The position numbers and the translations under genes were made by a program. The notes under the pieces are model-generated. The model saw only the letters and a list, made by a program, of their open reading frames with translations, was not told the DNA's origin and ran no database searches. Shown here one piece after another: positions 1 to 64,000 of a stretch of DNA of 64,000 nucleotides; within the stretch, counting starts at the first letter, position 1; every line of letters begins with the position of its first letter. Source of the DNA: Flavobacteriales bacterium (GTDB lineage: Bacteria; Bacteroidota; Bacteroidia; UBA10329). The stretch covers positions 43,551-107,550 of the forward strand of contig JAIOYP010000002.1 in NCBI GenBank assembly GCA_021741155.1, given 5' to 3'.

Positions 1-243
1 GCATCTGGCCCAGCCTTGCCAGCAGTTTTCTTAAAAAGAAGTCCGAAAACTTCGCCCAAAGGCACATCATCTGCATCGGTATAAATACTGATGTCTTCTA
101 GCGCCAATATTTTCTGTGTGGTATAGGCAGCCATACGTTTGCCATCTACTATAGATTCTACCACTATACCAGTTTTCATCTGGCTAACCATTTTGAACAA
201 TCCCGGATAACCTCCGATTGCAAGAATTTTGCTTAAATCCATC
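1..243 (-). CDS. hypothetical protein, 5' part only (gene continues past the window start)
   Basis: The reverse strand carries an ATG (rc of cat at 241-243) followed by an open frame to the window edge (MDLSKILAIGGYPGLFKMVSQMKTGIVVESIV...). It is absent from the ORF track because it has no stop inside the window. No family recognised. Confidence 0.35.
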
Positions 244-362
244 TAAAAAAAAATTTGTCCAAAAGTAAGTATTCCACGCACGACCGTATTTGAGCTCTTT
301 CTGAATTATCAACACGGAACAATTTTCCTTTTAGCGGCACGGTTTTCCGTAGATTCGTTCAC

Positions 363-1157
363 ATGATTAATCGCGTCATTTTCGGAATCTTCATGCTGCT
401 CGGTTTTAGTGCTACAGCACAAGAACTCAAACTCACCAATACCATTAAAGGCGAGTTTGATTTCATGACCACCGACCACATCGGAAGGCTTTATCTGGCC
501 AAGGGCCACGAACTTTTTGTGTATTACGATGATGGTAAGCTCAAATATCAATACAGTGATTTGAGTCGTGGCGTTATCACCCATCTCGACACGCGCAATC
601 CAATGAAATTGCTGCTTTTCTACCCTGGTTACGGGCAGATTGCACTTCTTGACAACACCCTCAGCAGAACGCGTGACAATATCAACCTCAGCGATTTTGG
701 ATTGGAGTTGGCAACATTAGCATGCGCATCCTACGATAATGGTTTTTGGGTGTACGACCCTGTAAGTTTCCAATTGCTGCGCTACGATCAGGGATTAAAA
801 ATCACCAACGAAATCTCCAATATCAATCAATTGGTGGGAGCTGAAATTAACCCAAATCAGATGGTTGAGTTTGAGAATAGCCTATATCTGAATGACGCTA
901 ACCACGGTGTCTTTGTCTTCGACTCGTTCGGAACCTACTCTAAGCTTATTCCAATTAAAGGCGCTGAGCGCATTCAAGTGCGCGAAAATGGTGTGTTCTT
1001 AGAATATGAGAACAAACTGATTAAATACGACCCGATGAATTTTGAGCAGGCGGAGATTACCCTTCCCGTTAAGGAATTCAAAGCGTTGAGCATCGAAAAA
1101 AAGAGCCTTTACGTTCTACAGAAAGGCCAAGTGCTCGTATTCTCTCTCGACAAATAA
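363..1157 (+). CDS. secreted hypothetical protein (N-terminal signal peptide)
   Basis: 264-aa ORF. The N-terminus MINRVIFGIFMLLGFSATAQ is a typical Sec signal peptide. No recognisable catalytic motif. Confidence 0.55.
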   Translation: MINRVIFGIFMLLGFSATAQELKLTNTIKGEFDFMTTDHIGRLYLAKGHELFVYYDDGKLKYQYSDLSRGVITHLDTRNPMKLLLFYPGYGQIALLDNTLSRTRDNINLSDFGLELATLACASYDNGFWVYDPVSFQLLRYDQGLKITNEISNINQLVGAEINPNQMVEFENSLYLNDANHGVFVFDSFGTYSKLIPIKGAERIQVRENGVFLEYENKLIKYDPMNFEQAEITLPVKEFKALSIEKKSLYVLQKGQVLVFSLDK

Positions 1158-1234
1158 AATTCAACCAAACTAAATGGCGCAACCACCCACTTTCGGTTTG
1201 GGTTCGTACTTTCAATTACTATTTTTGACCGTCC

Positions 1235-1861
1235 ATGTCACAACCAAAACACATAGCAGTAGCCGGGAATATCGGAGCAGGAAAAACCACTCTCACCGGA
1301 CTACTTTCTAAACATTACAAGTGGGACGCCCAGTACGAGGCTGCGGACGAGAATCCGTACCTAAACGATTTCTACGAGGAAATGCAGCGTTGGTCTTTCA
1401 ACCTGCAAGTTTATTTCCTCAACTCCCGTTTCAGACAGGTGATGGAGATTAAGAACGGCAGCAAAACCGTTATTCAAGACCGAACCATTTTTGAGGATGC
1501 ACACATCTTTGCGCCCAACCTTCACGCCATGGGGCTGATGACTAGCCGCGATTTTGACAACTATCAGTCGCTGTTTCAGTTGATGAATGAGTTTGTAGCA
1601 CCACCAGATTTGATGATTTATCTGCGCGCTTCCATTCCAACCTTGGTAAATCAAATTCAAAAGCGCGGACGCGCCTACGAAGAGACTATCCGATTGGATT
1701 ACCTGAAAAGATTGAACGAGCGTTACGAAGCGTGGATTAGTACCTACGACAAAGGCAAGCTTCTTATTATTGAAGTGGACGAGAACAACTTCTCCGAAAA
1801 CCCTGAAGACCTCGGAAAAATCATTACCCGAATTGATGCCGAAATAAACGGCCTGTTTTAA
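1235..1861 (+). CDS. deoxynucleoside kinase (dAK/dGK/dCK family)
   Basis: 208 aa. It has the P-loop AVAGNIGAGKTT and is colinear with the deoxyadenosine/deoxyguanosine kinase family, including the DRxxFEDAHIFA and LID-region motifs. Confidence 0.8.
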   Translation: MSQPKHIAVAGNIGAGKTTLTGLLSKHYKWDAQYEAADENPYLNDFYEEMQRWSFNLQVYFLNSRFRQVMEIKNGSKTVIQDRTIFEDAHIFAPNLHAMGLMTSRDFDNYQSLFQLMNEFVAPPDLMIYLRASIPTLVNQIQKRGRAYEETIRLDYLKRLNERYEAWISTYDKGKLLIIEVDENNFSENPEDLGKIITRIDAEINGLF

Positions 1862-1871
1862 ACAAAGAGAC

Positions 1872-1900
1872 ATAGTAACAAGGGGCCATGTCCCTTTGTT
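1872..1900. terminator. hairpin between the convergent dNK and S8 peptidase genes (candidate bidirectional terminator)
   Basis: An imperfect 8-9-bp stem (aacaagggg / cccctttgtt) between the two stop codons. Confidence 0.35.
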
Positions 1901-3725
1901 ATCGAATCATCAGCTTAACTGTTTCCTGCAATTTCTCTCCCTCCATTCTTAGGGCATACATTCCTGCGCTCAATCCGCTGTGCATTACGTTCACAGTCCC
2001 GTTGGCATTTCCTGTTCGCACCATGCGGCCATTAATGTCAAACAATTGCCAAGCAACCTGCGTGTTATCAGAAGTTCGGATGATGTATTTATCAGCATGT
2101 GTTTCAACCAACACGTTCCTATCAGCAGCAAGCTCACCAACGGCAGAAGCGCCATAGGTAACAGCATGAAAGGCATTAATACGTCCATAACCCAACTCTT
2201 TAGACCAACTTCCCGCTTCCTTCCAAGTTGAATAAGCGTAGCCTCCCACCTTCTCACTGGTTGAACTGAGAACTTTTCGAGCCAACCATTCTGGTAAACT
2301 TGGCGTGTGCGAAAGAATCAATCCCATCGTTCCTGCTGCGTTTGGGCATGCTGCGGATGTTCCGTTAAAACTGTTGTAATACTCCGTTGAATGAAACCCA
2401 TTCGTGCCCAACATATCAATGGTGGCGATTCTAACCCCAGGTGCACTCACGTCCAAACCTTCGCCCCAATTACCAGCCCACCAGCTTTCGCCATCGCATG
2501 AAGTCTGCGTTTTGTGTTCGTCACACATACTTGTGGCTCCCACAGCAATGGTTGGTGCATAACGCGCTGGCCAAATTGGAATCGTATCCGTTACGCCATC
2601 ATTTCCGCTCGAAAACAGCATAGGAACTCCTAATCCGCCTCTGCCTTGCTCAATAGCATCATCAATCACCGCATTCACAAGTGTATCTCCTCCCGGAAAA
2701 AGCGCCAACAGAAAATCAGGCACACCCCATGAGTTTGACGCCACATCTGCTTCTGCCACCTGCCACATCCAACTCAATCCATTAATAAACACATCTGTTG
2801 TAGACCAAGGCTGAACCTCGCCAACAAGCAACTGATATTCAAACACACGAATTGGAATAACCCGACAGTCTTGGCACACACCTGCAACGCCCAAATTGTT
2901 GTTCGTAGTGGCTGCCGCAATTCCTGCACAAGAAGTTCCGTGTCCATCACTATCATAATTCGGAATCGGATAACCGTTCGTACCTGCATCAAAAGCATCA
3001 AAGCCTGGTAACAGTTTTCCCAACAATTCTGGATGAAGCGTATCAACCCCGCTATCAATAATGGCAATCTTAATGTTCGGACTTCCCGTGGTAATGGCCC
3101 AAGCCGCTTCCACATCCATATCGGCCCCAATCGTACCATTTCCTTGTTGACTTGAGCCAGTGTTCTGTAGATTCCACTGAAGATTATAGCGCGGATCATC
3201 TACCGAACAATCGCTTACCGTGTGCATCAGGTTCGGACTCACAATGGAGAACAACCCTGTAGCCTTAAAGTGATTGACCGCCTCAATGGCATCCATCCCA
3301 AACTTATTGGATTTCAACTCAATCATATCAGCATTAAAGCGGTTGGCGCCCAACACCTCCACTCCTATCTTCTTTGCCTCGCGCTCCACCAATTCGAGGT
3401 CATTCAAGCTCTTCAGCTTCACAAAAAACGTTGACTGATAGGTTACAAACTGCTTCTTATCAGTCATAAAAACAGGCGAAATGTATTCGACCTGTGCATC
3501 ACTACGCAATGCATTTGCAGCAACCTCCGCATTCGGAATAAAAACCACATCGCGACTTCCGAATTGCGTCACAGCATTCTTATCAATTCCATGCTTCTCA
3601 AGCACGTTGATCTGTTCCGATTTAGAAACTCCTTTATAAAAGAAGACAGCCGTGTGAGTTTCCGTAAGTTCATTCTGAGCAAAGGAGAAAAATGGCAAAA
3701 GGAGAAAAAGTAAAATGTTTCGCAT
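1899..3725 (-). CDS. subtilisin-family (S8) serine peptidase with a T9SS type-A C-terminal sorting domain
   Basis: The catalytic triad motifs are present in order: IIDSGVD (Asp), HGTSCAGI (His) and GTSAACPNAAG (Ser). The signal peptide is MRNILLFLLLPFFSFAQ (the start is taken at this internal Met; the track ORF runs to 3788). The C-terminal ~80 aa resemble a Por/T9SS CTD (YALRMEGEKLQETVKLMIR). Confidence 0.85.
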   Translation of the reverse strand: MRNILLFLLLPFFSFAQNELTETHTAVFFYKGVSKSEQINVLEKHGIDKNAVTQFGSRDVVFIPNAEVAANALRSDAQVEYISPVFMTDKKQFVTYQSTFFVKLKSLNDLELVEREAKKIGVEVLGANRFNADMIELKSNKFGMDAIEAVNHFKATGLFSIVSPNLMHTVSDCSVDDPRYNLQWNLQNTGSSQQGNGTIGADMDVEAAWAITTGSPNIKIAIIDSGVDTLHPELLGKLLPGFDAFDAGTNGYPIPNYDSDGHGTSCAGIAAATTNNNLGVAGVCQDCRVIPIRVFEYQLLVGEVQPWSTTDVFINGLSWMWQVAEADVASNSWGVPDFLLALFPGGDTLVNAVIDDAIEQGRGGLGVPMLFSSGNDGVTDTIPIWPARYAPTIAVGATSMCDEHKTQTSCDGESWWAGNWGEGLDVSAPGVRIATIDMLGTNGFHSTEYYNSFNGTSAACPNAAGTMGLILSHTPSLPEWLARKVLSSTSEKVGGYAYSTWKEAGSWSKELGYGRINAFHAVTYGASAVGELAADRNVLVETHADKYIIRTSDNTQVAWQLFDINGRMVRTGNANGTVNVMHSGLSAGMYALRMEGEKLQETVKLMIR

Positions 3726-3792
3726 GAGGTATGTTTTTGTGATTCGAAAGTAAACAATCCCACATCCATACAATGCTTCTCTCCTCAATCGT

Positions 3793-3815
3793 AGAGACGC
3801 GAATTATCGCGTCTC
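3793..3815. promoter_or_regulatory. perfect 9-bp-stem palindrome immediately upstream of the S8 peptidase start (candidate operator)
   Basis: The sequence gagacgcga-atta-tcgcgtctc was read directly. Confidence 0.25.
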
Positions 3816-4050
3816 CGCAGCACGTGACAAAACGCGACTATAGTCAGCTAGGCACGGTAGTGTTTTGGTCGTGCAGCCTCGAAGGAGGCGCAATCACTCA
3901 ACACGGAGTGCAGCCCCGTGATTCTATGCCCTGCACCAAACCAAGCCCTGAAAGGGCGGAACACATAAACGAGGGGCATCGCCCTTCGCTTATGGCGGTA
4001 TGTGTCGGTAGCCTTGAAGGTGATTGCCTAGCAAATGGCTGGGGGCTTTA

Positions 4051-4198
4051 TTGGCTATAGAAAACAGACCCTTCGTTCCTCAGGGAAGCAAGTAGCGGGC
4101 TCCGCAGCCATCCGTTTGTTTCCCTGAGGAACGAAGGGTCTCTCATTTATTTAGTGAATCACAACTTTTGGGGCTGATTGCCACTTTCTAGGAAATCA
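4051..4198. mobile_element. MITE-like element, copy 1 (148 bp; 19-bp TIRs, internal 21-bp hairpin, imperfect ~10-bp flanking duplication)
   Basis: The TIRs are tgattgcctagcaaatggc and gccactttctaggaaatca. The internal stem is cagacccttcgttcctcaggg ... ccctgaggaacgaagggtctc. The flanks are gccttgaagg and gccttgaaagg. It is about 85-90 % identical to the copy at 8699-8872. Confidence 0.7.
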
Positions 4199-4367
4199 CC
4201 GCCTTGAAAGGGCGATATAGTACTCTGTGGATTTTTGGATGTCGTGTACGTCAATAGCCATCGCGTTCAGATATATACAGTCGTCAACTTTTTGAAAGTT
4301 TGACGGCTGTGAGCATAAACAAGCGGGATTATCCTCTTTTAGCTTCAATTACGACTTAAACCTAGCG

Positions 4368-4472
4368 AGAGGAAGGTTCCTCGGTGCATTGAGAAGGTTC
4401 CTCGGTGGACGGAGAACAATCCTCGGTGCACGGAGAAGGTTCCGTTATGCACGCAGAAGGTTTCTGCACGGA
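4368..4472. repeat. tandem array, 5 x 21 bp (consensus cggagaaggttcctcggtgca), 3' of nadB
   Basis: The units begin at 4368, 4389, 4410, 4431 and 4452, all read directly. Confidence 0.8.
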
Positions 4473-4531
4473 GCATTTCAGCTCTCCCGTGTAGGGTTCA
4501 GAAGGGATTGTTTGAATCTAAAAGCAGACCC

Positions 4532-6055
4532 CTATTCGAGGTCGGAACGGTAAAATCCGCCTACGTTTTTCTTCCTATTTAATGATTGGGTAACGATAAG
4601 CTCTGCCACGATGAGCAGATTTCTGAGCTCCATAAAACCCGTTCCATCCGAAGCGCTGACGGCTCCAAGTACGCTAGACATTCTCTTTATTTCTTGCAGC
4701 GCGTGCTTGAGGCCGAGCTCCGTGCGAATAATGCCCACATGGGTATCCATCAATTCACCCAAATTCTTACGCAATGCGCGCACATCAACCCCTGCGTTAT
4801 GCAGAGATGGAAGCCGCATACTTTCATCGGTAGTGTCGACTACAGCAATATGCTCCGTGGCTAAAAAACAGCGGTGCGCCATTACCAACGCTTCAAGCAG
4901 CGAATTGGATGCCAATCTATTGGCGCCATGCAGCCCCGTGTTGGCACATTCGCCAATGGCATAAAGCCTGCTAATGTTGGTATTTCCATCAAGATCGGTA
5001 TCAATGCCTCCACAACAATAATGAGCCGATGGCCGCACAGGAATGTTGTCTGTTTGAATGGCCAGACCCAACGCTGCACACTTTTGGGAAATAGTAGGAA
5101 AATGCGAACTCAATTCGTTCGGGTCAATCCAGCTGCAATCAAGAAGCACGTGGTCTGATTGTGTTTTCTGCATTTCGTTGAACACGGCTCGCGAAACCAC
5201 ATCACGCGGAGCGAGGTCTGCTTGCTCATCGTAGCTTTTCATGAAATACTCTCCTGCGGTGTTCAACAAGCGCGCACCTGCACCCCGAATGGCTTCAGAA
5301 ATCAAGAACGGCTCTGTCATTTTAGGGTGATAAAGAGCCGTTGGATGAAATTGAATGAACTCCATGTTGCTGATATTCACACCTGCCTGGTGCGCCATGG
5401 CTAGACCATCGCCTGTGGCAATGGATGGGTTGGTGGTAAAACCATAGACCTGCCCACTGCCGCCCGTGGCCAATACCGTTACCGAACTGAGAACCGAATA
5501 ATCGTTTCCGTCAGAATCAATCACCCGTGCGCCTATGCAAACACCATCAGCCATCACGAGGTCATAGGCCATGTGTCCGCTCACAAAATGAACATTCGGC
5601 AGTCCTTGCACCTTTCTCAGCAGTACTTCTGCCAGTTCTAAACCCGTTTGGTCTCCTTTATGAACAACACGGTTTTCGACATGACCGCCCTCACGCCCCA
5701 ACAAGAGTTTGCCATTTTGAGCATCAAACCTCACGCCCCAATCAATTACTTCTTGCACACGTTCGGGGCCTTCGCCAATAATGGTGCGCACCACTTGCTC
5801 ATCGCACAGGCCGTCTCCAGCCTTGAGGGTGTCGTTCACATGCTTTTGAAAGCTGTCTGTTTGCGTATCTGTAACCACGGCAATTCCGCCTTGGGCCATG
5901 CGTGTGTTTGACATGAGTTCTGCACACTTGTTGAGTACAACTACACGTCTTTCTGGAAAAGCTGTTGCCACTTTAATGGCATAGGTCAGCCCAGCCACAC
6001 CAGCGCCAACAACCAAGTAATCTGCCCTCAAGGTTTTGGTTTGTAATCCAAGCAA
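4532..6055 (-). CDS. nadB: L-aspartate oxidase
   Basis: 507 aa. It has an N-terminal FAD-binding motif [12 protein letters not shown] and is of the succinate-DH / fumarate-reductase flavoprotein family, at NadB length. It overlaps nadA by 28 nt in a nadA-nadB operon. Confidence 0.85.
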
Positions 6056-6999
6056 CGTAGCATTGGAATTAAGGCGCGTTTTCTCATTTCCTCATCGAGG
6101 ATAATCTCTGGTTTGTTGTTTTTCAAACAGAGATAGAGCTTTTGCATCGTGTTCATTTTCATGTAGCCACATTCGCTGCACGCGCAGGTATTGTCTGCTA
6201 CAGAAGGTGCAGGAATTAGGGTTTTATGAAGCACGTCCTGCTTCATTCTATGCAGAATTCCCGCTTCGGTGGCCACAATGAATTGGTCGTTCGGGCTGTC
6301 GTTCACATACCGAATCATGGCGGCTGTAGAACCGATAAACGAGGCCGTTTTCAGCACGTGTGCTTCACTTTCTGGATGCGCAATGATGTCGGCATTCGGA
6401 AATTCCTTGTGCAAATCCAACAGTTTATCGATGGAAAATGCTTCGTGCACCATGCAGGCACCTTCCCACAACACCAAATCTCGCCCTGTTTTATCGGCCA
6501 AATAAGCACCCAAGTTCTTGTCGGGTGCAAAAATGATGGGCTGCTCTTTTGGAATGCTATTGATAATCTGCTCGGCATTGGATGACGTGCAGATGATGTC
6601 GCTCATCGCCTTTATTTCGATGGAGCAATTGATGTAGCTGATAACGATATGATTGGGATGTGCATCTAAAAACGCACGGAATTCCGTTGGCGGACAGCTA
6701 TCAGAAAGCGAACATCCAGCCTTCATATCGGGCAACAAAACCGTTTTAGTTGGATTGAGAATCTTGGCAGTTTCGGCCATAAAAAGCACTCCAGCAAATA
6801 CAATTACATCGGCATTTGTGGTGGCGGCCCATCGCGCCAACTCCAAACTATCGCCCACGTAATCGGCAATATCCTGAATGGCGGGCTCCTGATAATAGTG
6901 CGCTAGAATAACCGCATTGCGCTCTTTTCGTAGCGCGTTAATCTTCTCGCTCAGCGAAGTGTTAATCACTGTTTTCTCAATCGTATTCATTGGCCGCAA
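6028..6999 (-). CDS. nadA: quinolinate synthase
   Basis: 323 aa. It is colinear with NadA (AHYYQ near the N-terminus and three conserved Cys-containing segments) and sits directly upstream of nadB. Confidence 0.85.
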
Positions 7000-7120
7000 A
7001 GATTACAACAGATACCACGTGGAAAAATGCCAGTTGTCATTTTTTAGAGATTCTCATTAATGCATATCTGTATGTGTTCCCAAACATCCAGTCCAATTAC
7101 AAATCGGACATGAAAAGGCC

Positions 7121-7204
7121 ACAGATGCACGGATTTCCACTGATTTTCCACAGATAAAAGTAAGTCCATCAGAGAAATCAGTGGAAATCCGTGCATCTGT
7201 GGCT
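7121..7204. terminator. perfect 27-bp-arm inverted repeat between ctaA (3' end) and nadA (5' end)
   Basis: The arms are ccacagatgcacggatttccactgatt ... aatcagtggaaatccgtgcatctgtgg. A related palindrome occurs at 35258-35335. Confidence 0.5.
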
Positions 7205-7270
7205 AAAAACATGTTCTTATTACGTTTCTCAAAACTGACCATTTGGGGAAAGTGGTGGATATGCATTTCC

Positions 7271-8293
7271 TCATTTCTTCATTGGAAGCGCGTGCATCAG
7301 CACCACGCTGCCCGAAAGCAACACCAACGCCCCAAACTGATGAATTACGCCCAATGAAACGGGCACCAGATAAAGCAACGTAAATACACCAAGTGTGAAT
7401 TGTATCAGCACCATTACAACCAAAAGTTGAATGATTTTGTTCTGATAACGGCTCAACGCTTCCTTTCGTGCTGCAAACCACAGATAGCCAACCAATAACA
7501 CCACCACATAGGCAAACGTGCGATGCACGAATTGCACCGAAACAATTTGCGAGAATAGGCTCGAAATACCCCCGCTCTGCAAATCATTCATAACGCTGCT
7601 CGGAATCCAATCGGCACCCATTTTGGGCCAAGATGGGAAGACCAAACCAGCTTTGAGGCCTGCTACAAATGCTCCGAAAATAATCTGTAATGAAACCACC
7701 GCCACCAACACACGTGCAAGAATAGCGGTGCGTTTTGAAGCTAAATCTTGACTCTTGGGCATGTAAATCGAAAGAATGACCCACAGAATGTAGCAGAACG
7801 TGAGGAAGGCCGCACTGAGGTGAATGGCCAGTCGATAATGACTCACACTCGGCCGATCAACCAATCCGCTTTTCACCATAAACCAACCCAAAAAGCCCTG
7901 CAACGCTCCGAGCCCAAACAGCGCAAGGCTCTGAAAAATCAGCTTGCGGTCCATACTTTTTCTCACAAGAAAAATGATGAATGGAATGATGAAGACCATG
8001 CCAATCATCCGACCAATCAAACGGTGCAGATATTCCCAAAAGAAGATGGATTTGAACTCAGAAAGCGTAAAGTGGCTATTCACTTTCTGATATTCTGGAA
8101 ACTGCTGATATTGCTCAAATACTTCATTCCAATCCGCATCATTCAATGGCGGAATGGTTCCCATTATCAGTTTCCATTCGGTGATGGAAAGCCCCGAATG
8201 TGTTAGTCGGGTAATGCCCCCGATAAGCACCATTCCCGCAACCATGATGGCACCTGCGGCCAACCAAAGTATAATCCACTTCCTATCTCTCAC
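7271..8293 (-). CDS. ctaA: heme A synthase (COX15/CtaA family)
   Basis: 340-aa polytopic membrane protein with His-containing TM segments (HRLIGRMIG, HQFGALVLL), colinear with COX15/CtaA. Confidence 0.75.
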   Translation of the reverse strand: MRDRKWIILWLAAGAIMVAGMVLIGGITRLTHSGLSITEWKLIMGTIPPLNDADWNEVFEQYQQFPEYQKVNSHFTLSEFKSIFFWEYLHRLIGRMIGMVFIIPFIIFLVRKSMDRKLIFQSLALFGLGALQGFLGWFMVKSGLVDRPSVSHYRLAIHLSAAFLTFCYILWVILSIYMPKSQDLASKRTAILARVLVAVVSLQIIFGAFVAGLKAGLVFPSWPKMGADWIPSSVMNDLQSGGISSLFSQIVSVQFVHRTFAYVVVLLVGYLWFAARKEALSRYQNKIIQLLVVMVLIQFTLGVFTLLYLVPVSLGVIHQFGALVLLSGSVVLMHALPMKK

Positions 8294-8395
8294 AGGCGCA
8301 AAAGTAGGACTATACTGGATGATGATGAAATATGACGCGAATCATCCTTAATTGGTCGAAAAAATGACGAATATAGCACGACAAAAAATCACGAA

Positions 8396-8695
8396 ATGAA
8401 AAGTCTCAGTAATACCTTTTTAGTTGCTCTCGGTCTTCTGTTAACCGTGGCATTTAGCAGCTGCGAAAAGTGCTACGATTGCACCTTGAAATGCGGCACC
8501 TGCACCAACGGAACGGTAACAGTGGCTGGATGCCAAGGCGACTCCATCCTTCAGGGTCAATCAGTTGACGCTTGGAAGGCATACTTTGAGTCACAAGGAT
8601 ATTCTTGTGCTTACAACAACACAACGCAAGAAGCCTGCGGCAAGGAAAACAAAGACGAGCTTTCGGATTTGCACTACGAATGCCTGACCAACTAA
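8396..8695 (+). CDS. small Cys-rich lipoprotein, hypothetical
   Basis: 99 aa with a lipobox LTVAFSSC and then about ten Cys residues. Its stop codon lies inside the target-site duplication of MITE copy 2. Confidence 0.5.
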   Translation: MKSLSNTFLVALGLLLTVAFSSCEKCYDCTLKCGTCTNGTVTVAGCQGDSILQGQSVDAWKAYFESQGYSCAYNNTTQEACGKENKDELSDLHYECLTN

Positions 8696-8698
8696 GGT

Positions 8699-8872
8699 GA
8701 ATTGCCTAGCAAATGGCTCAGTGCCTAATTGCTATAGAAAACAGACCCTTCGTTCCTCAGGGAAACAAACGGATATGGAAGAGCCAGCTAGTTGCTTCCC
8801 TGAGGAACGAAGGGTCTCACATCTGTTCCGTGAGCAATACTTTGAGGCTGATTGCCACTTTCTAGGCAATTC
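8699..8872. mobile_element. MITE-like element, copy 2 (174 bp) with a perfect 10-bp TSD, caactaaggt
   Basis: The TIRs are gaattgcctagcaaatggc (8699-8717) and gccactttctaggcaattc (8854-8872). The internal 21-bp hairpin is the same as in copy 1. The direct repeat caactaaggt lies at 8689-8698 and again at 8873-8882. Confidence 0.8.
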
Positions 8873-8979
8873 CAACTAAGGTCAGAGTTTGTCATAATTA
8901 TGATATACGTCATAAACTGGCGTATGCGCTGCGAGTAATTTCAAAGGCTCAATCTGTTTCTCACACAATTTCAAGAACG

Positions 8980-9876
8980 GTGCAGCCTCTGATATTTGAC
9001 ATACAGCGTTTTTCCATTCACGATGGAGCAGGAATTCGTAGTGTTGTGTTCTTTAAAGGATGCAACCTCAATTGTCCGTGGTGTCAAAATCCCGAGTCAA
9101 TGGATCATCGGCCTGAGATTGCCTTTTATGCTGAAAAATGCACGAAGAATGCCGATTGCGTTGAGGTTTGTCCTGTAAATGCCATCATCATTGGTTCCAA
9201 AACACACATAGACCGCGAACTGTGCAATCGCTGCGGCAAATGCACCGAAGCGTGTGTTACTGGTGCGTTAAAAAAGATTGGAAACGTCTATTCGGTTGAT
9301 GAAGTGATGCACCAATTGCTCAAAGACAAACCTTACTACGAAACATCGGGCGGTGGTGTAACTTTTTCGGGCGGAGAACCGAGCCTGCATGCAGACTTCA
9401 TTCTTGAAGTGCTGAAAGAATGCAAGAAGCATGATATTCACACGAATATCGAAACCAACGGTTACTTCAACTGGGAAAAATTCAAACCACTTCTCCCGTA
9501 TTTAGATCAGATATACTTCGATTTGAAAATTGTTGATCAGAAACGGAACAAAGATCTGCTAGGTGGCGATAGCCAACGCATTCTATCCAACATGGATCTT
9601 TTAATTGAGCACAACGCTCCAGTCGAATTCCGTATTCCGCTTATTCCAGGTCATACCACAGATGATGAGAACCTGAAATCGTTGGTCAGGGTGCTGAAGG
9701 AGAAAGGAATTTCAAAGATTCATCTTTTGCCATACCACAGCATGGGCGAAGCAAAAGCAGAACGCATTTGCAGTCCGCTCATTGATTTGAACCAAAAACC
9801 ATTCGATACAGAACAATTGAATGGCTTTCAACACATGTTTGAAAGCGAACACATTGAAACAGAACTTTATAGATAG
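8980..9876 (+). CDS. glycyl-radical-enzyme activating enzyme (radical SAM, with two extra ferredoxin-like clusters)
   Basis: It has an N-terminal CNLNCPWC (C-x3-C-x2-C) motif and the typical IHDGAGIRSVVFFKGC segment. Two further Cys clusters follow (CTKNADCVEVCP and CNRCGKCTEAC), as in non-PFL GRE activases. There is a 6-nt gap to the GRE gene. The start codon is probably GTG. Confidence 0.85.
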   Translation: MQPLIFDIQRFSIHDGAGIRSVVFFKGCNLNCPWCQNPESMDHRPEIAFYAEKCTKNADCVEVCPVNAIIIGSKTHIDRELCNRCGKCTEACVTGALKKIGNVYSVDEVMHQLLKDKPYYETSGGGVTFSGGEPSLHADFILEVLKECKKHDIHTNIETNGYFNWEKFKPLLPYLDQIYFDLKIVDQKRNKDLLGGDSQRILSNMDLLIEHNAPVEFRIPLIPGHTTDDENLKSLVRVLKEKGISKIHLLPYHSMGEAKAERICSPLIDLNQKPFDTEQLNGFQHMFESEHIETELYR

Positions 9877-9882
9877 AACGTC

Positions 9883-12267
9883 ATGGAAACTACCGCAAAG
9901 GCCACTGCCACCATCATCAGCCCACGGCTCAATCGTCTAAAGGAGAAGGTGCTTAATTATCCACCATCCATCTGTCCCGAAAGAGCGCTTCTAGTAACCA
10001 AGTATTTTAAGCAGAAGGAGAACGGTAAGAAGCCGATGGTCATACAAAAGGCCGAAGCATTGGCCTACATTCTTGACCAAAAAACGGTACGCATTTACGA
10101 GGATGAGTTAATTGTGGGAACAACCACGTCTAAGCGTGTAGCTGGGCCGATTTTCCCTGAATTGCACGGCCTACCCGTAATGGAAGACTTGTTCAGCTTT
10201 TCGGACAGAAAGATTAATCCACTAAAAATTCACAAGCACGAAAAGACCAAATTACTGACCGAAGTTGTTCCTTTCTGGCTCACGCGATTTTTGGGCTACA
10301 AGGCCATGAACGGGTTGGATCTAATCAAGTTTGTGACCGACCAACTTAATCCGAAATTCTATCTCATCAACGAAACAGGCGGTATCGGTCACCTCATTCC
10401 AGATCATGAAAGAGTGCTGGAACGCGGATTGGATGGCATCAAAGAAGACATTAGAGTTAAGCTGAATGAAGCAGGATTAAGCGAATCTGCACGGAACCAA
10501 TATGAAGCCATGATTATTTCGTGTGATGGCATCATCAATTACGCTCACAAGTACGCAGAAAAGGCCGAGGGACTGGCGAAAACGGAAAATGACCCAGGCC
10601 GAAAAGCCGAATTGTTGACAATTGCAAAAAACCTAAAACACGCTCCGCAAAAACCTGCCGAGACATTTCATCAAGCAATACAGGTGGTGTGGCTCATGCA
10701 TACGGCCGTTTTTATTGAGGGATTGGATAACGGAATCAGCTTTGGAAGAATGGATCAATACCTGTATCCATTTTACAGAAGAGATCTGATAAATGGTACG
10801 ATTACAAAGGACAAAGCAAAAGAACTGATTGGCTGTCTGGGCATCAAAAGCTCAGAGATTATTCCCGTTTTCAGTTCCAAGATAAGCGAATGCCATGGAG
10901 GTTTCCTGAGTGGACAAGCCATCACTTTGGCCGGAACGGATGAGGAAGGAAACGACCTTACCAACGAACTGACTTTTATGATGCTCGAACTGATGGATGA
11001 GGTTCGTCTGCGCCAACCAAATTACCATGCACGAATTCATGATGGTTCGCCCAAGCCTTACATCGACAAGATTATGTCCAACCTTGTAAAAGGCGTTAAT
11101 TCTCCCGCGCTTTACAACGACAAGGTGATTATCAGCTCACTTAAAAAAGCTGGTTATTCAGATGCTGATTCAAACGCCTACGCCACCTTGGGTTGTGTGG
11201 AGTTGCTTTCGGCAGGAAAAACGTTTGGCTCTACCGATGCGGCTTTGGTCAACATTCCTATTTGTCTAGAAATGGCCCTCAACGAAGGCCGACTCTTCGG
11301 GGATCTGATGCGAAAAGGAACAGAAACGAAGCCTGTTGATGATTTCAAGAATATTGATGAGGTGAAAGCCGCATTCAAAACACAGCTTCAGTTCGTCATT
11401 GACCGTTTGGTGAAAGTGCTGGAGCCGATTGAAATTGCTAATCGTGATTTTCATCCAACGCCTCTCACATCTGTGGTAACACAAGGCTGTATTGAAAGCG
11501 GAAAAGACGTTACTTCTGGTGGCGCCATCTATAATTTCAGTGGTGTTCAAGGAGTAGGCGTTACCGATGTTGGAGATAGTTTGTATGCCATCGACCAATT
11601 GGTTTTCCAAAAGAAAAAAATCAAACTTTCTGAATTGGTCAACGCACTAAAAACCAATTTCAAAGGGAAAGAGAAACTCAGAATGGAACTTCATAATCTC
11701 CCGAAATTCGGGAACGATATGGAAGATGTGGATGCCTTGAGCCGTTGGGTAACGGACACGTATTACGATTCATTCAACGGAAAAATGAACACCCGTGGCG
11801 GCAAGTTTGTGGCAGGATTCTATTCCACCACAACCCATTACAGTTTCGGAAAAATGACTGGCGCGTTGCCAAATGGAAGAGAAAAAGGAGAGCCGTTCAG
11901 CTCTGGCATTGCACCCATGAACGGGGCAGATGTGCTTGGCCCAACCGCCATGTTCAATTCCATTACTGCTCTCGATTTTGAACGAGCGCACAATGGAGTA
12001 AACGTAAACGCCAAGTTTGATACCGCCACGCTGAAAGGAGAACATGGAAAAATGATTTTGGAAAGCCTATTGCTTACCTATTTCAAGAAAGGTGGCATGC
12101 AAGTGCAATTAAATGTATTGGATACGGAAATGCTGAAAGACGCGAAAATTCATCCCGAAAAATATCCCAATCTACTTGTTCGGGTTTCGGGTTATTCGGC
12201 CTATTTCAATGACCTTTCTCCAGCCATGAAAGATGAGATTATTAACCGAAGTTGTTTGAATACTTAA
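9883..12267 (+). CDS. glycyl radical enzyme, C-x-E (dehydratase/eliminase) class of the PFL2/GDH/HypD/CutC type; substrate unknown
   Basis: 794 aa. The C-terminal glycyl radical fingerprint LLVRVSGYSAYFNDL is present. The active-site loop TLGCVELL has a single Cys with Glu at +2, whereas PFL has two adjacent Cys. The length matches glycerol dehydratase and HypD. Confidence 0.85.
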   Translation: METTAKATATIISPRLNRLKEKVLNYPPSICPERALLVTKYFKQKENGKKPMVIQKAEALAYILDQKTVRIYEDELIVGTTTSKRVAGPIFPELHGLPVMEDLFSFSDRKINPLKIHKHEKTKLLTEVVPFWLTRFLGYKAMNGLDLIKFVTDQLNPKFYLINETGGIGHLIPDHERVLERGLDGIKEDIRVKLNEAGLSESARNQYEAMIISCDGIINYAHKYAEKAEGLAKTENDPGRKAELLTIAKNLKHAPQKPAETFHQAIQVVWLMHTAVFIEGLDNGISFGRMDQYLYPFYRRDLINGTITKDKAKELIGCLGIKSSEIIPVFSSKISECHGGFLSGQAITLAGTDEEGNDLTNELTFMMLELMDEVRLRQPNYHARIHDGSPKPYIDKIMSNLVKGVNSPALYNDKVIISSLKKAGYSDADSNAYATLGCVELLSAGKTFGSTDAALVNIPICLEMALNEGRLFGDLMRKGTETKPVDDFKNIDEVKAAFKTQLQFVIDRLVKVLEPIEIANRDFHPTPLTSVVTQGCIESGKDVTSGGAIYNFSGVQGVGVTDVGDSLYAIDQLVFQKKKIKLSELVNALKTNFKGKEKLRMELHNLPKFGNDMEDVDALSRWVTDTYYDSFNGKMNTRGGKFVAGFYSTTTHYSFGKMTGALPNGREKGEPFSSGIAPMNGADVLGPTAMFNSITALDFERAHNGVNVNAKFDTATLKGEHGKMILESLLLTYFKKGGMQVQLNVLDTEMLKDAKIHPEKYPNLLVRVSGYSAYFNDLSPAMKDEIINRSCLNT

Positions 12268-12273
12268 GATAAT

Positions 12274-12726
12274 ATGGAAAAGACCGATACTGCAATTTGG
12301 GATTTTATTGCCAACACAGATGTGTTCACGTTGGCCACCTGCCACCGTGGAAAACCATATTGCTGCTCTTGCTTTTACACCTTCGATCGTGAAGGGAAGC
12401 GCCTGATATTCAAATCTGAAACAGGAACACGCCACGTGACCGAACTATTGCTTCAACCACAGATTGCAGGCAGCATTCTTCCCAAAAGTCTTGCAATTGG
12501 AAAAGTGAAAGGCATTCAGTTTACTGGTCAAGCACTTCCGTTGCAGGAAACAGAAGATTATGATAGAACGAAGAAACTCTATTACAAGCAATTTCCTATT
12601 GCCCTAACCATGGGCGGACAGCTTTGGGCAGTAGAGTTGGAGACAATTAAAATGACCGATCATACGCTCGGATTCGGCAATAAACTGCGCTGGGAAAGGG
12701 CTCAATTGAGCACAAAAATGAACTAA
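12274..12726 (+). CDS. pyridoxamine-5'-phosphate-oxidase-like (split-barrel, FMN-binding) protein
   Basis: 150 aa with the pattern DVFTLATCHRGKPYCCSCFYTFD, typical of the PNPOx/general-stress-protein-26 fold. It starts 7 nt after the GRE stop, which suggests an operon. Confidence 0.5.
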   Translation: MEKTDTAIWDFIANTDVFTLATCHRGKPYCCSCFYTFDREGKRLIFKSETGTRHVTELLLQPQIAGSILPKSLAIGKVKGIQFTGQALPLQETEDYDRTKKLYYKQFPIALTMGGQLWAVELETIKMTDHTLGFGNKLRWERAQLSTKMN

Positions 12727-13745
12727 AACGGGCTTGAAAGCGAAGTATCGTTCACAAACTCCCAATCTGTTAGTGTTTTAAGGAAGGCCACCAGATTCTG
12801 CTTCTCCTCTTCGGTAAGTTGAAGTCCGTATTCCTTGCCTGGTTTGGTCATTATGGGGTCAATAGTCATGGAGCGTTTTACCTGACTATTATAGTGTTCT
12901 ACAACTTCTTCGAGCGTAACGAACCGCCCATCGTGCATGTAAGGTGAGGTCAACTCCACATTTCGTAAGGTGGGCGTTTTGAATTTTAAACGGTCGTACG
13001 GACTTCCGCTAATGTAACTGCGATCCTTAACGGTCGGGTCATAAATACTGTCGAGCCCAATATTGTGAAACTCATTATTCGTCATCAATGGAATTCCATG
13101 GCAATGGAAACAATCTCCTTTTTCGGTAAAAAAAGTAGTCATACCATTCAACTCACTGTCCGTCAATTGTTCTTCCCCTTTTAGATAACTGTCAAATTTG
13201 CTATTGCTAGACTTTAAACGTCTGAACCATTGGGCCAATGCTTTTGCCACCAACTCATCGGTAATCTCGCAAGAGCCAAAGGCCTTTCGGAACAATTCGG
13301 GATAAACAGCATCCTCTTTTAGAAGATTAAAATCCACTTCAAAAAAGTCGTTTACTTCAAACAGCATCACGTCTTCCAAGATTCCTTCCAGCTTTCCATT
13401 CCACAAAAAGTTACGACTCCACGCAAGGTTTACATGCGGGAGCACAGACGAACCGCTTGCTGTTGATGGAACCGAAAAAGAATTACTCTGAAAATGACAA
13501 GAGGAGCATGAGCGCCCTTCACGCGGGCCGCCTGTAGAAAGCAATGGATCGTAATACAATCTCCTGCCAAGTTGAACTCCTTCTTCTGTTAGCGGATTAT
13601 CAGAAGGAACTTCTAGAATGGGGAAATAATCAGGAAATTGTAGTTGGTAAGGATGTGTATTTGCCTCACATTCGTCCACTTCCTCTTTACAGGATGAGGC
13701 AGAAATCGCCAAAAGCACCAATAAGAACCAAACCGAGCGTGTCAT
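12723..13745 (-). CDS. di-heme cytochrome c peroxidase / MauG-family protein (MbnH-like)
   Basis: Two CxxCH motifs (CSSCH and CFHCH), a lipoprotein signal LAISASSC and CCP/MauG-like length. Confidence 0.8.
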   Translation of the reverse strand: MTRSVWFLLVLLAISASSCKEEVDECEANTHPYQLQFPDYFPILEVPSDNPLTEEGVQLGRRLYYDPLLSTGGPREGRSCSSCHFQSNSFSVPSTASGSSVLPHVNLAWSRNFLWNGKLEGILEDVMLFEVNDFFEVDFNLLKEDAVYPELFRKAFGSCEITDELVAKALAQWFRRLKSSNSKFDSYLKGEEQLTDSELNGMTTFFTEKGDCFHCHGIPLMTNNEFHNIGLDSIYDPTVKDRSYISGSPYDRLKFKTPTLRNVELTSPYMHDGRFVTLEEVVEHYNSQVKRSMTIDPIMTKPGKEYGLQLTEEEKQNLVAFLKTLTDWEFVNDTSLSSPF

Positions 13746-14455
13746 GGCGTTTGTTCTAAAGTGAAGGCGTTGTTTATATTGGCGCTTATCTCCAACATGG
13801 CTGGCATGATACCCATGGTATAATTGCTGCTGTCCATGTCGAATGTGTTGGGACCTGTCATGATTTCGTTCAGGTTGAATCCAATGGTCATGCTGCCATC
13901 TTCCGAAATATCAAAAGGGGTTGAGATTGAAACATCGGCCAAACATTCGTTATTCCCCACATGAATGGCATAGCCGTTTACACCTTGATTTGAATTAAAA
14001 TAACCTTCAAATTTCATAAAGTGATACCCTCCGCCCATCTGTTCGGGCCAAACCATACCCGTATTGTATGATGTATTGGGAAGATTACCGTAAACGTTCT
14101 GACTCTGTGGTATTCCGAAGTTAAAACGCAATTCCTTAAAACTACCGACAGGAACTTTGGGTAGATTCAAAATGGTTCCTTCCCGAGCATCAATGAAATG
14201 AGCATCGCCATCAGCCGTAACTACAGAATTGTCTGCCTTTACAAATCGAAAATTGGATAGATAGTACCGCAACTTATTCACACTGTAGGGATTGCCAGCG
14301 GCATTTTGATAGATGATGGTATCGAGCATCAGCTCATCTCCATCAACATGGTAGTGTGGGGTAATGGTAAGGTTGTAGGTCAGCGCTTCCTCTTTGCAGC
14401 TATTCAAAAGAACAGTGTTCAAGGCCAAAAGAAGTACAAATGCAAGTTTTCTCAT
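13742..14455 (-). CDS. lipoprotein partner of the di-heme peroxidase (possible MbnP-family protein)
   Basis: The signal and lipobox are MRKLAFVLLLALNTVLLNSC. It overlaps the peroxidase gene start by 4 nt. The gene order (partner first, then peroxidase) and the size resemble mbnP-mbnH pairs. The family assignment is by context, not by motif. Confidence 0.45.
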   Translation of the reverse strand: MRKLAFVLLLALNTVLLNSCKEEALTYNLTITPHYHVDGDELMLDTIIYQNAAGNPYSVNKLRYYLSNFRFVKADNSVVTADGDAHFIDAREGTILNLPKVPVGSFKELRFNFGIPQSQNVYGNLPNTSYNTGMVWPEQMGGGYHFMKFEGYFNSNQGVNGYAIHVGNNECLADVSISTPFDISEDGSMTIGFNLNEIMTGPNTFDMDSSNYTMGIMPAMLEISANINNAFTLEQTP

Positions 14456-14496
14456 CCCAATTGAATTTGAGTTCAATTACGGATGAAAGCAAACTG

Positions 14497-14534
14497 CCGA
14501 TCATGACTTACATCATGGTCGGCAGTTTATTTTC
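14497..14534. terminator. 16-bp-stem hairpin downstream of nrdJ
   Basis: The arms are aaactgccgatcatga-ctta-catcatggtcggcagttt, with one mismatch. Confidence 0.5.
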
Positions 14535-14551
14535 AAATATGAATTATATGC

Positions 14552-17134
14552 TTATCCGCACTTGCTATGCCCGCAGCTTTTGCACTTGAGGCAACCTTCT
14601 TCATAAATCAATCCATCAGGATCGTTACATGATGGGCATTTGTGATCAGCTTTTGTTCCGTTAGGAATGTAACGCTTCAGTGTTCGTTCAACCCCGTTTT
14701 TCCATGTGTTGATGTTCTCATCAAACAGGTTCAATCTCGACACAAGATTAACCACATACGGCAACGGCATTCCATGACGCAATACACCAGAAATTAGCTT
14801 CGCATAATTCCAGAATTCCTTATCGAAACTGCGCGAAAGTCCTTCGATAGTTACACGATAGCCGTCCTTATCCACATACTGGAAATCGTAACGGGCATTG
14901 CCATCATCATCTCGGTCTTTGATGATCCAACCTTTTTCTGCCCACGTTGGAAGATGAAACGCTTCTTCGGTTTTTCCAGTGAAAACCTCATAAGGTTTGC
15001 CATCCAGCAATCCAACTACTGCAATCCACTTTTCCTTCTCATTTTGGAATCGGACAATCTCAGCTTCTAGTTTCTTTGGTCTTCTTGGCGGACGCGTTTC
15101 CAAAATGGTTTCCAGCGTTGCCGCATCCTTCTTGTCATCATTTGATATGAGCACTCCCGAACGTGAACCATCTCGATAAACCGTAATTCCCTTCACGCCT
15201 TGCTGCCACGCTTTCAAATAAATCTCGCCTACCTTTTCCTGACTTACATCTTCAGGCAAATTGATGGTAGAACTGATGGAATGGGTCACATACTTCTGAA
15301 CCATCGCTTGCAATTTTACGCGCTGCATCCAGTCAATTTCAGGAGCGGTTGAACCGATGTACGGATTGCCGGCATCATTTTTCTTTCCGTTCACGGTCAT
15401 CCACGTTTTTAGCTTCGGATGATACACGGTGAACTCCTCCCAACGATCGCCCATTTCATCAACAAATGAAACATTGGCTTCCGGTGTGCTGTGCATGATT
15501 TTTCTTCTTCTCGTATAACTGGTGAGAAAAACAGGTTCTATACCTGAAGATGATTGCGCCAACATGCTGAGCGTTCCAGTAGGAGCTACTGTACTGATGG
15601 AAATATTTCTTCGTCCATGTTGCATCATGCGCTCATACACATTCGGAAAATCCTGCTTCAGCATTTGCACGAACTCCGAAGTGTTCTCAATTTCTGGATT
15701 GAAATCTTTGAATTTTCCTCGTTCGATGGCCATATCAATAGAACACTGGAACTCAGCATCGCACTTTGTACGCATCATTTTCTCCATTTCGACTAGGGCT
15801 TCATCGCTATCGAATTTTAACCCGAGTGCAGCAGCAGTATCGGCCAAGGCTGTAAATCCAAGACCAGTTCTTCGACCATTCTTTCCAGCATTGTAGAGTA
15901 ACTCCCACGTTTCAACCTCCACCTGCTTCACTTTGTCTGGTTCAGGGTCACTTTTAACCTTAGCCAAAATTCGGTCGATGGCTTCCAGTTCAAGATCCAC
16001 CAAATCATCCATCAAACGTTGCGACTCATAAGTCGTTTTCCAGAATTTCTTGTGGTTGAAACTTGCTTGTGGCGTAAATGGATTTTCTACAAATGAATAC
16101 AGATTGATGGCAATCAGTCGGCAACTATCTCCGCCTTGCATGGCAATTTCTGAGCACGGATTGGTGCTTGTATTCTTAAATCCAGGATAAACCGATGATG
16201 TTGAATAATAATGCTGACGATCCCAGAAAATAAGACCGGGTTCCGCTGTATTGTGCGCGCACTGAATAATGGTGTTCCACAATTCGCGTGCATTCACCTT
16301 CTTCGTGATTTTTGGCTCTTTACTCTCAACTGGCCAACGATGCATAAAATCTTTGTTGTCTCGAACGGCTTTCATGAATTCGTCCGAAATACGAACCGAG
16401 ATATTGGCACCTGTTACCTTCGAAAGGTCTTGCTTGCTGGTAACGAAATCCTCCACATCGGGATGAGCAATGTCCATGGTAATCATCAAGGCACCGCGTC
16501 TTCCATTCTGAGAAACTTCGCGCGTTGTATTTGAGAAACGCTCCATAAATGAAACCGCGCCAGACGTGCTACCAGCTGCATTATTTACCCGCAATCCAGC
16601 AGGGCGAATGGTAGATAAATCAATACCTACACCGCAACGCCTTTTAAAGAGTTGCACCAATTGCTGGTCGGTGTACATAATGCCACCGTAACTATCGTGA
16701 ATTTCAGGAATAACTACGCAGTTGCTCAACGAAGCAAGCACATGCGTATTACCTAGAGAAGACATCACACTTCCTTGTGGAATGACATATTTGAAATCTC
16801 GAAAAAGATTGTAAATCTCATCTTCCGTCATTGGATGCCGCTGCTGACCATATTCAGAAAGCAGTGCTGTTTTTGCGCCTAAATCAGCAGATGAACCATT
16901 TTTTTGTTCGATGCGAGCAAACTCGCGAGCCATACGCTTGTGCATATCGTCTGGCGAGGTTTCCAAGTACTTGCCGTCCGTATCGGTCATGGCATACTTG
17001 TTAATCCAAGTGGTGGCCGCCAACTCGTCTCCATCAAAGTAGCTTAAACACTTCTTCAATACTTCCTGATAAGGGAAGGTTGGTGTTCTTGTTAATGTGT
17101 CAATTGTGGGTTTCGGTGTCTTCTTGTTGGCCAT
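14552..17134 (-). CDS. nrdJ: ribonucleoside-diphosphate reductase, probably adenosylcobalamin-dependent class II (NrdJ type)
   Basis: 860 aa. The RNR active-site motif STNPCSEI is present. There is a C-terminal four-Cys tail (CPSCNDPDGLIYEEGCLKCKSC). No adjacent nrdB small-subunit gene is present. Confidence 0.65.
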   Translation of the reverse strand: MANKKTPKPTIDTLTRTPTFPYQEVLKKCLSYFDGDELAATTWINKYAMTDTDGKYLETSPDDMHKRMAREFARIEQKNGSSADLGAKTALLSEYGQQRHPMTEDEIYNLFRDFKYVIPQGSVMSSLGNTHVLASLSNCVVIPEIHDSYGGIMYTDQQLVQLFKRRCGVGIDLSTIRPAGLRVNNAAGSTSGAVSFMERFSNTTREVSQNGRRGALMITMDIAHPDVEDFVTSKQDLSKVTGANISVRISDEFMKAVRDNKDFMHRWPVESKEPKITKKVNARELWNTIIQCAHNTAEPGLIFWDRQHYYSTSSVYPGFKNTSTNPCSEIAMQGGDSCRLIAINLYSFVENPFTPQASFNHKKFWKTTYESQRLMDDLVDLELEAIDRILAKVKSDPEPDKVKQVEVETWELLYNAGKNGRRTGLGFTALADTAAALGLKFDSDEALVEMEKMMRTKCDAEFQCSIDMAIERGKFKDFNPEIENTSEFVQMLKQDFPNVYERMMQHGRRNISISTVAPTGTLSMLAQSSSGIEPVFLTSYTRRRKIMHSTPEANVSFVDEMGDRWEEFTVYHPKLKTWMTVNGKKNDAGNPYIGSTAPEIDWMQRVKLQAMVQKYVTHSISSTINLPEDVSQEKVGEIYLKAWQQGVKGITVYRDGSRSGVLISNDDKKDAATLETILETRPPRRPKKLEAEIVRFQNEKEKWIAVVGLLDGKPYEVFTGKTEEAFHLPTWAEKGWIIKDRDDDGNARYDFQYVDKDGYRVTIEGLSRSFDKEFWNYAKLISGVLRHGMPLPYVVNLVSRLNLFDENINTWKNGVERTLKRYIPNGTKADHKCPSCNDPDGLIYEEGCLKCKSCGHSKCG

Positions 17135-17489
17135 GGGTTACTCTTTTATTAGTTGATGGCCATGAAAGTATTAACCAAAAAACACCATCCGAAGCAAGTC
17201 GAAAAACGTTACTAAGAATCTGCTTGTTAATAAGTCTAATTGACTGAAAATCAGCAGTGGTTCTTCAATTCTGATATAAATCATAATCGTAAAAGTTGGA
17301 GTAATTAAAAATTGTGCTTATTGGGTAAGCAATGTTCTAACCTCGATAACCCGCGCACTGTTGTCAACTCCCAAGCCTTCTTGCCGATGCTGCAAAAAAA
17401 ACACGCTTATTCTACAACTGGGTCTTGTTTATTCATCCGCCCATATTCTCAAACTTTGAATTTCTCTGAGATGATTGAAAGGTAGAAAT

Positions 17490-18068
17490 TCAATCTCCGC
17501 GTTTGTAGCCGATTTTCTGCCTGTTCTGTTGGTCAAGTTCTTGCTGTTTAATCGCTTCAAACTGTTTGAGGTATTCAAATATGATCTGAAGTTGGTCATC
17601 GTGGCCTCTGACGCTACTCCTTATCTCTTCCAACTGTTTGAAGAACTCTTGATGACTGGAAATCAGCTGTCTCATCTTGGTGAAGAGACGCATAATCTGG
17701 ATGTTTACTTGGATTGCGGTCGGACTGTTCAATATGCTTGACAGCATGGCAACTCCCTGTTCCGTAAAGCAGAATGGAGCGTATCGTAACCCTTTCCTAT
17801 CTTCTTTGGACATCACAGATTGTGATCTCCAAGATTGGAATTCCTCTTTATCCATCTCGAACATGAAGTCTTCTGGAAATCTGTCCAGATTACGCCTAAC
17901 TGCTTGTTTGAGGACTCTTGTTTCTACGCCATACAAGGCTGCCAAATCCCTATCCAGCATCACTTTTCCCCCACAGACCTCACGTATTTTGCTCATCAAT
18001 ACTTCGTGCGGTATTGCAATCGTCAGATTCTTTTTGGCCATGTCTAAAAAGGTTGAGCGGTCTTTCAC
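17490..18068 (-). CDS. ORF6N-domain protein
   Basis: It contains the characteristic KVMLDRDLAALYGVETRVLKQAVRRNLDRFPEDFMFE ... RYAPFCFTEQGVAMLSSILNS ... VNIQIMR segments. Confidence 0.8.
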   Translation of the reverse strand: MKDRSTFLDMAKKNLTIAIPHEVLMSKIREVCGGKVMLDRDLAALYGVETRVLKQAVRRNLDRFPEDFMFEMDKEEFQSWRSQSVMSKEDRKGLRYAPFCFTEQGVAMLSSILNSPTAIQVNIQIMRLFTKMRQLISSHQEFFKQLEEIRSSVRGHDDQLQIIFEYLKQFEAIKQQELDQQNRQKIGYKRGD

Positions 18069-18317
18069 AAAACTAAGATTTCATGGGTTTTTCGTGTTTG
18101 GTGCAATGGCTCATTCTCAGGATACTCAACTTTTCAATGAGTTCTTATTCTCCGTCCCAGACTTCCATCTTCTATCAAATTAAAATAACGGAGCCTTTAC
18201 GTAACGGCCTCGTTCTGCACGAAACTTCGGAATACGGCTGTTGGATTCCGTCCCTCGGCCATTGGCGTTCGCCATGCGGTTAGTGGCTTTCGGCTAAAGG
18301 TTAAAGGCTTCCGCAGA

Positions 18318-18422
18318 GCGGAAAACGGTAGCCGTGGTGCGGAAACCAGTTGCGATGTAACGGAAATTGATTGCCGTGTAACGAGCGATGACCACGGAGC
18401 GGCTGACAACCGCATTACCCTA
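18318..18422. repeat. tandem array, about 5 x 21 bp (gcggaaaNcNgtNgccgtgta), immediately 3' of the adhesin gene
   Basis: The units start at 18318, 18339, 18360, 18381 and 18402. The theme (cggaa ... cgtgca) resembles the 4368-4472 array. Confidence 0.7.
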
Positions 18423-21400
18423 CCGCCTCAGCGTAAACGTACCGCGATAGATGTGTGGCACGCCCAAAATGTCGATTACCTCCATGTGGTAGATGTAAAC
18501 GCCTTGCTGCACTTGGGTTCCGTTAAAGGTTCCGTCCCAACCCAAATCCAGACTGCCGGAATAGAATATCTCCATATCCCAACGGTTATAGATGGTCATG
18601 CTAAACTCGGCAATGCTTTCGCCTTGCGGAATCCAAGTGTCGTTCAGCCCGTCTTCATTCGGGGTAAAAGCGCCCGGTATGTACAGCGTGTAATGCGGAT
18701 TGACCTCCAACGTGCCAGAGATGGTATCCATACAGCCATGCTGCGTGGTTACAACTTGGGAGATGGAATACCTTCCCGTGTCGGGATAGGTGTAAGAAGT
18801 TTGCATTGCCACCACGTGATCTTCGAACGGATGGAAGGTGAATTCGCTGTTTGCGGCACTATCGCACAGATTGGTCACAATCACGGTTGGGTCGATGATG
18901 TCCAATTGCTGCGAGCTCAAACTGAAAAGTGCTTTCGGCTTGTAGTAAGACTCAATCATGGCATTCTGCACCTTAAAATCGGCACAGCCTTGGGCCGTTA
19001 CCACATCTAACCGAATGTTGTAAACCCCATGCTCGTATGTCATGCCTGGGTCGCTATTGGTGGTAGCTGTTCCATTGCCCAAATTCCATGTGTAATAGAG
19101 CGTGCTGTTTCCATTGAAGGATTGATCTTCGAACGTAACGCTGAGCGGCTCACAGCCTTCCAAAACATCAGCCGTAAACTGCGCATCTGGCATGTGAAAC
19201 ACGTTAATCGTTCCTACAAATGGGTCGCTAACGCAGCCATTATCGGTAATGGTAAGCGTAACTGGCTGTGGCCCCGGGGCATTGAAAATGACGCCTTGCG
19301 GTTGCCTGTTGGTTGAGTTTGCAGGAAATCCCACAGGGCCAAAGTTCCAAGCAAAGGTGGCGTTCGGACCAAAATATCCTTCGGCCAAAAGGTTGAATGA
19401 ATTAACAGGAAAACACTTCCCAGCAGGAATGGCAAACTCGGCCGTAGGTTTTGCAAAGACGGTTACCCGCATGGTATCGCGGCTCTTGCAGCCCTGCTCT
19501 GTGGCAATTAGCACATAATCCAAAACTTGCGTGGTATGCCCGGGATTGATGAGTTCAACGGTGGTTTCGCTCGCGGTAGGATCTGCAACACCATTGATTG
19601 GGCTCCATAGATAGGTAACGCCATTAACGGGTGCAGAACCGATAGGTCCCGAATCGCCCGAGCAGAACGAAATATCGGAACCAGCATCAACAGGAGGCGC
19701 ACCCAAAATCTCAATCTGAGCGGTAGAATTAGCAGAAACACAACCATTCCAAGCCACGGTTAAATCCACATTATAAATTCCTGGCGTTGCCCAATACACC
19801 GCTAACGGACCTATGCCGCTTCCATTGGTGATGATGCCTGTGTCAAAGTTCCATTGATATTGTGCAGCAGCATTGGCGTTGCCTGTGTAATGAACCAAGA
19901 GCGGTGTGCCGACACAACCAAAGGCTGGTAGATTGAAATCGGATGTTGGTGGTGGCGTGATAGTGACTAGAACCGTATCCTCATTCGAACATCCATCTTG
20001 CCTAGTAACCGTTACGATGTATTCCATTGGCCCTTGTGGTGTACACAAAGGATTGGCAACATTTATGGCCGAAAGGTCGGTTGGCGGATTCCAAGAGAAC
20101 GTACTATTTGGTGCGTTTGATGAGGCATTCAGAAGCACGCTCCCACCAATACATACAGACACATCATTCCCCGCAAAAGGCGTGGGGCCACCATCAACCG
20201 TTACGGTTACAAAATCTGTAACGGGCGTTGAACCGCAGTTATCTGAAACAGAAACGTTGTAAACCGTGGTTTGGGTTGGAGCGGGAGAAATGCTGCTTCC
20301 TACACCCATATTATTATCCCATGTATAGGTAAACAGACCTCCACCTCCACTTGCTTCGCACCAAACATTGGCATTGCCAATACAGATGGTGGTATCGTTA
20401 CTGGTTTGTGTGGTGATTGGCAACAGGTCGTTGATGTAGATTCGGAAGGTATCCGTCAACCCACATGTAGATGTAATGACGATAAACTCTATATACTCCA
20501 ACCCTTCCGTTACGTTATCGTTGATGGGCGAAATGACGAAAGAAACGGTGTTCTGCCCAGCCGGAATGGTAACGGTACTATCTGCTTGATTCAACTGCGG
20601 AATGGGATCGTAATCAATTCCCCAATCGGCTGTAGAACCCGAAATCCAAATAGGAACTGGGAAATTCTGCGTAATGGCTGGTCCGTTTAACGTTAACGTA
20701 ACTGTGGCATCGTTACATCCTTCATAAGCCGTAGAATCTGCTGCTGCAGTTGCAGTCTCAACAACCACACTTCCAGTGGTCAAACTATTCTCCTTTACAA
20801 AGCAGCCAGTATCGTAAGATGAATCTCCACCATCCGAAATCATCATTCGTAAATGATAGGTTTCTCCGCAAATAACAGCCATCTCGGCACGGAGCACGGT
20901 AGTGAAACCACCAAAAACCACGTACTGGCTGTTTTGAGCGGTATTGTCAACGAAGTAAGTCGCATTTCCACAACCTTGATTGTTTACCGTTCCGATAGAC
21001 ACAGGAGTAGTTGTTCCAGGCACCAGCGTAATTACCGTCTCGGCCAATGGCACAGAAACTCCCTGAACGGTAATAGCAAAAATGTCATTAAAGAAAGGGT
21101 CGCACGAAAAACTAGGATGCTCCTCTGAACCAAAAACGTAATCAAACGAAACCCAATCAGCGTTAGGAACGAAATCAAACTCTAGCGTTAGTGCATCGTA
21201 GGAATCAATCCCTGCCAAATTTGCCAAATATGGATTTCCTGTTGTTCCGAGAATTGTACTTGCAAAGGTTGTTTGGTTTTGAGAGAAGCCAGTAACCTCT
21301 CCTGTTCCGAAAACAACACCAGAAGGCACGTTCAATCCCGTTGCATTTGCGCCTGTGGTGAACGCGCCAATTGCAAGAGGATCTCCAGAAATGGAGGCAT

Positions 21401-21575
21401 TACTTACCAAAACGCCCGTTCCAGCAATTACCTCGGCAAGTTGCTGAGCAGTTTGCCCTGTTGTTACGGCCATCTGCGCCATCGACTTCTCCGAATAAAC
21501 AGAAAAGCAAAGAATGAAGACGATTAACAGAATGTTTCTCACACAGATTTTTTTCGGGGGAACAAAAATAACCAA
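18420..21575 (-). CDS. large cell-surface protein with a T9SS type-B (gliding-motility-associated) C-terminal domain, PKD repeats and an N-terminal anchor-type domain
   Basis: 1051 aa. The C-terminus YTLYIPGAFTPNEDGLNDTWIPQG ... WDGTFNGTQVQQGVYIYHMEV fits the gliding-motility CTD. The N-terminal ~90 aa are related to the N-terminus of 23901-26018. It has a signal peptide. Confidence 0.8.
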   Translation of the reverse strand: MVIFVPPKKICVRNILLIVFILCFSVYSEKSMAQMAVTTGQTAQQLAEVIAGTGVLVSNASISGDPLAIGAFTTGANATGLNVPSGVVFGTGEVTGFSQNQTTFASTILGTTGNPYLANLAGIDSYDALTLEFDFVPNADWVSFDYVFGSEEHPSFSCDPFFNDIFAITVQGVSVPLAETVITLVPGTTTPVSIGTVNNQGCGNATYFVDNTAQNSQYVVFGGFTTVLRAEMAVICGETYHLRMMISDGGDSSYDTGCFVKENSLTTGSVVVETATAAADSTAYEGCNDATVTLTLNGPAITQNFPVPIWISGSTADWGIDYDPIPQLNQADSTVTIPAGQNTVSFVISPINDNVTEGLEYIEFIVITSTCGLTDTFRIYINDLLPITTQTSNDTTICIGNANVWCEASGGGGLFTYTWDNNMGVGSSISPAPTQTTVYNVSVSDNCGSTPVTDFVTVTVDGGPTPFAGNDVSVCIGGSVLLNASSNAPNSTFSWNPPTDLSAINVANPLCTPQGPMEYIVTVTRQDGCSNEDTVLVTITPPPTSDFNLPAFGCVGTPLLVHYTGNANAAAQYQWNFDTGIITNGSGIGPLAVYWATPGIYNVDLTVAWNGCVSANSTAQIEILGAPPVDAGSDISFCSGDSGPIGSAPVNGVTYLWSPINGVADPTASETTVELINPGHTTQVLDYVLIATEQGCKSRDTMRVTVFAKPTAEFAIPAGKCFPVNSFNLLAEGYFGPNATFAWNFGPVGFPANSTNRQPQGVIFNAPGPQPVTLTITDNGCVSDPFVGTINVFHMPDAQFTADVLEGCEPLSVTFEDQSFNGNSTLYYTWNLGNGTATTNSDPGMTYEHGVYNIRLDVVTAQGCADFKVQNAMIESYYKPKALFSLSSQQLDIIDPTVIVTNLCDSAANSEFTFHPFEDHVVAMQTSYTYPDTGRYSISQVVTTQHGCMDTISGTLEVNPHYTLYIPGAFTPNEDGLNDTWIPQGESIAEFSMTIYNRWDMEIFYSGSLDLGWDGTFNGTQVQQGVYIYHMEVIDILGVPHIYRGTFTLRR

Positions 21576-21590
21576 AACCTAAGGGTCTAG

Positions 21591-23765
21591 TTATTTTAGG
21601 ATGATTACGTGGCCAGATTCTTTAATTATGAGGTCTCTAATGGCAACAGCCGATATTCGATACGAATAGACGGCTGGGACTGGTTCGTGGTTGCCTTCAT
21701 TATTTAGAGTGCCATCCCATTTCTCAAATGGATCGGTAGAATGAAACATCTGTTTGCCCCATCTGTCGAACACCCAAAGCTCATAAACTCTAAATCCATA
21801 AGCCTTTGGGCCCCAGGTGTCATTAATCCTATCACCATTGGGTGTAAAAGCGTTGGGAATGTAGAATCGGATTTCTGGCTCCACCCGAATCAGTACCGAG
21901 TCCTTCGTTTCGCAGCCGTTGGCATCGGTAAAAGTCATCACTGCATCATACCTTCCGGTATCTAAATACGTGTATTCGTATGCGCACATTGGCACGTTCC
22001 CAGAAAAAATGGTTCCATCGCCCGTGGCAAGCGAACACTCAACCGCATCCGTAGAAGTTCCCTCAAAATTGAAGGTTGGCTCAAAGATGTAATGGAAATT
22101 GGTGTCTACAGTAAGTTCTCCGTTTGGAATGGGAAATGTCTCCACGATTTGCCGTAAGGTGTATGTGGAGGTGTCAACGCATCCTTCATTTGTCCAAATG
22201 GTAAGCGAAATATCGAAGGAGCCAGTGGTAGTGTATTCGTGCAGAATATGACTTCCCACATCGGTGCTTCCATCTCCCAAATTCCAAGAAATTTCATAGT
22301 CGGTGGCGGAGGTGGAATTATCTACCAGCAACACACCCAAGGGTGCACAGCCAATCAGTGTATCCAGCGGAAAAAAGGCTTGCGGACGAGGTAAGGTTTC
22401 GATGGTTGAAGTGGCTTCGCCCGAACAACTGTTCTCCGTCACTGTCACGGTAACCGAATAAACTCCGAGGGAATCAAAGACGATTCCAATTGGATTTCTG
22501 TCGGTTGAAGTTGCTGGAGTTGCATTAGAGAATTCCCACAGAAAGGTTGATCCACCGCCAAACTGCCCGTTGGCTTCAAACCTAAAATTGTTGGCATCTG
22601 CACACGGATTGCCGCTGCTGGTAATGTCCACTACAATCTCTTCATACACCTCTATAATGGCAACCGCTGTATCGGCACAGGCATAACCCGGATTTCCAAT
22701 AAGCGTCACTGAATAAGCACCCGTATCAGGAAAAAGATAGGTCGGATTGTGAATATTGGACGTATCGGTGGTGATGTTAGCCACACCAAAATCCCAATGG
22801 TAATACTGCGTATTGATGCTGTTGTTTCCGAAGGTCACTCCCAACCCACTGCATGGGTCGTGAAAGGAGGTCTGGATTGGGATTACCGCCTCCACATTTG
22901 AGGCGCAATTCACCACGTTGAATTGAAAATCGCGCTTGTTGATGCTCAAAAGCTGACCGTTCCGGTATTCTTCCACGCAAACACCAACCACATATTGCCC
23001 AGCTTGTGTTGGCACTCCGGTCAGTTGTCCCGTTACGGGGTCAATGGCCAAAATCGGACTGGCATCAAGCGGATCCATAGCACTGTAACCTCCGCCCCAA
23101 TTGATATTAGTGTACGGAGGACCAAGAGGCGGAATTGGTGCCGGATTGGCCTGCGAACCGCCATGATAAGGCGTGCAAAGTGAATAGACCAATTGGTCGC
23201 CATCTGGGTCGGTGGCAGAATGATTGAAAATCAATTCTTCGCCAATACACAGCGCCAAGGGCGGAAAGCTGTTAAAGTGCGGACTGCTGTTGCAGGAGTT
23301 CAAAGCAGCTTCTGGAATGGCTACATAATAAGTGGAGCCCTGCGAAGCAGGATTAGTTAGATTGACAATACTCTGGTTTCGGCAGCAACGCTGATAAGCC
23401 ACATGATATCCTCCAGCGATGAACGGAAGATTGACCGTGACGGTGTAAACCGCTTCTTCAACACACACATTTGGTGGTGCTTGCAAGCAAGGATTGTTGA
23501 TGATGACAGGAAGCAATTGTGCGCCTCCATGAAACGCATCTAACGTAGTGAACAAACCACCGTTGGAAGTGTAAATGGCGATGCTTGCTGGACTATCAAA
23601 CGGAGCGCCCGAACTATTGCAATCTCGATAGACTTTGAGGGTTATCTGGTAATTATCGTTGCCCAGACATTCATAATAGATTTCTCCTCCCACCAGATGA
23701 TCGCCCTTGGAGATGAGGGGTATCGAAAGGATGGTAAAAAGGAAAATGAGAAACCTCCTGAACAA
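21591..23765 (-). CDS. cell-surface protein with a T9SS type-B C-terminal domain
   Basis: 724 aa. The C-terminus is FYIPNAFTPNGDRINDTWGP ... FDRWGKQMFHS ... WDGT. The N-terminal domain is Cys-rich, and it has a signal peptide. Confidence 0.8.
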   Translation of the reverse strand: MFRRFLIFLFTILSIPLISKGDHLVGGEIYYECLGNDNYQITLKVYRDCNSSGAPFDSPASIAIYTSNGGLFTTLDAFHGGAQLLPVIINNPCLQAPPNVCVEEAVYTVTVNLPFIAGGYHVAYQRCCRNQSIVNLTNPASQGSTYYVAIPEAALNSCNSSPHFNSFPPLALCIGEELIFNHSATDPDGDQLVYSLCTPYHGGSQANPAPIPPLGPPYTNINWGGGYSAMDPLDASPILAIDPVTGQLTGVPTQAGQYVVGVCVEEYRNGQLLSINKRDFQFNVVNCASNVEAVIPIQTSFHDPCSGLGVTFGNNSINTQYYHWDFGVANITTDTSNIHNPTYLFPDTGAYSVTLIGNPGYACADTAVAIIEVYEEIVVDITSSGNPCADANNFRFEANGQFGGGSTFLWEFSNATPATSTDRNPIGIVFDSLGVYSVTVTVTENSCSGEATSTIETLPRPQAFFPLDTLIGCAPLGVLLVDNSTSATDYEISWNLGDGSTDVGSHILHEYTTTGSFDISLTIWTNEGCVDTSTYTLRQIVETFPIPNGELTVDTNFHYIFEPTFNFEGTSTDAVECSLATGDGTIFSGNVPMCAYEYTYLDTGRYDAVMTFTDANGCETKDSVLIRVEPEIRFYIPNAFTPNGDRINDTWGPKAYGFRVYELWVFDRWGKQMFHSTDPFEKWDGTLNNEGNHEPVPAVYSYRISAVAIRDLIIKESGHVIILK

Positions 23766-23805
23766 TTGGTTATTAGGTTAGCAGTTATTGGATATTGACG
23801 GATTC

Positions 23806-23828
23806 TTAGTGAGACCTTTCGTTCCTCA
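23806..23828. repeat. fragment of the MITE internal stem (gagacctttcgttcctcaggg)
   Basis: It matches the 21-bp stem of the MITE family and lies in the intergenic spacer between two adhesin genes. Confidence 0.5.
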
Positions 23829-23900
23829 GGGTTACAACCTGGGAATCCCCGCGTTTTCCCATGCCTCTTGTCCCTTGTCTCTTGTCTCTCGCCCCTTCAA

Positions 23901-26018
23901 TTACTCCCCAGAAAGCACGTGCAGTAAGCCCGTTTCCCTCACCTCAATGCCAATTGGCGGTTCTACCCACACGTGATAGACATACGCACCGCTCGGCACC
24001 AACTTTCCGTTGTACGTTCCGTCCCAAGCTGTATCGTCCTTGAACCGACCGAACTTCATCTTGTTGCCCCACCTGTCAAATATCTCCAAATCGTAATAAA
24101 GGTAACCCTCTCCTTGAATTCCGAAAACATCATTTACACCATCGCCATTTGGCGTAAAGGCATTTGGAATGTACACGTGAAGTGGCGGATAGACAGTAAC
24201 GGTGTCTTCAACGAACGACTGGCAGCCGTTGCTGTTTGTAACCGTGAGGATAACGGGATACGTGCCTTCTTCGGCATATTCGTGCAACGGAGATTCGCGG
24301 ATGCTGGTCTCGCCATCTCCAAAATCCCAATTGAAATTGGTAGCGCCAACGGTGGTATTGGTGAACTGAATAGTGCTATGTTTTACGAGCTGATGCGTGA
24401 ACGAAGCATCCAATTCTTCTACTGTAACTGTGGCCGTGGTAGATTCAGAAATACCGCAACCGTCCGTAACCTGAAGTGCAACAGACACGGTACTTGTTGG
24501 ACTTAATGAATACGTTGGGTCAGTTCCGTTCCCATCCCAGAGGTAGGTTATGCTACCTATTCCGCCTGTTACGTTTGAGGTCAAAAGCGCATCATCGCCA
24601 TTGCAAACCACTACATCAGCCGCAGAAACCTGCATTTGCTGGTAATTGACCGAAATGGTACTGGTGGCAGTAGAGATAAAGCCGCAAGCATCGGTTACAA
24701 TCACCGTGTAATTGGTGGTGGTGTATGGATTAACTGTGATAGACTCATCCGTATCAGCTGCACCATTCCATTGATACTCATAAACAGGATAGCCCCCCGA
24801 AACAACCACATCAATCGTGCTCGGAGTGGGGCAAGCCAAGGCCAAGCTTGGTGTAATCTGCAACACCATTGGCTCTACATCTTGAATGGTGATGGTTACA
24901 GAAGAAGCAGGCCCCGAACTGCAAGGATTTAGCTGGTCGAGGGCAATTGTCAATGTTTCTATTCCTTCAACAGCACCATCTTGAACAATATTGAACGTAA
25001 TGCTGGTAGTGCCCTGTCCAGCAGGAAATGTGATGGTATTGGGAATATTGGTCACATCAGCACCAACCGTAACCGTACCGCTGAAATTCAACCCAACGGT
25101 CAAAGGTGCATCAAACGGTTCGGAACGCTCAAACGTGAGACTCATGGAACTGCAGCCTTCTACCAAATCAAGCGATCCAGTTGTAGAGGTATAATTCGTC
25201 TCCGCACTCAAACTTACCGTAGGGCTCGAAAAACTTCCCGCTTCTAGAAAAACTGCACTATCGTAGGTTCCATCACCTCCATCGGCAATGGCCAAACGGA
25301 TATGATACGATTGGCACGAAGTAAGAACGACTTGCGCTGTTAGCACCCGAGTAAATCCATTGTAGTTAACGGATGCACCACCTTGCTCGCCAGCATCATC
25401 GCCATTATCGATATAATACTGAGAATTGGTGTTGGCATTCACATTGAGCATAGTTATGGGCGTGGTAGTGCCCGGAAGTTGCGCAATATTTTGCTCGCCA
25501 ACAATCCCTGGTCCACTCACAAAAAAGGCGAATACATCGTTGATATTGTTGGTCGGATTGACCCAAAACATGTACTCATTGGAGGCAAAAACATAGCGGA
25601 ACTGAACCGTATCGGAAGAAGGAATGAAATCAAACTCCAAGACGGAAGCATCGTGTGTTCCGAGCGATGAGGCAGAAATGGCAGAAAGCGCGGCATCTCC
25701 CGGACGCATAAAATCGGTTCCTTCTTCGGAGATAGAGCCCGCAGTAGTTGAATTTGGCCCCACAGCATCAATGGCGCGACCAGTAGAAAGAATTACTCCC
25801 GATGCCAAACCAATGTTAGAATTAGCCCCGTCAAAGAACCCTCGCGAAGCAGGATTACCCGTAAACTGGAAGTTACTTACCTGCACTCCTTGTCCAATCA
25901 ATACATCTTCCACCAATTGCTGTGGCGAATAGGTGGCATCCACCACCAACTGCGCATGGACAGACATACCAAAAAGGCACGCCACAAGCATCAGATAGAA
26001 TGAACGGAACAACTTCAT
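23901..26018 (-). CDS. cell-surface protein with a T9SS type-B C-terminal domain and a PKD domain
   Basis: 705 aa. The C-terminus is VYIPNAFTPNGDGVNDVFGIQG ... FDRWGNKM ... WDGTYNGKLVPSGAYVYHV. A PKD signature (NWDFGDGETS) is present. The N-terminus is paralogous to 18420-21575. Confidence 0.8.
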   Translation of the reverse strand: MKLFRSFYLMLVACLFGMSVHAQLVVDATYSPQQLVEDVLIGQGVQVSNFQFTGNPASRGFFDGANSNIGLASGVILSTGRAIDAVGPNSTTAGSISEEGTDFMRPGDAALSAISASSLGTHDASVLEFDFIPSSDTVQFRYVFASNEYMFWVNPTNNINDVFAFFVSGPGIVGEQNIAQLPGTTTPITMLNVNANTNSQYYIDNGDDAGEQGGASVNYNGFTRVLTAQVVLTSCQSYHIRLAIADGGDGTYDSAVFLEAGSFSSPTVSLSAETNYTSTTGSLDLVEGCSSMSLTFERSEPFDAPLTVGLNFSGTVTVGADVTNIPNTITFPAGQGTTSITFNIVQDGAVEGIETLTIALDQLNPCSSGPASSVTITIQDVEPMVLQITPSLALACPTPSTIDVVVSGGYPVYEYQWNGAADTDESITVNPYTTTNYTVIVTDACGFISTATSTISVNYQQMQVSAADVVVCNGDDALLTSNVTGGIGSITYLWDGNGTDPTYSLSPTSTVSVALQVTDGCGISESTTATVTVEELDASFTHQLVKHSTIQFTNTTVGATNFNWDFGDGETSIRESPLHEYAEEGTYPVILTVTNSNGCQSFVEDTVTVYPPLHVYIPNAFTPNGDGVNDVFGIQGEGYLYYDLEIFDRWGNKMKFGRFKDDTAWDGTYNGKLVPSGAYVYHVWVEPPIGIEVRETGLLHVLSGE

Positions 26019-26126
26019 TTATTCGGGTGGGCAAAGATAAACAAGCGAATCACCACGCTTGAACTCCATTCGGGCTCAGATGTTTCGCAGACATTAAAAA
26101 CTAATTTTGGCCGCCTAAACACGCTC

Positions 26127-27503
26127 ATGATGAATCTGAATACAGTTGACAAATACATTGAATCGAACAAGGATCGTTTCTTGGATGAACTTATAGACTT
26201 GCTGAAGGTTCCTTCGGTGAGCGCTGACCCTGCGTTTAGCAAAGACGTTCACCGTGCTGCCGAGTTGCTAGCTTCAAGGCTGAAGGAAATTGGCATTGAT
26301 AAGGTGGAGATTTGCCCAACGGCTGGCTACCCAATCGTTTACGGAGAGAAAATAGTGGATGAGAAACTGCCAACCGTGCTTGTTTATGGCCACTACGATG
26401 TACAACCTGCTGATCCTATTGAATTGTGGACTTCGCCTCCATTTGAGCCTGTGATTAAAGACGGAAAAATTTATGCCCGTGGCGCATGCGATGACAAAGG
26501 TCAGATGTACATGCACGTGAAAGCGGTGGAGTTGATGATGAAAACCGATGGACTTCCGTGCAACGTGAAGTTTATGATTGAAGGAGAAGAAGAAGTTGGT
26601 TCGGATAACCTTGGCCTGTTTGTAAAGGCAAACAAGGAGCGTTTGAAAGCTGATTTGGTGCTTATTTCCGACACGGGAATGATTGCCAATGATGTTCCTT
26701 CCATTACAGTAGGACTTCGCGGACTGAGCTACATTCAAGTAGAAGTAACGGGTCCAAAGCGCGACCTCCACTCTGGATTGTATGGCGGAGCGGTTGGCAA
26801 TCCAATCAATGTGCTGTGCGACATGATTGCTTCGTTGCAAGATGAGAACAAGAGAATTACCATTCCGGGATTCTATGATGGTGTGATTGAAGTAAGCGCG
26901 GATGAACGCGCGCAAATGGCAAAAGCGCCTTTCAGCGAAGCGGAATACTGCAAAGAACTGGACATGAAAGCCACGCAAGGTGAGGCAGGCTATTCTACCT
27001 TGGAGCGTGCTACCATTCGTCCAACATTAGATGTAAACGGCATTTGGGGTGGCTATACTGGCGAAGGCGCTAAGACCGTTCTTCCGTCAAAGGCTTACGC
27101 TAAGATTTCGTGCCGATTGGTACCGGGACAAAACCCAGACAAGATTACCAAGCTGTTGCTGAGTCATATTGAAGGCATGGCACCCGATTCGGTAAAGGTG
27201 AAAGTGAAGCCACACCATGGCGGACAACCTTACCTCACTCCGACCAACTTTACGGGTTACCAAGCGGCTCACAAAGCCATGGAAACCACTTTTGGTAAAG
27301 CACCCCTGCCAATGCGAAGCGGTGGTAGTATTCCAATCGTTGCCATGTTTGAAGAAGAACTCGGTTTGAAATCTGTGCTGATGGGCTTTGGATTGGATTC
27401 CGATGCCATTCACTCGCCAAACGAGCACTTCGGCATTTTCAATTACCTCAAAGGCATTCAGACCATTCCGTTCTTTTATCAGAACTTGGCTGATTTGAGT
27501 TGA
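26127..27503 (+). CDS. M20-family metallopeptidase (dipeptidase/ArgE/DapE-like)
   Basis: 458 aa. The N-terminal ~90 aa (conserved VYGHYDVQPADP region) and the overall length are M20/dipeptidase-like. Confidence 0.7.
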   Translation: MMNLNTVDKYIESNKDRFLDELIDLLKVPSVSADPAFSKDVHRAAELLASRLKEIGIDKVEICPTAGYPIVYGEKIVDEKLPTVLVYGHYDVQPADPIELWTSPPFEPVIKDGKIYARGACDDKGQMYMHVKAVELMMKTDGLPCNVKFMIEGEEEVGSDNLGLFVKANKERLKADLVLISDTGMIANDVPSITVGLRGLSYIQVEVTGPKRDLHSGLYGGAVGNPINVLCDMIASLQDENKRITIPGFYDGVIEVSADERAQMAKAPFSEAEYCKELDMKATQGEAGYSTLERATIRPTLDVNGIWGGYTGEGAKTVLPSKAYAKISCRLVPGQNPDKITKLLLSHIEGMAPDSVKVKVKPHHGGQPYLTPTNFTGYQAAHKAMETTFGKAPLPMRSGGSIPIVAMFEEELGLKSVLMGFGLDSDAIHSPNEHFGIFNYLKGIQTIPFFYQNLADLS

Positions 27504-27545
27504 GAGAAGGGAAAAAGAAAAAGGTGAAAAGGAAAAACGTGTGCG

Positions 27546-27585
27546 AGACCTACTAGGTTTCAAAAAAACCTAGTAGGTCTTTTTA
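27546..27585. terminator. Rho-independent terminator after the M20 peptidase gene
   Basis: The hairpin is agacctactaggttt-caaaaaa-acctagtaggtct, followed by ttttt. Confidence 0.7.
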
Positions 27586-27594
27586 GATTAACAA

Positions 27595-28413
27595 ATGAAT
27601 TTCACTAGGCTTTCCATTCTGCTTGCGTTGCTTTCTTTCGCCTTGCTCTTTTCGGGCTGCGAGAAGGAACCGCTTACCGAATTCCCGATGGATGCAGATG
27701 GAACGCTGACGGATGTTGCTGATTTCAGAATCGTTTCTTACAACATTCATGGTGGTACTGGTCCGAACGGAGAAGGTAATCTGACCGACAACCTCACTGC
27801 TTTCCGTGGCATGTTGCAGGGAGAATCCATCATCTGCTTGCAGGAAGTGGTACCCGATTGTTGGAACCAAGTGAAGGCCGTTTTCTCCGATTACCCGTAC
27901 CGCTATTTTCTGCCGCAGACTTCTACCAAATTTGGCACGCACAAAGAAGGCGGCAATGCCATTCTATCCAAGTTTCCTATTCAGGCATACGACCAACAGT
28001 TGATTCAGACTGACCCCGAAGGCGATAAATGGGAGCGCAAAGCGCAGTATGTGCGCATTTATATTGGCAAGGACAATCAGTACCTCAACCTCTTCCATTA
28101 CCACAACACCTACAATTGGCACAACGATAATTCTGCTTCGGAACGGGCGGGCTTTGAGAAGTTTGTGGCGTTTGTTACCTCCATGAATATCGATACTGCG
28201 GAAATGACCGTGCAAATGGGCGATTTCAACATCAGCCAATCACAAGTAAACGCCATCATCGCTACCGATGATTTCCCGTATTCGCAATCAAGCTGGGTAG
28301 ATCACATCTACTCCAACCGTGTGCTTTTAACGAAAGGCGAATACGATACGTTCGGCAATCTGCTTTCCGACCACAATGCCGTTTGGGCGGTGGTTTGTAA
28401 TGAGGGGTGTTGA
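27595..28413 (+). CDS. endonuclease/exonuclease/phosphatase (EEP) family lipoprotein
   Basis: The lipobox is LLFSGC. The EEP motifs include FRIVSYNIHGG and a C-terminal SDHNAVW. Confidence 0.65.
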   Translation: MNFTRLSILLALLSFALLFSGCEKEPLTEFPMDADGTLTDVADFRIVSYNIHGGTGPNGEGNLTDNLTAFRGMLQGESIICLQEVVPDCWNQVKAVFSDYPYRYFLPQTSTKFGTHKEGGNAILSKFPIQAYDQQLIQTDPEGDKWERKAQYVRIYIGKDNQYLNLFHYHNTYNWHNDNSASERAGFEKFVAFVTSMNIDTAEMTVQMGDFNISQSQVNAIIATDDFPYSQSSWVDHIYSNRVLLTKGEYDTFGNLLSDHNAVWAVVCNEGC

Positions 28414-28439
28414 GATGGGCAGACGATTGCCGTGACCAA

Positions 28440-29303
28440 TTACAATTCAACCCAATTGATGACCACGATCATTTGCACATCTACCGGATATGGTCCAAAC
28501 GAAGGACTTGGTGGTATTTGCACTATAGCCCCTGTAGTGCTGCTATTCTGAGCGCCCTCTAAGGTGAACTGCTTACTGCTTCCAGCAGTGGAGATGGGAA
28601 TAAGGGCAGTTATCGGTAGAGTGATGTTCGACTTATCGGATATCGCCATTCCTCTAAATGGAACCGGCATAATGGTCTGTCCATCATATTTCAGATACAA
28701 ATCCACATCAGACTGACCAAAATCCAAGCCGTTATCTGTTGCTACTGATGGAAATTCAAAATCTAGATTTACATATCCGTTCATCATAATGGTGCGACCA
28801 CCTTTCCAGTCGGCCGTGGTGGATAGAATGGTCTCAGAGTTTCCTCCGTTAAGATCACCTTGCCAAGTATAGTTCATCACGTAATCGCCATCGGCATAAT
28901 GCTCCACTTTATCGGCATAGAGAGCATAGGGTACACTCAACAGTTCGCTGATACCCGAAATGGTGTACGTGGTTTCTCCGTTAGGGTCTATCTCGCGCTT
29001 CAGAAGATACGGGCCATTGGCCCAGTCTATTTGGGAGAAATCTCCATCGACCACCGTTCCGCCTCCTATGGCCACCGACACAAGACCGTTGTCGTTGGTG
29101 GTGGGTGTCTGCGTTTCTACATAGACAACCGTTTGATTGATATCATCCCGAATGATACTGAGCTGCATACCAATGGTTTGGTTGGTAACCAGTTGGTCGC
29201 CCGCATCGCGGATTACGGCTTGATAGCTCATCTTAGAAGGTGCTTGGGCAAAAGCTCCAGTAAGGGTCAAAACGGTCACGCAAAGGGTCAGTAGTGTTTT
29301 CAT
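28440..29303 (-). CDS. secreted hypothetical protein
   Basis: Signal peptide MKTLLTLCVTVLTLTGAFAQA. No family recognised. Confidence 0.5.
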   Translation of the reverse strand: MKTLLTLCVTVLTLTGAFAQAPSKMSYQAVIRDAGDQLVTNQTIGMQLSIIRDDINQTVVYVETQTPTTNDNGLVSVAIGGGTVVDGDFSQIDWANGPYLLKREIDPNGETTYTISGISELLSVPYALYADKVEHYADGDYVMNYTWQGDLNGGNSETILSTTADWKGGRTIMMNGYVNLDFEFPSVATDNGLDFGQSDVDLYLKYDGQTIMPVPFRGMAISDKSNITLPITALIPISTAGSSKQFTLEGAQNSSTTGAIVQIPPSPSFGPYPVDVQMIVVINWVEL

Positions 29304-29309
29304 GGGGTA

Positions 29310-29783
29310 TTAGTTTTTAATGATCTTGAATGTTCTGATTGATTGATTGTTCTTGAATATGTTTAGGAAATAAACACCTACAGGTAGGGCAGATGTGTTG
29401 AGTACTGTTTGTGAGCTTGTGGTGTTGCCATCAAGCAGGCGTTTCCCCTGTGCATCAGATAGTTCATACTGAAGGTTGAACGAATCTGCTTGCAGCACCT
29501 GCATCAGCAGTTGATTGGTGGTGGGATTGGGAAAAACATTTAGCGTCAGCACATATTCAGTCTCCTGAACGGAAACGGGAAATATCTCGTTGGCATGTTC
29601 AATTCCCTGACTGGCAGATCCGCCCGGACCGGTAACTTCAGTGAACACCACCAGTCCCACGGCAAATGCCTCGGAACCGCCAGTACCAGTACCGTCACCA
29701 CCTACGGAACTCAACGCATCCTGCGCGCTACTTCCGAATACGATCCCAAAGAGAAGACCGAAGAAGATTATTGTTGTTTTCAT
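29310..29783 (-). CDS. small secreted protein with a T9SS type-A C-terminal sorting domain
   Basis: It has a signal peptide. The C-terminal ~70 aa resemble a Por CTD (VFPNPTTNQLLMQVL ... LPVGVYFLNIF ... FKIIKN). Confidence 0.65.
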   Translation of the reverse strand: MKTTIIFFGLLFGIVFGSSAQDALSSVGGDGTGTGGSEAFAVGLVVFTEVTGPGGSASQGIEHANEIFPVSVQETEYVLTLNVFPNPTTNQLLMQVLQADSFNLQYELSDAQGKRLLDGNTTSSQTVLNTSALPVGVYFLNIFKNNQSIRTFKIIKN

Positions 29784-29985
29784 GGTGTAAAAGTGTGGTG
29801 GTGACCAAAAGAGTGTGATGATTTCACACGGTAATCAGATATGATATTTGTCAGGAAAAAGACATCCGGGGCCATTCCGTTCTTCTTTCAGTGTGAGGCA
29901 GATAGATAAAAGAAAAAACGGAAACCAAGACCTTCAAGGTCTTGCTGAATAGAGGCGAAGCACCACGTTAATGAAGGAGACAACG

Positions 29986-31536
29986 TTACCAACTTGTGGG
30001 TCTATAATCCTTCAGGAATTTGCCGCACCAATGTTTGCCCGTGTTGATGCCATATAACAATGGATCCAATACTCTGGCAGCTCCATCCACAATATCTAAT
30101 GGCGGTTGGAAGTCGTGCAGTTCTTCCTTCTTTTTCGCCAACTCAATGGGGTCTTCATCGGTTACCCATCCCGTATCTACTGCATTGGAATAGATGCCAT
30201 ACTTGGAAAAATCAGCGGCAGAAGTAAGGGTCATCATGTTCAGCGCAGCCTTGGCCATATTGGTATGTGGGTGGCGCGATTCTTTGTGGTATTGATGAAA
30301 CTTCCCCTCCATGGCCGAAACATTGATGATGTGCTTCATGCCTGTGTTTTCCTTTTTCATGAGATGAACCAAGCGATTGCAGAGCACAAAAGGCGCAACA
30401 GAATTGACGAGCTGCACTTCTAGCATTTCGTTGGTATGAATCTCTCCCAGTTTCAACCGCCAACTGTTGGTCTTTCGAAGATCAACTTGTTGCAAGTCGG
30501 CATCCAACTTCCCCGTTGGAAATACCTCATCGGTAGCTAAAGAATGGTCTACCGTGTAGGCAATTTGAGAGAGTTTGGCAGAAGCACTCAAACCAATACC
30601 CACTTGCTTTCTGTTCCAAGAAACAGGTAAGTTCTTGTCCTCATCTTCTAGTTGAGCGCTGATGATTCCTAGCTCTCGCAAACAGGCTTCATGATCTGAC
30701 AAAACGTTCCTCACCAAGGGAGGCAGTTCAGAAATAGGAGCGTCTTCTTGCGCCAATAGGTGCTGATAGAAACCTGCTGGACGCCTCACGGTCTGTGCTG
30801 CATTATTGATGAGCACATCCAATCGGTCGTATTGCTGCTCTATGTAATTGCAGAAAATCTCAACGCTCGGAATGTGCCTGAGGTCCAGGCCGTGCACCTT
30901 CAGACGGTGGCCCCATTTGTCAAAGTCGTCTTCTTTGGCATAACGCATGGCAGAATCTACTGGAAACCGCGTGGTGGCAATAACGGTGGCTCCTGCCCGC
31001 AACATCATGAGGGTAATATGGTAGCCAATTTTGAGGCGCGAACCCGTAACCAGAGCCACTTGTCCAGTGAGGTCTGCGGTTTGAAAACGCTTGGCATAAT
31101 TGAAGTCGCCACAGGGCGAACACATGGTGTCATAGAAGTGATGCAGCGTTGTAAACTCCTCCTTGCAGACATAACATTCGCGCGGGGTAACAGTGGTAGT
31201 AGCACGTTTTGCTTGCTCGGCAGTGAGTGCAATCATTTTGGGTGCAACAAAGACGGTTGCTTCTCTCGCGCTGCGAATGCCTGTTTTGTTGCGCGCCTGC
31301 TTGTCTTGTGCAGCCGCTTTTTTCCTGCCGTTTTTGCGCGCGTCCTTATCGCGTTGGGTAAACTCATTTTTAAGCGGTCGCGACAATCGACCCGCTTGTA
31401 TCATCAGTTCAATTCTGCGCTCTTTGGGAATCTCAAAGAGTTGACCGGTATCGTTGTTCAGCGTTTCTAAGATGGCGATACACTGATCAATTTGATCTTG
31501 GCTCAATTGAACCTGTTCTTTGTCCATTTCGTTCAT
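29986..31536 (-). CDS. SDR-family oxidoreductase with a ~170-aa N-terminal extension containing a CxxC ... CxxC motif
   Basis: The Rossmann motif is [16 protein letters not shown]. The SDR YxxxK region is present. The N-terminal part has CYVCKEEF ... CSPCGD and a basic low-complexity segment. Confidence 0.6.
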
Positions 31537-31623
31537 CCCGTGCCTAGCTTATTGCCCACGTTTACGGCTCAGAAAAGTAAGGTTTTAGTTACTGCAACCT
31601 TTGCCAAGGTCTTCAAGGTTTGG

Positions 31624-31929
31624 CTATCTGATCTTAATCAGGTCAATTTCCTCGTATGCATTTGACACCCATCCGCAGCCGGCCATGGTGGCCAGTACAT
31701 CATACTTGACCTCGATCTTCAGTTCGTCCACCTGATACTTGGCAGGCAGGTCAATGGGTTTGTAAACGGTGCCATCAATTTCCATGACCCAACCACAGCC
31801 ATCAACCGCTGGTGGTCCAAAATCTTTTACCGTTGCTTTGGTAAACTTTCGTTGGTCGCATGCAATGAGCGATGCGAAGAGAACCAGAAGTAGGAAGAGT
31901 TTATTTTTCATGGTTACTGATTTGTGCAT
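31624..31929 (-). CDS. small lipoprotein, hypothetical
   Basis: Lipobox LIAC. It lies 2 nt downstream of the 31931-33289 gene. Confidence 0.45.
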   Translation of the reverse strand: MHKSVTMKNKLFLLLVLFASLIACDQRKFTKATVKDFGPPAVDGCGWVMEIDGTVYKPIDLPAKYQVDELKIEVKYDVLATMAGCGWVSNAYEEIDLIKIR

Positions 31930-31930
31930 C

Positions 31931-33289
31931 TTATTGCCTTACAAATTTTTCCCAGCCCTGCTTTTCCCCATCCGTGAGGTGGATGAAATAAAGACCCTGA
32001 TCCAGAGAACTAATATCAATCGTAGCGTTCTGATTGGTGGTGGAGTATTGCATTACTAATTGTGCCTGCGCATTGAATAGTTCTATTGTGCCGCGTTTCA
32101 AATCCTCTGGCAGTTCAATTGTAATGTGGCTACTAGCGGGATTGGGATACGCACTAAAAAGTATCTGCTCTCGATCTTCTATGCCCAGAAAAATGGCGTT
32201 CGATACGGTATTACTAAAAACGTCTTCGCCACTACTCGTTTTTGATGGCGTGCAGTAAGCGTCTAATGTTGTTCCAATGGCATAATAGGTTAGCGAGGTG
32301 GCAAATGGCAGAATCCAATTGGTGAAGCCAGCCGGAATAGCCACTTGCAACGTAAGCTGAGAAGGAGATGAGCCAGCGTAAACCAAGTAATCTTGTTCCA
32401 GACCCGGCTGCGGGAAATAATTGTTCCAGCTCAGTCCCATCTGTTGCCCTTCCGTATTCGTAAACGTATCAACTCTAAGATGAATGGTAGTATGTTTTGC
32501 TGATCGGTTGCTTTCGTCTCCATCGTTGTTAACCATGGATAAATAATAGTTCGTGGCTGCGCTGGATGAAGGGCTGGGATCAACAAAAACAGTTAAATCT
32601 TGGTAGGCAACAGCGCCAAGAAGCTGAATTTGCTGCGGACTGGTAACAAGCGAACTATAAATTCTGAATGAGTCTGTAAAGTTCGATGTCAACCTTTCCC
32701 AAACCACCTGATTAACTCCAGTGCCAAGTTCTGTACTCACAAAACAAATCTCAGGGGTGAATAGGTTTTCGGAGACTGCGTACTCAATCGTGTAATCAAA
32801 TGGGGTGCTTAATGGGGCAGGAGGCAGTTGGCTTAAAAAAAACCTGACAGTAATCGTATTCGTACCCGATGTGATGGTGGTGGGTGTGCCATAAATGCGA
32901 ATGCACCACCTCGAATAACCGGGTTGCTGAGGAACGAGGTGAACTGCCGAAACTCCCTGTCCTGCTGCATAATTAAACGGAAGCGCCATGCCAGTGGTAT
33001 CTACCATGTCACCGTTGTCGAGGTAAAATTCGTATTCCATTCCATCTGGCATTCCCGTTACATCCATAACGCCTACCTGTTCGATGGCTATAGAGCCAAA
33101 AGGAACACTTGGGGCCAACCCTCCATAGGGAAAATAGACCGTGAAATTACCATCGAAGTATTGGTTGGGCTCCATGGTTACTCCTCCAGCAAAAGAGGAC
33201 TGAAAAGTGTTGATTGCAGTATTAACTACACACTGCGAAAAGCCTTGAATCTGTACCAGTAATAAGGCAAGGGTAAAATAGGTTTTCAT
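31931..33289 (-). CDS. secreted protein with a T9SS type-A C-terminal sorting domain
   Basis: It has a signal peptide. The C-terminus is FSAYPNPASSHITIELPEDL ... LYFIHLTDGEKQGWEKFVRQ. Confidence 0.65.
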   Translation of the reverse strand: MKTYFTLALLLVQIQGFSQCVVNTAINTFQSSFAGGVTMEPNQYFDGNFTVYFPYGGLAPSVPFGSIAIEQVGVMDVTGMPDGMEYEFYLDNGDMVDTTGMALPFNYAAGQGVSAVHLVPQQPGYSRWCIRIYGTPTTITSGTNTITVRFFLSQLPPAPLSTPFDYTIEYAVSENLFTPEICFVSTELGTGVNQVVWERLTSNFTDSFRIYSSLVTSPQQIQLLGAVAYQDLTVFVDPSPSSSAATNYYLSMVNNDGDESNRSAKHTTIHLRVDTFTNTEGQQMGLSWNNYFPQPGLEQDYLVYAGSSPSQLTLQVAIPAGFTNWILPFATSLTYYAIGTTLDAYCTPSKTSSGEDVFSNTVSNAIFLGIEDREQILFSAYPNPASSHITIELPEDLKRGTIELFNAQAQLVMQYSTTNQNATIDISSLDQGLYFIHLTDGEKQGWEKFVRQ

Positions 33290-33517
33290 GGTTGAGGTTT
33301 TTATGGATTGTGCTTAATCGTTACCGTCTGCAACTCCCGATATTGTTACCCCAATATTACCCAACTTCTTTCAATTTACCTACACCATGTTGCACTACTA
33401 TCTGGCAGCGCATCAAGCAACACAATTGGTCATGGCGCGGACTCTACTCGCAGGTACATGGAGGCCGTGATGGTGTAAATCCACCTTAAAAAGACTGGTA
33501 ATTAAAAAGGAAATTTC

Positions 33518-34072
33518 CTATTCCTTCTCATAAGGTTTGAATTCGAAATACGTTTTCACCTCAATTACTTCGGCAATGTTGGCAAACACAACCTTAGGAA
33601 CCTTAATCTGATAATCTCTTAGCGCCACCGCAAAATCGCAGATAAGCGTGGCTCTTCCTTTGTGGCAAACCATCAATCCGCTGAGGCTCTCGGCCCTGTC
33701 ATGTCCATGAATATTCATCATTCCGGTGGCAGTAACATTATAGATGGTATCCTTGGTAATTTCCAACGTATCACTCAATTTTCCATTGAAAGTGGCGTAC
33801 GGAAACTTCTCCGATTCCATGTAGCTCTCATTGAAATGTTCCTGCATCAACGTTTTTTCAAACTGAAACCCTGCAATGGGAATCCGAAATGTAATTTCTC
33901 TCTTGGTTACATTAAGTAATGATGTGGATGCCGAATTGAACGCCTCAATATTCTCTATCGGAGTTGCAGAAAAGAAACTCACCAAGCTACTATCTGTGGT
34001 GTAAATGGGCTGAGAAAACGACTGCCCAGCAAGCATTGTCAATCCTACAATTATGGTCAAAAATGATTTCAT
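33518..34072 (-). CDS. YceI-like (polyisoprenoid-binding) periplasmic protein
   Basis: It is colinear with the YceI family (signal peptide, FRIPIAGFQFEKTLMQEHFNESYMES, C-terminal beta-barrel). The start is taken at the internal Met MKSFLTIIVG. Confidence 0.6.
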   Translation of the reverse strand: MKSFLTIIVGLTMLAGQSFSQPIYTTDSSLVSFFSATPIENIEAFNSASTSLLNVTKREITFRIPIAGFQFEKTLMQEHFNESYMESEKFPYATFNGKLSDTLEITKDTIYNVTATGMMNIHGHDRAESLSGLMVCHKGRATLICDFAVALRDYQIKVPKVVFANIAEVIEVKTYFEFKPYEKE

Positions 34073-34276
34073 ATCATTCATACTACTGTTGCAAAAAGCT
34101 GCTGCTGGCTCAGCATGCAAACACTTGTTTTAATGAATCTGGAAGTGGATTACTAGGGAATATGTCCAATCCGATTTCAATCTCCAGCAATCTATCACTT
34201 TTCATTCCGTTCATGGTGGCGCGAATAAACAAAAAAGGTGCCGTTAAGCACCTTTCCTATCTTGGGTATCGGTCAT

Positions 34277-35101
34277 TTATTTGACCAACAATTTCTTAAT
34301 GGTCGATTTTCCGTCCACTTCAATTTGCAAGAAATATACACCTGTGTTCAGGCTTCTAGATTTCACATCAATCTTAATGTTGCCACCATCATGCTTTTCC
34401 TCAAGCACTTTCCGTCCCTGCACGTCAAACATCGTAATCAGCATCTTCTCGTCAACATCTCTCGCAGCCACATGAATTTCATCTATTACTGGGTTCGGAT
34501 AAACCGAAATATCAGCAAGGTCAGATTCTGCTATTCCAACACCTAATTCACCTACAGTAAGCGAACCAGAAACCACCACATCATCACTTGTACCACCACC
34601 ATTATCAGTAAAATTTCCAGCATAATAAACACCAACGGCCCCTGTTCCAGAGACTGGAGCAATCCACTGAAAATTCCAAGTTTTTATTCCTCCAATAACC
34701 GAAGTTCCGCTAAACGTATGGGTGATGTACTTGGAACCGAGTATCTGTGTTCCTGTTCCAGCGATAAGTGTTCCCAATTCGTTCCCAGAATTATCCTGTG
34801 CAGAAAGTTGAAATCCGAACTTCTCACCTCCAGACTTGGTCATTGTAAACATAATGTTGTATGTCTCGCCACCAACATATCCAGTAGGTGGAATATCTGA
34901 TGAGACATCTATCTCCTCGGTGGTTACCGCAGGACCACCAGAATGGCAACCCAATGTTGCGCACGTCTGACCATCAGACGGAGATCCCGTGTTTCCCATG
35001 GGTGCTCCCGAACTGTTTGTGTGAGCCATTCTAAAATTGTAATCATAAACCAATCCGGCCATCAGCAATAATGACAATACGAGAGCGAATTTTTTCTTCA
35101 T
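34277..35101 (-). CDS. secreted protein with a T9SS type-A C-terminal sorting domain
   Basis: It has a signal peptide. The C-terminus is ISVYPNPVIDEIHVAAR ... GVYFLQIEVDGKSTIKKLLVK. Confidence 0.65.
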   Translation of the reverse strand: MKKKFALVLSLLLMAGLVYDYNFRMAHTNSSGAPMGNTGSPSDGQTCATLGCHSGGPAVTTEEIDVSSDIPPTGYVGGETYNIMFTMTKSGGEKFGFQLSAQDNSGNELGTLIAGTGTQILGSKYITHTFSGTSVIGGIKTWNFQWIAPVSGTGAVGVYYAGNFTDNGGGTSDDVVVSGSLTVGELGVGIAESDLADISVYPNPVIDEIHVAARDVDEKMLITMFDVQGRKVLEEKHDGGNIKIDVKSRSLNTGVYFLQIEVDGKSTIKKLLVK

Positions 35102-35257
35102 GATTATGGTAGTAATTGTGCGCTAAAATTAAGACCGTCTTTGGATATGTAATTGTCTTACTCGCAACTTCATCAAAGGTTCAATGGTAGCACAGATAGG
35201 AAATATGGTTGCTTTCGGGGCAATCGGATCTTAATCAAGGTGAAAAACATGCTTTAG

Positions 35258-35335
35258 CCACAGAGACACAGATTTGCATAGAAAGACCACTGATTATCTG
35301 TGAAAAATCCGTGAAAATCTGTGAATCCGTGGCTA
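35258..35335. repeat. palindromic element related to the 7121-7204 hairpin
   Basis: The sequence gccacagagacacagattt ... aaatctgtgaatccgtggc shares the ccactgatt / ccgtg / atctgtg motifs with the 7.1-kb element. Confidence 0.4.
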
Positions 35336-35435
35336 TTTCATGTCAGCTACTTAAGACCCAATTACCTTGATGGTCTTAAAGAATTCAGATTTTCCCAAAT
35401 GGCTTTTCATAAATTTGGCCTCCCAACGAAAAACA

Positions 35436-36614
35436 ATGGCTGACGACAGATATCAAGGACACGATTATTATTTAGTGGATGATTTGCTCACAGAAGAGCA
35501 CAAACTCATTCGCGAAACGGTGCGAACATGGGTAAAGCAGAACGTTTCTCCCATTATTGAAGAATACGCGCAAAAGGCCGAATTCCCAATTCACTTACTG
35601 AAAGGTTTAGGTGAAATTGGTGCTTTTGGCCCATACATCCCCGCAGAATATGGCGGCCCAGGGCTTGATCAAATCAGCTACGGAATTATCATGCAAGAGC
35701 TAGAGCGTTGCGATAGCGGATTGCGCAGCACGGCTTCGGTTCAAAGTTCGTTGGTGATGTTCCCTATTTGGAGTTATGCTACTGAAGCGCAGAAGCAGAA
35801 ATGGTTGCCTAAATTGGCTACAGGAGAATTACTCGGCTGCTTCGGTCTCACCGAACCCGACCATGGTTCTAACCCAAACGGGATGGTCACAAACTTCAAA
35901 GATGCTGGCGACCACGTCATCCTAAACGGGGCCAAAATGTGGATAAGCAACGCACCGTTTGCCGACATCGCAGTGGTTTGGGCAAAGGATGAAGAAGGCA
36001 CAATTCGCGGCCTAGTTGTAGAACGCGGAATGGAAGGATTTACCACGCCAACCACGCATGGAAAATGGAGTCTTCGTGCTTCTGCCACAGGCGAATTGGT
36101 GTTTGATAATGTGAAAGTCCCGAAGGCGAATTTGTTCCCAGACATCCGCGGACTGAAAGGCCCGTTGAGCTGTTTAAACTCCGCTCGTTATGGTATTGCT
36201 TGGGGCGCACTTGGTGCTGCGTTAGATTGCTACGATACCGCTTTGCGTTATTCCAAAGAGCGTATTCAGTTCGGAAAGCCAATTGGAAGCTTCCAATTGC
36301 AACAGAAGAAATTGGCCGAAATGATTACCGAAATCACAAAAGCGCAATTGCTTGTTTGGAGATTAGGTGTGCTCAAAAACGACCACCGCGCTTCTCCACA
36401 GCAAATTTCGATGGCCAAACGAAATAACGTTGAAATCGCTCTAAGAACAGCTCGCGAAGCACGCCAAATGTTGGGCGGAATGGGCATTACGGGCGAATAC
36501 CCAATCATGCGCCACATGATGAACTTAGAAAGCGTTGTAACCTACGAAGGCACGCACGACATCCATCTTCTCATCACGGGAATGGACGTGACCGGGTTCA
36601 ATGCGTTTAACTGA
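35436..36614 (+). CDS. acyl-CoA dehydrogenase (glutaryl-CoA dehydrogenase-like)
   Basis: It is colinear with the ACAD family, including the LTEPDHGSNP motif and the C-terminal YEGTHDIH region. The start is taken at MADDRY. Confidence 0.8.
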   Translation: MADDRYQGHDYYLVDDLLTEEHKLIRETVRTWVKQNVSPIIEEYAQKAEFPIHLLKGLGEIGAFGPYIPAEYGGPGLDQISYGIIMQELERCDSGLRSTASVQSSLVMFPIWSYATEAQKQKWLPKLATGELLGCFGLTEPDHGSNPNGMVTNFKDAGDHVILNGAKMWISNAPFADIAVVWAKDEEGTIRGLVVERGMEGFTTPTTHGKWSLRASATGELVFDNVKVPKANLFPDIRGLKGPLSCLNSARYGIAWGALGAALDCYDTALRYSKERIQFGKPIGSFQLQQKKLAEMITEITKAQLLVWRLGVLKNDHRASPQQISMAKRNNVEIALRTAREARQMLGGMGITGEYPIMRHMMNLESVVTYEGTHDIHLLITGMDVTGFNAFN

Positions 36615-36656
36615 TTTATACATAGATTACACACACAAAATCCATAACTGAAAAAA

Positions 36657-36893
36657 ATGACACAAAAAGGAAAACTCACACCAGTGGTTTTGGCCGCAGC
36701 ACTTCATGAAAATATGAACGCAAAAGGCACACTGAAAGCACAGTTCAAAACACAATTCCTATCAAGGTTCTCAGAAGAGCAATTGGAAGGGATTAAGCAA
36801 GGAATTGAATTGGAGATCAACGACAGAAAAATGGCGGTAGTTGACGAAAAAATAAAATTCTTGGAAGAAATGGGCTACAAAGTTTCCAAGTAA
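36657..36893 (+). CDS. small hypothetical protein
   Basis: 78-aa ORF with a good context downstream of the ACAD gene. No family recognised. Confidence 0.35.
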   Translation: MTQKGKLTPVVLAAALHENMNAKGTLKAQFKTQFLSRFSEEQLEGIKQGIELEINDRKMAVVDEKIKFLEEMGYKVSK

Positions 36894-36941
36894 ATCACAA
36901 GCATTCTGAGCTTTAAGTGCAAGAGGAAAACACATAGTGAA

Positions 36942-37868
36942 ATGAGATTTTTTCTAGCTTTTCTTCTTTGGTTTCCCCTTGCATGTTCAGCTCAATTCAA
37001 AGGCGTTTCTTACGAACTCCGAAATGAGATTGGAACGTATGTTCTTACATCCAAAACCTTCTCGCACCGAATTAATAACGAAGAAGGTGTCACTTCTGTA
37101 ACCGACAAAACAGGCGAGAAATCGCTCTATCAATTTGATGAATTCCTGAATGGATTTGTTGGGCTGAGCAATGATGGAAGAACAATTGTCCACGTGCAGT
37201 CTGAGAATAACTCTGAGCCGTTAGCGAAGTTGAAAATCACCTTCTACCGCGATGGGAAAAAGTTTGATACTGTTGAACTCGGCAAGCTTCTCAAATATGA
37301 ATTGGATGGTGTAATTAAGAGTGAAAAACTCCCAAAAAGCGGCTGGCTAAGAAACGACAGCCTCCTACACAAAATGGCAAGCAATGCATTTTACATCACC
37401 GATGATAAGGTGTTCGTTTCCATTGATGGTCCCCTTCTACTGGTCTTCGATATGAACAAGATGTTCCACATCTATACGGGAAACGGTGCCAACCATTTTC
37501 AGCAGAATTATTATTCGATTCCGAACCTTCCATTCCGAACGGAGTTTACCTCTTCTGAGTACTTCCCGAAAGAAATTCCTCAAACCGAAAACGGACGAGA
37601 TTTTGATGCCATCATCGCTAATGCGGCTAAGTTGAAATCTGCGATTCCAGAAGAAGCACTCTATCGGGTAGAAATGGAAGTTCTAGTTCGAGTAGACGGT
37701 ACTTCAGAGATTCGAAAAGCGGCTGTTTTCTCTACAAAAACCAACATTCTTGACGAGAAGTTGTCGGAGCAGTTAAAGGCAAATCTGCCGACTACGCGTT
37801 TTCAAACGGCAACCATTCCGCCTAAACATCCCGCGTGGATTTTTAGTGAGAGTTTCTGGTTGAAGTGA
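36942..37868 (+). CDS. secreted hypothetical protein
   Basis: Signal peptide MRFFLAFLLWFPLACSAQ. Confidence 0.5.
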   Translation: MRFFLAFLLWFPLACSAQFKGVSYELRNEIGTYVLTSKTFSHRINNEEGVTSVTDKTGEKSLYQFDEFLNGFVGLSNDGRTIVHVQSENNSEPLAKLKITFYRDGKKFDTVELGKLLKYELDGVIKSEKLPKSGWLRNDSLLHKMASNAFYITDDKVFVSIDGPLLLVFDMNKMFHIYTGNGANHFQQNYYSIPNLPFRTEFTSSEYFPKEIPQTENGRDFDAIIANAAKLKSAIPEEALYRVEMEVLVRVDGTSEIRKAAVFSTKTNILDEKLSEQLKANLPTTRFQTATIPPKHPAWIFSESFWLK

Positions 37869-37930
37869 TTTTCCTATAAAGGACGATAAAGCTTAACTTT
37901 GATTCAGTTGTTTAAATTCAAAAAACGAAA

Positions 37931-38137
37931 ATGAAAGTTCTTCTCGACATAAAAGATGCGAACGCATTGCATTTGATGGAGGTATTGAAAAGTCTTCCTT
38001 ATGTGAAGACGCAACAACTGACGGACGAAAAAGCCGAATTGTTGAGCGACATTCGCGAAGCAGTGGAAAACCTCAAACTGGTTAGAAGCGGCAAGATGAA
38101 AGCGAGACCTGCCAAGGATTTGCTGAATGAGTTATGA
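37931..38137 (+). CDS. type II antitoxin (partner of the RelE/ParE-like toxin)
   Basis: 68-aa ORF that overlaps the toxin gene by 11 nt, which is the typical toxin-antitoxin arrangement. Confidence 0.55.
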   Translation: MKVLLDIKDANALHLMEVLKSLPYVKTQQLTDEKAELLSDIREAVENLKLVRSGKMKARPAKDLLNEL

Positions 38138-38456
38138 GGTTCTAACCATCCCTCCGTTTGACAAGCAGTTAAAACGGCTGGTTAAGAAATATCCATCTCT
38201 TAGAACAGAATTTTCAACCTTTCTAGATGGTCTTGAAGTACATCCAGAATTGGGAACTTCGCTTGGCAACAATTGCCGCAAGATTCGATTATCCATCAAG
38301 TCAAAAGGTAAGGGAAAATCAGGTGGTGCTAGAATCATTACGAATATCGTCATAAGCGAAAAGGTCGTTTACCTGCTCTCCATCTATGACAAATCTGAAA
38401 AAGCTAATCTGACAGATTCTGAATTAAAGGAATTGCTCCAATTCACGATTGGCTAA
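38127..38456 (+). CDS. RelE/ParE-family type II toxin
   Basis: 109 aa. The pattern CRKIRLSIKSKGKGKSGGARIITNIV ... VVYLLSIYDKSEKANL is characteristic of RelE/ParE toxins. Confidence 0.7.
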   Translation: MSYEVLTIPPFDKQLKRLVKKYPSLRTEFSTFLDGLEVHPELGTSLGNNCRKIRLSIKSKGKGKSGGARIITNIVISEKVVYLLSIYDKSEKANLTDSELKELLQFTIG

Positions 38457-39737
38457 TCACTCCGTCCTGATTTTCATTGTCTGCAATTGCTGTAACACGA
38501 GAGCGAGCGGTATCACAGACACAAGAATAAATCCGCCACAAATCATATAGCTGTATATGATGTTGTTTGATGCAGAGAAAAACGGCATAGCGAAGATGGT
38601 GATGAACACTCCCCGACTGGCAATATTGAAGATGTAGAAGATGCTGTTGGCACGGCCAATGATGTTGTTGGGAATGTGATTGAACAGAAACGTGACACGA
38701 GTGATGCGTGTAGCGGCATTTGAAAATCCGATAAGAACGGAAAACAAGTAAAATCCGATAATACTTTTGGTGAAGGCGATGACCACAAACGAAATCCCAG
38801 CAATCAGCATCATCAATAAAACCGTTTTGGCAGGTGCCAAATTCCGTGTCAGTTTCATGATGAGAAAACCAGCAAACAGACTTCCTAGAGCAAAGTAAAC
38901 CTCGCTGCTAGCATATACATCCGCACCAGCTTCCAACTGATTATCCACGAAAATCGGTAGCAGAAACTGAACCTCCACCAGCAGTACAACGAAGATGGAA
39001 TAAGAAGCCAGTCCGAATACGAGTAACTGTTTGTTCAGCATCAAAAACTGCCAACCACGCTTGAATCGCTCCACAATCTTGTCAAGATCTATAGGCAGCG
39101 GATTATGGTCTACATATTTGATGAAAGGAATGATGCAAGCCGCTAGAGCGTACGTGCTTGCATCTAGAAGAAATATCTCCCAAATCCGCCACTGTTCAAT
39201 CTCAAACGGAAAGGAAATCTGAAATCCAAGCAAATCAATTGCTCCTCCTGTCGTTCCCGAAAGGAGAATGGCTCCGAATGCACCTGAAAGCACATTCGTG
39301 CTTTGCCCAAGCACTTCAATCATAGAATTGACGCGACCATAATCACCTCGTGCAGCCAATTGCTGGGAGAAGGCGTAAAGATTCGGATAGTGAATATTGA
39401 AGCCGAAAAAAGTAAACACGAAGATAGCAGCCACCAGCCGAATGGGAGCTTCCTGATTGATTTCTCCGTACAAACCAGCCGTGCCAAGCACTACAAATCC
39501 AACCACGGATGCAATCCAAAAGATGTTCTTGCGAGGATAACGGTCAATTAATGTTCCCGCAAACAGACTCCAGAAAATGCTAATGAATGTGGCAAAGGCC
39601 AACACTTGCCCAAACACCACCGATTCATGTATAATTGAAGCGAAATACCACGGAATGGAAAGCATGGTGATGCCCTGAGCGAAACTCGAAACCACGTGTG
39701 ACGTGAAAAGAAGGGCAAGCGCGCGTTTGTTTTCCAT
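38457..39737 (-). CDS. MFS transporter
   Basis: Twelve or more predicted TM segments, with the DRYPRKNI and DRxGRR-like loop motifs. The start is taken at the internal MENKRA. Confidence 0.7.
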   Translation of the reverse strand: MENKRALALLFTSHVVSSFAQGITMLSIPWYFASIIHESVVFGQVLAFATFISIFWSLFAGTLIDRYPRKNIFWIASVVGFVVLGTAGLYGEINQEAPIRLVAAIFVFTFFGFNIHYPNLYAFSQQLAARGDYGRVNSMIEVLGQSTNVLSGAFGAILLSGTTGGAIDLLGFQISFPFEIEQWRIWEIFLLDASTYALAACIIPFIKYVDHNPLPIDLDKIVERFKRGWQFLMLNKQLLVFGLASYSIFVVLLVEVQFLLPIFVDNQLEAGADVYASSEVYFALGSLFAGFLIMKLTRNLAPAKTVLLMMLIAGISFVVIAFTKSIIGFYLFSVLIGFSNAATRITRVTFLFNHIPNNIIGRANSIFYIFNIASRGVFITIFAMPFFSASNNIIYSYMICGGFILVSVIPLALVLQQLQTMKIRTE

Positions 39738-39875
39738 CAAAAAGTCGGGCAAAGCTAGGTTTAGTCGATAGTTCACAGTCGATAATCCACAGAAAAAAAC
39801 CATCAATGTATATGACGCAACATCCATTATCGTCTATGGACTATGGTCTATCGACTTTCTGGCTATTTTACAACC

Positions 39876-40340
39876 ATGGATTTTGGCCCGAAAGAAGCGC
39901 TCGAAAAACTCAGGAAATACTGTGCCTATCAAGAGCGGTGCCACTCGGATGTGAATCAGAAACTGTGGGATTTGGAGATTCCATCAGAGTGGAAGGATGA
40001 CATTATTCTTTCATTGATGAAAGAAAACTTCTTGAACGAAGAACGATTCGCCAGAACGTATGCTCGCGGCAAATTCAACATCAAAAAATGGGGAAAAGTG
40101 AAAATCACCGATGGACTCAAAAAACATGAGGTAAGCAAGAAATGCATTCAACTTGCCTTGACCGAAATTGATGAGGATGATTACCTCAGGGTTTTGCGTC
40201 AAACAATTGACGAAAAGCGTTCATCCCTAAAAGAGAAAAATCAATGGAAGCGCAAAGCGGCCATCTATCGGTTTGCAGCGCAACGCGGATTTGAAGGAAA
40301 TTTGATTAACGAATTGCTGAACGAAGAAAAGAGACGATAG
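39876..40340 (+). CDS. recX: regulatory protein RecX
   Basis: It is colinear with RecX (ALEKLRKYCAYQERCHSDVNQKL ... three-helix repeats). The start is taken at MDFGPKEA. Confidence 0.7.
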   Translation: MDFGPKEALEKLRKYCAYQERCHSDVNQKLWDLEIPSEWKDDIILSLMKENFLNEERFARTYARGKFNIKKWGKVKITDGLKKHEVSKKCIQLALTEIDEDDYLRVLRQTIDEKRSSLKEKNQWKRKAAIYRFAAQRGFEGNLINELLNEEKRR

Positions 40341-40445
40341 ATCACGTCAACAGACCACAAAAATGAATCGGTACTGTTGACTATCGACCATGGACTGTGG
40401 ACTAAGCAGCCGATTGTACATTTGCGGCCTCAATCAAACATCCAA

Positions 40446-41549
40446 ATGATCACAAGCGATCAACTAAATAAGCTTAAAAAACGCCTTTCCGACCTTCACG
40501 GCTACCTCGATATTGACCGAAAATTGCGCGAAATTGAAGAGGAAATCCAAACCACTTTATCTCCTGGTTTTTGGGACGACCCGAAAAAGGCGGAGGAGTT
40601 GATGAAGAAAACCAACGCCAAAAAAGATTGGACCAAGGCGTATGCCAAGGCCGAAACCGCGCTAGAAGACCTTGTGGTCCTGTACGAATTCTGCAAAGAG
40701 GGCGAAGCATCTGAAGAAGAGGTGAACGCTCAGGATGAATTATGCACCGACCTGTTGGAAGATTTGGAGTTCAGAAATATGTTGGGCGATGAAGGCGATG
40801 AATTGCACGCAGTACTTGAAATAAATTCAGGCGCTGGTGGCACAGAAAGTTGCGATTGGGCTGGTATGCTGATGCGGATGTACATCATGTGGGCTGAGAA
40901 GAATGGTTTCAAGGTAACGGAGAATGATATTCAGCAGGACGACATTGCTGGAATCCGCTCATGCTCACTTCAAATTGAAGGTGAATACGCATACGGAAAC
41001 CTGAAAGGCGAGAACGGAGTGCATCGTTTGGTGCGTATTTCTCCGTTTGATAGTAATGCCAGACGGCACACATCATTTGCTTCCGTTTTCGTTTACCCAG
41101 TTGTAGATGATACCATTACCATCGAAATCAATCCGGCCGATATTAGCTGGGATACGTTCCGATCGGGCGGTGCTGGTGGACAGAACGTAAACAAGGTTGA
41201 AACGGGAGTTCGAGTTACTCACCATCCAAGCGGAATCATCATCCGTAACACAGAAAGCCGATCACAATTAGGTAACCGCGAAGCAGCTCTTAAGTTGTTG
41301 AAATCTCAGCTTTATGATATTGAACTCCGAAAACGATTGGAAAAGCGAGCCGAAGTTGAAGGTGGTAAAATGAAAGTTGAATTCGGAGCACAAATTCGTA
41401 ACTACGTTTTTCATCCATACAAATTGGTGAAGGACCTTCGTTCAGGAATTGAAACTTCAAACGTTCAAGGTGTGATGGACGGTGAGTTGAACAAGTTCAT
41501 CAAAGGATATTTGCTGCAATTTGGAAACGAGCAAGACGAATCACTTTAA
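40446..41549 (+). CDS. prfB: peptide chain release factor 2; in-frame, with no programmed +1 frameshift
   Basis: It has the GGQ motif (SGGAGGQNVNKVETGVRVTHHPSGI) and the SPF tripeptide (RISPFDSNARR). The N-terminal LHGYLDIDRK region is continuous in one frame, with no in-frame UGA. Confidence 0.85.
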   Translation: MITSDQLNKLKKRLSDLHGYLDIDRKLREIEEEIQTTLSPGFWDDPKKAEELMKKTNAKKDWTKAYAKAETALEDLVVLYEFCKEGEASEEEVNAQDELCTDLLEDLEFRNMLGDEGDELHAVLEINSGAGGTESCDWAGMLMRMYIMWAEKNGFKVTENDIQQDDIAGIRSCSLQIEGEYAYGNLKGENGVHRLVRISPFDSNARRHTSFASVFVYPVVDDTITIEINPADISWDTFRSGGAGGQNVNKVETGVRVTHHPSGIIIRNTESRSQLGNREAALKLLKSQLYDIELRKRLEKRAEVEGGKMKVEFGAQIRNYVFHPYKLVKDLRSGIETSNVQGVMDGELNKFIKGYLLQFGNEQDESL

Positions 41550-41645
41550 CCAGCCCCCTAAATTCTACAAAAGGGACTCGGTTCTCTCTATGAACTCTGT
41601 GCATTCCTCCGTGTTCTCTGTGGTTAAACTCTATTCGCAATCAAA

Positions 41646-41984
41646 ATGAAAATCTACCATAACCCACGCTGCTCCAAATCAAGAGAAACGCTGCAAATTA
41701 TTCTTGATGCTGGAGTGGAACCAGAAATCATAGATTACTTGATTGATGTGCCGACCGAAGCTGAATTGAAGGACTTAATCAGTATGCTTGGCATCAAACC
41801 TTACGATCTTCTTCGTAGAGGCGAGGCCGATTTCAAAGACAACTTTAAAGGAAAAGACCTTTCGGATGATGAATGGATTACAGCAATGGTCAAGTTTCCA
41901 AAATTGATTGAGCGACCAATTGTTGTGAAACAAAAAAAGGCCGTCTTGGGACGGCCTCCTGAAAACGTTAAAACGTTACTGTAG
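41646..41984 (+). CDS. ArsC/Spx/YffB-family (arsenate-reductase-like) protein
   Basis: 112 aa. It has an N-terminal MKIYHNPRCSKSR with the catalytic-Cys context. Confidence 0.7.
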   Translation: MKIYHNPRCSKSRETLQIILDAGVEPEIIDYLIDVPTEAELKDLISMLGIKPYDLLRRGEADFKDNFKGKDLSDDEWITAMVKFPKLIERPIVVKQKKAVLGRPPENVKTLL

Positions 41985-42149
41985 TTAGTCTCTTGGCGTT
42001 ATCATAGCAGCCAACTTCTCTCCCATTTTTGGGCTGAAACGCTCCATGAAAAGTAATGTTGCCATCAATGGAACCCACATGGCAAGGAAGGTCAACATCC
42101 AAAAACCCAAAAGCATATAAGCGAAAATTACAACGATACCTGCGGTCAT
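41985..42149 (-). CDS. small membrane protein (hypothetical)
   Basis: A 54-aa hydrophobic ORF (MTAGIVVIFAYMLLGFWMLTFLAMWVPLMATLLF...) downstream of the DnaB-C ATPase gene. The longer track ORF would overlap the neighbouring gene. Confidence 0.3.
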   Translation of the reverse strand: MTAGIVVIFAYMLLGFWMLTFLAMWVPLMATLLFMERFSPKMGEKLAAMITPRD

Positions 42150-42219
42150 CTTTCTAGAATTTGAGGCGAAAGTAATGCATGTGGATGATATGCGCAAAAG
42201 GAAACGGTCAAATTCCACT

Positions 42220-43008
42220 CTAATCATGTGGATCCTGAAAGAGAAGCGTATTCTCGTCAAAGACAAGTGTCATCCAAGGACTCTTAACGGGATAGACCGA
42301 CTTATCGATGTAAACCGTTGTATCCCCTTTTAATACTTTCTGACCAAAATTGTCTTTCTTTTGGTTGCGGTATTCCCATCTATACAGCGTAATAATACGG
42401 TCGGCAACTTGCTCCGTAATTGCATAGTGGTTGTAACGCCCACTTTTTTTTGACCTTTTCCGGTAGTCGGTAGAAGCTTCAAGAATCACTGGTATCTCCA
42501 TCAGTTCTGCTAATATCTTAAGGTGTTTAAGAATAGGTAAATACCGTCTTTTCTTCTTAAAAAGCTGCGAGGATTTTGGTCCGACAAAAAGCATGGCGTT
42601 GATTACAATGCAGTCGACATTCTTTTCTCTTTTCATGATAGAAACAAGCTCACACAGATCAATAAGCGTTGGCCAATACTTGTAAACGACCGGATGGCTG
42701 ACATTCTCAGTTCGCAAAATTCCTGACCGACCGTTCTTTTCCATTTCAAACGAACATTCTTCAATTTGTCGGGATGCCAACGCAACGCGTTCCTTGAATT
42801 TGAATAACGATTCTTCTAGTGAAATGTAGCCTATACGCTGTTTCTGAAGTTTGCTTAACATCATACTCAGCACGAAAGATGTCTTACCCATGGCAGGTTC
42901 GCCAGCAAGAATGACCAGCTCGCCTGGCCGAAAACCACCAATGGCATTGTCCAACATTTTGATACCCGAGAAGAAACATTGATCTGACATTTGTCGTGTT
43001 TTCGGCAA
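42220..43008 (-). CDS. stand-alone DnaB-helicase C-terminal (RecA-like ATPase) domain protein
   Basis: 262 aa. It has Walker A GEPAMGKTSF and is colinear with the DnaB C-terminal domain only (LDNAIGGFRPGELVILAG ... IPVILEASTDYRKRS ... TVYIDKS). The DnaB N-terminal and linker domains are missing. Confidence 0.7.
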   Translation of the reverse strand: MPKTRQMSDQCFFSGIKMLDNAIGGFRPGELVILAGEPAMGKTSFVLSMMLSKLQKQRIGYISLEESLFKFKERVALASRQIEECSFEMEKNGRSGILRTENVSHPVVYKYWPTLIDLCELVSIMKREKNVDCIVINAMLFVGPKSSQLFKKKRRYLPILKHLKILAELMEIPVILEASTDYRKRSKKSGRYNHYAITEQVADRIITLYRWEYRNQKKDNFGQKVLKGDTTVYIDKSVYPVKSPWMTLVFDENTLLFQDPHD

Positions 43009-43040
43009 ATGTTCAGGATGACAGCGACAACTGCTGTCGG

Positions 43041-43943
43041 CTATGCGTAGCGTTCCAATATCCCCTTCAACATCGCTTTCATTCGGTCAATGGCTGAGGC
43101 AGGACTGAGAATACGAACCCTCGATTCCATCATCAATATCTGTTGAAAAAACTCGTAGTTGGGAACTACATGAAGCTCAAATATGACACCGTTTTCGCTC
43201 TCGCCCACTTCGCGCTGCGAATGATGCAATTTCACCGACCGCAAGTAACCAGCGTGGGTCGTTTCTGACCAAAGTTGGATTGTTTCGGGAGCATCCTCAT
43301 TTCCGTAAAGCCCAATTACGTGACCATACATGGCGTCATGATCGTTCTGTTCTGTGAACTGGAAAATTTCATCGATGACTTCCATTTTAAGGATGCGATC
43401 CAACCCAAAACTCTTTGTCTTGCCGCTTTCATCTTCGCGTGCCAACAAGTACCAACGATGAAGGTATTGCTTCAGAAAAAGTGGACAGACCTTTCTTTCC
43501 GTTGGTTCTCCTCCAAATTTGCAATGCGAAACCTTCAATTTTGTGCTGTTCTTTATCGCTTCCAGAATTACAGGAACATGCCCAAGTCCTTCAGTCATCT
43601 GCGTTTCATCCAGATAGATTGATCTGCGTTGACCGCGTTTTTTAGTGGCCTCGTTGCGGAGCATTTCGGCAAGCCCTGCGTGTTCCAAGTAGCGGCTTAT
43701 CAGCGTTTTCTCCTCTGGTTCTTCCACAATCTCGTACCATCTATTCGGATGCGAACCTTTCCGTTCTATCACATAATCGAGTTCGTTTTCGATAGTTTTG
43801 ATGTCGCGCTGAACGGTGCGTTCATCCACGCCCTCACCCAAACCGTGAAGAAAATTCACAATATCTTCGGTGGTCGGGCGGCTGTTCTTCTTGATAAAAT
43901 CTAAGATGTAACCGTGTCTGTTGTATATTCTTGCGTAAGCCAT
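43041..43943 (-). CDS. WYL-domain transcriptional regulator (HTH-WYL-WCX architecture)
   Basis: It has an N-terminal HTH (YARIYNRHGYILDFIKK ... ERTVQRDIKTIENEL), a central WYL-like region (HCKFGGEPTERKVCPLFLKQYLHRWYLLA) and a C-terminal extension. It lies immediately upstream of the DnaB-C ATPase. Confidence 0.65.
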   Translation of the reverse strand: MAYARIYNRHGYILDFIKKNSRPTTEDIVNFLHGLGEGVDERTVQRDIKTIENELDYVIERKGSHPNRWYEIVEEPEEKTLISRYLEHAGLAEMLRNEATKKRGQRRSIYLDETQMTEGLGHVPVILEAIKNSTKLKVSHCKFGGEPTERKVCPLFLKQYLHRWYLLAREDESGKTKSFGLDRILKMEVIDEIFQFTEQNDHDAMYGHVIGLYGNEDAPETIQLWSETTHAGYLRSVKLHHSQREVGESENGVIFELHVVPNYEFFQQILMMESRVRILSPASAIDRMKAMLKGILERYA

Positions 43944-44022
43944 GCGGCTAAGGTAAGCGGGGATGGCGACATTGGTTGTCGGGATGTGTTTTAACATTTG
44001 CTCAACTCATTTATTCGAACAC

Positions 44023-44811
44023 ATGGAAAACTCCAATGAAACTCCGCGTTATAAAACCGTAACCCATTTTTTGTGCGACCTGATCCGCAATCCAGATTTT
44101 GCTTCGTTCCCACGTAGTTTCGCCTATCCAAGTGGGCTTCCCAAAAAAAGTATTCTTTTTCTGGGCCTTCAACCGCCCATGTCGGAGGACAAAGAAAAAC
44201 GCTATCGCTTCGAAATGTATAAGCAGGGAACGAAAGGAGATAAAAATCAATACATCAAACAGTTTGCGGAAATAGCGGAATACTGCAATACTCCGTGGGC
44301 GCATCTGAATCTGCTCTTCTTCAGGAAAACGAAAAACAATGGCATTGATGAAATTTTAAAGAAGGAAGCAGGTGTTCAATTTATATGGGAACAATTGAAA
44401 GTTACCGATCAGCTGATTCGGCAAATAGAACCTGAAATTATTGTGAGCCTGAATAAGACTGATGCAAGCACATTTATGGGATTCAACAAAACCGATAATG
44501 GTAATGCTTGGCTCGATTACGAATTCGTGTTCGATAATGAAATTGACACCTATCGTTGGGAAGGAACACCCGTATTCTTCACCAAATTGTTCAAAGGCCA
44601 ACGAACATTGGACAACGGTTCATTCGAAAAGCTGAAATGGCAGATCAGGAACGCACTGATCCTTGACCTTGAAAAGAAGAAAAAGGAAGTGGTTGAACTC
44701 AAAAACAAGGTGGTCAAATCCTCAAAATATGAACTGGCTGCCGAAATACGGAATCAGGAACGGGAGTTGGAGGATAGGTTGGAGAAACTCAGGTTTAGCA
44801 ATACGCAATAG
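44023..44811 (+). CDS. hypothetical protein with a C-terminal UVR (UvrB/UvrC-type) motif
   Basis: The C-terminus KYELAAEIRNQERELEDRLEKLR resembles the UVR domain. The N-terminal 200 aa are unassigned. It is divergently transcribed from the WYL regulator. Confidence 0.45.
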   Translation: MENSNETPRYKTVTHFLCDLIRNPDFASFPRSFAYPSGLPKKSILFLGLQPPMSEDKEKRYRFEMYKQGTKGDKNQYIKQFAEIAEYCNTPWAHLNLLFFRKTKNNGIDEILKKEAGVQFIWEQLKVTDQLIRQIEPEIIVSLNKTDASTFMGFNKTDNGNAWLDYEFVFDNEIDTYRWEGTPVFFTKLFKGQRTLDNGSFEKLKWQIRNALILDLEKKKKEVVELKNKVVKSSKYELAAEIRNQERELEDRLEKLRFSNTQ

Positions 44812-44813
44812 TT

Positions 44814-46037
44814 TCAACTACCTGTTGCGTACAGTTTTTTTACGATTTCTTCCACCTTTTGCCCAATAGTTTCAGCCGAGGTTTCATAGTCACTTATAGT
44901 TTCGTATAGTACAAACGATTCCTCTCTTTTGCCAGACAGTTTATTTTTATCTCCTACCGACAGAATATTTTCGCTTTTCTCTGATAGGCCATTTGTATTC
45001 CAGAATTCTATAGTCCATCCAATAGGCGAAAGTCTTATTTTCAAATGCAAATCGTTGGTTGCATCTAATGGCTTCAATGGAATGTAAAGGACTGAGTTCA
45101 ACTTACTCAGCTGATCCTCTTTATCCCAAATTTCGGTAGCACTCATCCTTTGAAATTCAGAAAGGTTCAATTTACGCTGTAATTCTCTTAGCTTTCCCCC
45201 AACATCTTTTAGAAACACATTGAAAGCCTGTTGTATCCGTATGAGATTTTCCTGACCATATTCTTTCGATTTCCCTAAGCCTGTAACCAAATCAATTAAT
45301 TCCTTCTTTTGAATATCGTCCATACCTTGTCCAGTTAGTTTTTTGATTAGATAAATGTATTGCCCTATTACGTCTCTTACGGTTGGCACATCAATAACCA
45401 CACTTTGGCATTTAATTAACCATTCGAGTATATCATTCGAGTATGAAATGAGGAAATAATGCTTGTCCTTCTCTCTCGATATTTCTGGCTTTTCTGAGTG
45501 AGTACTGAATCTTGATGCATCGCTCCCATATAACGTCAAATAAAGAATAAGACCACCTTTTTCGCCATTCACATAATAATTGTAATATCGGATGAGTTGC
45601 TTTTTCTGATCTTGAGCGTAAATCTTATTCTCGATACAGATTGAATTCCTTGGATGATTTATTACAATATCTGCCCTTCCGCCTTTTGTCCAATCATCGC
45701 TGATTTTACCCAAATCCACTTCTTTCCTAACCAAAGCTGACTCCATATCAACTTCAGGAATATTCATTTTTTCATCTTTTGATGCTGTCTTTTTTTCTTC
45801 CAGCATCTTTATGAAAAGATTCAGAAATAGTGAGCCCTGTCCATGCGAACCTTTTGGATTGAGCAGTTCAACTAAAAAAGCAGAGTGCGTACTCGTCTCT
45901 GTACTTTCGGCTCCAAGAATGGAAAAAACATTAAATTTTCTTCCAGTTATCCGAGCTATCTCCTCGTGCTTCTTGTTCAGTGCCGAAACCTGTGACAGCA
46001 AAAACTTTGCACGGTTTGTCAGTTCATTCATCAACAA
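44814..46037 (-). CDS. PD-(D/E)xK nuclease superfamily protein
   Basis: 407 aa. The core motif is GGRADIVINH ... ICIENKIYAQDQ (D ... E-x-K). Confidence 0.55.
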   Translation of the reverse strand: MLMNELTNRAKFLLSQVSALNKKHEEIARITGRKFNVFSILGAESTETSTHSAFLVELLNPKGSHGQGSLFLNLFIKMLEEKKTASKDEKMNIPEVDMESALVRKEVDLGKISDDWTKGGRADIVINHPRNSICIENKIYAQDQKKQLIRYYNYYVNGEKGGLILYLTLYGSDASRFSTHSEKPEISREKDKHYFLISYSNDILEWLIKCQSVVIDVPTVRDVIGQYIYLIKKLTGQGMDDIQKKELIDLVTGLGKSKEYGQENLIRIQQAFNVFLKDVGGKLRELQRKLNLSEFQRMSATEIWDKEDQLSKLNSVLYIPLKPLDATNDLHLKIRLSPIGWTIEFWNTNGLSEKSENILSVGDKNKLSGKREESFVLYETISDYETSAETIGQKVEEIVKKLYATGS

Positions 46038-46117
46038 AAAATATTAGGATAACGTATTGATCTCAAAATATCCAGACGAGTATTTCAAACACATCAACGA
46101 ACTCAAAACATACAATT

Positions 46118-46348
46118 TCACAGTGCAGGTTGGTGCTTTTTTGTAGGACTTTTTGAACAAGAATTTACACACAGACTGGAAAGGCTTGAATACTTTCCAC
46201 CACAGAACTTACAAGTATATTGAGCCTTTTCGCTTCCCTCATACAAAGCATGTTTCTTGCCTTCTGGATTTTTGGAGCAGGAGTTTACAGTCAGACTGGA
46301 TACGCTGGAATACTTACCTCCGCACCATTTGCAATAAAAATTAGACAT
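46118..46348 (-). CDS. 76-aa protein made of two tandem C-x2-C-GGKYSS-x-SSL-x-VNSCSK repeats (possible zinc ribbon)
   Basis: The protein reads MSNFYCKWCGGKYSSVSSLTVNSCSKNP ... YTCKFCGGKYSSLSSLCVNSCSKSP. The DNA shows a ~110-bp internal tandem duplication. Confidence 0.4.
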   Translation of the reverse strand: MSNFYCKWCGGKYSSVSSLTVNSCSKNPEGKKHALYEGSEKAQYTCKFCGGKYSSLSSLCVNSCSKSPTKKHQPAL

Positions 46349-46592
46349 CTTAATTTCGGTTTTTCGTTCAGTGCTTACTCTTCTCGGTTTTCAGCTTCCC
46401 CTGTTTCTTGTAAATGTACATTTAATACTCTCAGACAAACATCCATACTGTTACCGACAAATGCTGTCGGAACATGAGAGACCCTTCAATTTCTTCGGCT
46501 ATGCTTAGAACAGACAGAGAAACAAACGAGACAATCATACCTCGCCAAATCACTCCAACAAAACCACTTTTGGCGAAGTATAATCGTTTTGC

Positions 46593-47993
46593 TTACTCAA
46601 ATAGGCAATCCATTTTCAGATCGTTTTGAACCAATTCCAGGCTGTAGGGATTCTCTTTGGTACCAAAAGTTGTTACCATGACCAAGTGTGTGCCTTTTCG
46701 GGTTCCAGAAGAATTTTTGAATTCCGAAATCTTGTTCCGAAGATTCTGAGCGTACGTTTTATCAATGGTAAATGGCGAATTGGCAAACTTCATTTCACAT
46801 AGATTAATAATGTTGTCTGCCCGATCAATTACCAGGTCTATCTGTGCATTTTCGTTGAACCAACTGCTGCTTTCGGAGCGGATTGCCTGTATTTGAAGTC
46901 CTTTCTTCAGTTGATGAACATGTTTAAGACACAGTCCCTCAAAACTGAATCCCGACCACGAAACATACGACTGACTGGTTTGCAGATTCAGCCAAGTACC
47001 AGAACCGTTGTATTTTCCGTTCTCCATGAATTTCAGGTAAAACAGTGAATATTCATCCGACAAGCGATACAGGGTTTGCTTCGCCTTATTCTGAAAATAA
47101 GGATACTCAGTAACAAATCCAGACTCGATTAATTCCATCAATTTCAGCGAAAGATCGCCACCACTGGGAAGTCCACTTTTCTCAATGATCCCGTCTCTTG
47201 TCAACCCTTTCCGTGTATTTGCCAACGCCCTGATTATCGCTTTATGCTTATCAGAATCATCAAATAGTGAGGCGAACAGTAGATTGAACTCATCACTCAA
47301 CACTCCGTCCTTCTCGAAACACATTCGGTCCAAATTCTGCGCTACACTCTTACCCCGTTGCACTTTCTCCAAATAGTGAGGAACGCCACCAACGGCCATG
47401 TATAGCTGCAAAATATCATAGCGTGTAAGATCAATATTCCTGCTTTTCAGAAACAGTTCTGTTTCTTGTAGGTTGAATGGCAACAGACGTATTTTTTGCG
47501 AAATCCGATTGTGAAGACCGCCTTTGTTCCTAATAATCTTCTGAACCATGTACGATGCAGCAGAACCACATATTACAACAATCAGATCTGCACGTTTCTC
47601 AGAATAGCTATTCCAAAAATTCGCAAATGCCATGAGAAATTTAGACCTCTTTGTGGCCATCCAAGGAAACTCATCAATGAAGATTACCTTTTTTCCTTCA
47701 TTGGAAAGACTATCAATATACTGTTCCAATAAGGTGAATGCATCCAGCCAATTAGTTGGTTTTTTATTATTGGTCGATGTTCGTTTGTCGAGTTCCTTGG
47801 TAAAATTGGCCAACTGATCAACCATTCCGCCTTGAAAAAGACCCGTTACCTCAAAGCAAATCCTATTCTCAAAAAACTGCCGAACGAGAAAGGTCTTTCC
47901 TACCCTTCTCCTTCCATAAATGGCAATCAATTCGGCTTTATCGCTTGACAAAGTGGCCTCAAGCAGACCAATTTCGTGTGTTCTTCCAACCAT
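46593..47993 (-). CDS. AAA-type ATP-binding protein (Arch_ATPase + DUF234-like architecture)
   Basis: Walker A GRRRVGKTF and Walker B VIFIDEF are present. The C-terminal ~100 aa are typical of the DUF234 family, which is common in Bacteroidota. Confidence 0.7.
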   Translation of the reverse strand: MVGRTHEIGLLEATLSSDKAELIAIYGRRRVGKTFLVRQFFENRICFEVTGLFQGGMVDQLANFTKELDKRTSTNNKKPTNWLDAFTLLEQYIDSLSNEGKKVIFIDEFPWMATKRSKFLMAFANFWNSYSEKRADLIVVICGSAASYMVQKIIRNKGGLHNRISQKIRLLPFNLQETELFLKSRNIDLTRYDILQLYMAVGGVPHYLEKVQRGKSVAQNLDRMCFEKDGVLSDEFNLLFASLFDDSDKHKAIIRALANTRKGLTRDGIIEKSGLPSGGDLSLKLMELIESGFVTEYPYFQNKAKQTLYRLSDEYSLFYLKFMENGKYNGSGTWLNLQTSQSYVSWSGFSFEGLCLKHVHQLKKGLQIQAIRSESSSWFNENAQIDLVIDRADNIINLCEMKFANSPFTIDKTYAQNLRNKISEFKNSSGTRKGTHLVMVTTFGTKENPYSLELVQNDLKMDCLFE

Positions 47994-48099
47994 AACATCT
48001 ATTTATAATTCGCCAAATGTATGAAAAGAGGTGAGATTTGGCGAGATATAAGCAAAAAGGGGAACTGACCGTTTTTGATCAATAATCTTGAAGCAAAGA

Positions 48100-48175
48100 A
48101 ACCGAGACCCTTCCTTCGTCAGGGAAACAAATGAGGTAAACTGATGTAGGCCACTTACTTTGCTGCCTAGGAAGC
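48100..48175. repeat. deleted derivative of the MITE (first stem plus right TIR)
   Basis: The sequence is gagacccttccttcgtcaggg ... gccacttactttgctgcctaggaag. Confidence 0.45.
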
Positions 48176-48182
48176 GTCTCAG

Positions 48183-49319
48183 TTAATTCACAATTAACTT
48201 TTGCGTGAAAGTCTCTTTTTCGGAAATAACCGTCAGAAAGTAAACGCCTGAGCTTTCCAATTCAAACTCAAACGAGCTTCCATTAAAGTTGGTTTGCTTA
48301 ACCAATTGCCCAGTTGCATTATGAACCTGAATTGTTCTTTTTTCAGCATTTTCAAATCGTAAAGCCACATTTCCATTTGACGGATTCGGATAAACCACCA
48401 ACGGATTTTCGCTCTGCTGCTCATCAATTCCTACAAGCCCATCAAGACTATACTGACTAAAGAACCTCCAGATTTCTTTTGATGCGGAGAAATCTCTGTT
48501 TGTCACTCCAATTGAGATCAACGGATTAGAACCTGGCCACGTGTGACCACCTCCATTTGTACGGTAAAGCTCAACAGATGAGCCCGCGTCTCCTCCTGAA
48601 TAAACAAAATGGTCTGCCGTACAGCCATCCGTCAAATCAACATTTGGAATAGCTGTTTGAACTGCTGTCATGTTGCAATTATTGAAATCTACCCAATGTG
48701 CAATTCCAGCTTCTACGCCTAATACTCCACCCGATCCAAGATAAGGCACGGTTGGATCCGCAGTACCATGAACCTCCATTATTGGAGTTGGGTGAACGGG
48801 GTTGCATGAAATAAAAGCAGGGTTTAGCATGGCTCCAGTAACCGAAGCTATGGCCGTGATACGATGGCTTAATTCGCAAGCAAGCCTGTAACTCATAAAA
48901 CCGCCATTGCTCATTCCTGTGCTGTAAACACGATTTAAGTCAATGTTGAAATCTGATGCAATCGTGTCTATCAATGCCGAAATAAAACCGATGTCATCAA
49001 CCGTTTCGGACGGGGAACCGAACGCGTTCCAAAACGTGGTTCCGCTGGCGTCTAGCGTTCCATCGGGATGAATCAAAATAAAATTGGCCGTATCGGCAAT
49101 CGGTCTGAAATCACCATAAACCTCTTGCTCAAACGCATTGGAAGTATATCCATGCAAATTGATAATTAGCGGAACCGCTTCAGAACCATCATAAATAGCT
49201 GGTTCGTACACGCGATAAGAACGCTGAATACCGTCATGCATCATATTTCGGACAACAGATTGAGAAAAAATGTTCTGAGCAATGGATAGAAAAAGGGTGA
49301 TTGCAAGGAAGTGTTTCAT
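48183..49319 (-). CDS. secreted alpha/beta-hydrolase esterase (PHB-depolymerase/feruloyl-esterase-like) with a T9SS type-A CTD
   Basis: It has a signal peptide and the nucleophile elbow GMSNGG. The C-terminus is VYPNPSNGNVALRF ... GVYFLTVISEKETFTQKLIVN. Confidence 0.7.
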   Translation of the reverse strand: MKHFLAITLFLSIAQNIFSQSVVRNMMHDGIQRSYRVYEPAIYDGSEAVPLIINLHGYTSNAFEQEVYGDFRPIADTANFILIHPDGTLDASGTTFWNAFGSPSETVDDIGFISALIDTIASDFNIDLNRVYSTGMSNGGFMSYRLACELSHRITAIASVTGAMLNPAFISCNPVHPTPIMEVHGTADPTVPYLGSGGVLGVEAGIAHWVDFNNCNMTAVQTAIPNVDLTDGCTADHFVYSGGDAGSSVELYRTNGGGHTWPGSNPLISIGVTNRDFSASKEIWRFFSQYSLDGLVGIDEQQSENPLVVYPNPSNGNVALRFENAEKRTIQVHNATGQLVKQTNFNGSSFEFELESSGVYFLTVISEKETFTQKLIVN

Positions 49320-49426
49320 GTGATTTTGGTCAGTTAGAGCGATAAAAGTAGATGATATTTATCCGAAGCTTGGTCGGTATGATTCAGACGGTAATTTTGC
49401 GGCCAATTCAAACGTAAATTTTCATC

Positions 49427-50821
49427 ATGTCAGATTTCAGAATAGAAAAAGATACCATGGGCGAGGTGCAAGTACCTGCCGATAAATATTGGGGCGCACA
49501 GACCGAGCGTTCACGCAACAATTTCAAGATTGGACCAGAGGCCAGTATGCCTTTGGAAGTGATTTATGGTTTTGCTTACCTAAAGAAGGCAGCGGCTCAT
49601 ACAAACTGCGAATTGGGCGTTCTATCGGAAGAAAAACGCGATTTGATTTCGGCTGTTTGTGATGAGATTTTGGCTGGAAAACACGATGACCAATTCCCTT
49701 TGGTTATTTGGCAAACAGGTTCGGGAACGCAGAGTAACATGAATGCCAACGAGGTAATTGCCAATCGTGCACACGTTCTCAGTGGTGGAAAATTAGGAGA
49801 TAAAGAAACCGTTCTTAAAGCGAATGATGATGTAAACAAAAGCCAATCATCAAATGACACGTATCCAACAGGAATGCACATTGCCTGCTACAAATTAATT
49901 GCAGAGAACACGATTCCTGGAGTTGAAACGCTTCGCGATACGTTGAAAGCAAAATCAGTAGCATTCAAAGATGTGGTGAAGATTGGACGAACGCATTTAA
50001 TGGATGCAACTCCACTAACCATCGGTCAGGAATTTAGCGGATACGTTTCGCAATTAGATCACGGTTTAAGAGCATTGAGAAACACATTGGCGCATCTTTC
50101 TGAACTTGCACTTGGCGGAACTGCTGTTGGAACGGGAATTAACACACCTCCAGGATATTCCGTACATGTTGCAGGGAAAATCGCTGAATTCACTGGGTTA
50201 CCATTTATTACTGCTGAGAACAAATTTGAAGCTTTGGCAGCACACGATGCATTAGTTGAAACTCACGGAGCTTTGAAACAGCTTGCGGTTTCACTGAACA
50301 AAATTGCCAACGATATTCGAATGATGGCTTCTGGTCCACGCTCAGGAATTGGTGAGCTAATTATTCCAGCAAACGAGCCAGGTTCTTCTATCATGCCAGG
50401 AAAAGTAAATCCAACGCAATGCGAAGCCCTGACAATGGTTTGTGCACAGGTAATGGGAAATGATACAGCTGTTACAATTGCTGGAACACAAGGTCATTAC
50501 GAACTCAACGTTTTCAAACCTGTAATGGCTTATAATGTGCTTCAATCAGCACGCTTGTTGGGAGATGCTTGTGTTTCGTTCGATGAGCATTGTGCGCAGG
50601 GAATTGAGCCGAATCATCCTAGAATTTTGGAATTGGTAAACAACAGCCTTATGTTGGTTACTGCTTTGAATACGAAAATTGGATACTACAAATCGGCTGA
50701 AATAGCTGGAAAAGCACACGAAGAAGGAACAACATTGAAAGCTGCTGCGCTTTCGCTGGGCTATGTCACTTCGGAAGAATATGATGAGTGGGTTGACCCG
50801 AAGAAGATGATTGGGAGCTAA
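49427..50821 (+). CDS. fumC: fumarate hydratase, class II
   Basis: The [16 protein letters not shown] signature and full-length colinearity are present. Confidence 0.9.
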
Positions 50822-50830
50822 GATTGAATA

Positions 50831-50869
50831 GAGCCGTCAACTTTTAAAAAGCTGACGGCTCTTCTTTCT
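50831..50869. terminator. bidirectional terminator hairpin between fumC and the Fic gene
   Basis: The hairpin is gagccgtcaactttt-aaaaa-gctgacggctc, followed by ttctttctt. Its stem sequence (ccgtcaactttt) also occurs in a hairpin at 4266-4290. Confidence 0.55.
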
Positions 50870-51880
50870 TCATACATCCCTTTTTCGCTGCCGATTGGCC
50901 ATGTATTCTACAATGGCATCTTCGGTAGTGAGCCAATTGCGGCCGTCCTTGTAGGCGTCTATTTTACCTTGCCGTGCCAGCAAACTCACGTATTCCTGAC
51001 CATAAGGAAGCTGACTTTCTTCTACAATATTTGAAATCGGTTTGTACTCATTCCCGTCAGGGTGCATGCTCAAGTAAATATCCAAGGAACGCTCTACAGC
51101 CTGCATCATTAAAAGCAAAAGCTTGGCATGAGAACCATTGCTGGCCCTATCCTTATTTAGCGCATCATAGTATTTCTTCCTGTCATTTTTTAAGATGATA
51201 GCTGGAGGATAACCCTTCCGCATAAGCAAAAGGTTCATTGCCAAACGCACCGTACGCCCGTTTCCATCAAAAAAGGGATGGATCCAAACAAACCGATGAT
51301 GAAAAATCGTGGCTAGAACAATGGGCGAAAGCCCCTGCTCATTCTCATTCACGAAATGGATTAACTCATCAATCATATCAGAAACCTTCTGAGCATTAGG
51401 TGGAGAAAAATTTGCACCTGTAATACGAACACCAGCATTTCGAAACCTTCCAGCATAAAACTTCTCCAATTTCAGCATTACCAATTCGTGAAGATCTAAT
51501 ACTTCCGTTGTACGCAACGGAGCATCTGAACCTACCAGCCCTTCTAAGTAGGAAATAGCATCGTGGTGGTTTGCCACTTCAAAATGCTCGCGCATCGATT
51601 TGCCCTTCACCGTCATACCATCTTGCAGTACCACGCGGGTTTCGTTAAGCGTAAGCGTATTGCCCTCAATACTGGTAGAATTATAAGTCCATTCAAGATT
51701 AAGCCCTTCGCGAAGCCGCTCCAAAGCAACTTGTGCCATGGGTCTTTTAGTATCTAACAGGAGTTTTTTCTGTTCAATACGATCAATCCCAACTTGCAGG
51801 TCTTTAATATCGGATAGGTCTATTTTCCACATAACCCCACAAATATATGAATTATCGTTTAGTTTAATTATTGCCTTCAT
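50870..51880 (-). CDS. Fic/DOC-family protein
   Basis: It carries the Fic motif HPFFDGNGRTVRLAMN. Confidence 0.8.
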   Translation of the reverse strand: MKAIIKLNDNSYICGVMWKIDLSDIKDLQVGIDRIEQKKLLLDTKRPMAQVALERLREGLNLEWTYNSTSIEGNTLTLNETRVVLQDGMTVKGKSMREHFEVANHHDAISYLEGLVGSDAPLRTTEVLDLHELVMLKLEKFYAGRFRNAGVRITGANFSPPNAQKVSDMIDELIHFVNENEQGLSPIVLATIFHHRFVWIHPFFDGNGRTVRLAMNLLLMRKGYPPAIILKNDRKKYYDALNKDRASNGSHAKLLLLMMQAVERSLDIYLSMHPDGNEYKPISNIVEESQLPYGQEYVSLLARQGKIDAYKDGRNWLTTEDAIVEYMANRQRKRDV

Positions 51881-51954
51881 CCGATATTAATGGATTGAAA
51901 ATAGAAAAAGGAAGTGTTATACTTCCTCTATTCTAGTTATCTGCCTTAACCGTA

Positions 51955-53046
51955 CTATACGAACTTCTCGCCTTTTGTTGCCTTTACATCATTCACAATC
52001 CTCTTAATCTGCTGCTCATCAGATTGCTTGCAAATCAGGAGAATATCATCGCTTTCTACAACAATCATATCCTTCATTCCTTGAATAACTACAAGCTTAT
52101 TCTTCGGAACATTGACGATACAATTCTTTGAATCATAAGTAAGAACGTTTTTTCCTTGGATAACGTGACCTTCTTCATCTTTTTCAGAATAAGAATACAA
52201 CGAACCCCACGTGCCTAGGTCGCTCCAGCCGATGTCAGCCGCAAGCGTGAAGACGTTCTTAGCCTTTTCCATCACACCGTAATCAATAGAAACACTCTTG
52301 CATTGCATGTAAGCTGTTTCAATAAACTTACGTTCGTTTGGAGTATTGAATTCAGCAGCGCCTTCTTCAAACAACTGAAACATTTCGGACATATGCCTTT
52401 CAAATGCCGCCATAATTCCCTTAACAGACCAGATGAAAATTCCAGCATTCCAAAGAAATTCTCCGCTTTTCACCAACTGTTTGGCCATAGCGAGGTCTGG
52501 TTTCTCCGTGAAGCTTTTCACTTTATGAACTCCACCATCACCCGCAGCTTCCTCAAACTGAATATAGCCGTAGCCAGTATCAGGCCGTGTTGGCGAAATA
52601 CCGAGAGTTATTAGCGAATCACTTTTCTCAACTTCTGCAAGGGCCTTATTTATAAGGTTAACATATTCAGAATCTTTCAGAATCAAATGATCTGAAGGAG
52701 CCACCACCATGCTCGCCTCAGGGTTAATGGCTTTAATCCTAAAAGCAGCATAGGCAATACAAGGAGCAGTGTTTCTTCTTCCAGGTTCTAGAAGAATCTG
52801 TGAAGGCTTGATTCCTTCGAGTTGCTCCATCACCAACGACTTGTAATCAGTGTTGGTGACAATGAAAATATTCTTTACCGGACAGACTTCTTTAGAGCGT
52901 TCATAGGTTTGCTGTAAAAGCGATTTACCTGTTCCTAGAATGTCTATAAATTGTTTTGGATGTGATGTTCGGCTCATGGGCCAAAATCGGGAACCGACTC
53001 CGCCTGCCATAATCACTACATAGTGATTTGGGTTTTTCTTGCTCAT
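51955..53046 (-). CDS. mannose-1-phosphate guanylyltransferase
   Basis: It has an N-terminal VIMAGGVGSRFWPMSR nucleotidyltransferase motif and is 363 aa, so it lacks a PMI domain. Confidence 0.75.
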   Translation of the reverse strand: MSKKNPNHYVVIMAGGVGSRFWPMSRTSHPKQFIDILGTGKSLLQQTYERSKEVCPVKNIFIVTNTDYKSLVMEQLEGIKPSQILLEPGRRNTAPCIAYAAFRIKAINPEASMVVAPSDHLILKDSEYVNLINKALAEVEKSDSLITLGISPTRPDTGYGYIQFEEAAGDGGVHKVKSFTEKPDLAMAKQLVKSGEFLWNAGIFIWSVKGIMAAFERHMSEMFQLFEEGAAEFNTPNERKFIETAYMQCKSVSIDYGVMEKAKNVFTLAADIGWSDLGTWGSLYSYSEKDEEGHVIQGKNVLTYDSKNCIVNVPKNKLVVIQGMKDMIVVESDDILLICKQSDEQQIKRIVNDVKATKGEKFV

Positions 53047-54326
53047 TTTTTGAATTGGCTTAACGCCTCCCTTAGATTTTCAATCACCGTTGAAATCTGC
53101 TCAACTTTCAAAGTTCCTACAGAAATTCTAAACCACGGACTTTGCCTTGATGCTCCAAAGCAATAGAAAGGAACGACTCCGACTTTTGCTTTTTTGATGA
53201 GAAACGTGGTCACATCAGACGCGTCATTTAGGAACTCTCCTTCCGATGTTGTTTCTCCAATCAGGTCTATTTTCACTGTCAAATACATTGCCCCTTCTGA
53301 TTGAATGGCATCCACAGGATAACCCACTTCGCGAAGTGCAGAAAATCCATTGTAAAGCTTATTTACGCGTTCCGAAATCATATCGCGATGCTTTTGAATG
53401 GTTGCTTTAACTGCTTCGGGCTGATTCAAAAACGCAGCGGTTGCAATCTGTTCAGGTTTTGGCGCCCAAGCACCAACATGACTGAGCAACGCCCTCATTT
53501 TGGCAATCACTTTGGTTGGGCCAAATGCCCACCCAACACGAACTCCAGTGGCGGCAAAAGCTTTTGAAATTCCATCAACATAAATGGTGTATTCACGCAT
53601 TTCTGGACACAATGAAACTGGGTCATAATGTTTAGTATGGCCCAGAATCAACTCAGAATAAATCTGATCATAAAGCACGTAAAGCGGTTTTTGCCCAATT
53701 CGTCTGCGATTTTCAGCAACAACCAAATCGCAAATTTCTGTCAAGGCTTTTTCAGTGTAAGAAGTACCTGTAGGATTCAGTGGCGAGCATAATGCAACAA
53801 GCGCTGCATCTTGCAAATGTGGTCTGAGATCATCAGCCGTAGGAAGGAATTTATTTTCTGGCAATGTTTCAATGACAACAGGCTCAGCAAAACTGAGGTA
53901 CGTATAGTGGTTATTATTCCAGCTCGGAATCGGAAATATCACTTTATCTCCACTATTCACCAATGCCCTAAAAATGGCATAAATCAATGGTCTGGCACCG
54001 CCAGAAATCAATATGTCTTCTTTCGAAAACTCCAATCCTTGACGGGCTTGTATGTATTTGCTTACCGCTACACGCAGCACCTCCACTCCATTTGCAGCTG
54101 GGTAATTGGTGTGGCCTTCTTCGTATGCCTGAATAATTTCATTCAGCAAACCTTTTGGCAACGGATATATTTTTGGGTCAAAATCACCGATGGTCAAATT
54201 GGTGATTGGTTCGCCAGCAGCAATCAACGCATTAATTTCTCCTGCAATCTTTATAATCTCGGAACCGACCAAATTTTCAGCGAGATCTGAAACCGTGATT
54301 ACTTCCTGTGTTATTGATTCTGACAT
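53043..54326 (-). CDS. PLP-dependent aminotransferase, class I/II
   Basis: The Lys-containing SKAFAATGVRVGW motif is present. It overlaps the guanylyltransferase gene by 4 nt. Confidence 0.7.
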   Translation of the reverse strand: MSESITQEVITVSDLAENLVGSEIIKIAGEINALIAAGEPITNLTIGDFDPKIYPLPKGLLNEIIQAYEEGHTNYPAANGVEVLRVAVSKYIQARQGLEFSKEDILISGGARPLIYAIFRALVNSGDKVIFPIPSWNNNHYTYLSFAEPVVIETLPENKFLPTADDLRPHLQDAALVALCSPLNPTGTSYTEKALTEICDLVVAENRRRIGQKPLYVLYDQIYSELILGHTKHYDPVSLCPEMREYTIYVDGISKAFAATGVRVGWAFGPTKVIAKMRALLSHVGAWAPKPEQIATAAFLNQPEAVKATIQKHRDMISERVNKLYNGFSALREVGYPVDAIQSEGAMYLTVKIDLIGETTSEGEFLNDASDVTTFLIKKAKVGVVPFYCFGASRQSPWFRISVGTLKVEQISTVIENLREALSQFKK

Positions 54327-54539
54327 AAACTGATTTTAATAGGGCATGCGAAGATAATTATTCTGATGCGCTAGCGTGTTTTAGACTGAATTCAGTACCT
54401 ATGTTGATCACAAATCTTATCCACAGCGAAATTCGGCTAGAACTTAGGCCGTAAGCTCTCAGATAAAACGCTCGACTGACTCCGCTCAGGAATTTTCATA
54501 TATCACTCCGCTATATTTGCGCACTCAAACTTTAGGTCT

Positions 54540-55706
54540 ATGGTCTCGTTCGACAATACCGAAATAGCGTTTTCCGATAGGTCGGATGCCGAATTGAATC
54601 GGGCTCAATTCCTATTCAAGATAGTTGGCAATCCAACATTGGTCAAATTGGGCCAGATTGCTTTGAACGTTGGCCTTTTTCTTCGTCTTCCTATCAAGAA
54701 AATTATTCGTTCCACGGTATTCAATCATTTCTGTGGGGGCGAGACGATTGAAATGTGCGAACCGACTATGGCACGACTTCATAAAAGGGGTGTCTATTCG
54801 CTTTTAGATTATTCGGCAGAAGGAAAGGAAACGGTTGCAGAGCTTGAGCAGTCAGCCTTAGAGATTCTAGCAGCAAATCAAGTAGGAAAACAAGATAGCC
54901 GCGTGCCATTCTCCGTATTTAAACCCACAGCTATCTTCCCAAACAGGCTCTTGGCCAAGAAAAATGCGAATGCAAAATTCAGCCAGAAAGAAGAAATTGA
55001 CTGGTCGGCCGCAAAACAGAGAATAAATTTGATTTGCGCATCCGCAGAAAAAAATAATATTCCAGTGCTGATTGATGCGGAGGAAACATGGTTTCAAGAT
55101 GCCATAGATGAGCTTGTTGAAGAACAGATGGCGCTTCGCAATAGCCAAAAAGTAATTGTTTACACAACGCTTCAGCTTTACAGGAAAGATCGTCTTGAGT
55201 TTCTGGCTGAAAGCCTAAAAAAGGCGAAGGAGAAAGGCTATCACCTAGGAGTTAAACTCGTTCGTGGAGCTTATATGGAAAAGGAAAGACTTAGAGCAGA
55301 AAAACAAGGATATCCAACTCCGATTCATGAGACGAAAGCCGACACAGATCGGGATTATGATTTGGCCGTTAAATTCTGCGTAGACAACTATCCCAACATT
55401 CATTTAGTTGCAGGAACTCACAACGAATTAAGTGCTGGCTACCTCACCAAACTCATTGCAGAAAGACAAATTGAACTGAACGACCAACACATCTTTTTCT
55501 CACAGCTTTACGGTATGAGCGACAATATCAGCTTCAACTTGGCAGTGAACGGTTACAATGTGGTGAAATATGTGCCATACGGACCCATTTTGGAAGTGAT
55601 GCCATATCTCATCAGAAGAGCAGAAGAAAACACTTCCGTTGCTGGCCAAACTGGACGCGAATTGTCTTTAATTTTCAAAGAAAAGGCACGAAGAAGAGCT
55701 TCGTAA
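54540..55706 (+). CDS. proline dehydrogenase (stand-alone PRODH)
   Basis: 388 aa, colinear with bacterial monofunctional proline dehydrogenases. Confidence 0.65.
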   Translation: MVSFDNTEIAFSDRSDAELNRAQFLFKIVGNPTLVKLGQIALNVGLFLRLPIKKIIRSTVFNHFCGGETIEMCEPTMARLHKRGVYSLLDYSAEGKETVAELEQSALEILAANQVGKQDSRVPFSVFKPTAIFPNRLLAKKNANAKFSQKEEIDWSAAKQRINLICASAEKNNIPVLIDAEETWFQDAIDELVEEQMALRNSQKVIVYTTLQLYRKDRLEFLAESLKKAKEKGYHLGVKLVRGAYMEKERLRAEKQGYPTPIHETKADTDRDYDLAVKFCVDNYPNIHLVAGTHNELSAGYLTKLIAERQIELNDQHIFFSQLYGMSDNISFNLAVNGYNVVKYVPYGPILEVMPYLIRRAEENTSVAGQTGRELSLIFKEKARRRAS

Positions 55707-55713
55707 GTCCTAT

Positions 55714-55748
55714 TGGTCGAAAACCTGAACTTTTGACCATTTTTTCCG
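55714..55748. terminator. hairpin plus T-run after the proline dehydrogenase gene
   Basis: The sequence is tggtcgaaaa-cctgaac-ttttgacca, followed by ttttttcc. Confidence 0.45.
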
Positions 55749-55780
55749 TACAATCATTATTCAGGCAACGCCTGTACTTA

Positions 55781-58465
55781 ATGAAAGAATCCACCCCGTC
55801 AAATCAAAGGTTTGAGTCTTTGGCACCAAATGCCGAAATGCGCTCGTTGCTGGAACATTCTAGCCGAAGCATCATTATTTTGGACGATTCGTATCGCATT
55901 ATGTGGTTCAATGCCAAGGCAGCGAGAGAAATGTATTCGTTTTTTAACGAAAACCTGAAAACGGGAAACTCCTACTGGGATTATGTTGATCAGAATCAGA
56001 ACAAGCGATTTATAAGAAATTTTCAGACCGCCCTCAAGGGAAGAACCATAAGCACCGAGCAAAAAATAATAAAGCCCAGAAGTAGCAAGGGCGAGATATG
56101 GATAGAAGGAAAATTCAGTCCGCTGTATGATGATAAAGGAAACCCTCACGGAGTAATTTATTCTTACGCCAACATTTCTGATAAGAAACGAGCAGAAGTA
56201 GAAGAGCGAGAAAAAGCATTGGTCTTACAGGCTATTGACAACAATAGCTCTCAGGGGTTCATGCTAATCAACCAAGAAAATGAGGTTCTGAGCTGTAATC
56301 TTCTTGCCCCAGCCATGCTGGCAATCATCGCAGATGAACAAGGTTTGCTTGGACACAACATTATTTCGAATATCCATCCAAAATGGAGGAAGGAGTTTGA
56401 AGGAGGAATGAAAATTGCCCGTTCTGGCGGAACTGTCTCCATTGAATTTGACAGTCCAACCATGGAAGAAAAGGTGGTGGAAGTACGGTTCATTCCACTG
56501 AAGCATAGCCTAGGCAAACAGAATATGGTTTCTGTTTGGTTCTTTGATATTACAGACAAGAAACGGGCAGAGCGAAACGTACGAAAGTCGGAAGCGAACC
56601 TCCGCGCGGTTTTCAACAGTAGTTCACAAACGTTCTATCTGATAGATAGAAAATTGAACATCCTCACCTTCAATCAAGCTGCATCGGACCTTGTAAATGA
56701 GCAATTCGGATTCAACCTTGAAGTGGGAATGAACATAGCCGAAATAACAGCCAAAGAAAATCTGCTTCAGTTTAAAGTAGAAACCCAACGCGCCTTTTCG
56801 GGAAGAAAGGTTCAGGTAGAGAAGCATTTTTCTTTTAACGGAAAAGAATATTGGTTTGACAGACATCTCAATCCAGTACTAAATTCGAAAGGAGAAATTG
56901 ATCGACTCACCATCTGGTCAATTGATATTACGGATCGAAAACTGGCAGAAAAGGCACTAAAGGAAAATGAATCAAAGTTCCGAAAACTCGCCTCTCTCCT
57001 GCCCGTTGGTATCTATCAGATGGATGATAAAGGGAATGCGACTTATGTAAATGAGAGTTTACAGCTAATAATAGGTGCAAATCTTACGACTATTTTGGAT
57101 GGATCTTGGACCAAACAAATTCATCCAGAAGATCATAATCAGGTAAGAGAAAAATGGAAAACCATTGAAAAGGAAAAAAAATCGTTCTCAATGGAATATC
57201 GTTTTAGGCGGCAGAATGGGGATTCGATTCACGTACTGGAACAAGCTCAGCCGCTCTTTAATCATTTGGGGGAGTACCGCGGTTACCTAGGAACAATCAT
57301 TGACATTTCGGAGCAGAAACGTTCTCAACAATTGCTTCAGCAAAAGCACGTGGCTGAAAATTCTTTGAAGTTCCGATCAGATTTTCTTGCAAGCATGAGT
57401 CATGAAATCCGCACACCTTTGAACGGCATTATGGGATTAAGTGAGATTTTGCTCGACACAAAACTCAGCGCAGATCAATCATCGAAGGTTCAGAACATTC
57501 TTGGCGCCAGCAAAGACCTACGTTCCATAGTAAATGACGTACTCAACCTGTCTGAGCTTGAAGCAGGTAAAGTGACTTTGCAAAAAGAATCGTTCAAAGT
57601 TTCTGAACTTATTGAAACCATTGCTGAACGTTTTGAGCCAGAGGCAAAGGCAAAAAAACTGACTTTATCTTTCAATACGCCTACTAACGAAATTCAACTC
57701 GACACTGACCGAAGGAGGCTAACGCAAGTACTTTCCAATTTGGTTCGGAACGCCATTAAATTCACAAACCAAGGGTCGGTTGTAGTTTCGGTGCAAGTAG
57801 AAAAAGACAGCAAACTGTTGTTTCAAGTAGCCGATACTGGACCCGGAATTCCAAAGAATGATTTGGCAAAATTGTTTCAGGACTTCTCCCAACTCCAGCA
57901 TACTACCGCCCAAAACTTGGAGGGAACTGGTCTAGGACTTTCTATTAGCAAAAAACTAATGTTCCTGCTGGGAGGAGAAATAGGCGTTAAAAGTGCGGTC
58001 AACAAAGGCAGCACATTCTGGTTGAGACTTTCGGTAATGGAAGGCATGATTCCGATTGAAAAAAGTGAAACCATCATCAAAAAAGATCCGAAACGGTCTG
58101 TTGAAGGAACAAGCGTTCTGTTGGTAGAAGACAACCTCATCAATCAGCAGGCTTTTAAGATTATGCTTCAGAAAATGGGCTGTAAAGTGGATGTATTATC
58201 GAACGGAAAACAGGCCGTTGATAATTTCGACAAAAGTGAATACGACATCGTTTTTATGGATATTCAAATGCCGATAATGGATGGATTGGAGGCTACATCT
58301 GAGATTAAAAAACGCTTTGAAAATGTACCTCCTATCATCGGTCTAAGCGGAAACATCCTTCAGCGAGATGAGGAAGGAAACTTGAAATCCGACATGAATG
58401 ATTTGCTACTGAAGCCGGTAGTCTCGCACGACATCGAGCGTATGATAAAGAAGTGGGTGGCGTAA
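55781..58465 (+). CDS. hybrid sensor histidine kinase / response regulator with multiple PAS domains
   Basis: It has the H-box SHEIRTPLNGIMG, an HATPase region (DTGPGIP ... GTGLGLSISK) and a C-terminal receiver domain (VLLVEDNLINQ ... DIVFMDIQMPIMDG). Confidence 0.85.
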   Translation: MKESTPSNQRFESLAPNAEMRSLLEHSSRSIIILDDSYRIMWFNAKAAREMYSFFNENLKTGNSYWDYVDQNQNKRFIRNFQTALKGRTISTEQKIIKPRSSKGEIWIEGKFSPLYDDKGNPHGVIYSYANISDKKRAEVEEREKALVLQAIDNNSSQGFMLINQENEVLSCNLLAPAMLAIIADEQGLLGHNIISNIHPKWRKEFEGGMKIARSGGTVSIEFDSPTMEEKVVEVRFIPLKHSLGKQNMVSVWFFDITDKKRAERNVRKSEANLRAVFNSSSQTFYLIDRKLNILTFNQAASDLVNEQFGFNLEVGMNIAEITAKENLLQFKVETQRAFSGRKVQVEKHFSFNGKEYWFDRHLNPVLNSKGEIDRLTIWSIDITDRKLAEKALKENESKFRKLASLLPVGIYQMDDKGNATYVNESLQLIIGANLTTILDGSWTKQIHPEDHNQVREKWKTIEKEKKSFSMEYRFRRQNGDSIHVLEQAQPLFNHLGEYRGYLGTIIDISEQKRSQQLLQQKHVAENSLKFRSDFLASMSHEIRTPLNGIMGLSEILLDTKLSADQSSKVQNILGASKDLRSIVNDVLNLSELEAGKVTLQKESFKVSELIETIAERFEPEAKAKKLTLSFNTPTNEIQLDTDRRRLTQVLSNLVRNAIKFTNQGSVVVSVQVEKDSKLLFQVADTGPGIPKNDLAKLFQDFSQLQHTTAQNLEGTGLGLSISKKLMFLLGGEIGVKSAVNKGSTFWLRLSVMEGMIPIEKSETIIKKDPKRSVEGTSVLLVEDNLINQQAFKIMLQKMGCKVDVLSNGKQAVDNFDKSEYDIVFMDIQMPIMDGLEATSEIKKRFENVPPIIGLSGNILQRDEEGNLKSDMNDLLLKPVVSHDIERMIKKWVA

Positions 58466-58590
58466 TCTGACCACATATAAGAAGGATTGGAAGAGCTAAA
58501 CCTTTAAATCATGTCTCAATTTCTTACCCTCAACAATACCTGAGGGCCCACGAGGTTTAAGTGTTTAGAAACCCACTAAACCTCCTCGTT

Positions 58591-60705
58591 ATGAAAAAGC
58601 TCCTTGTCATTTTGCTTGTGCTTTCGCAGTATGCTTTCGCACAGGATTCGGTTGAGTTGACTATCCATTTTGAAGATGGAAGTGATGTTCCATCTATGCC
58701 CGAAATGGCTATGTTGGATGAGATTGCCCAGCATCCCAATTCAGGTCAACTCAGATTTTGGGTGGTTGGACACACAGACGATAAAGGTTCGAAGAAGTTC
58801 AATGAAGAACTATCGAAGCAACGAACCCGCAAGGTTGCCTACCATTTGCTGCTCTCGGGCATAAAACCTTACAATATCCTGTTTGAACATCACGGAGAGG
58901 ATTGCCCAGTTAATGAGAACGAAGACGAAGCATCTCGTTCAGAGAACAGACGCGTGGAAGTGCTCATATCAAACATTGGAACGCTTGATGCGGCCGGTTT
59001 TGCAGGCCGCTACCGCCCAGAAATGTTCCATAAACCTTTGACTGAAATCGTTGCCGACAAGGAAGTTTTCGTTATCGAAAATCAGGAATCGAACTGCATC
59101 GAAACCGCAAGCGGCACCACCATCGATGTGCCTCCCATGGCGTTTATGGATGCTTACGGAAGACCGATTGGTGGTGTCGTTGAATTGACGTATGAGGAGA
59201 TGAACAGCCCTTTCAGCATTTTCCTGAGCGGCATCAACATGAAGGACGATGAGTGCCAGTCCAGCTCGCACCTCGAAACATCGGGCATGTTTAGCATCAA
59301 CGCTACACATAGAGGCAAACCGGTTGAGATTAGACATGACCGACCAATAAAAGTTGACCTTGCCTCAAACAGCATGGATTCCGATTTCAACTTTTTGTTC
59401 ATGAATCCATCAACCGAAACTTGGAACAATTTGGGATTGGCGGCCATCAATCAGCACGATGCCGAGCTTATTTCCATTGCCGAAAACCTGTCTCCAGCCG
59501 TGCGGGAATATCTTACTAAAGCTGATTACCTCTCGCCTTCGGCTGCTAGTAGAACCACGTTGGAAGCACGTTTTGAGAACACCGAATATTTGGCCAACCG
59601 ACCCATTGCCAGCTACTACCGTTTTTTACGCGATGGCGATGAAAACGAGCGCAATCAGTTTGAGAAGGAATGGAAGAAGGCGGCATCATTCCAAGCAAAA
59701 GTTCTGCCTCCAAACAAGAACAATAGTGAAGAAATTGTGCACTTCACCGTTCAGAAACACTCGCAATTCGGGCAACATCCAGAGTACTTCTTATTCAATT
59801 TTCATACATGGGAATATGCGGGCGACCTGAGCCGCGCCAAGGTGGAAGCCTTGCTTCAGAATAGGCGTTTTCACGACATCCGCGTGCGCTACAATGACGC
59901 AAAGGATTCTGTTTCTATTGAGTTGAAAGACCTTGACGGCATCGTGAAACTTCCGGTAAAGAAGATTACCATCGAAAACATGAGTGCCGAGTTGCAGAAG
60001 CGCATGTTCGGAGAATTTGCTCCTAGATTCCAAGCTTGGAGAGAACTCAAAGACAACCACGGGTTTGAGAACCGCTATGCGATTTACGCAGACATTTTGG
60101 AAGATCAGGAAAACCTCATCCGCAGAAAGGCCGATAAGTTTGACAGGCATTCACAGCACGTCTATCAAAAAGAATTAGACGTGGCCTGGAAACAGGCGCA
60201 ACGAACCATGACCGAGCCAGAGAAAATGATGAGCCAAGCCAACTGGGTTTCTTACTGCAACGGTATTTCTGTCAAGTTGGAGGAATACTATGCGCGGCAG
60301 AATGGCGGAAACACCATTACCCGAACCATTGCGCTAGACAGAATGGGCATTTATAACTGCGCTCGGCCCGTTAATCAAAGCCAATTCCAAAGTGTGAAAC
60401 CACGGTTTGTGCTTTCAAACGGCAAGGCCATCAACTGGAAAACCTGCTACGTGTTTGACGAAAAAGTCAATTCCGTGATTTCCTACACTAGCTCCGAACT
60501 GGACGACATTGCTCTTAATCCAAGTTCAGTGAAGATGATGATGGTGACCGATGCAGATGGCAACATCTACCAGCTCAACGAAAGCGAAGTGGTGGCTATG
60601 AACATGGGAAAGGTGGCGCAGCGCATTATGCACATCACCGCGTTCGATAGTTCCATTCGTTCGTTGGATGATATGCGGGAAATGTTGGGGATGGCGGAGG
60701 AATAG
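58591..60705 (+). CDS. OmpA-domain protein with a long C-terminal region of unknown function
   Basis: It has a signal peptide. The OmpA-like motif near the N-terminus is FWVVGHTDDKGSKKFNEELSKQRTRKVAYHL ... NRRVEVLI. The remaining ~550 aa are unassigned. Confidence 0.6.
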   Translation: MKKLLVILLVLSQYAFAQDSVELTIHFEDGSDVPSMPEMAMLDEIAQHPNSGQLRFWVVGHTDDKGSKKFNEELSKQRTRKVAYHLLLSGIKPYNILFEHHGEDCPVNENEDEASRSENRRVEVLISNIGTLDAAGFAGRYRPEMFHKPLTEIVADKEVFVIENQESNCIETASGTTIDVPPMAFMDAYGRPIGGVVELTYEEMNSPFSIFLSGINMKDDECQSSSHLETSGMFSINATHRGKPVEIRHDRPIKVDLASNSMDSDFNFLFMNPSTETWNNLGLAAINQHDAELISIAENLSPAVREYLTKADYLSPSAASRTTLEARFENTEYLANRPIASYYRFLRDGDENERNQFEKEWKKAASFQAKVLPPNKNNSEEIVHFTVQKHSQFGQHPEYFLFNFHTWEYAGDLSRAKVEALLQNRRFHDIRVRYNDAKDSVSIELKDLDGIVKLPVKKITIENMSAELQKRMFGEFAPRFQAWRELKDNHGFENRYAIYADILEDQENLIRRKADKFDRHSQHVYQKELDVAWKQAQRTMTEPEKMMSQANWVSYCNGISVKLEEYYARQNGGNTITRTIALDRMGIYNCARPVNQSQFQSVKPRFVLSNGKAINWKTCYVFDEKVNSVISYTSSELDDIALNPSSVKMMMVTDADGNIYQLNESEVVAMNMGKVAQRIMHITAFDSSIRSLDDMREMLGMAEE

Positions 60706-60844
60706 CATCCGTCATTGCGAACGGAGTGAAGCAATCTGGTGCTTACCATGAGAGATTATCTCGTTCCTCGATGTGTTCCCTTCGGTCGGCTGCCACGCTT
60801 CCCGTCAGTACGGGACAGGCTGTGCTCGCTCGTAATAACGTTTT

Positions 60845-61010
60845 GATGACCCGAACGCCCTTCGGAAGTTCTTCCGAACCACATTCCCGCAGCCAAATGG
60901 CCTTCGGAAGTTTTTCCGAGCCACGTTTCCTTGACCAAATGTCCCTCGGAAGTTCTTCCGAACCGCATTCCCGTGGCCAAATGTGCCTCGGAAGTGGGCT
61001 TACGGATGGT
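60845..61010. repeat. tandem array, about 3.5 x 42-43 bp (ccttcggaagttcttccgaaccacattcccgcagccaaatg)
   Basis: The units are at 60857-60899, 60900-60942 and 60943-60984, plus a partial unit. The track ORFs here (both strands) are artefacts of the repeat. Confidence 0.8.
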
Positions 61011-61040
61011 TTCCCTTTACGAGTGCAGCGGCTATAGAAC

Positions 61041-61183
61041 AATATTCACAATCCGCCCCGGAACCACAATTACCTTCTTAGGCGCGGCACCTTCCAAACG
61101 TTCTTGCACTTCTGCATTGGCAAGCACAACTTTCTCCACTTCGTCTTTGCTCATGCTGGCAGGAAGTTCGAGGCTGAGGCGCG
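61041..61183. repeat. displaced pseudo-3'-end of leuS (direct repeat of 63156-63298, about 92 % identical)
   Basis: On the minus strand it would encode ...[39 protein letters not shown], which is almost identical to the true LeuS C-terminus. Confidence 0.8.
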
Positions 61184-61265
61184 TTTTAGATAGGGAAGTA
61201 GATACTACAGTAGAGATTAAGAAAACCTAACTTAGCCGACATACAAGACAACACGCATACTTATT

Positions 61266-63128
61266 ATGAAATCTACACTGATTGATGAGACCTTGATTCG
61301 AATTAGGCAGTCGCTCTCTAGTGATGAGTTCATTGATGTTGAAAAAAGTAAAGTTGAACTCAAAGATCTATCAACAGGCAACGACTGGAAATCTTTGAAA
61401 GAAACCATCAGTGCATTTTTAAATACGGATGGAGGCATTATTGTCTGTGGAATTAGAGAGAAAAACAAGCAGTACATCCTTACAGGATTCAACAGAAACA
61501 ATGAAGGCAATCTCACCGATTTGGATTCTAAGTTTTTTAGGGATGACCGAGGAGTACTCCTTGATGTTTCAGACCACATCCACTTCAGCTACGAAACTGT
61601 GAAGGATAAGGAAGTGGCGGTTATTGCCATTTTTCCTCTCACAGATGACTTGAAGTATGTGCAATTTGATGATGTGTATTATGAGCGAAAACTAACCAGA
61701 GACTGTCAGATTCCTCAGCCTAAGTTGCAAAGGCATAGGGAGTATAAAGCGGAATTGGAATACGCAAAGGAATTAGCATTAGTAGCAGATGCATCAATTA
61801 AGGATCTTAGCTTAGATAAGATTAACAACTATGTCAATCTACTGAATCGGGAGATTAGGAATGAGACGCTGAAACCATCCATTGCGAAAGCCAAACCATT
61901 TTTAGCTAACCAACATTTTATTCGAGAAGACAATGTTACAACCTTGGGAATGCTTGTTTGCGGAGCAGACCCTTACCATTTCCTTGGTGCCAGAGCAGAG
62001 GTGAACGCCTATTTTGATACCGATTCTGGTATCGGTAAGGACAAGAAGCTTTTCCGTAGTGATGTAATCACTCTGATGGAAGAATCTTTCAGATTTGTTT
62101 GGGGACACATACGTGTAGCCAGAGCCGTGACCGATGGCGGCAAGAGCGAGCCTGAGTATCCCGAACAGCTTGTAAGGGAAGTCATAAACAATGCCTTGGC
62201 CCATCGCGACTACACCATTGACGGATTCGTCAGCCTAACTGTCGAGCCTGCCCAATACCTCGAAGTTCGTAATCCTGGGTCTTTCAAGGAGAAAATGAAG
62301 CTGATTCACACGGAAACGGATGTTCCCGTCCGCAGGCTCATCCATGGCATTCCGGAGAGCAAAAACCCGAAGTTGGCTGGTGTACTCAAAGTATTCGACA
62401 AGCTGGAAGGACAGAGCAGGGGGATGTCTTTTCTGATTAACGCGACCCTCGAAAACTTGACCGACCTGCCATACTACATAATCAAGGATAATCTGGTTAC
62501 GCTCCGAATTCCGCAGGGCAAATTGCTAGACGAGGGCGTGGAAGTCTGGCTCGCTGGCTACAGCGGTTACATCACCTCTAAACTTGGTTTCTCACCCACA
62601 ATAGAGCAACAGCAGGTACTCGCCTATTTCTACAAGTCGGAACTATTGAACCGTCAGCGGTACTTCACCATCCTACTCAATGAGAGCAACAATCACTTTC
62701 AGGCGATTGAGGCGTTGAGAAACGCTGGCCTTCTTGAAGAGCACGTGGCGTCCACCGAGGAGGCCCCCGTGTTCATCCTTGACAGGACAATGATGCGGAC
62801 GGAGTTCCACAAAGAGCTGCGAGAACTTATAGGCGATCTGGTACTAAACAGTCTGGATGAAGCGGCATTGCACATCTTGAACCTCACGTATCAATACACT
62901 GTTTACAATAATGCTGGATTGAAGGCCTCTGAGTTAACCCCAGAGATTTACCGCAGACTTCATGGCAAACACATTAACCCAAGGAAGTATGAGTCATTGG
63001 GTCGACAGGTTAGAAAGCACTGTGCAAAACTTGAGGAGGAGGAAATCCTTATACGTGAGGAAAAGAAAGCATACCGCTTGAACCCTAATTATATACAACC
63101 TTCGTCCCTGTTTTCAGGAAAAAATTGA
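61266..63128 (+). CDS. AlbA_2 (Schlafen-like putative DNA-binding) + HATPase_c_4 domain protein (annotated as 'transcriptional regulator/RecG-like' in Bacteroidota)
   Basis: The N-terminal AlbA_2 pattern is DVEKSKVELKDLSTGNDWKSLKETISAFLNTDGGIIVCGI. The central motif is VREVINNALAHRDYTIDGFVSLTVEP. A C-terminal HTH-like region follows. Confidence 0.6.
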   Translation: MKSTLIDETLIRIRQSLSSDEFIDVEKSKVELKDLSTGNDWKSLKETISAFLNTDGGIIVCGIREKNKQYILTGFNRNNEGNLTDLDSKFFRDDRGVLLDVSDHIHFSYETVKDKEVAVIAIFPLTDDLKYVQFDDVYYERKLTRDCQIPQPKLQRHREYKAELEYAKELALVADASIKDLSLDKINNYVNLLNREIRNETLKPSIAKAKPFLANQHFIREDNVTTLGMLVCGADPYHFLGARAEVNAYFDTDSGIGKDKKLFRSDVITLMEESFRFVWGHIRVARAVTDGGKSEPEYPEQLVREVINNALAHRDYTIDGFVSLTVEPAQYLEVRNPGSFKEKMKLIHTETDVPVRRLIHGIPESKNPKLAGVLKVFDKLEGQSRGMSFLINATLENLTDLPYYIIKDNLVTLRIPQGKLLDEGVEVWLAGYSGYITSKLGFSPTIEQQQVLAYFYKSELLNRQRYFTILLNESNNHFQAIEALRNAGLLEEHVASTEEAPVFILDRTMMRTEFHKELRELIGDLVLNSLDEAALHILNLTYQYTVYNNAGLKASELTPEIYRRLHGKHINPRKYESLGRQVRKHCAKLEEEEILIREEKKAYRLNPNYIQPSSLFSGKN

Positions 63129-63147
63129 CCGCTAATTCGCAGTCTCG

Positions 63148-64000
63148 TTAAACCACAATATTCACAATCCGCCCCGGCACCACAATTACCTTCTTAGGTG
63201 CGGCACCTTCCAAACGTTCTTGCACTTCAGCATTGGCAAGCACAACTTTCTCCACTTCGTCTTTTCCCATGCTGGCAGGAAGTTCGATGCTGAGGCGTGT
63301 CTTTCCATTGAAACTGATAGGGTAATTCACACTATCCTCCACCAAAAAGCTTTCGTTAAACGCTGGGTAGGTGGCAAAGGTGATGCTTTCTGAGTGACCG
63401 AGTTGCGACCATAGCTCTTCTGCAATGTGTGGCGCATACGTAGAAATGACCACCGTAAATGGCTCCAAAATTGCGCGCTTGTTGCACTTCAAATCGTTGA
63501 GTTCGTTTACGCAAATCATAAACTGGCTTACGCTTGTATTGAATGATAAACGCTCAATGTCTTCCTGCACCTTTTTGATGGTGGCGTGCAATGCTTTCAA
63601 CTCCTTTTTAGTCGGCTCTTCTTCCGAAACAACGAACGTATCTCCATCATGGAATAGGTTCCAGAACTTTTTCAAGAACCGCGAAACGCCTTCAATACCG
63701 TTGGTGTTCCACGGCTTGGCATCTTCCAACGGCCCAAGGAACATTTCGTACAAACGAAGCGTGTCTGCTCCGTAGCGTTCAATAATGTCATCAGGATTTA
63801 CAACGTTCCATTTGGATTTGGACATTTTTTCAACTTCTGGTTGCGTATAAAAAGCTTTATCCAAAGTTGTATCCTGTTCGAAGTAATGAAACTTGCCATT
63901 TTGCCAATATCCATTTCTACAAATGAAAATGGCGTTCTCGTCATCTCTACTCCAAGTCAGATACTCTTCAACGTTAAGCTCGCATTTTTGGTCAAACGAT
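63148..64000 (-). CDS. leuS: leucyl-tRNA synthetase, C-terminal part (gene continues past the window end)
   Basis: It has the class-I KMSKS motif (EKMSKSKWN). It is open to the window edge and absent from the complete-ORF list because its 5' end lies outside the window. The track lists only 63148-63864. Confidence 0.8.
   Translation of the reverse strand, partial: SFDQKCELNVEEYLTWSRDDENAIFICRNGYWQNGKFHYFEQDTTLDKAFYTQPEVEKMSKSKWNVVNPDDIIERYGADTLRLYEMFLGPLEDAKPWNTNGIEGVSRFLKKFWNLFHDGDTFVVSEEEPTKKELKALHATIKKVQEDIERLSFNTSVSQFMICVNELNDLKCNKRAILEPFTVVISTYAPHIAEELWSQLGHSESITFATYPAFNESFLVEDSVNYPISFNGKTRLSIELPASMGKDEVEKVVLANAEVQERLEGAAPKKVIVVPGRIVNIVV

Follow-up and report, generated by a model that had tools for sequence, protein, structure and literature searches.

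An old recombination footprint at the 3' end of leuS, common to related bacteria and enclosing a prokaryotic Schlafen gene

In Escherichia coli, phage 21 and the element e14 integrate into the 3' end of icd and leave a pseudo-icd tail behind; such elements carry an integrase together with many genes and still excise. The locus analyzed here, the leuS region of a Flavobacteriales bacterium within a 64-kb stretch of DNA (hereafter the window), resembles them in its duplicated essential-gene 3' end of ~150–170 nt, in mostly synonymous differences between the copies and in the functional state of the gene. It differs in holding one gene and no recombinase, and in a structure that is fixed in a clade. 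The cis-mobilisable elements, integrase-less islands flanked by att sites and located beside ICEs at the 3' end of fda in Streptococcus thermophilus, depend on the integrase of the cognate ICE and share its att core. They have in common with the leuS locus and its relatives a cargo between direct repeats of a gene 3' end, the lack of recombination genes of their own, and tandem accretion at one site; however, neither a partner integrase nor a common core was found here, and the repeats around relatives of the gene are made from different genes. Integron cassettes are likewise compact single-ORF units, and arrays of different genes between similar repeats also occur among the relatives (L105 and L143), but the repeats here are the neighboring gene's own sequence rather than attC hairpins, the target is duplicated, and no IntI integrase was found among 44 window ORFs compared with Pfam.

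In Rhs, CDI and T6SS effector loci, the displacement of gene 3' ends has been attributed to homology-facilitated illegitimate recombination (PMC5361080 and work cited there). The leuS locus may be a further case of this known type of displacement. As in those loci, incoming DNA would be anchored by a conserved upstream part of the gene, leaving the former 3' end as an orphan beside ancestral downstream DNA; repeated events build arrays, and no recombinase is involved. The anchor differs in being a housekeeping aminoacyl-tRNA synthetase gene. Moreover, the part displaced in Rhs, CDI and T6SS loci is the variable toxin end, so that the protein changes there, whereas the incoming and displaced ends at leuS encode nearly the same LeuRS tail, and the event is therefore silent for leuS, merely delivering a defense gene.

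Judged by its sequence, that gene is a prokaryotic Schlafen (pSlfn), a known class of phage-defense tRNases. A HisKinase-HTH architecture class of pSlfn proteins has been described, and phage protection through tRNA cleavage has been demonstrated for other pSlfn proteins (PMC13056530). Shared with this class are a Schlafen/AlbA_2 nuclease with conserved acidic residues near its N-terminus and, putatively, a GHKL/histidine-kinase-like domain followed by a helix-turn-helix region, as well as organization as a single-gene system, often within restriction-modification loci (L099, L100 and L171; L numbers denote related loci). The tested RorSlfn5 (43 kDa) has a different architecture, and the 620-aa Bacteroidota subfamily is a putative member of the class with a predicted tRNA-cleaving activity.

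Anatomy of the leuS–Schlafen locus

The features of the locus, in window coordinates, are as follows.
60859–60995, no strand assigned: tandem array with a 42-bp period and 3.3 copies; every unit contains a hairpin with an 8-bp stem (TTCGGAAG..CTTCCGAA)
61032–61196, minus strand: orphan (displaced) leuS 3' end, an open frame with its stop codon at 61032–61034 and an ungapped repeat core at 61039–61187
61197–61265, plus strand: upstream region of the Schlafen gene, ~69 nt, starting at the orphan junction and conserved in alignment with L082, L089 and L087
61266–63128, plus strand: pSlfn gene, 620 aa, with an N-terminal Schlafen/AlbA_2 nuclease, a central GHKL-like (HATPase_c_4) part and a C-terminal helical/winged-helix region
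63127–63144, minus strand: terminator-like hairpin directly after the leuS stop codon, overlapping the last Schlafen codons, from a consensus scan only
63148–64000, minus strand: 3' part of leuS, running off the window, with the resident repeat at 63155–63303 (to ~63322 when gapped)

A repeat finder and direct alignment place the direct repeat pair at 61039–61187 and 63155–63303 (149 nt, eight mismatches, 94.6% identity, spacing 2116). The repeat reported in an earlier note on this DNA is thus real, although slightly longer and closer than the ~143 bp at ~92% given there. If an 11-nt deletion in the left copy is allowed, homology extends to 61196 (GATAGGG), corresponding to ~170 nt when counted along the right copy; at its other end, the left-copy homology stops 7 nt short of the stop codon. 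The same note correctly recognized the right copy as the genuine coding end of leuS and the left copy as a frame with its own stop. leuS is encoded on the minus strand (stop codon at 63148–63150, protein ending in IVNIVV, with Anticodon_1 and tRNA-synt_1 domains), and the left open frame ends in IVNIVL. The repeats of this structure, in the window and related loci, comprise the last ~150–190 nt of leuS, at 81–95% identity and with mainly synonymous differences. The window LeuS matches LeuS of many Bacteroidota at 52–70% identity, and no third leuS-like copy is present in the 64-kb window. The local order is intact leuS, 19 nt, the convergent Schlafen gene, ~69 nt, the orphan tail, and unrelated downstream DNA. 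The G+C content of the insert (0.446) equals that of the window. The segment 61197–61265 presumably bears the promoter of the Schlafen gene; it contains no sigma-70-type match, a consensus that is uninformative for Bacteroidota promoters. Homology between the window and the L087 copy of the Schlafen gene begins at 61186.

As the earlier note observed, only one gene lies between the copies. The HATPase_c_4 label given to it reaches 16.7 bits, under the Pfam cut-off of 26, though this domain is on record for many family members. The SLFN_AlbA_2 assignment (PF04326) is well above threshold (E = 8e-11, 42.9 bits against a cut-off of 25.3), and residues E26 and E31 are invariant across 35 sequences; the family comprises more than 600 proteins at 53–91% identity. 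PADLOC returned matches only to the N-termini of Schlafen-bearing Argonautes. An AF2 model (pLDDT 78) searched with Foldseek matched 3LMM, SLFN5/11/13/14 and the SAMD9 tRNase; the 3LMM match spans the whole length (E = 3.5e-16) with low superposition (TM-score 0.29, rmsd 23 Å), and matches to histidine-kinase ATP-binding and DtxR-like domains were weak. An apparent N-terminal extension in P0001 and P0002 (709 and 718 aa) was dismissed as gene-call read-through across the orphan antisense; in the window, this frame is closed at 61228–61230. The neighboring OmpA-family protein had no match in an exact look-up.

The tandem array adjoins the orphan, as noted earlier, but with narrower measured bounds than the 60845–61010 first assigned to it. 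It occupies the ancestral leuS downstream region, where L082 has a 41-bp array of ~9 copies with a different hairpin sequence and L089 has ~1 unit, and it is probably a bystander. Known RNAs in the repeats or the array were dropped from consideration, Rfam giving no match to either at E ≤ 1.

Conservation in relatives and recurrence across the family

Four metagenome loci (L082, L089, L090 and L091), with DNA 82–87% identical to the window, show this arrangement down to an identical inner junction; the event is therefore a single one, old and fixed. The locus is an old recombination footprint common to related bacteria and not a live integrating element. The earlier note had interpreted the repeats as an integrase-made attL/attR pair and held that a duplication conserved in relatives would speak against this. 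Four loci sharing the structure come close to that situation, and no evidence for such a pair or for present mobility was found. All four close relatives (4/4) are occupied at leuS, and lineages with an unduplicated leuS end are all more distant. Orthologous orphans lie at 10052–10222 in L082, where the repeat extends 8–12 nt beyond the stop codon, at 9758–9946 in L089, and also in L090 and L091. The left copy was, as proposed, displaced once the Schlafen gene came between the orphan and leuS. In L087 and L092, which have a single end, leuS directly precedes an acetyltransferase block; L082 and L089 have this block on the left side of the orphan. The genes left of the orphan (OmpA-family, PAS histidine kinase and proline dehydrogenase) are syntenic chromosome in relatives, which disagrees with the suggestion that the locus might be the distal end of something larger.

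Two further relatives show partial states. L087 retains a decayed orphan upstream of its Schlafen gene with the same junction, and the gene itself now resides elsewhere. L083 has the order Schlafen gene, 7 nt, decayed leuS tail (8482–8545), 218-aa gene, leuS. Neither an upstream orphan in L083 nor a downstream orphan in L087 is detectable. Among 80 more distant leuS loci, none has this Schlafen gene within 10 kb of leuS. The duplication as a general feature of leuS was rejected, since a protein search revealed a second LeuS tail in 0/80 of these loci; a DNA self-search of distant loci found only a leuS 3' remnant between paralogous T9SS cargo genes in Vicingaceae (L016 and L042).

L089 is 100% identical to L090 and L091 from the orphan across the Schlafen gene and halfway into the resident repeat, after which identity falls to 58–90% in leuS. 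The leuS end thus serves as a recombination anchor, with a breakpoint inside the repeat; as the relatives are known from metagenome contigs, chimeric assembly could account for some of the mosaic patterns. A Logan contig considered as a circular form (L001, 2141 bp, 25-nt terminal overlap) was discarded as a de Bruijn graph break inside the repeat, because both of its ends coincide precisely with the first k-mers by which the two copies can be told apart.

Direct repeats of local sequence flank the Schlafen gene in 7/46 lineages of the family compared with 6/210 control ORFs (Fisher p = 0.003), although the control set consists mostly of core genes, so that the enrichment may merely reflect accessory genes being the inserted ones. 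The duplicated sequence is the last 22 codons of glyQS in L120 (101 nt), the hsdM 3' end in L171 (49 nt), a methylase 5' end in L105, L106 and L110, and non-coding DNA in L141, L143 and L162. Repeat lengths in the seven lineages range from 40 to 190 nt, with junctions 16–160 nt upstream and 0–218 nt downstream of the ORF. Duplicated ends of such varied neighbors and lengths cannot be explained by one site-specific system. At L120, the joint has a 5-nt microhomology (ATTGA), 18 nt precede the start codon, and the repeat shares bases with the stop codon. Both L105 and L143 have different AlbA_2/HATPase_c_4 genes arrayed between the same repeats, as in sequential displacement. L122 resembles a donor: an L105-type gene adjoins the methylase found in L105, but the upstream repeat is missing. 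The remaining 39/46 lineages have no repeats. Conserved cassette ends were abandoned as an idea, alignment of the upstream and downstream flanks of 45 loci yielding no shared motif. The many contigs of ~2.0–2.5 kb raised the possibility of assemblies broken at repeats everywhere, which was set aside given their smooth size distribution and the lack of repeats at most flanked loci. A Schlafen–synthetase link was also not retained: two of 46 lineages lie beside a synthetase gene, which is suggestive but not significant alone, and other neighbors in the family include pnp, radA and hsdM.

Origin of the duplicated end

Displacement of a leuS 3' end through homology-anchored recombination is a better fit than an integrase att site, and we propose it as a plausible but tentative reading. 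For the joining mechanism and the direction of transfer, we infer the following course. In the ancestor of the clade, the incoming DNA would most likely already have carried the Schlafen gene convergent on a leuS end, a few bases off. In a recipient genome without a Schlafen gene at that place, the conserved leuS sequence would have acted as the homologous anchor, and the far end would have been joined illegitimately ~170–190 nt inside the recipient's leuS. Such a course, either homology-facilitated illegitimate recombination or its equivalent, one crossover with a circularised fragment, would require no dedicated recombinase. The outcome is an intact leuS, followed by the Schlafen gene and an orphan tail still abutting the old downstream DNA. 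Later, the two copies, 2.1 kb apart, may have traded sequence through gene conversion and ordinary homologous recombination, both with one another and with further alleles of leuS, so that the orphan would keep a coding-like look. Several observations sit uneasily with displacement. The donor state, a Schlafen gene convergent on leuS without an orphan, was not found intact, and L083 only approximates it. Inserts always comprise a lone gene and very little flanking DNA, a neater outcome than illegitimate joints made at random would predict, which leaves room for a dedicated mechanism. The absence of pseudogene-like decay in the orphan needs the extra assumption of repeated conversion, and homology-facilitated illegitimate recombination in the laboratory usually removes recipient DNA instead of duplicating it.

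Among spontaneous rearrangements, tandem duplications are the most frequent, and a local one offers another, rather unlikely, origin. From an ancestral order of OmpA-family gene, Schlafen gene and convergent leuS, a unit of the Schlafen gene plus the last ~190 nt of leuS would have been doubled to give Schlafen-a, orphan, Schlafen-b and leuS; the window lineage would then have lost copy a, and in L083 copy b would have been replaced by the 218-aa gene. One event would thus account rather neatly for both arrangements; the L082 repeat running past the stop codon is consistent with it, and the leuS remnant of L016 and L042 looks like a plain tandem duplication. Nevertheless, no trace of a second Schlafen copy is seen left of the orphan in five genomes, and each lineage would require a second, fairly precise loss. 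The L083 protein is also nearer to that of the window (81%) than the L087 protein is (76%), though it is L087 that has the junction. Moreover, duplication cannot explain L105 and L143, where unrelated genes lie between the same repeats, and accounts poorly for L171 and L120, in which the end of a neighbor stands on both sides of one gene.

Site-specific integration would invoke an element with a look-alike leuS 3' end and a tyrosine or serine recombinase, now reduced to an att-flanked cassette without integrase, either decayed or mobilized in trans. The extent and synonymous divergence of the repeats at an essential gene's 3' end agree with this, as does the second cargo at the same gene end with an orphan of its own in L083, but we consider it improbable. 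The earlier note was right that no integrase is present: a Pfam scan of 44 non-overlapping window ORFs of at least 120 aa found no recombinase, nor did the gene tables of L082, L083 and L087 list one, and no integrase is encoded in the 10-kb flanks of these three loci or visible in L089–L091. A degenerate leuS-tail pattern had no match among 2.9 million viral contigs, and family members were absent from viral contigs and from PLSDB plasmids. The cassette flanks beside the ORF measure <80 nt and <30 nt in five genomes and therefore hold no remnant of a larger element. The glyQS, hsdM, methylase and non-coding flanks would each call for a different integrase, and the structure is fixed across lineages 13–18% divergent in DNA. 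A dedicated single-gene mobility, duplicating 40–190 bp of target by means of the protein's own nuclease, ATPase and HTH parts or a factor in trans, would accommodate the enrichment of repeats around the family, the one-gene inserts with minimal flanks exemplified by L120, and the arrays of L105 and L143 split by the same repeat. It appears highly improbable, as conserved terminal sequences and fixed distances are lacking, most lineages have no repeats, the fold contains no recombinase or transposase domain, and the non-Schlafen gene of L083 leaves the same footprint.

Persistence of the orphan and significance

Whatever its origin, the orphan is well preserved. In each of the five genomes, it keeps an undisrupted frame and its stop codon, and dN/dS between orphans of different lineages is 0.03–0.09, as low as for functional copies. 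Changes private to orphans are seven synonymous and two non-synonymous (binomial p = 0.001), with only six functional leuS alleles sampled, so that some states counted as "private" may occur in leuS genes outside this sample. In L089, the orphan and resident copies differ at dS 0.84 with the peptide conserved, and the orphan ATG and the Schlafen start stand head to head, 111 nt apart. A retained function, either as a 40–58-aa peptide corresponding to the C-terminal LeuRS tail that binds tRNA or as an antisense or regulatory RNA beside a tRNA-cleaving nuclease, would fit these observations and, concerning maintenance rather than origin, is compatible with any origin model. We nonetheless regard it as very doubtful: the same statistics arise when the resident copy converts the orphan or when functional alleles are brought in by recombination, and the mosaics show that both occur; in addition, the orphan has decayed in L087 and L083, and the orphans of glyQS and hsdM lack the length needed for folding. 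Similarly remote is a more speculative view in which Bacteroidota Schlafen/GHKL/HTH genes are self-contained cassettes that enter conserved gene ends, twice those of synthetases (leuS and glyQS), with a 40–190 bp target duplication, the orphan LeuRS mini-ORF having been selected as a partner of the nuclease (a tRNA-binding decoy, sensor or antisense regulator).

Under the displacement reading, a lone defense gene can be placed beside an essential gene without mobile-element machinery, a conserved neighbor providing the homology and the duplicated gene end being the scar of such placement. The flanking repeats would also give the host a built-in route, by RecA-dependent recombination, to lose a costly abortive-infection gene while leaving leuS unharmed. 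The well-preserved orphan raises the question of whether displaced gene tails are always junk. If the pattern is general, orphaned gene ends would be a cheap marker for dating and mapping insertions in uncultured bacteria and could help to find "integrase-less" defense cassettes.

Anatomy of the leuS repeat and its cargo

The direct repeat proposed in the earlier note (about 143 bp, about 92% identical) is real: the aligned copies lie at 61039-61187 and 63155-63303, comprising 149 nt with 8 mismatches (94.6% identity) at a spacing of 2116, and the left-copy homology extends to 61196, given an 11-nt deletion there, which makes ~170 nt as measured along the right copy. The right copy is the resident 3' end of leuS, the leucyl-tRNA synthetase (LeuRS) gene; the left, displaced copy, termed the orphan, is an open frame that does end in its own stop, as had been claimed. 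Divergence of the two copies begins 7 nt ahead of the stop, and the 64-kb window contains no third leuS-like segment.

Features of the duplicated leuS end
Stop at 61032-61034: orphan (left copy), an open frame ending ...IVNIVL
61266-63128, + strand: Schlafen gene, 620 aa, with a Schlafen/AlbA_2 domain (E = 8e-11)
Stop at 63148-63150, - strand: 3' part of leuS, running past the window's right end, with the resident repeat copy at its end

The insert has a G+C content of 0.446, equal to that of the window, and leaves ~69 nt before and 19-26 nt after the Schlafen ORF. The encoded protein belongs to a large, well-conserved family in Bacteroidota (616 matches, the best 120 of which are 53-91% identical), whose members are mostly 610-625 aa long and in which E26 and E31 are invariant. 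Its HATPase_c_4 match is weak and falls under Pfam's threshold. Structural matches to an AlphaFold model (pLDDT 78) are human SLFN5/11/13/14 and the SAMD9 tRNase for the N-terminal domain and, weakly, histidine-kinase ATP-binding domains for the middle part; the uncharacterised DIP2311 structure 3LMM is matched over the full length (E = 3.5e-16) with a poor overall superposition (TM-score 0.29). These features fit the "pSlfn-HisKinase-HTH" architecture, which ranks among the two most frequent classes of prokaryotic Schlafen proteins, and proteins of this kind were recently demonstrated to be phage-activated tRNases (PMC13056530). The cargo thus appears to be a typical representative of an established defence family, with an activity that we infer. 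Longer gene calls for the family proteins P0001 and P0002 (709-718 aa; 10001-12157 in the related locus L082, 9713-11863 in L089 and L091) lengthen the Schlafen ORF by ~96 aa, reading across the orphan on its antisense strand; this frame is open in L082, L089 and L091 and closed in the window by a stop at 61228-61230, and the calls are probably an annotation artefact.

Elsewhere in the window, a defence-like cluster (42220-47993 and 50870-51880) encodes a DnaB_C/KaiC-like ATPase, a WYL-WCX regulator, a 282-aa ORF, a PDDEXK_4 nuclease and an ATPase_2/AAA protein, with a Fic-domain gene close by. Three tandem PKD/CHU_C (type IX secretion, T9SS) cargo paralogues of 1051, 724 and 705 aa occupy 18420-26018. 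Between the ribonucleotide reductase and T9SS cargo genes lies a lone gene (17490-18068) for ORF6N, a DNA-binding domain common in phage antirepressor-like proteins.

Relatives of the locus and the state of the orphan

Exact-protein and pattern searches recovered four loci (L082, L089, L090 and L091) with DNA 82-87% identical to the window and the same order of orphan leuS tail, Schlafen gene and leuS, the repeats measuring 171-179 nt at 81-92% identity. Because the junction between the orphan and the upstream region of the Schlafen gene lies at an identical position in all five, the duplication is a single old event fixed in this clade and not a recent integration. L089 and L090/L091 are 100% identical over the orphan, the Schlafen gene and the adjoining part of the resident repeat as far as its middle, beyond which identity is 58-90%; this lends direct support to the leuS tail acting as a recombination anchor, with the caveat that these are metagenome contigs. 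More broadly, the match between L089 (8045-12580) and L091 (8005-12580) is mosaic, blocks at 100% identity being interspersed with patches at 66-80%, and the left flank of L091 is unrelated, carrying a 1550-aa gene in place of the genes for the kinase and OmpA; co-occurring strains may recombine frequently, or the metagenome assembly may be chimeric. LeuS itself varies in length among relatives, with 1371 aa in L082 (12175-16290), 1181 in L089 (11879-15424), 1153 in L042 (7229-10690) and 927 in L083 (9774-12557), the long forms having a DUF559/Vsr-like endonuclease domain inserted inside the synthetase.

Comparison of leuS neighbourhoods, the check by which the earlier claim could be judged, also revealed single-ended relatives. 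In L087, L088, L092 and L093 (protein 76% identical), leuS has one end, next to which comes the acetyltransferase block found to the left of the L082 and L089 orphans, and the Schlafen gene is ~4 kb away between an ABC-ATPase gene and an OmpA-family gene. A decayed leuS-like stretch, with a score reached by 0 of 500 shuffles, persists upstream of that gene at the same junction, so the unit of orphan and gene predates this lineage and was relocated afterwards. L083-L086 (81% identical) carry, in this order, OmpA, the Schlafen gene, a decayed leuS tail, a 218-aa gene without a Pfam match, and leuS; the tail, a 62-aa frame that ends ...KGIVNVAV*, lies 7 nt past the Schlafen stop. The leuS end here bears a second such footprint, with different cargo. 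Decayed leuS 3' remnants with stop codons also occur in two Vicingaceae genomes, 1.6 and 4.4 kb downstream of leuS (L016, 12490-12536; L042, 15146-15208), among paralogous T9SS cargo genes, and are most simply explained as a probable tandem duplication.

The orphan is not decaying as a pseudogene would. All five genomes keep it as an uninterrupted frame with a stop, dN/dS is 0.03-0.09 when orphans from different lineages are compared, no different from that of the functional copies, and orphan-only states comprise 7 synonymous and 2 non-synonymous changes (p = 0.001); in L089, dS between orphan and resident copy is 0.84. Selection on a LeuRS-tail peptide or on RNA is a possible explanation. 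Variants are shared mosaically by the two copies within genomes, which shows gene conversion, and conversion together with the import of functional alleles by recombination could produce these values. Since the orphan has decayed where leuS is distant (L087) or where another insertion followed (L083), conversion is favoured as the cause of its preservation.

A tandem array just outside the orphan (60859-60995; 3.3 copies of a 42-bp unit) occupies the former downstream region of leuS, and its motif does not recur in the window. L082 has ~9 copies of a 41-bp unit (9666-10034), and L089 about one unit. Each unit contains a hairpin whose stem is kept while its sequence differs (TTCGGAAG/CTTCCGAA in the window, CGTAA/TTACG in L082). 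The array looks like a bystander.

Flanking repeats across the Schlafen family

Flanks were compared for every available family locus, with genes clustered at 80% DNA identity into 46 lineages and a footprint defined by direct repeats at both ends of the gene, each no more than 400 nt away. Such repeats flank 7 of 46 lineages versus 6 of 210 comparably sized ORFs elsewhere in these loci (Fisher p = 0.003), and these six are mostly T9SS paralogues or marginal matches. Most Schlafen-family lineages lack any flanking repeat. Where present, the repeats are copies of whichever sequence adjoins the gene.

Flanking repeats at other Schlafen-family loci
L120: 101 nt, 9877-9977 and 11846-11939; last 22 codons of glyQS plus ~35 nt
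L171: 49 nt, 4792-4840 and 7091-7138; final 49 nt of hsdM, with a second copy downstream of the Schlafen gene
L105, L106, L110: 42-55 nt; initial codons of a methylase gene (MAKPQKLELTW...)
L141, L143, L162: 40, 173 and 55 nt; non-coding DNA (terminator-promoter-like in L162)

The L120 family gene is frameshifted, its stop codon overlaps the repeat, and the joint shows a 5-nt microhomology, ATTGA. At L171, a type I restriction-modification locus, the displaced hsdM copy still shares an ATGA stop/start overlap with the NOV_C gene that follows. L122 carries an L105-type gene and lacks the upstream repeat. L105 (205-3986) and L143 (3083-8015) are arrays of different AlbA_2/HATPase_c_4 genes (616 and 462 aa in the former; 628, 391 and 420 aa in the latter) divided by a 70-190-nt repeat present in three copies, the L105 repeat being the start of the methylase gene. 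Across the family, repeats span 40-190 nt and lie 16-160 nt upstream and 0-218 nt downstream of the ORF, and no end motif is shared among the flanks compared.

At L172/L173 and on the sibling contigs of the family protein P0093, the Schlafen gene overlaps by 4 nt the end of a convergent 458-aa gene, read from its domains (Zn_ribbon_LapB, AAA_25, ChlI and Lon_C) as a putative radA. In other samples, two small genes of 80 and 73 aa separate the pair, which is a case of presence/absence polymorphism at a further gene end.

Origin of the displaced gene ends

The attL/attR-like integration scar envisaged in the earlier note holds insofar as an insertion scar does mark the 3' end of leuS; the scar is, however, old, fixed and without integration machinery. 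Integrase-mediated integration is improbable. As that note had stated, no integrase was found: recombinase, transposase and phage genes are absent from the 44 non-overlapping window ORFs of 120 aa or more scanned against Pfam and from the precomputed gene tables of L082, L083 and L087. A degenerate pattern of the conserved LeuRS tail had 0 matches in 2.9 million viral contigs, and no Schlafen-family member occurs on viral contigs or in PLSDB plasmids. One candidate circular form, a 2141-bp Logan contig with a 25-nt terminal overlap, was accounted for by the assembly graph. A dedicated cassette mechanism is less probable still.

Footprints follow the order gene, insert, orphan end and old downstream DNA, and one side of each insert resembles a natural gene junction and the other an arbitrary joint. 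This anatomy, the derivation of repeats from different neighbours, and the lack of defined ends and of a recombinase lead us to prefer, tentatively and at somewhat under even odds, recombination anchored in a conserved neighbour, the far end being joined illegitimately. Incoming DNA would recombine through the neighbouring gene, and its far end would join illegitimately, displacing the old gene end; a single crossover of a circularised fragment could yield the same product. Local tandem duplication followed by loss of one gene copy would neatly link the window with L083 but fails for the L105 and L143 arrays, and we regard it as unlikely. The anchored recombination that we prefer has been proposed to cause C-terminal displacement and orphan arrays in T6SS, Rhs and CDI loci (PMC5361080). 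The interest of the locus, which we consider moderate, stems from the preserved orphan and from the way such scars recur across the family, in two cases at aminoacyl-tRNA synthetase genes.
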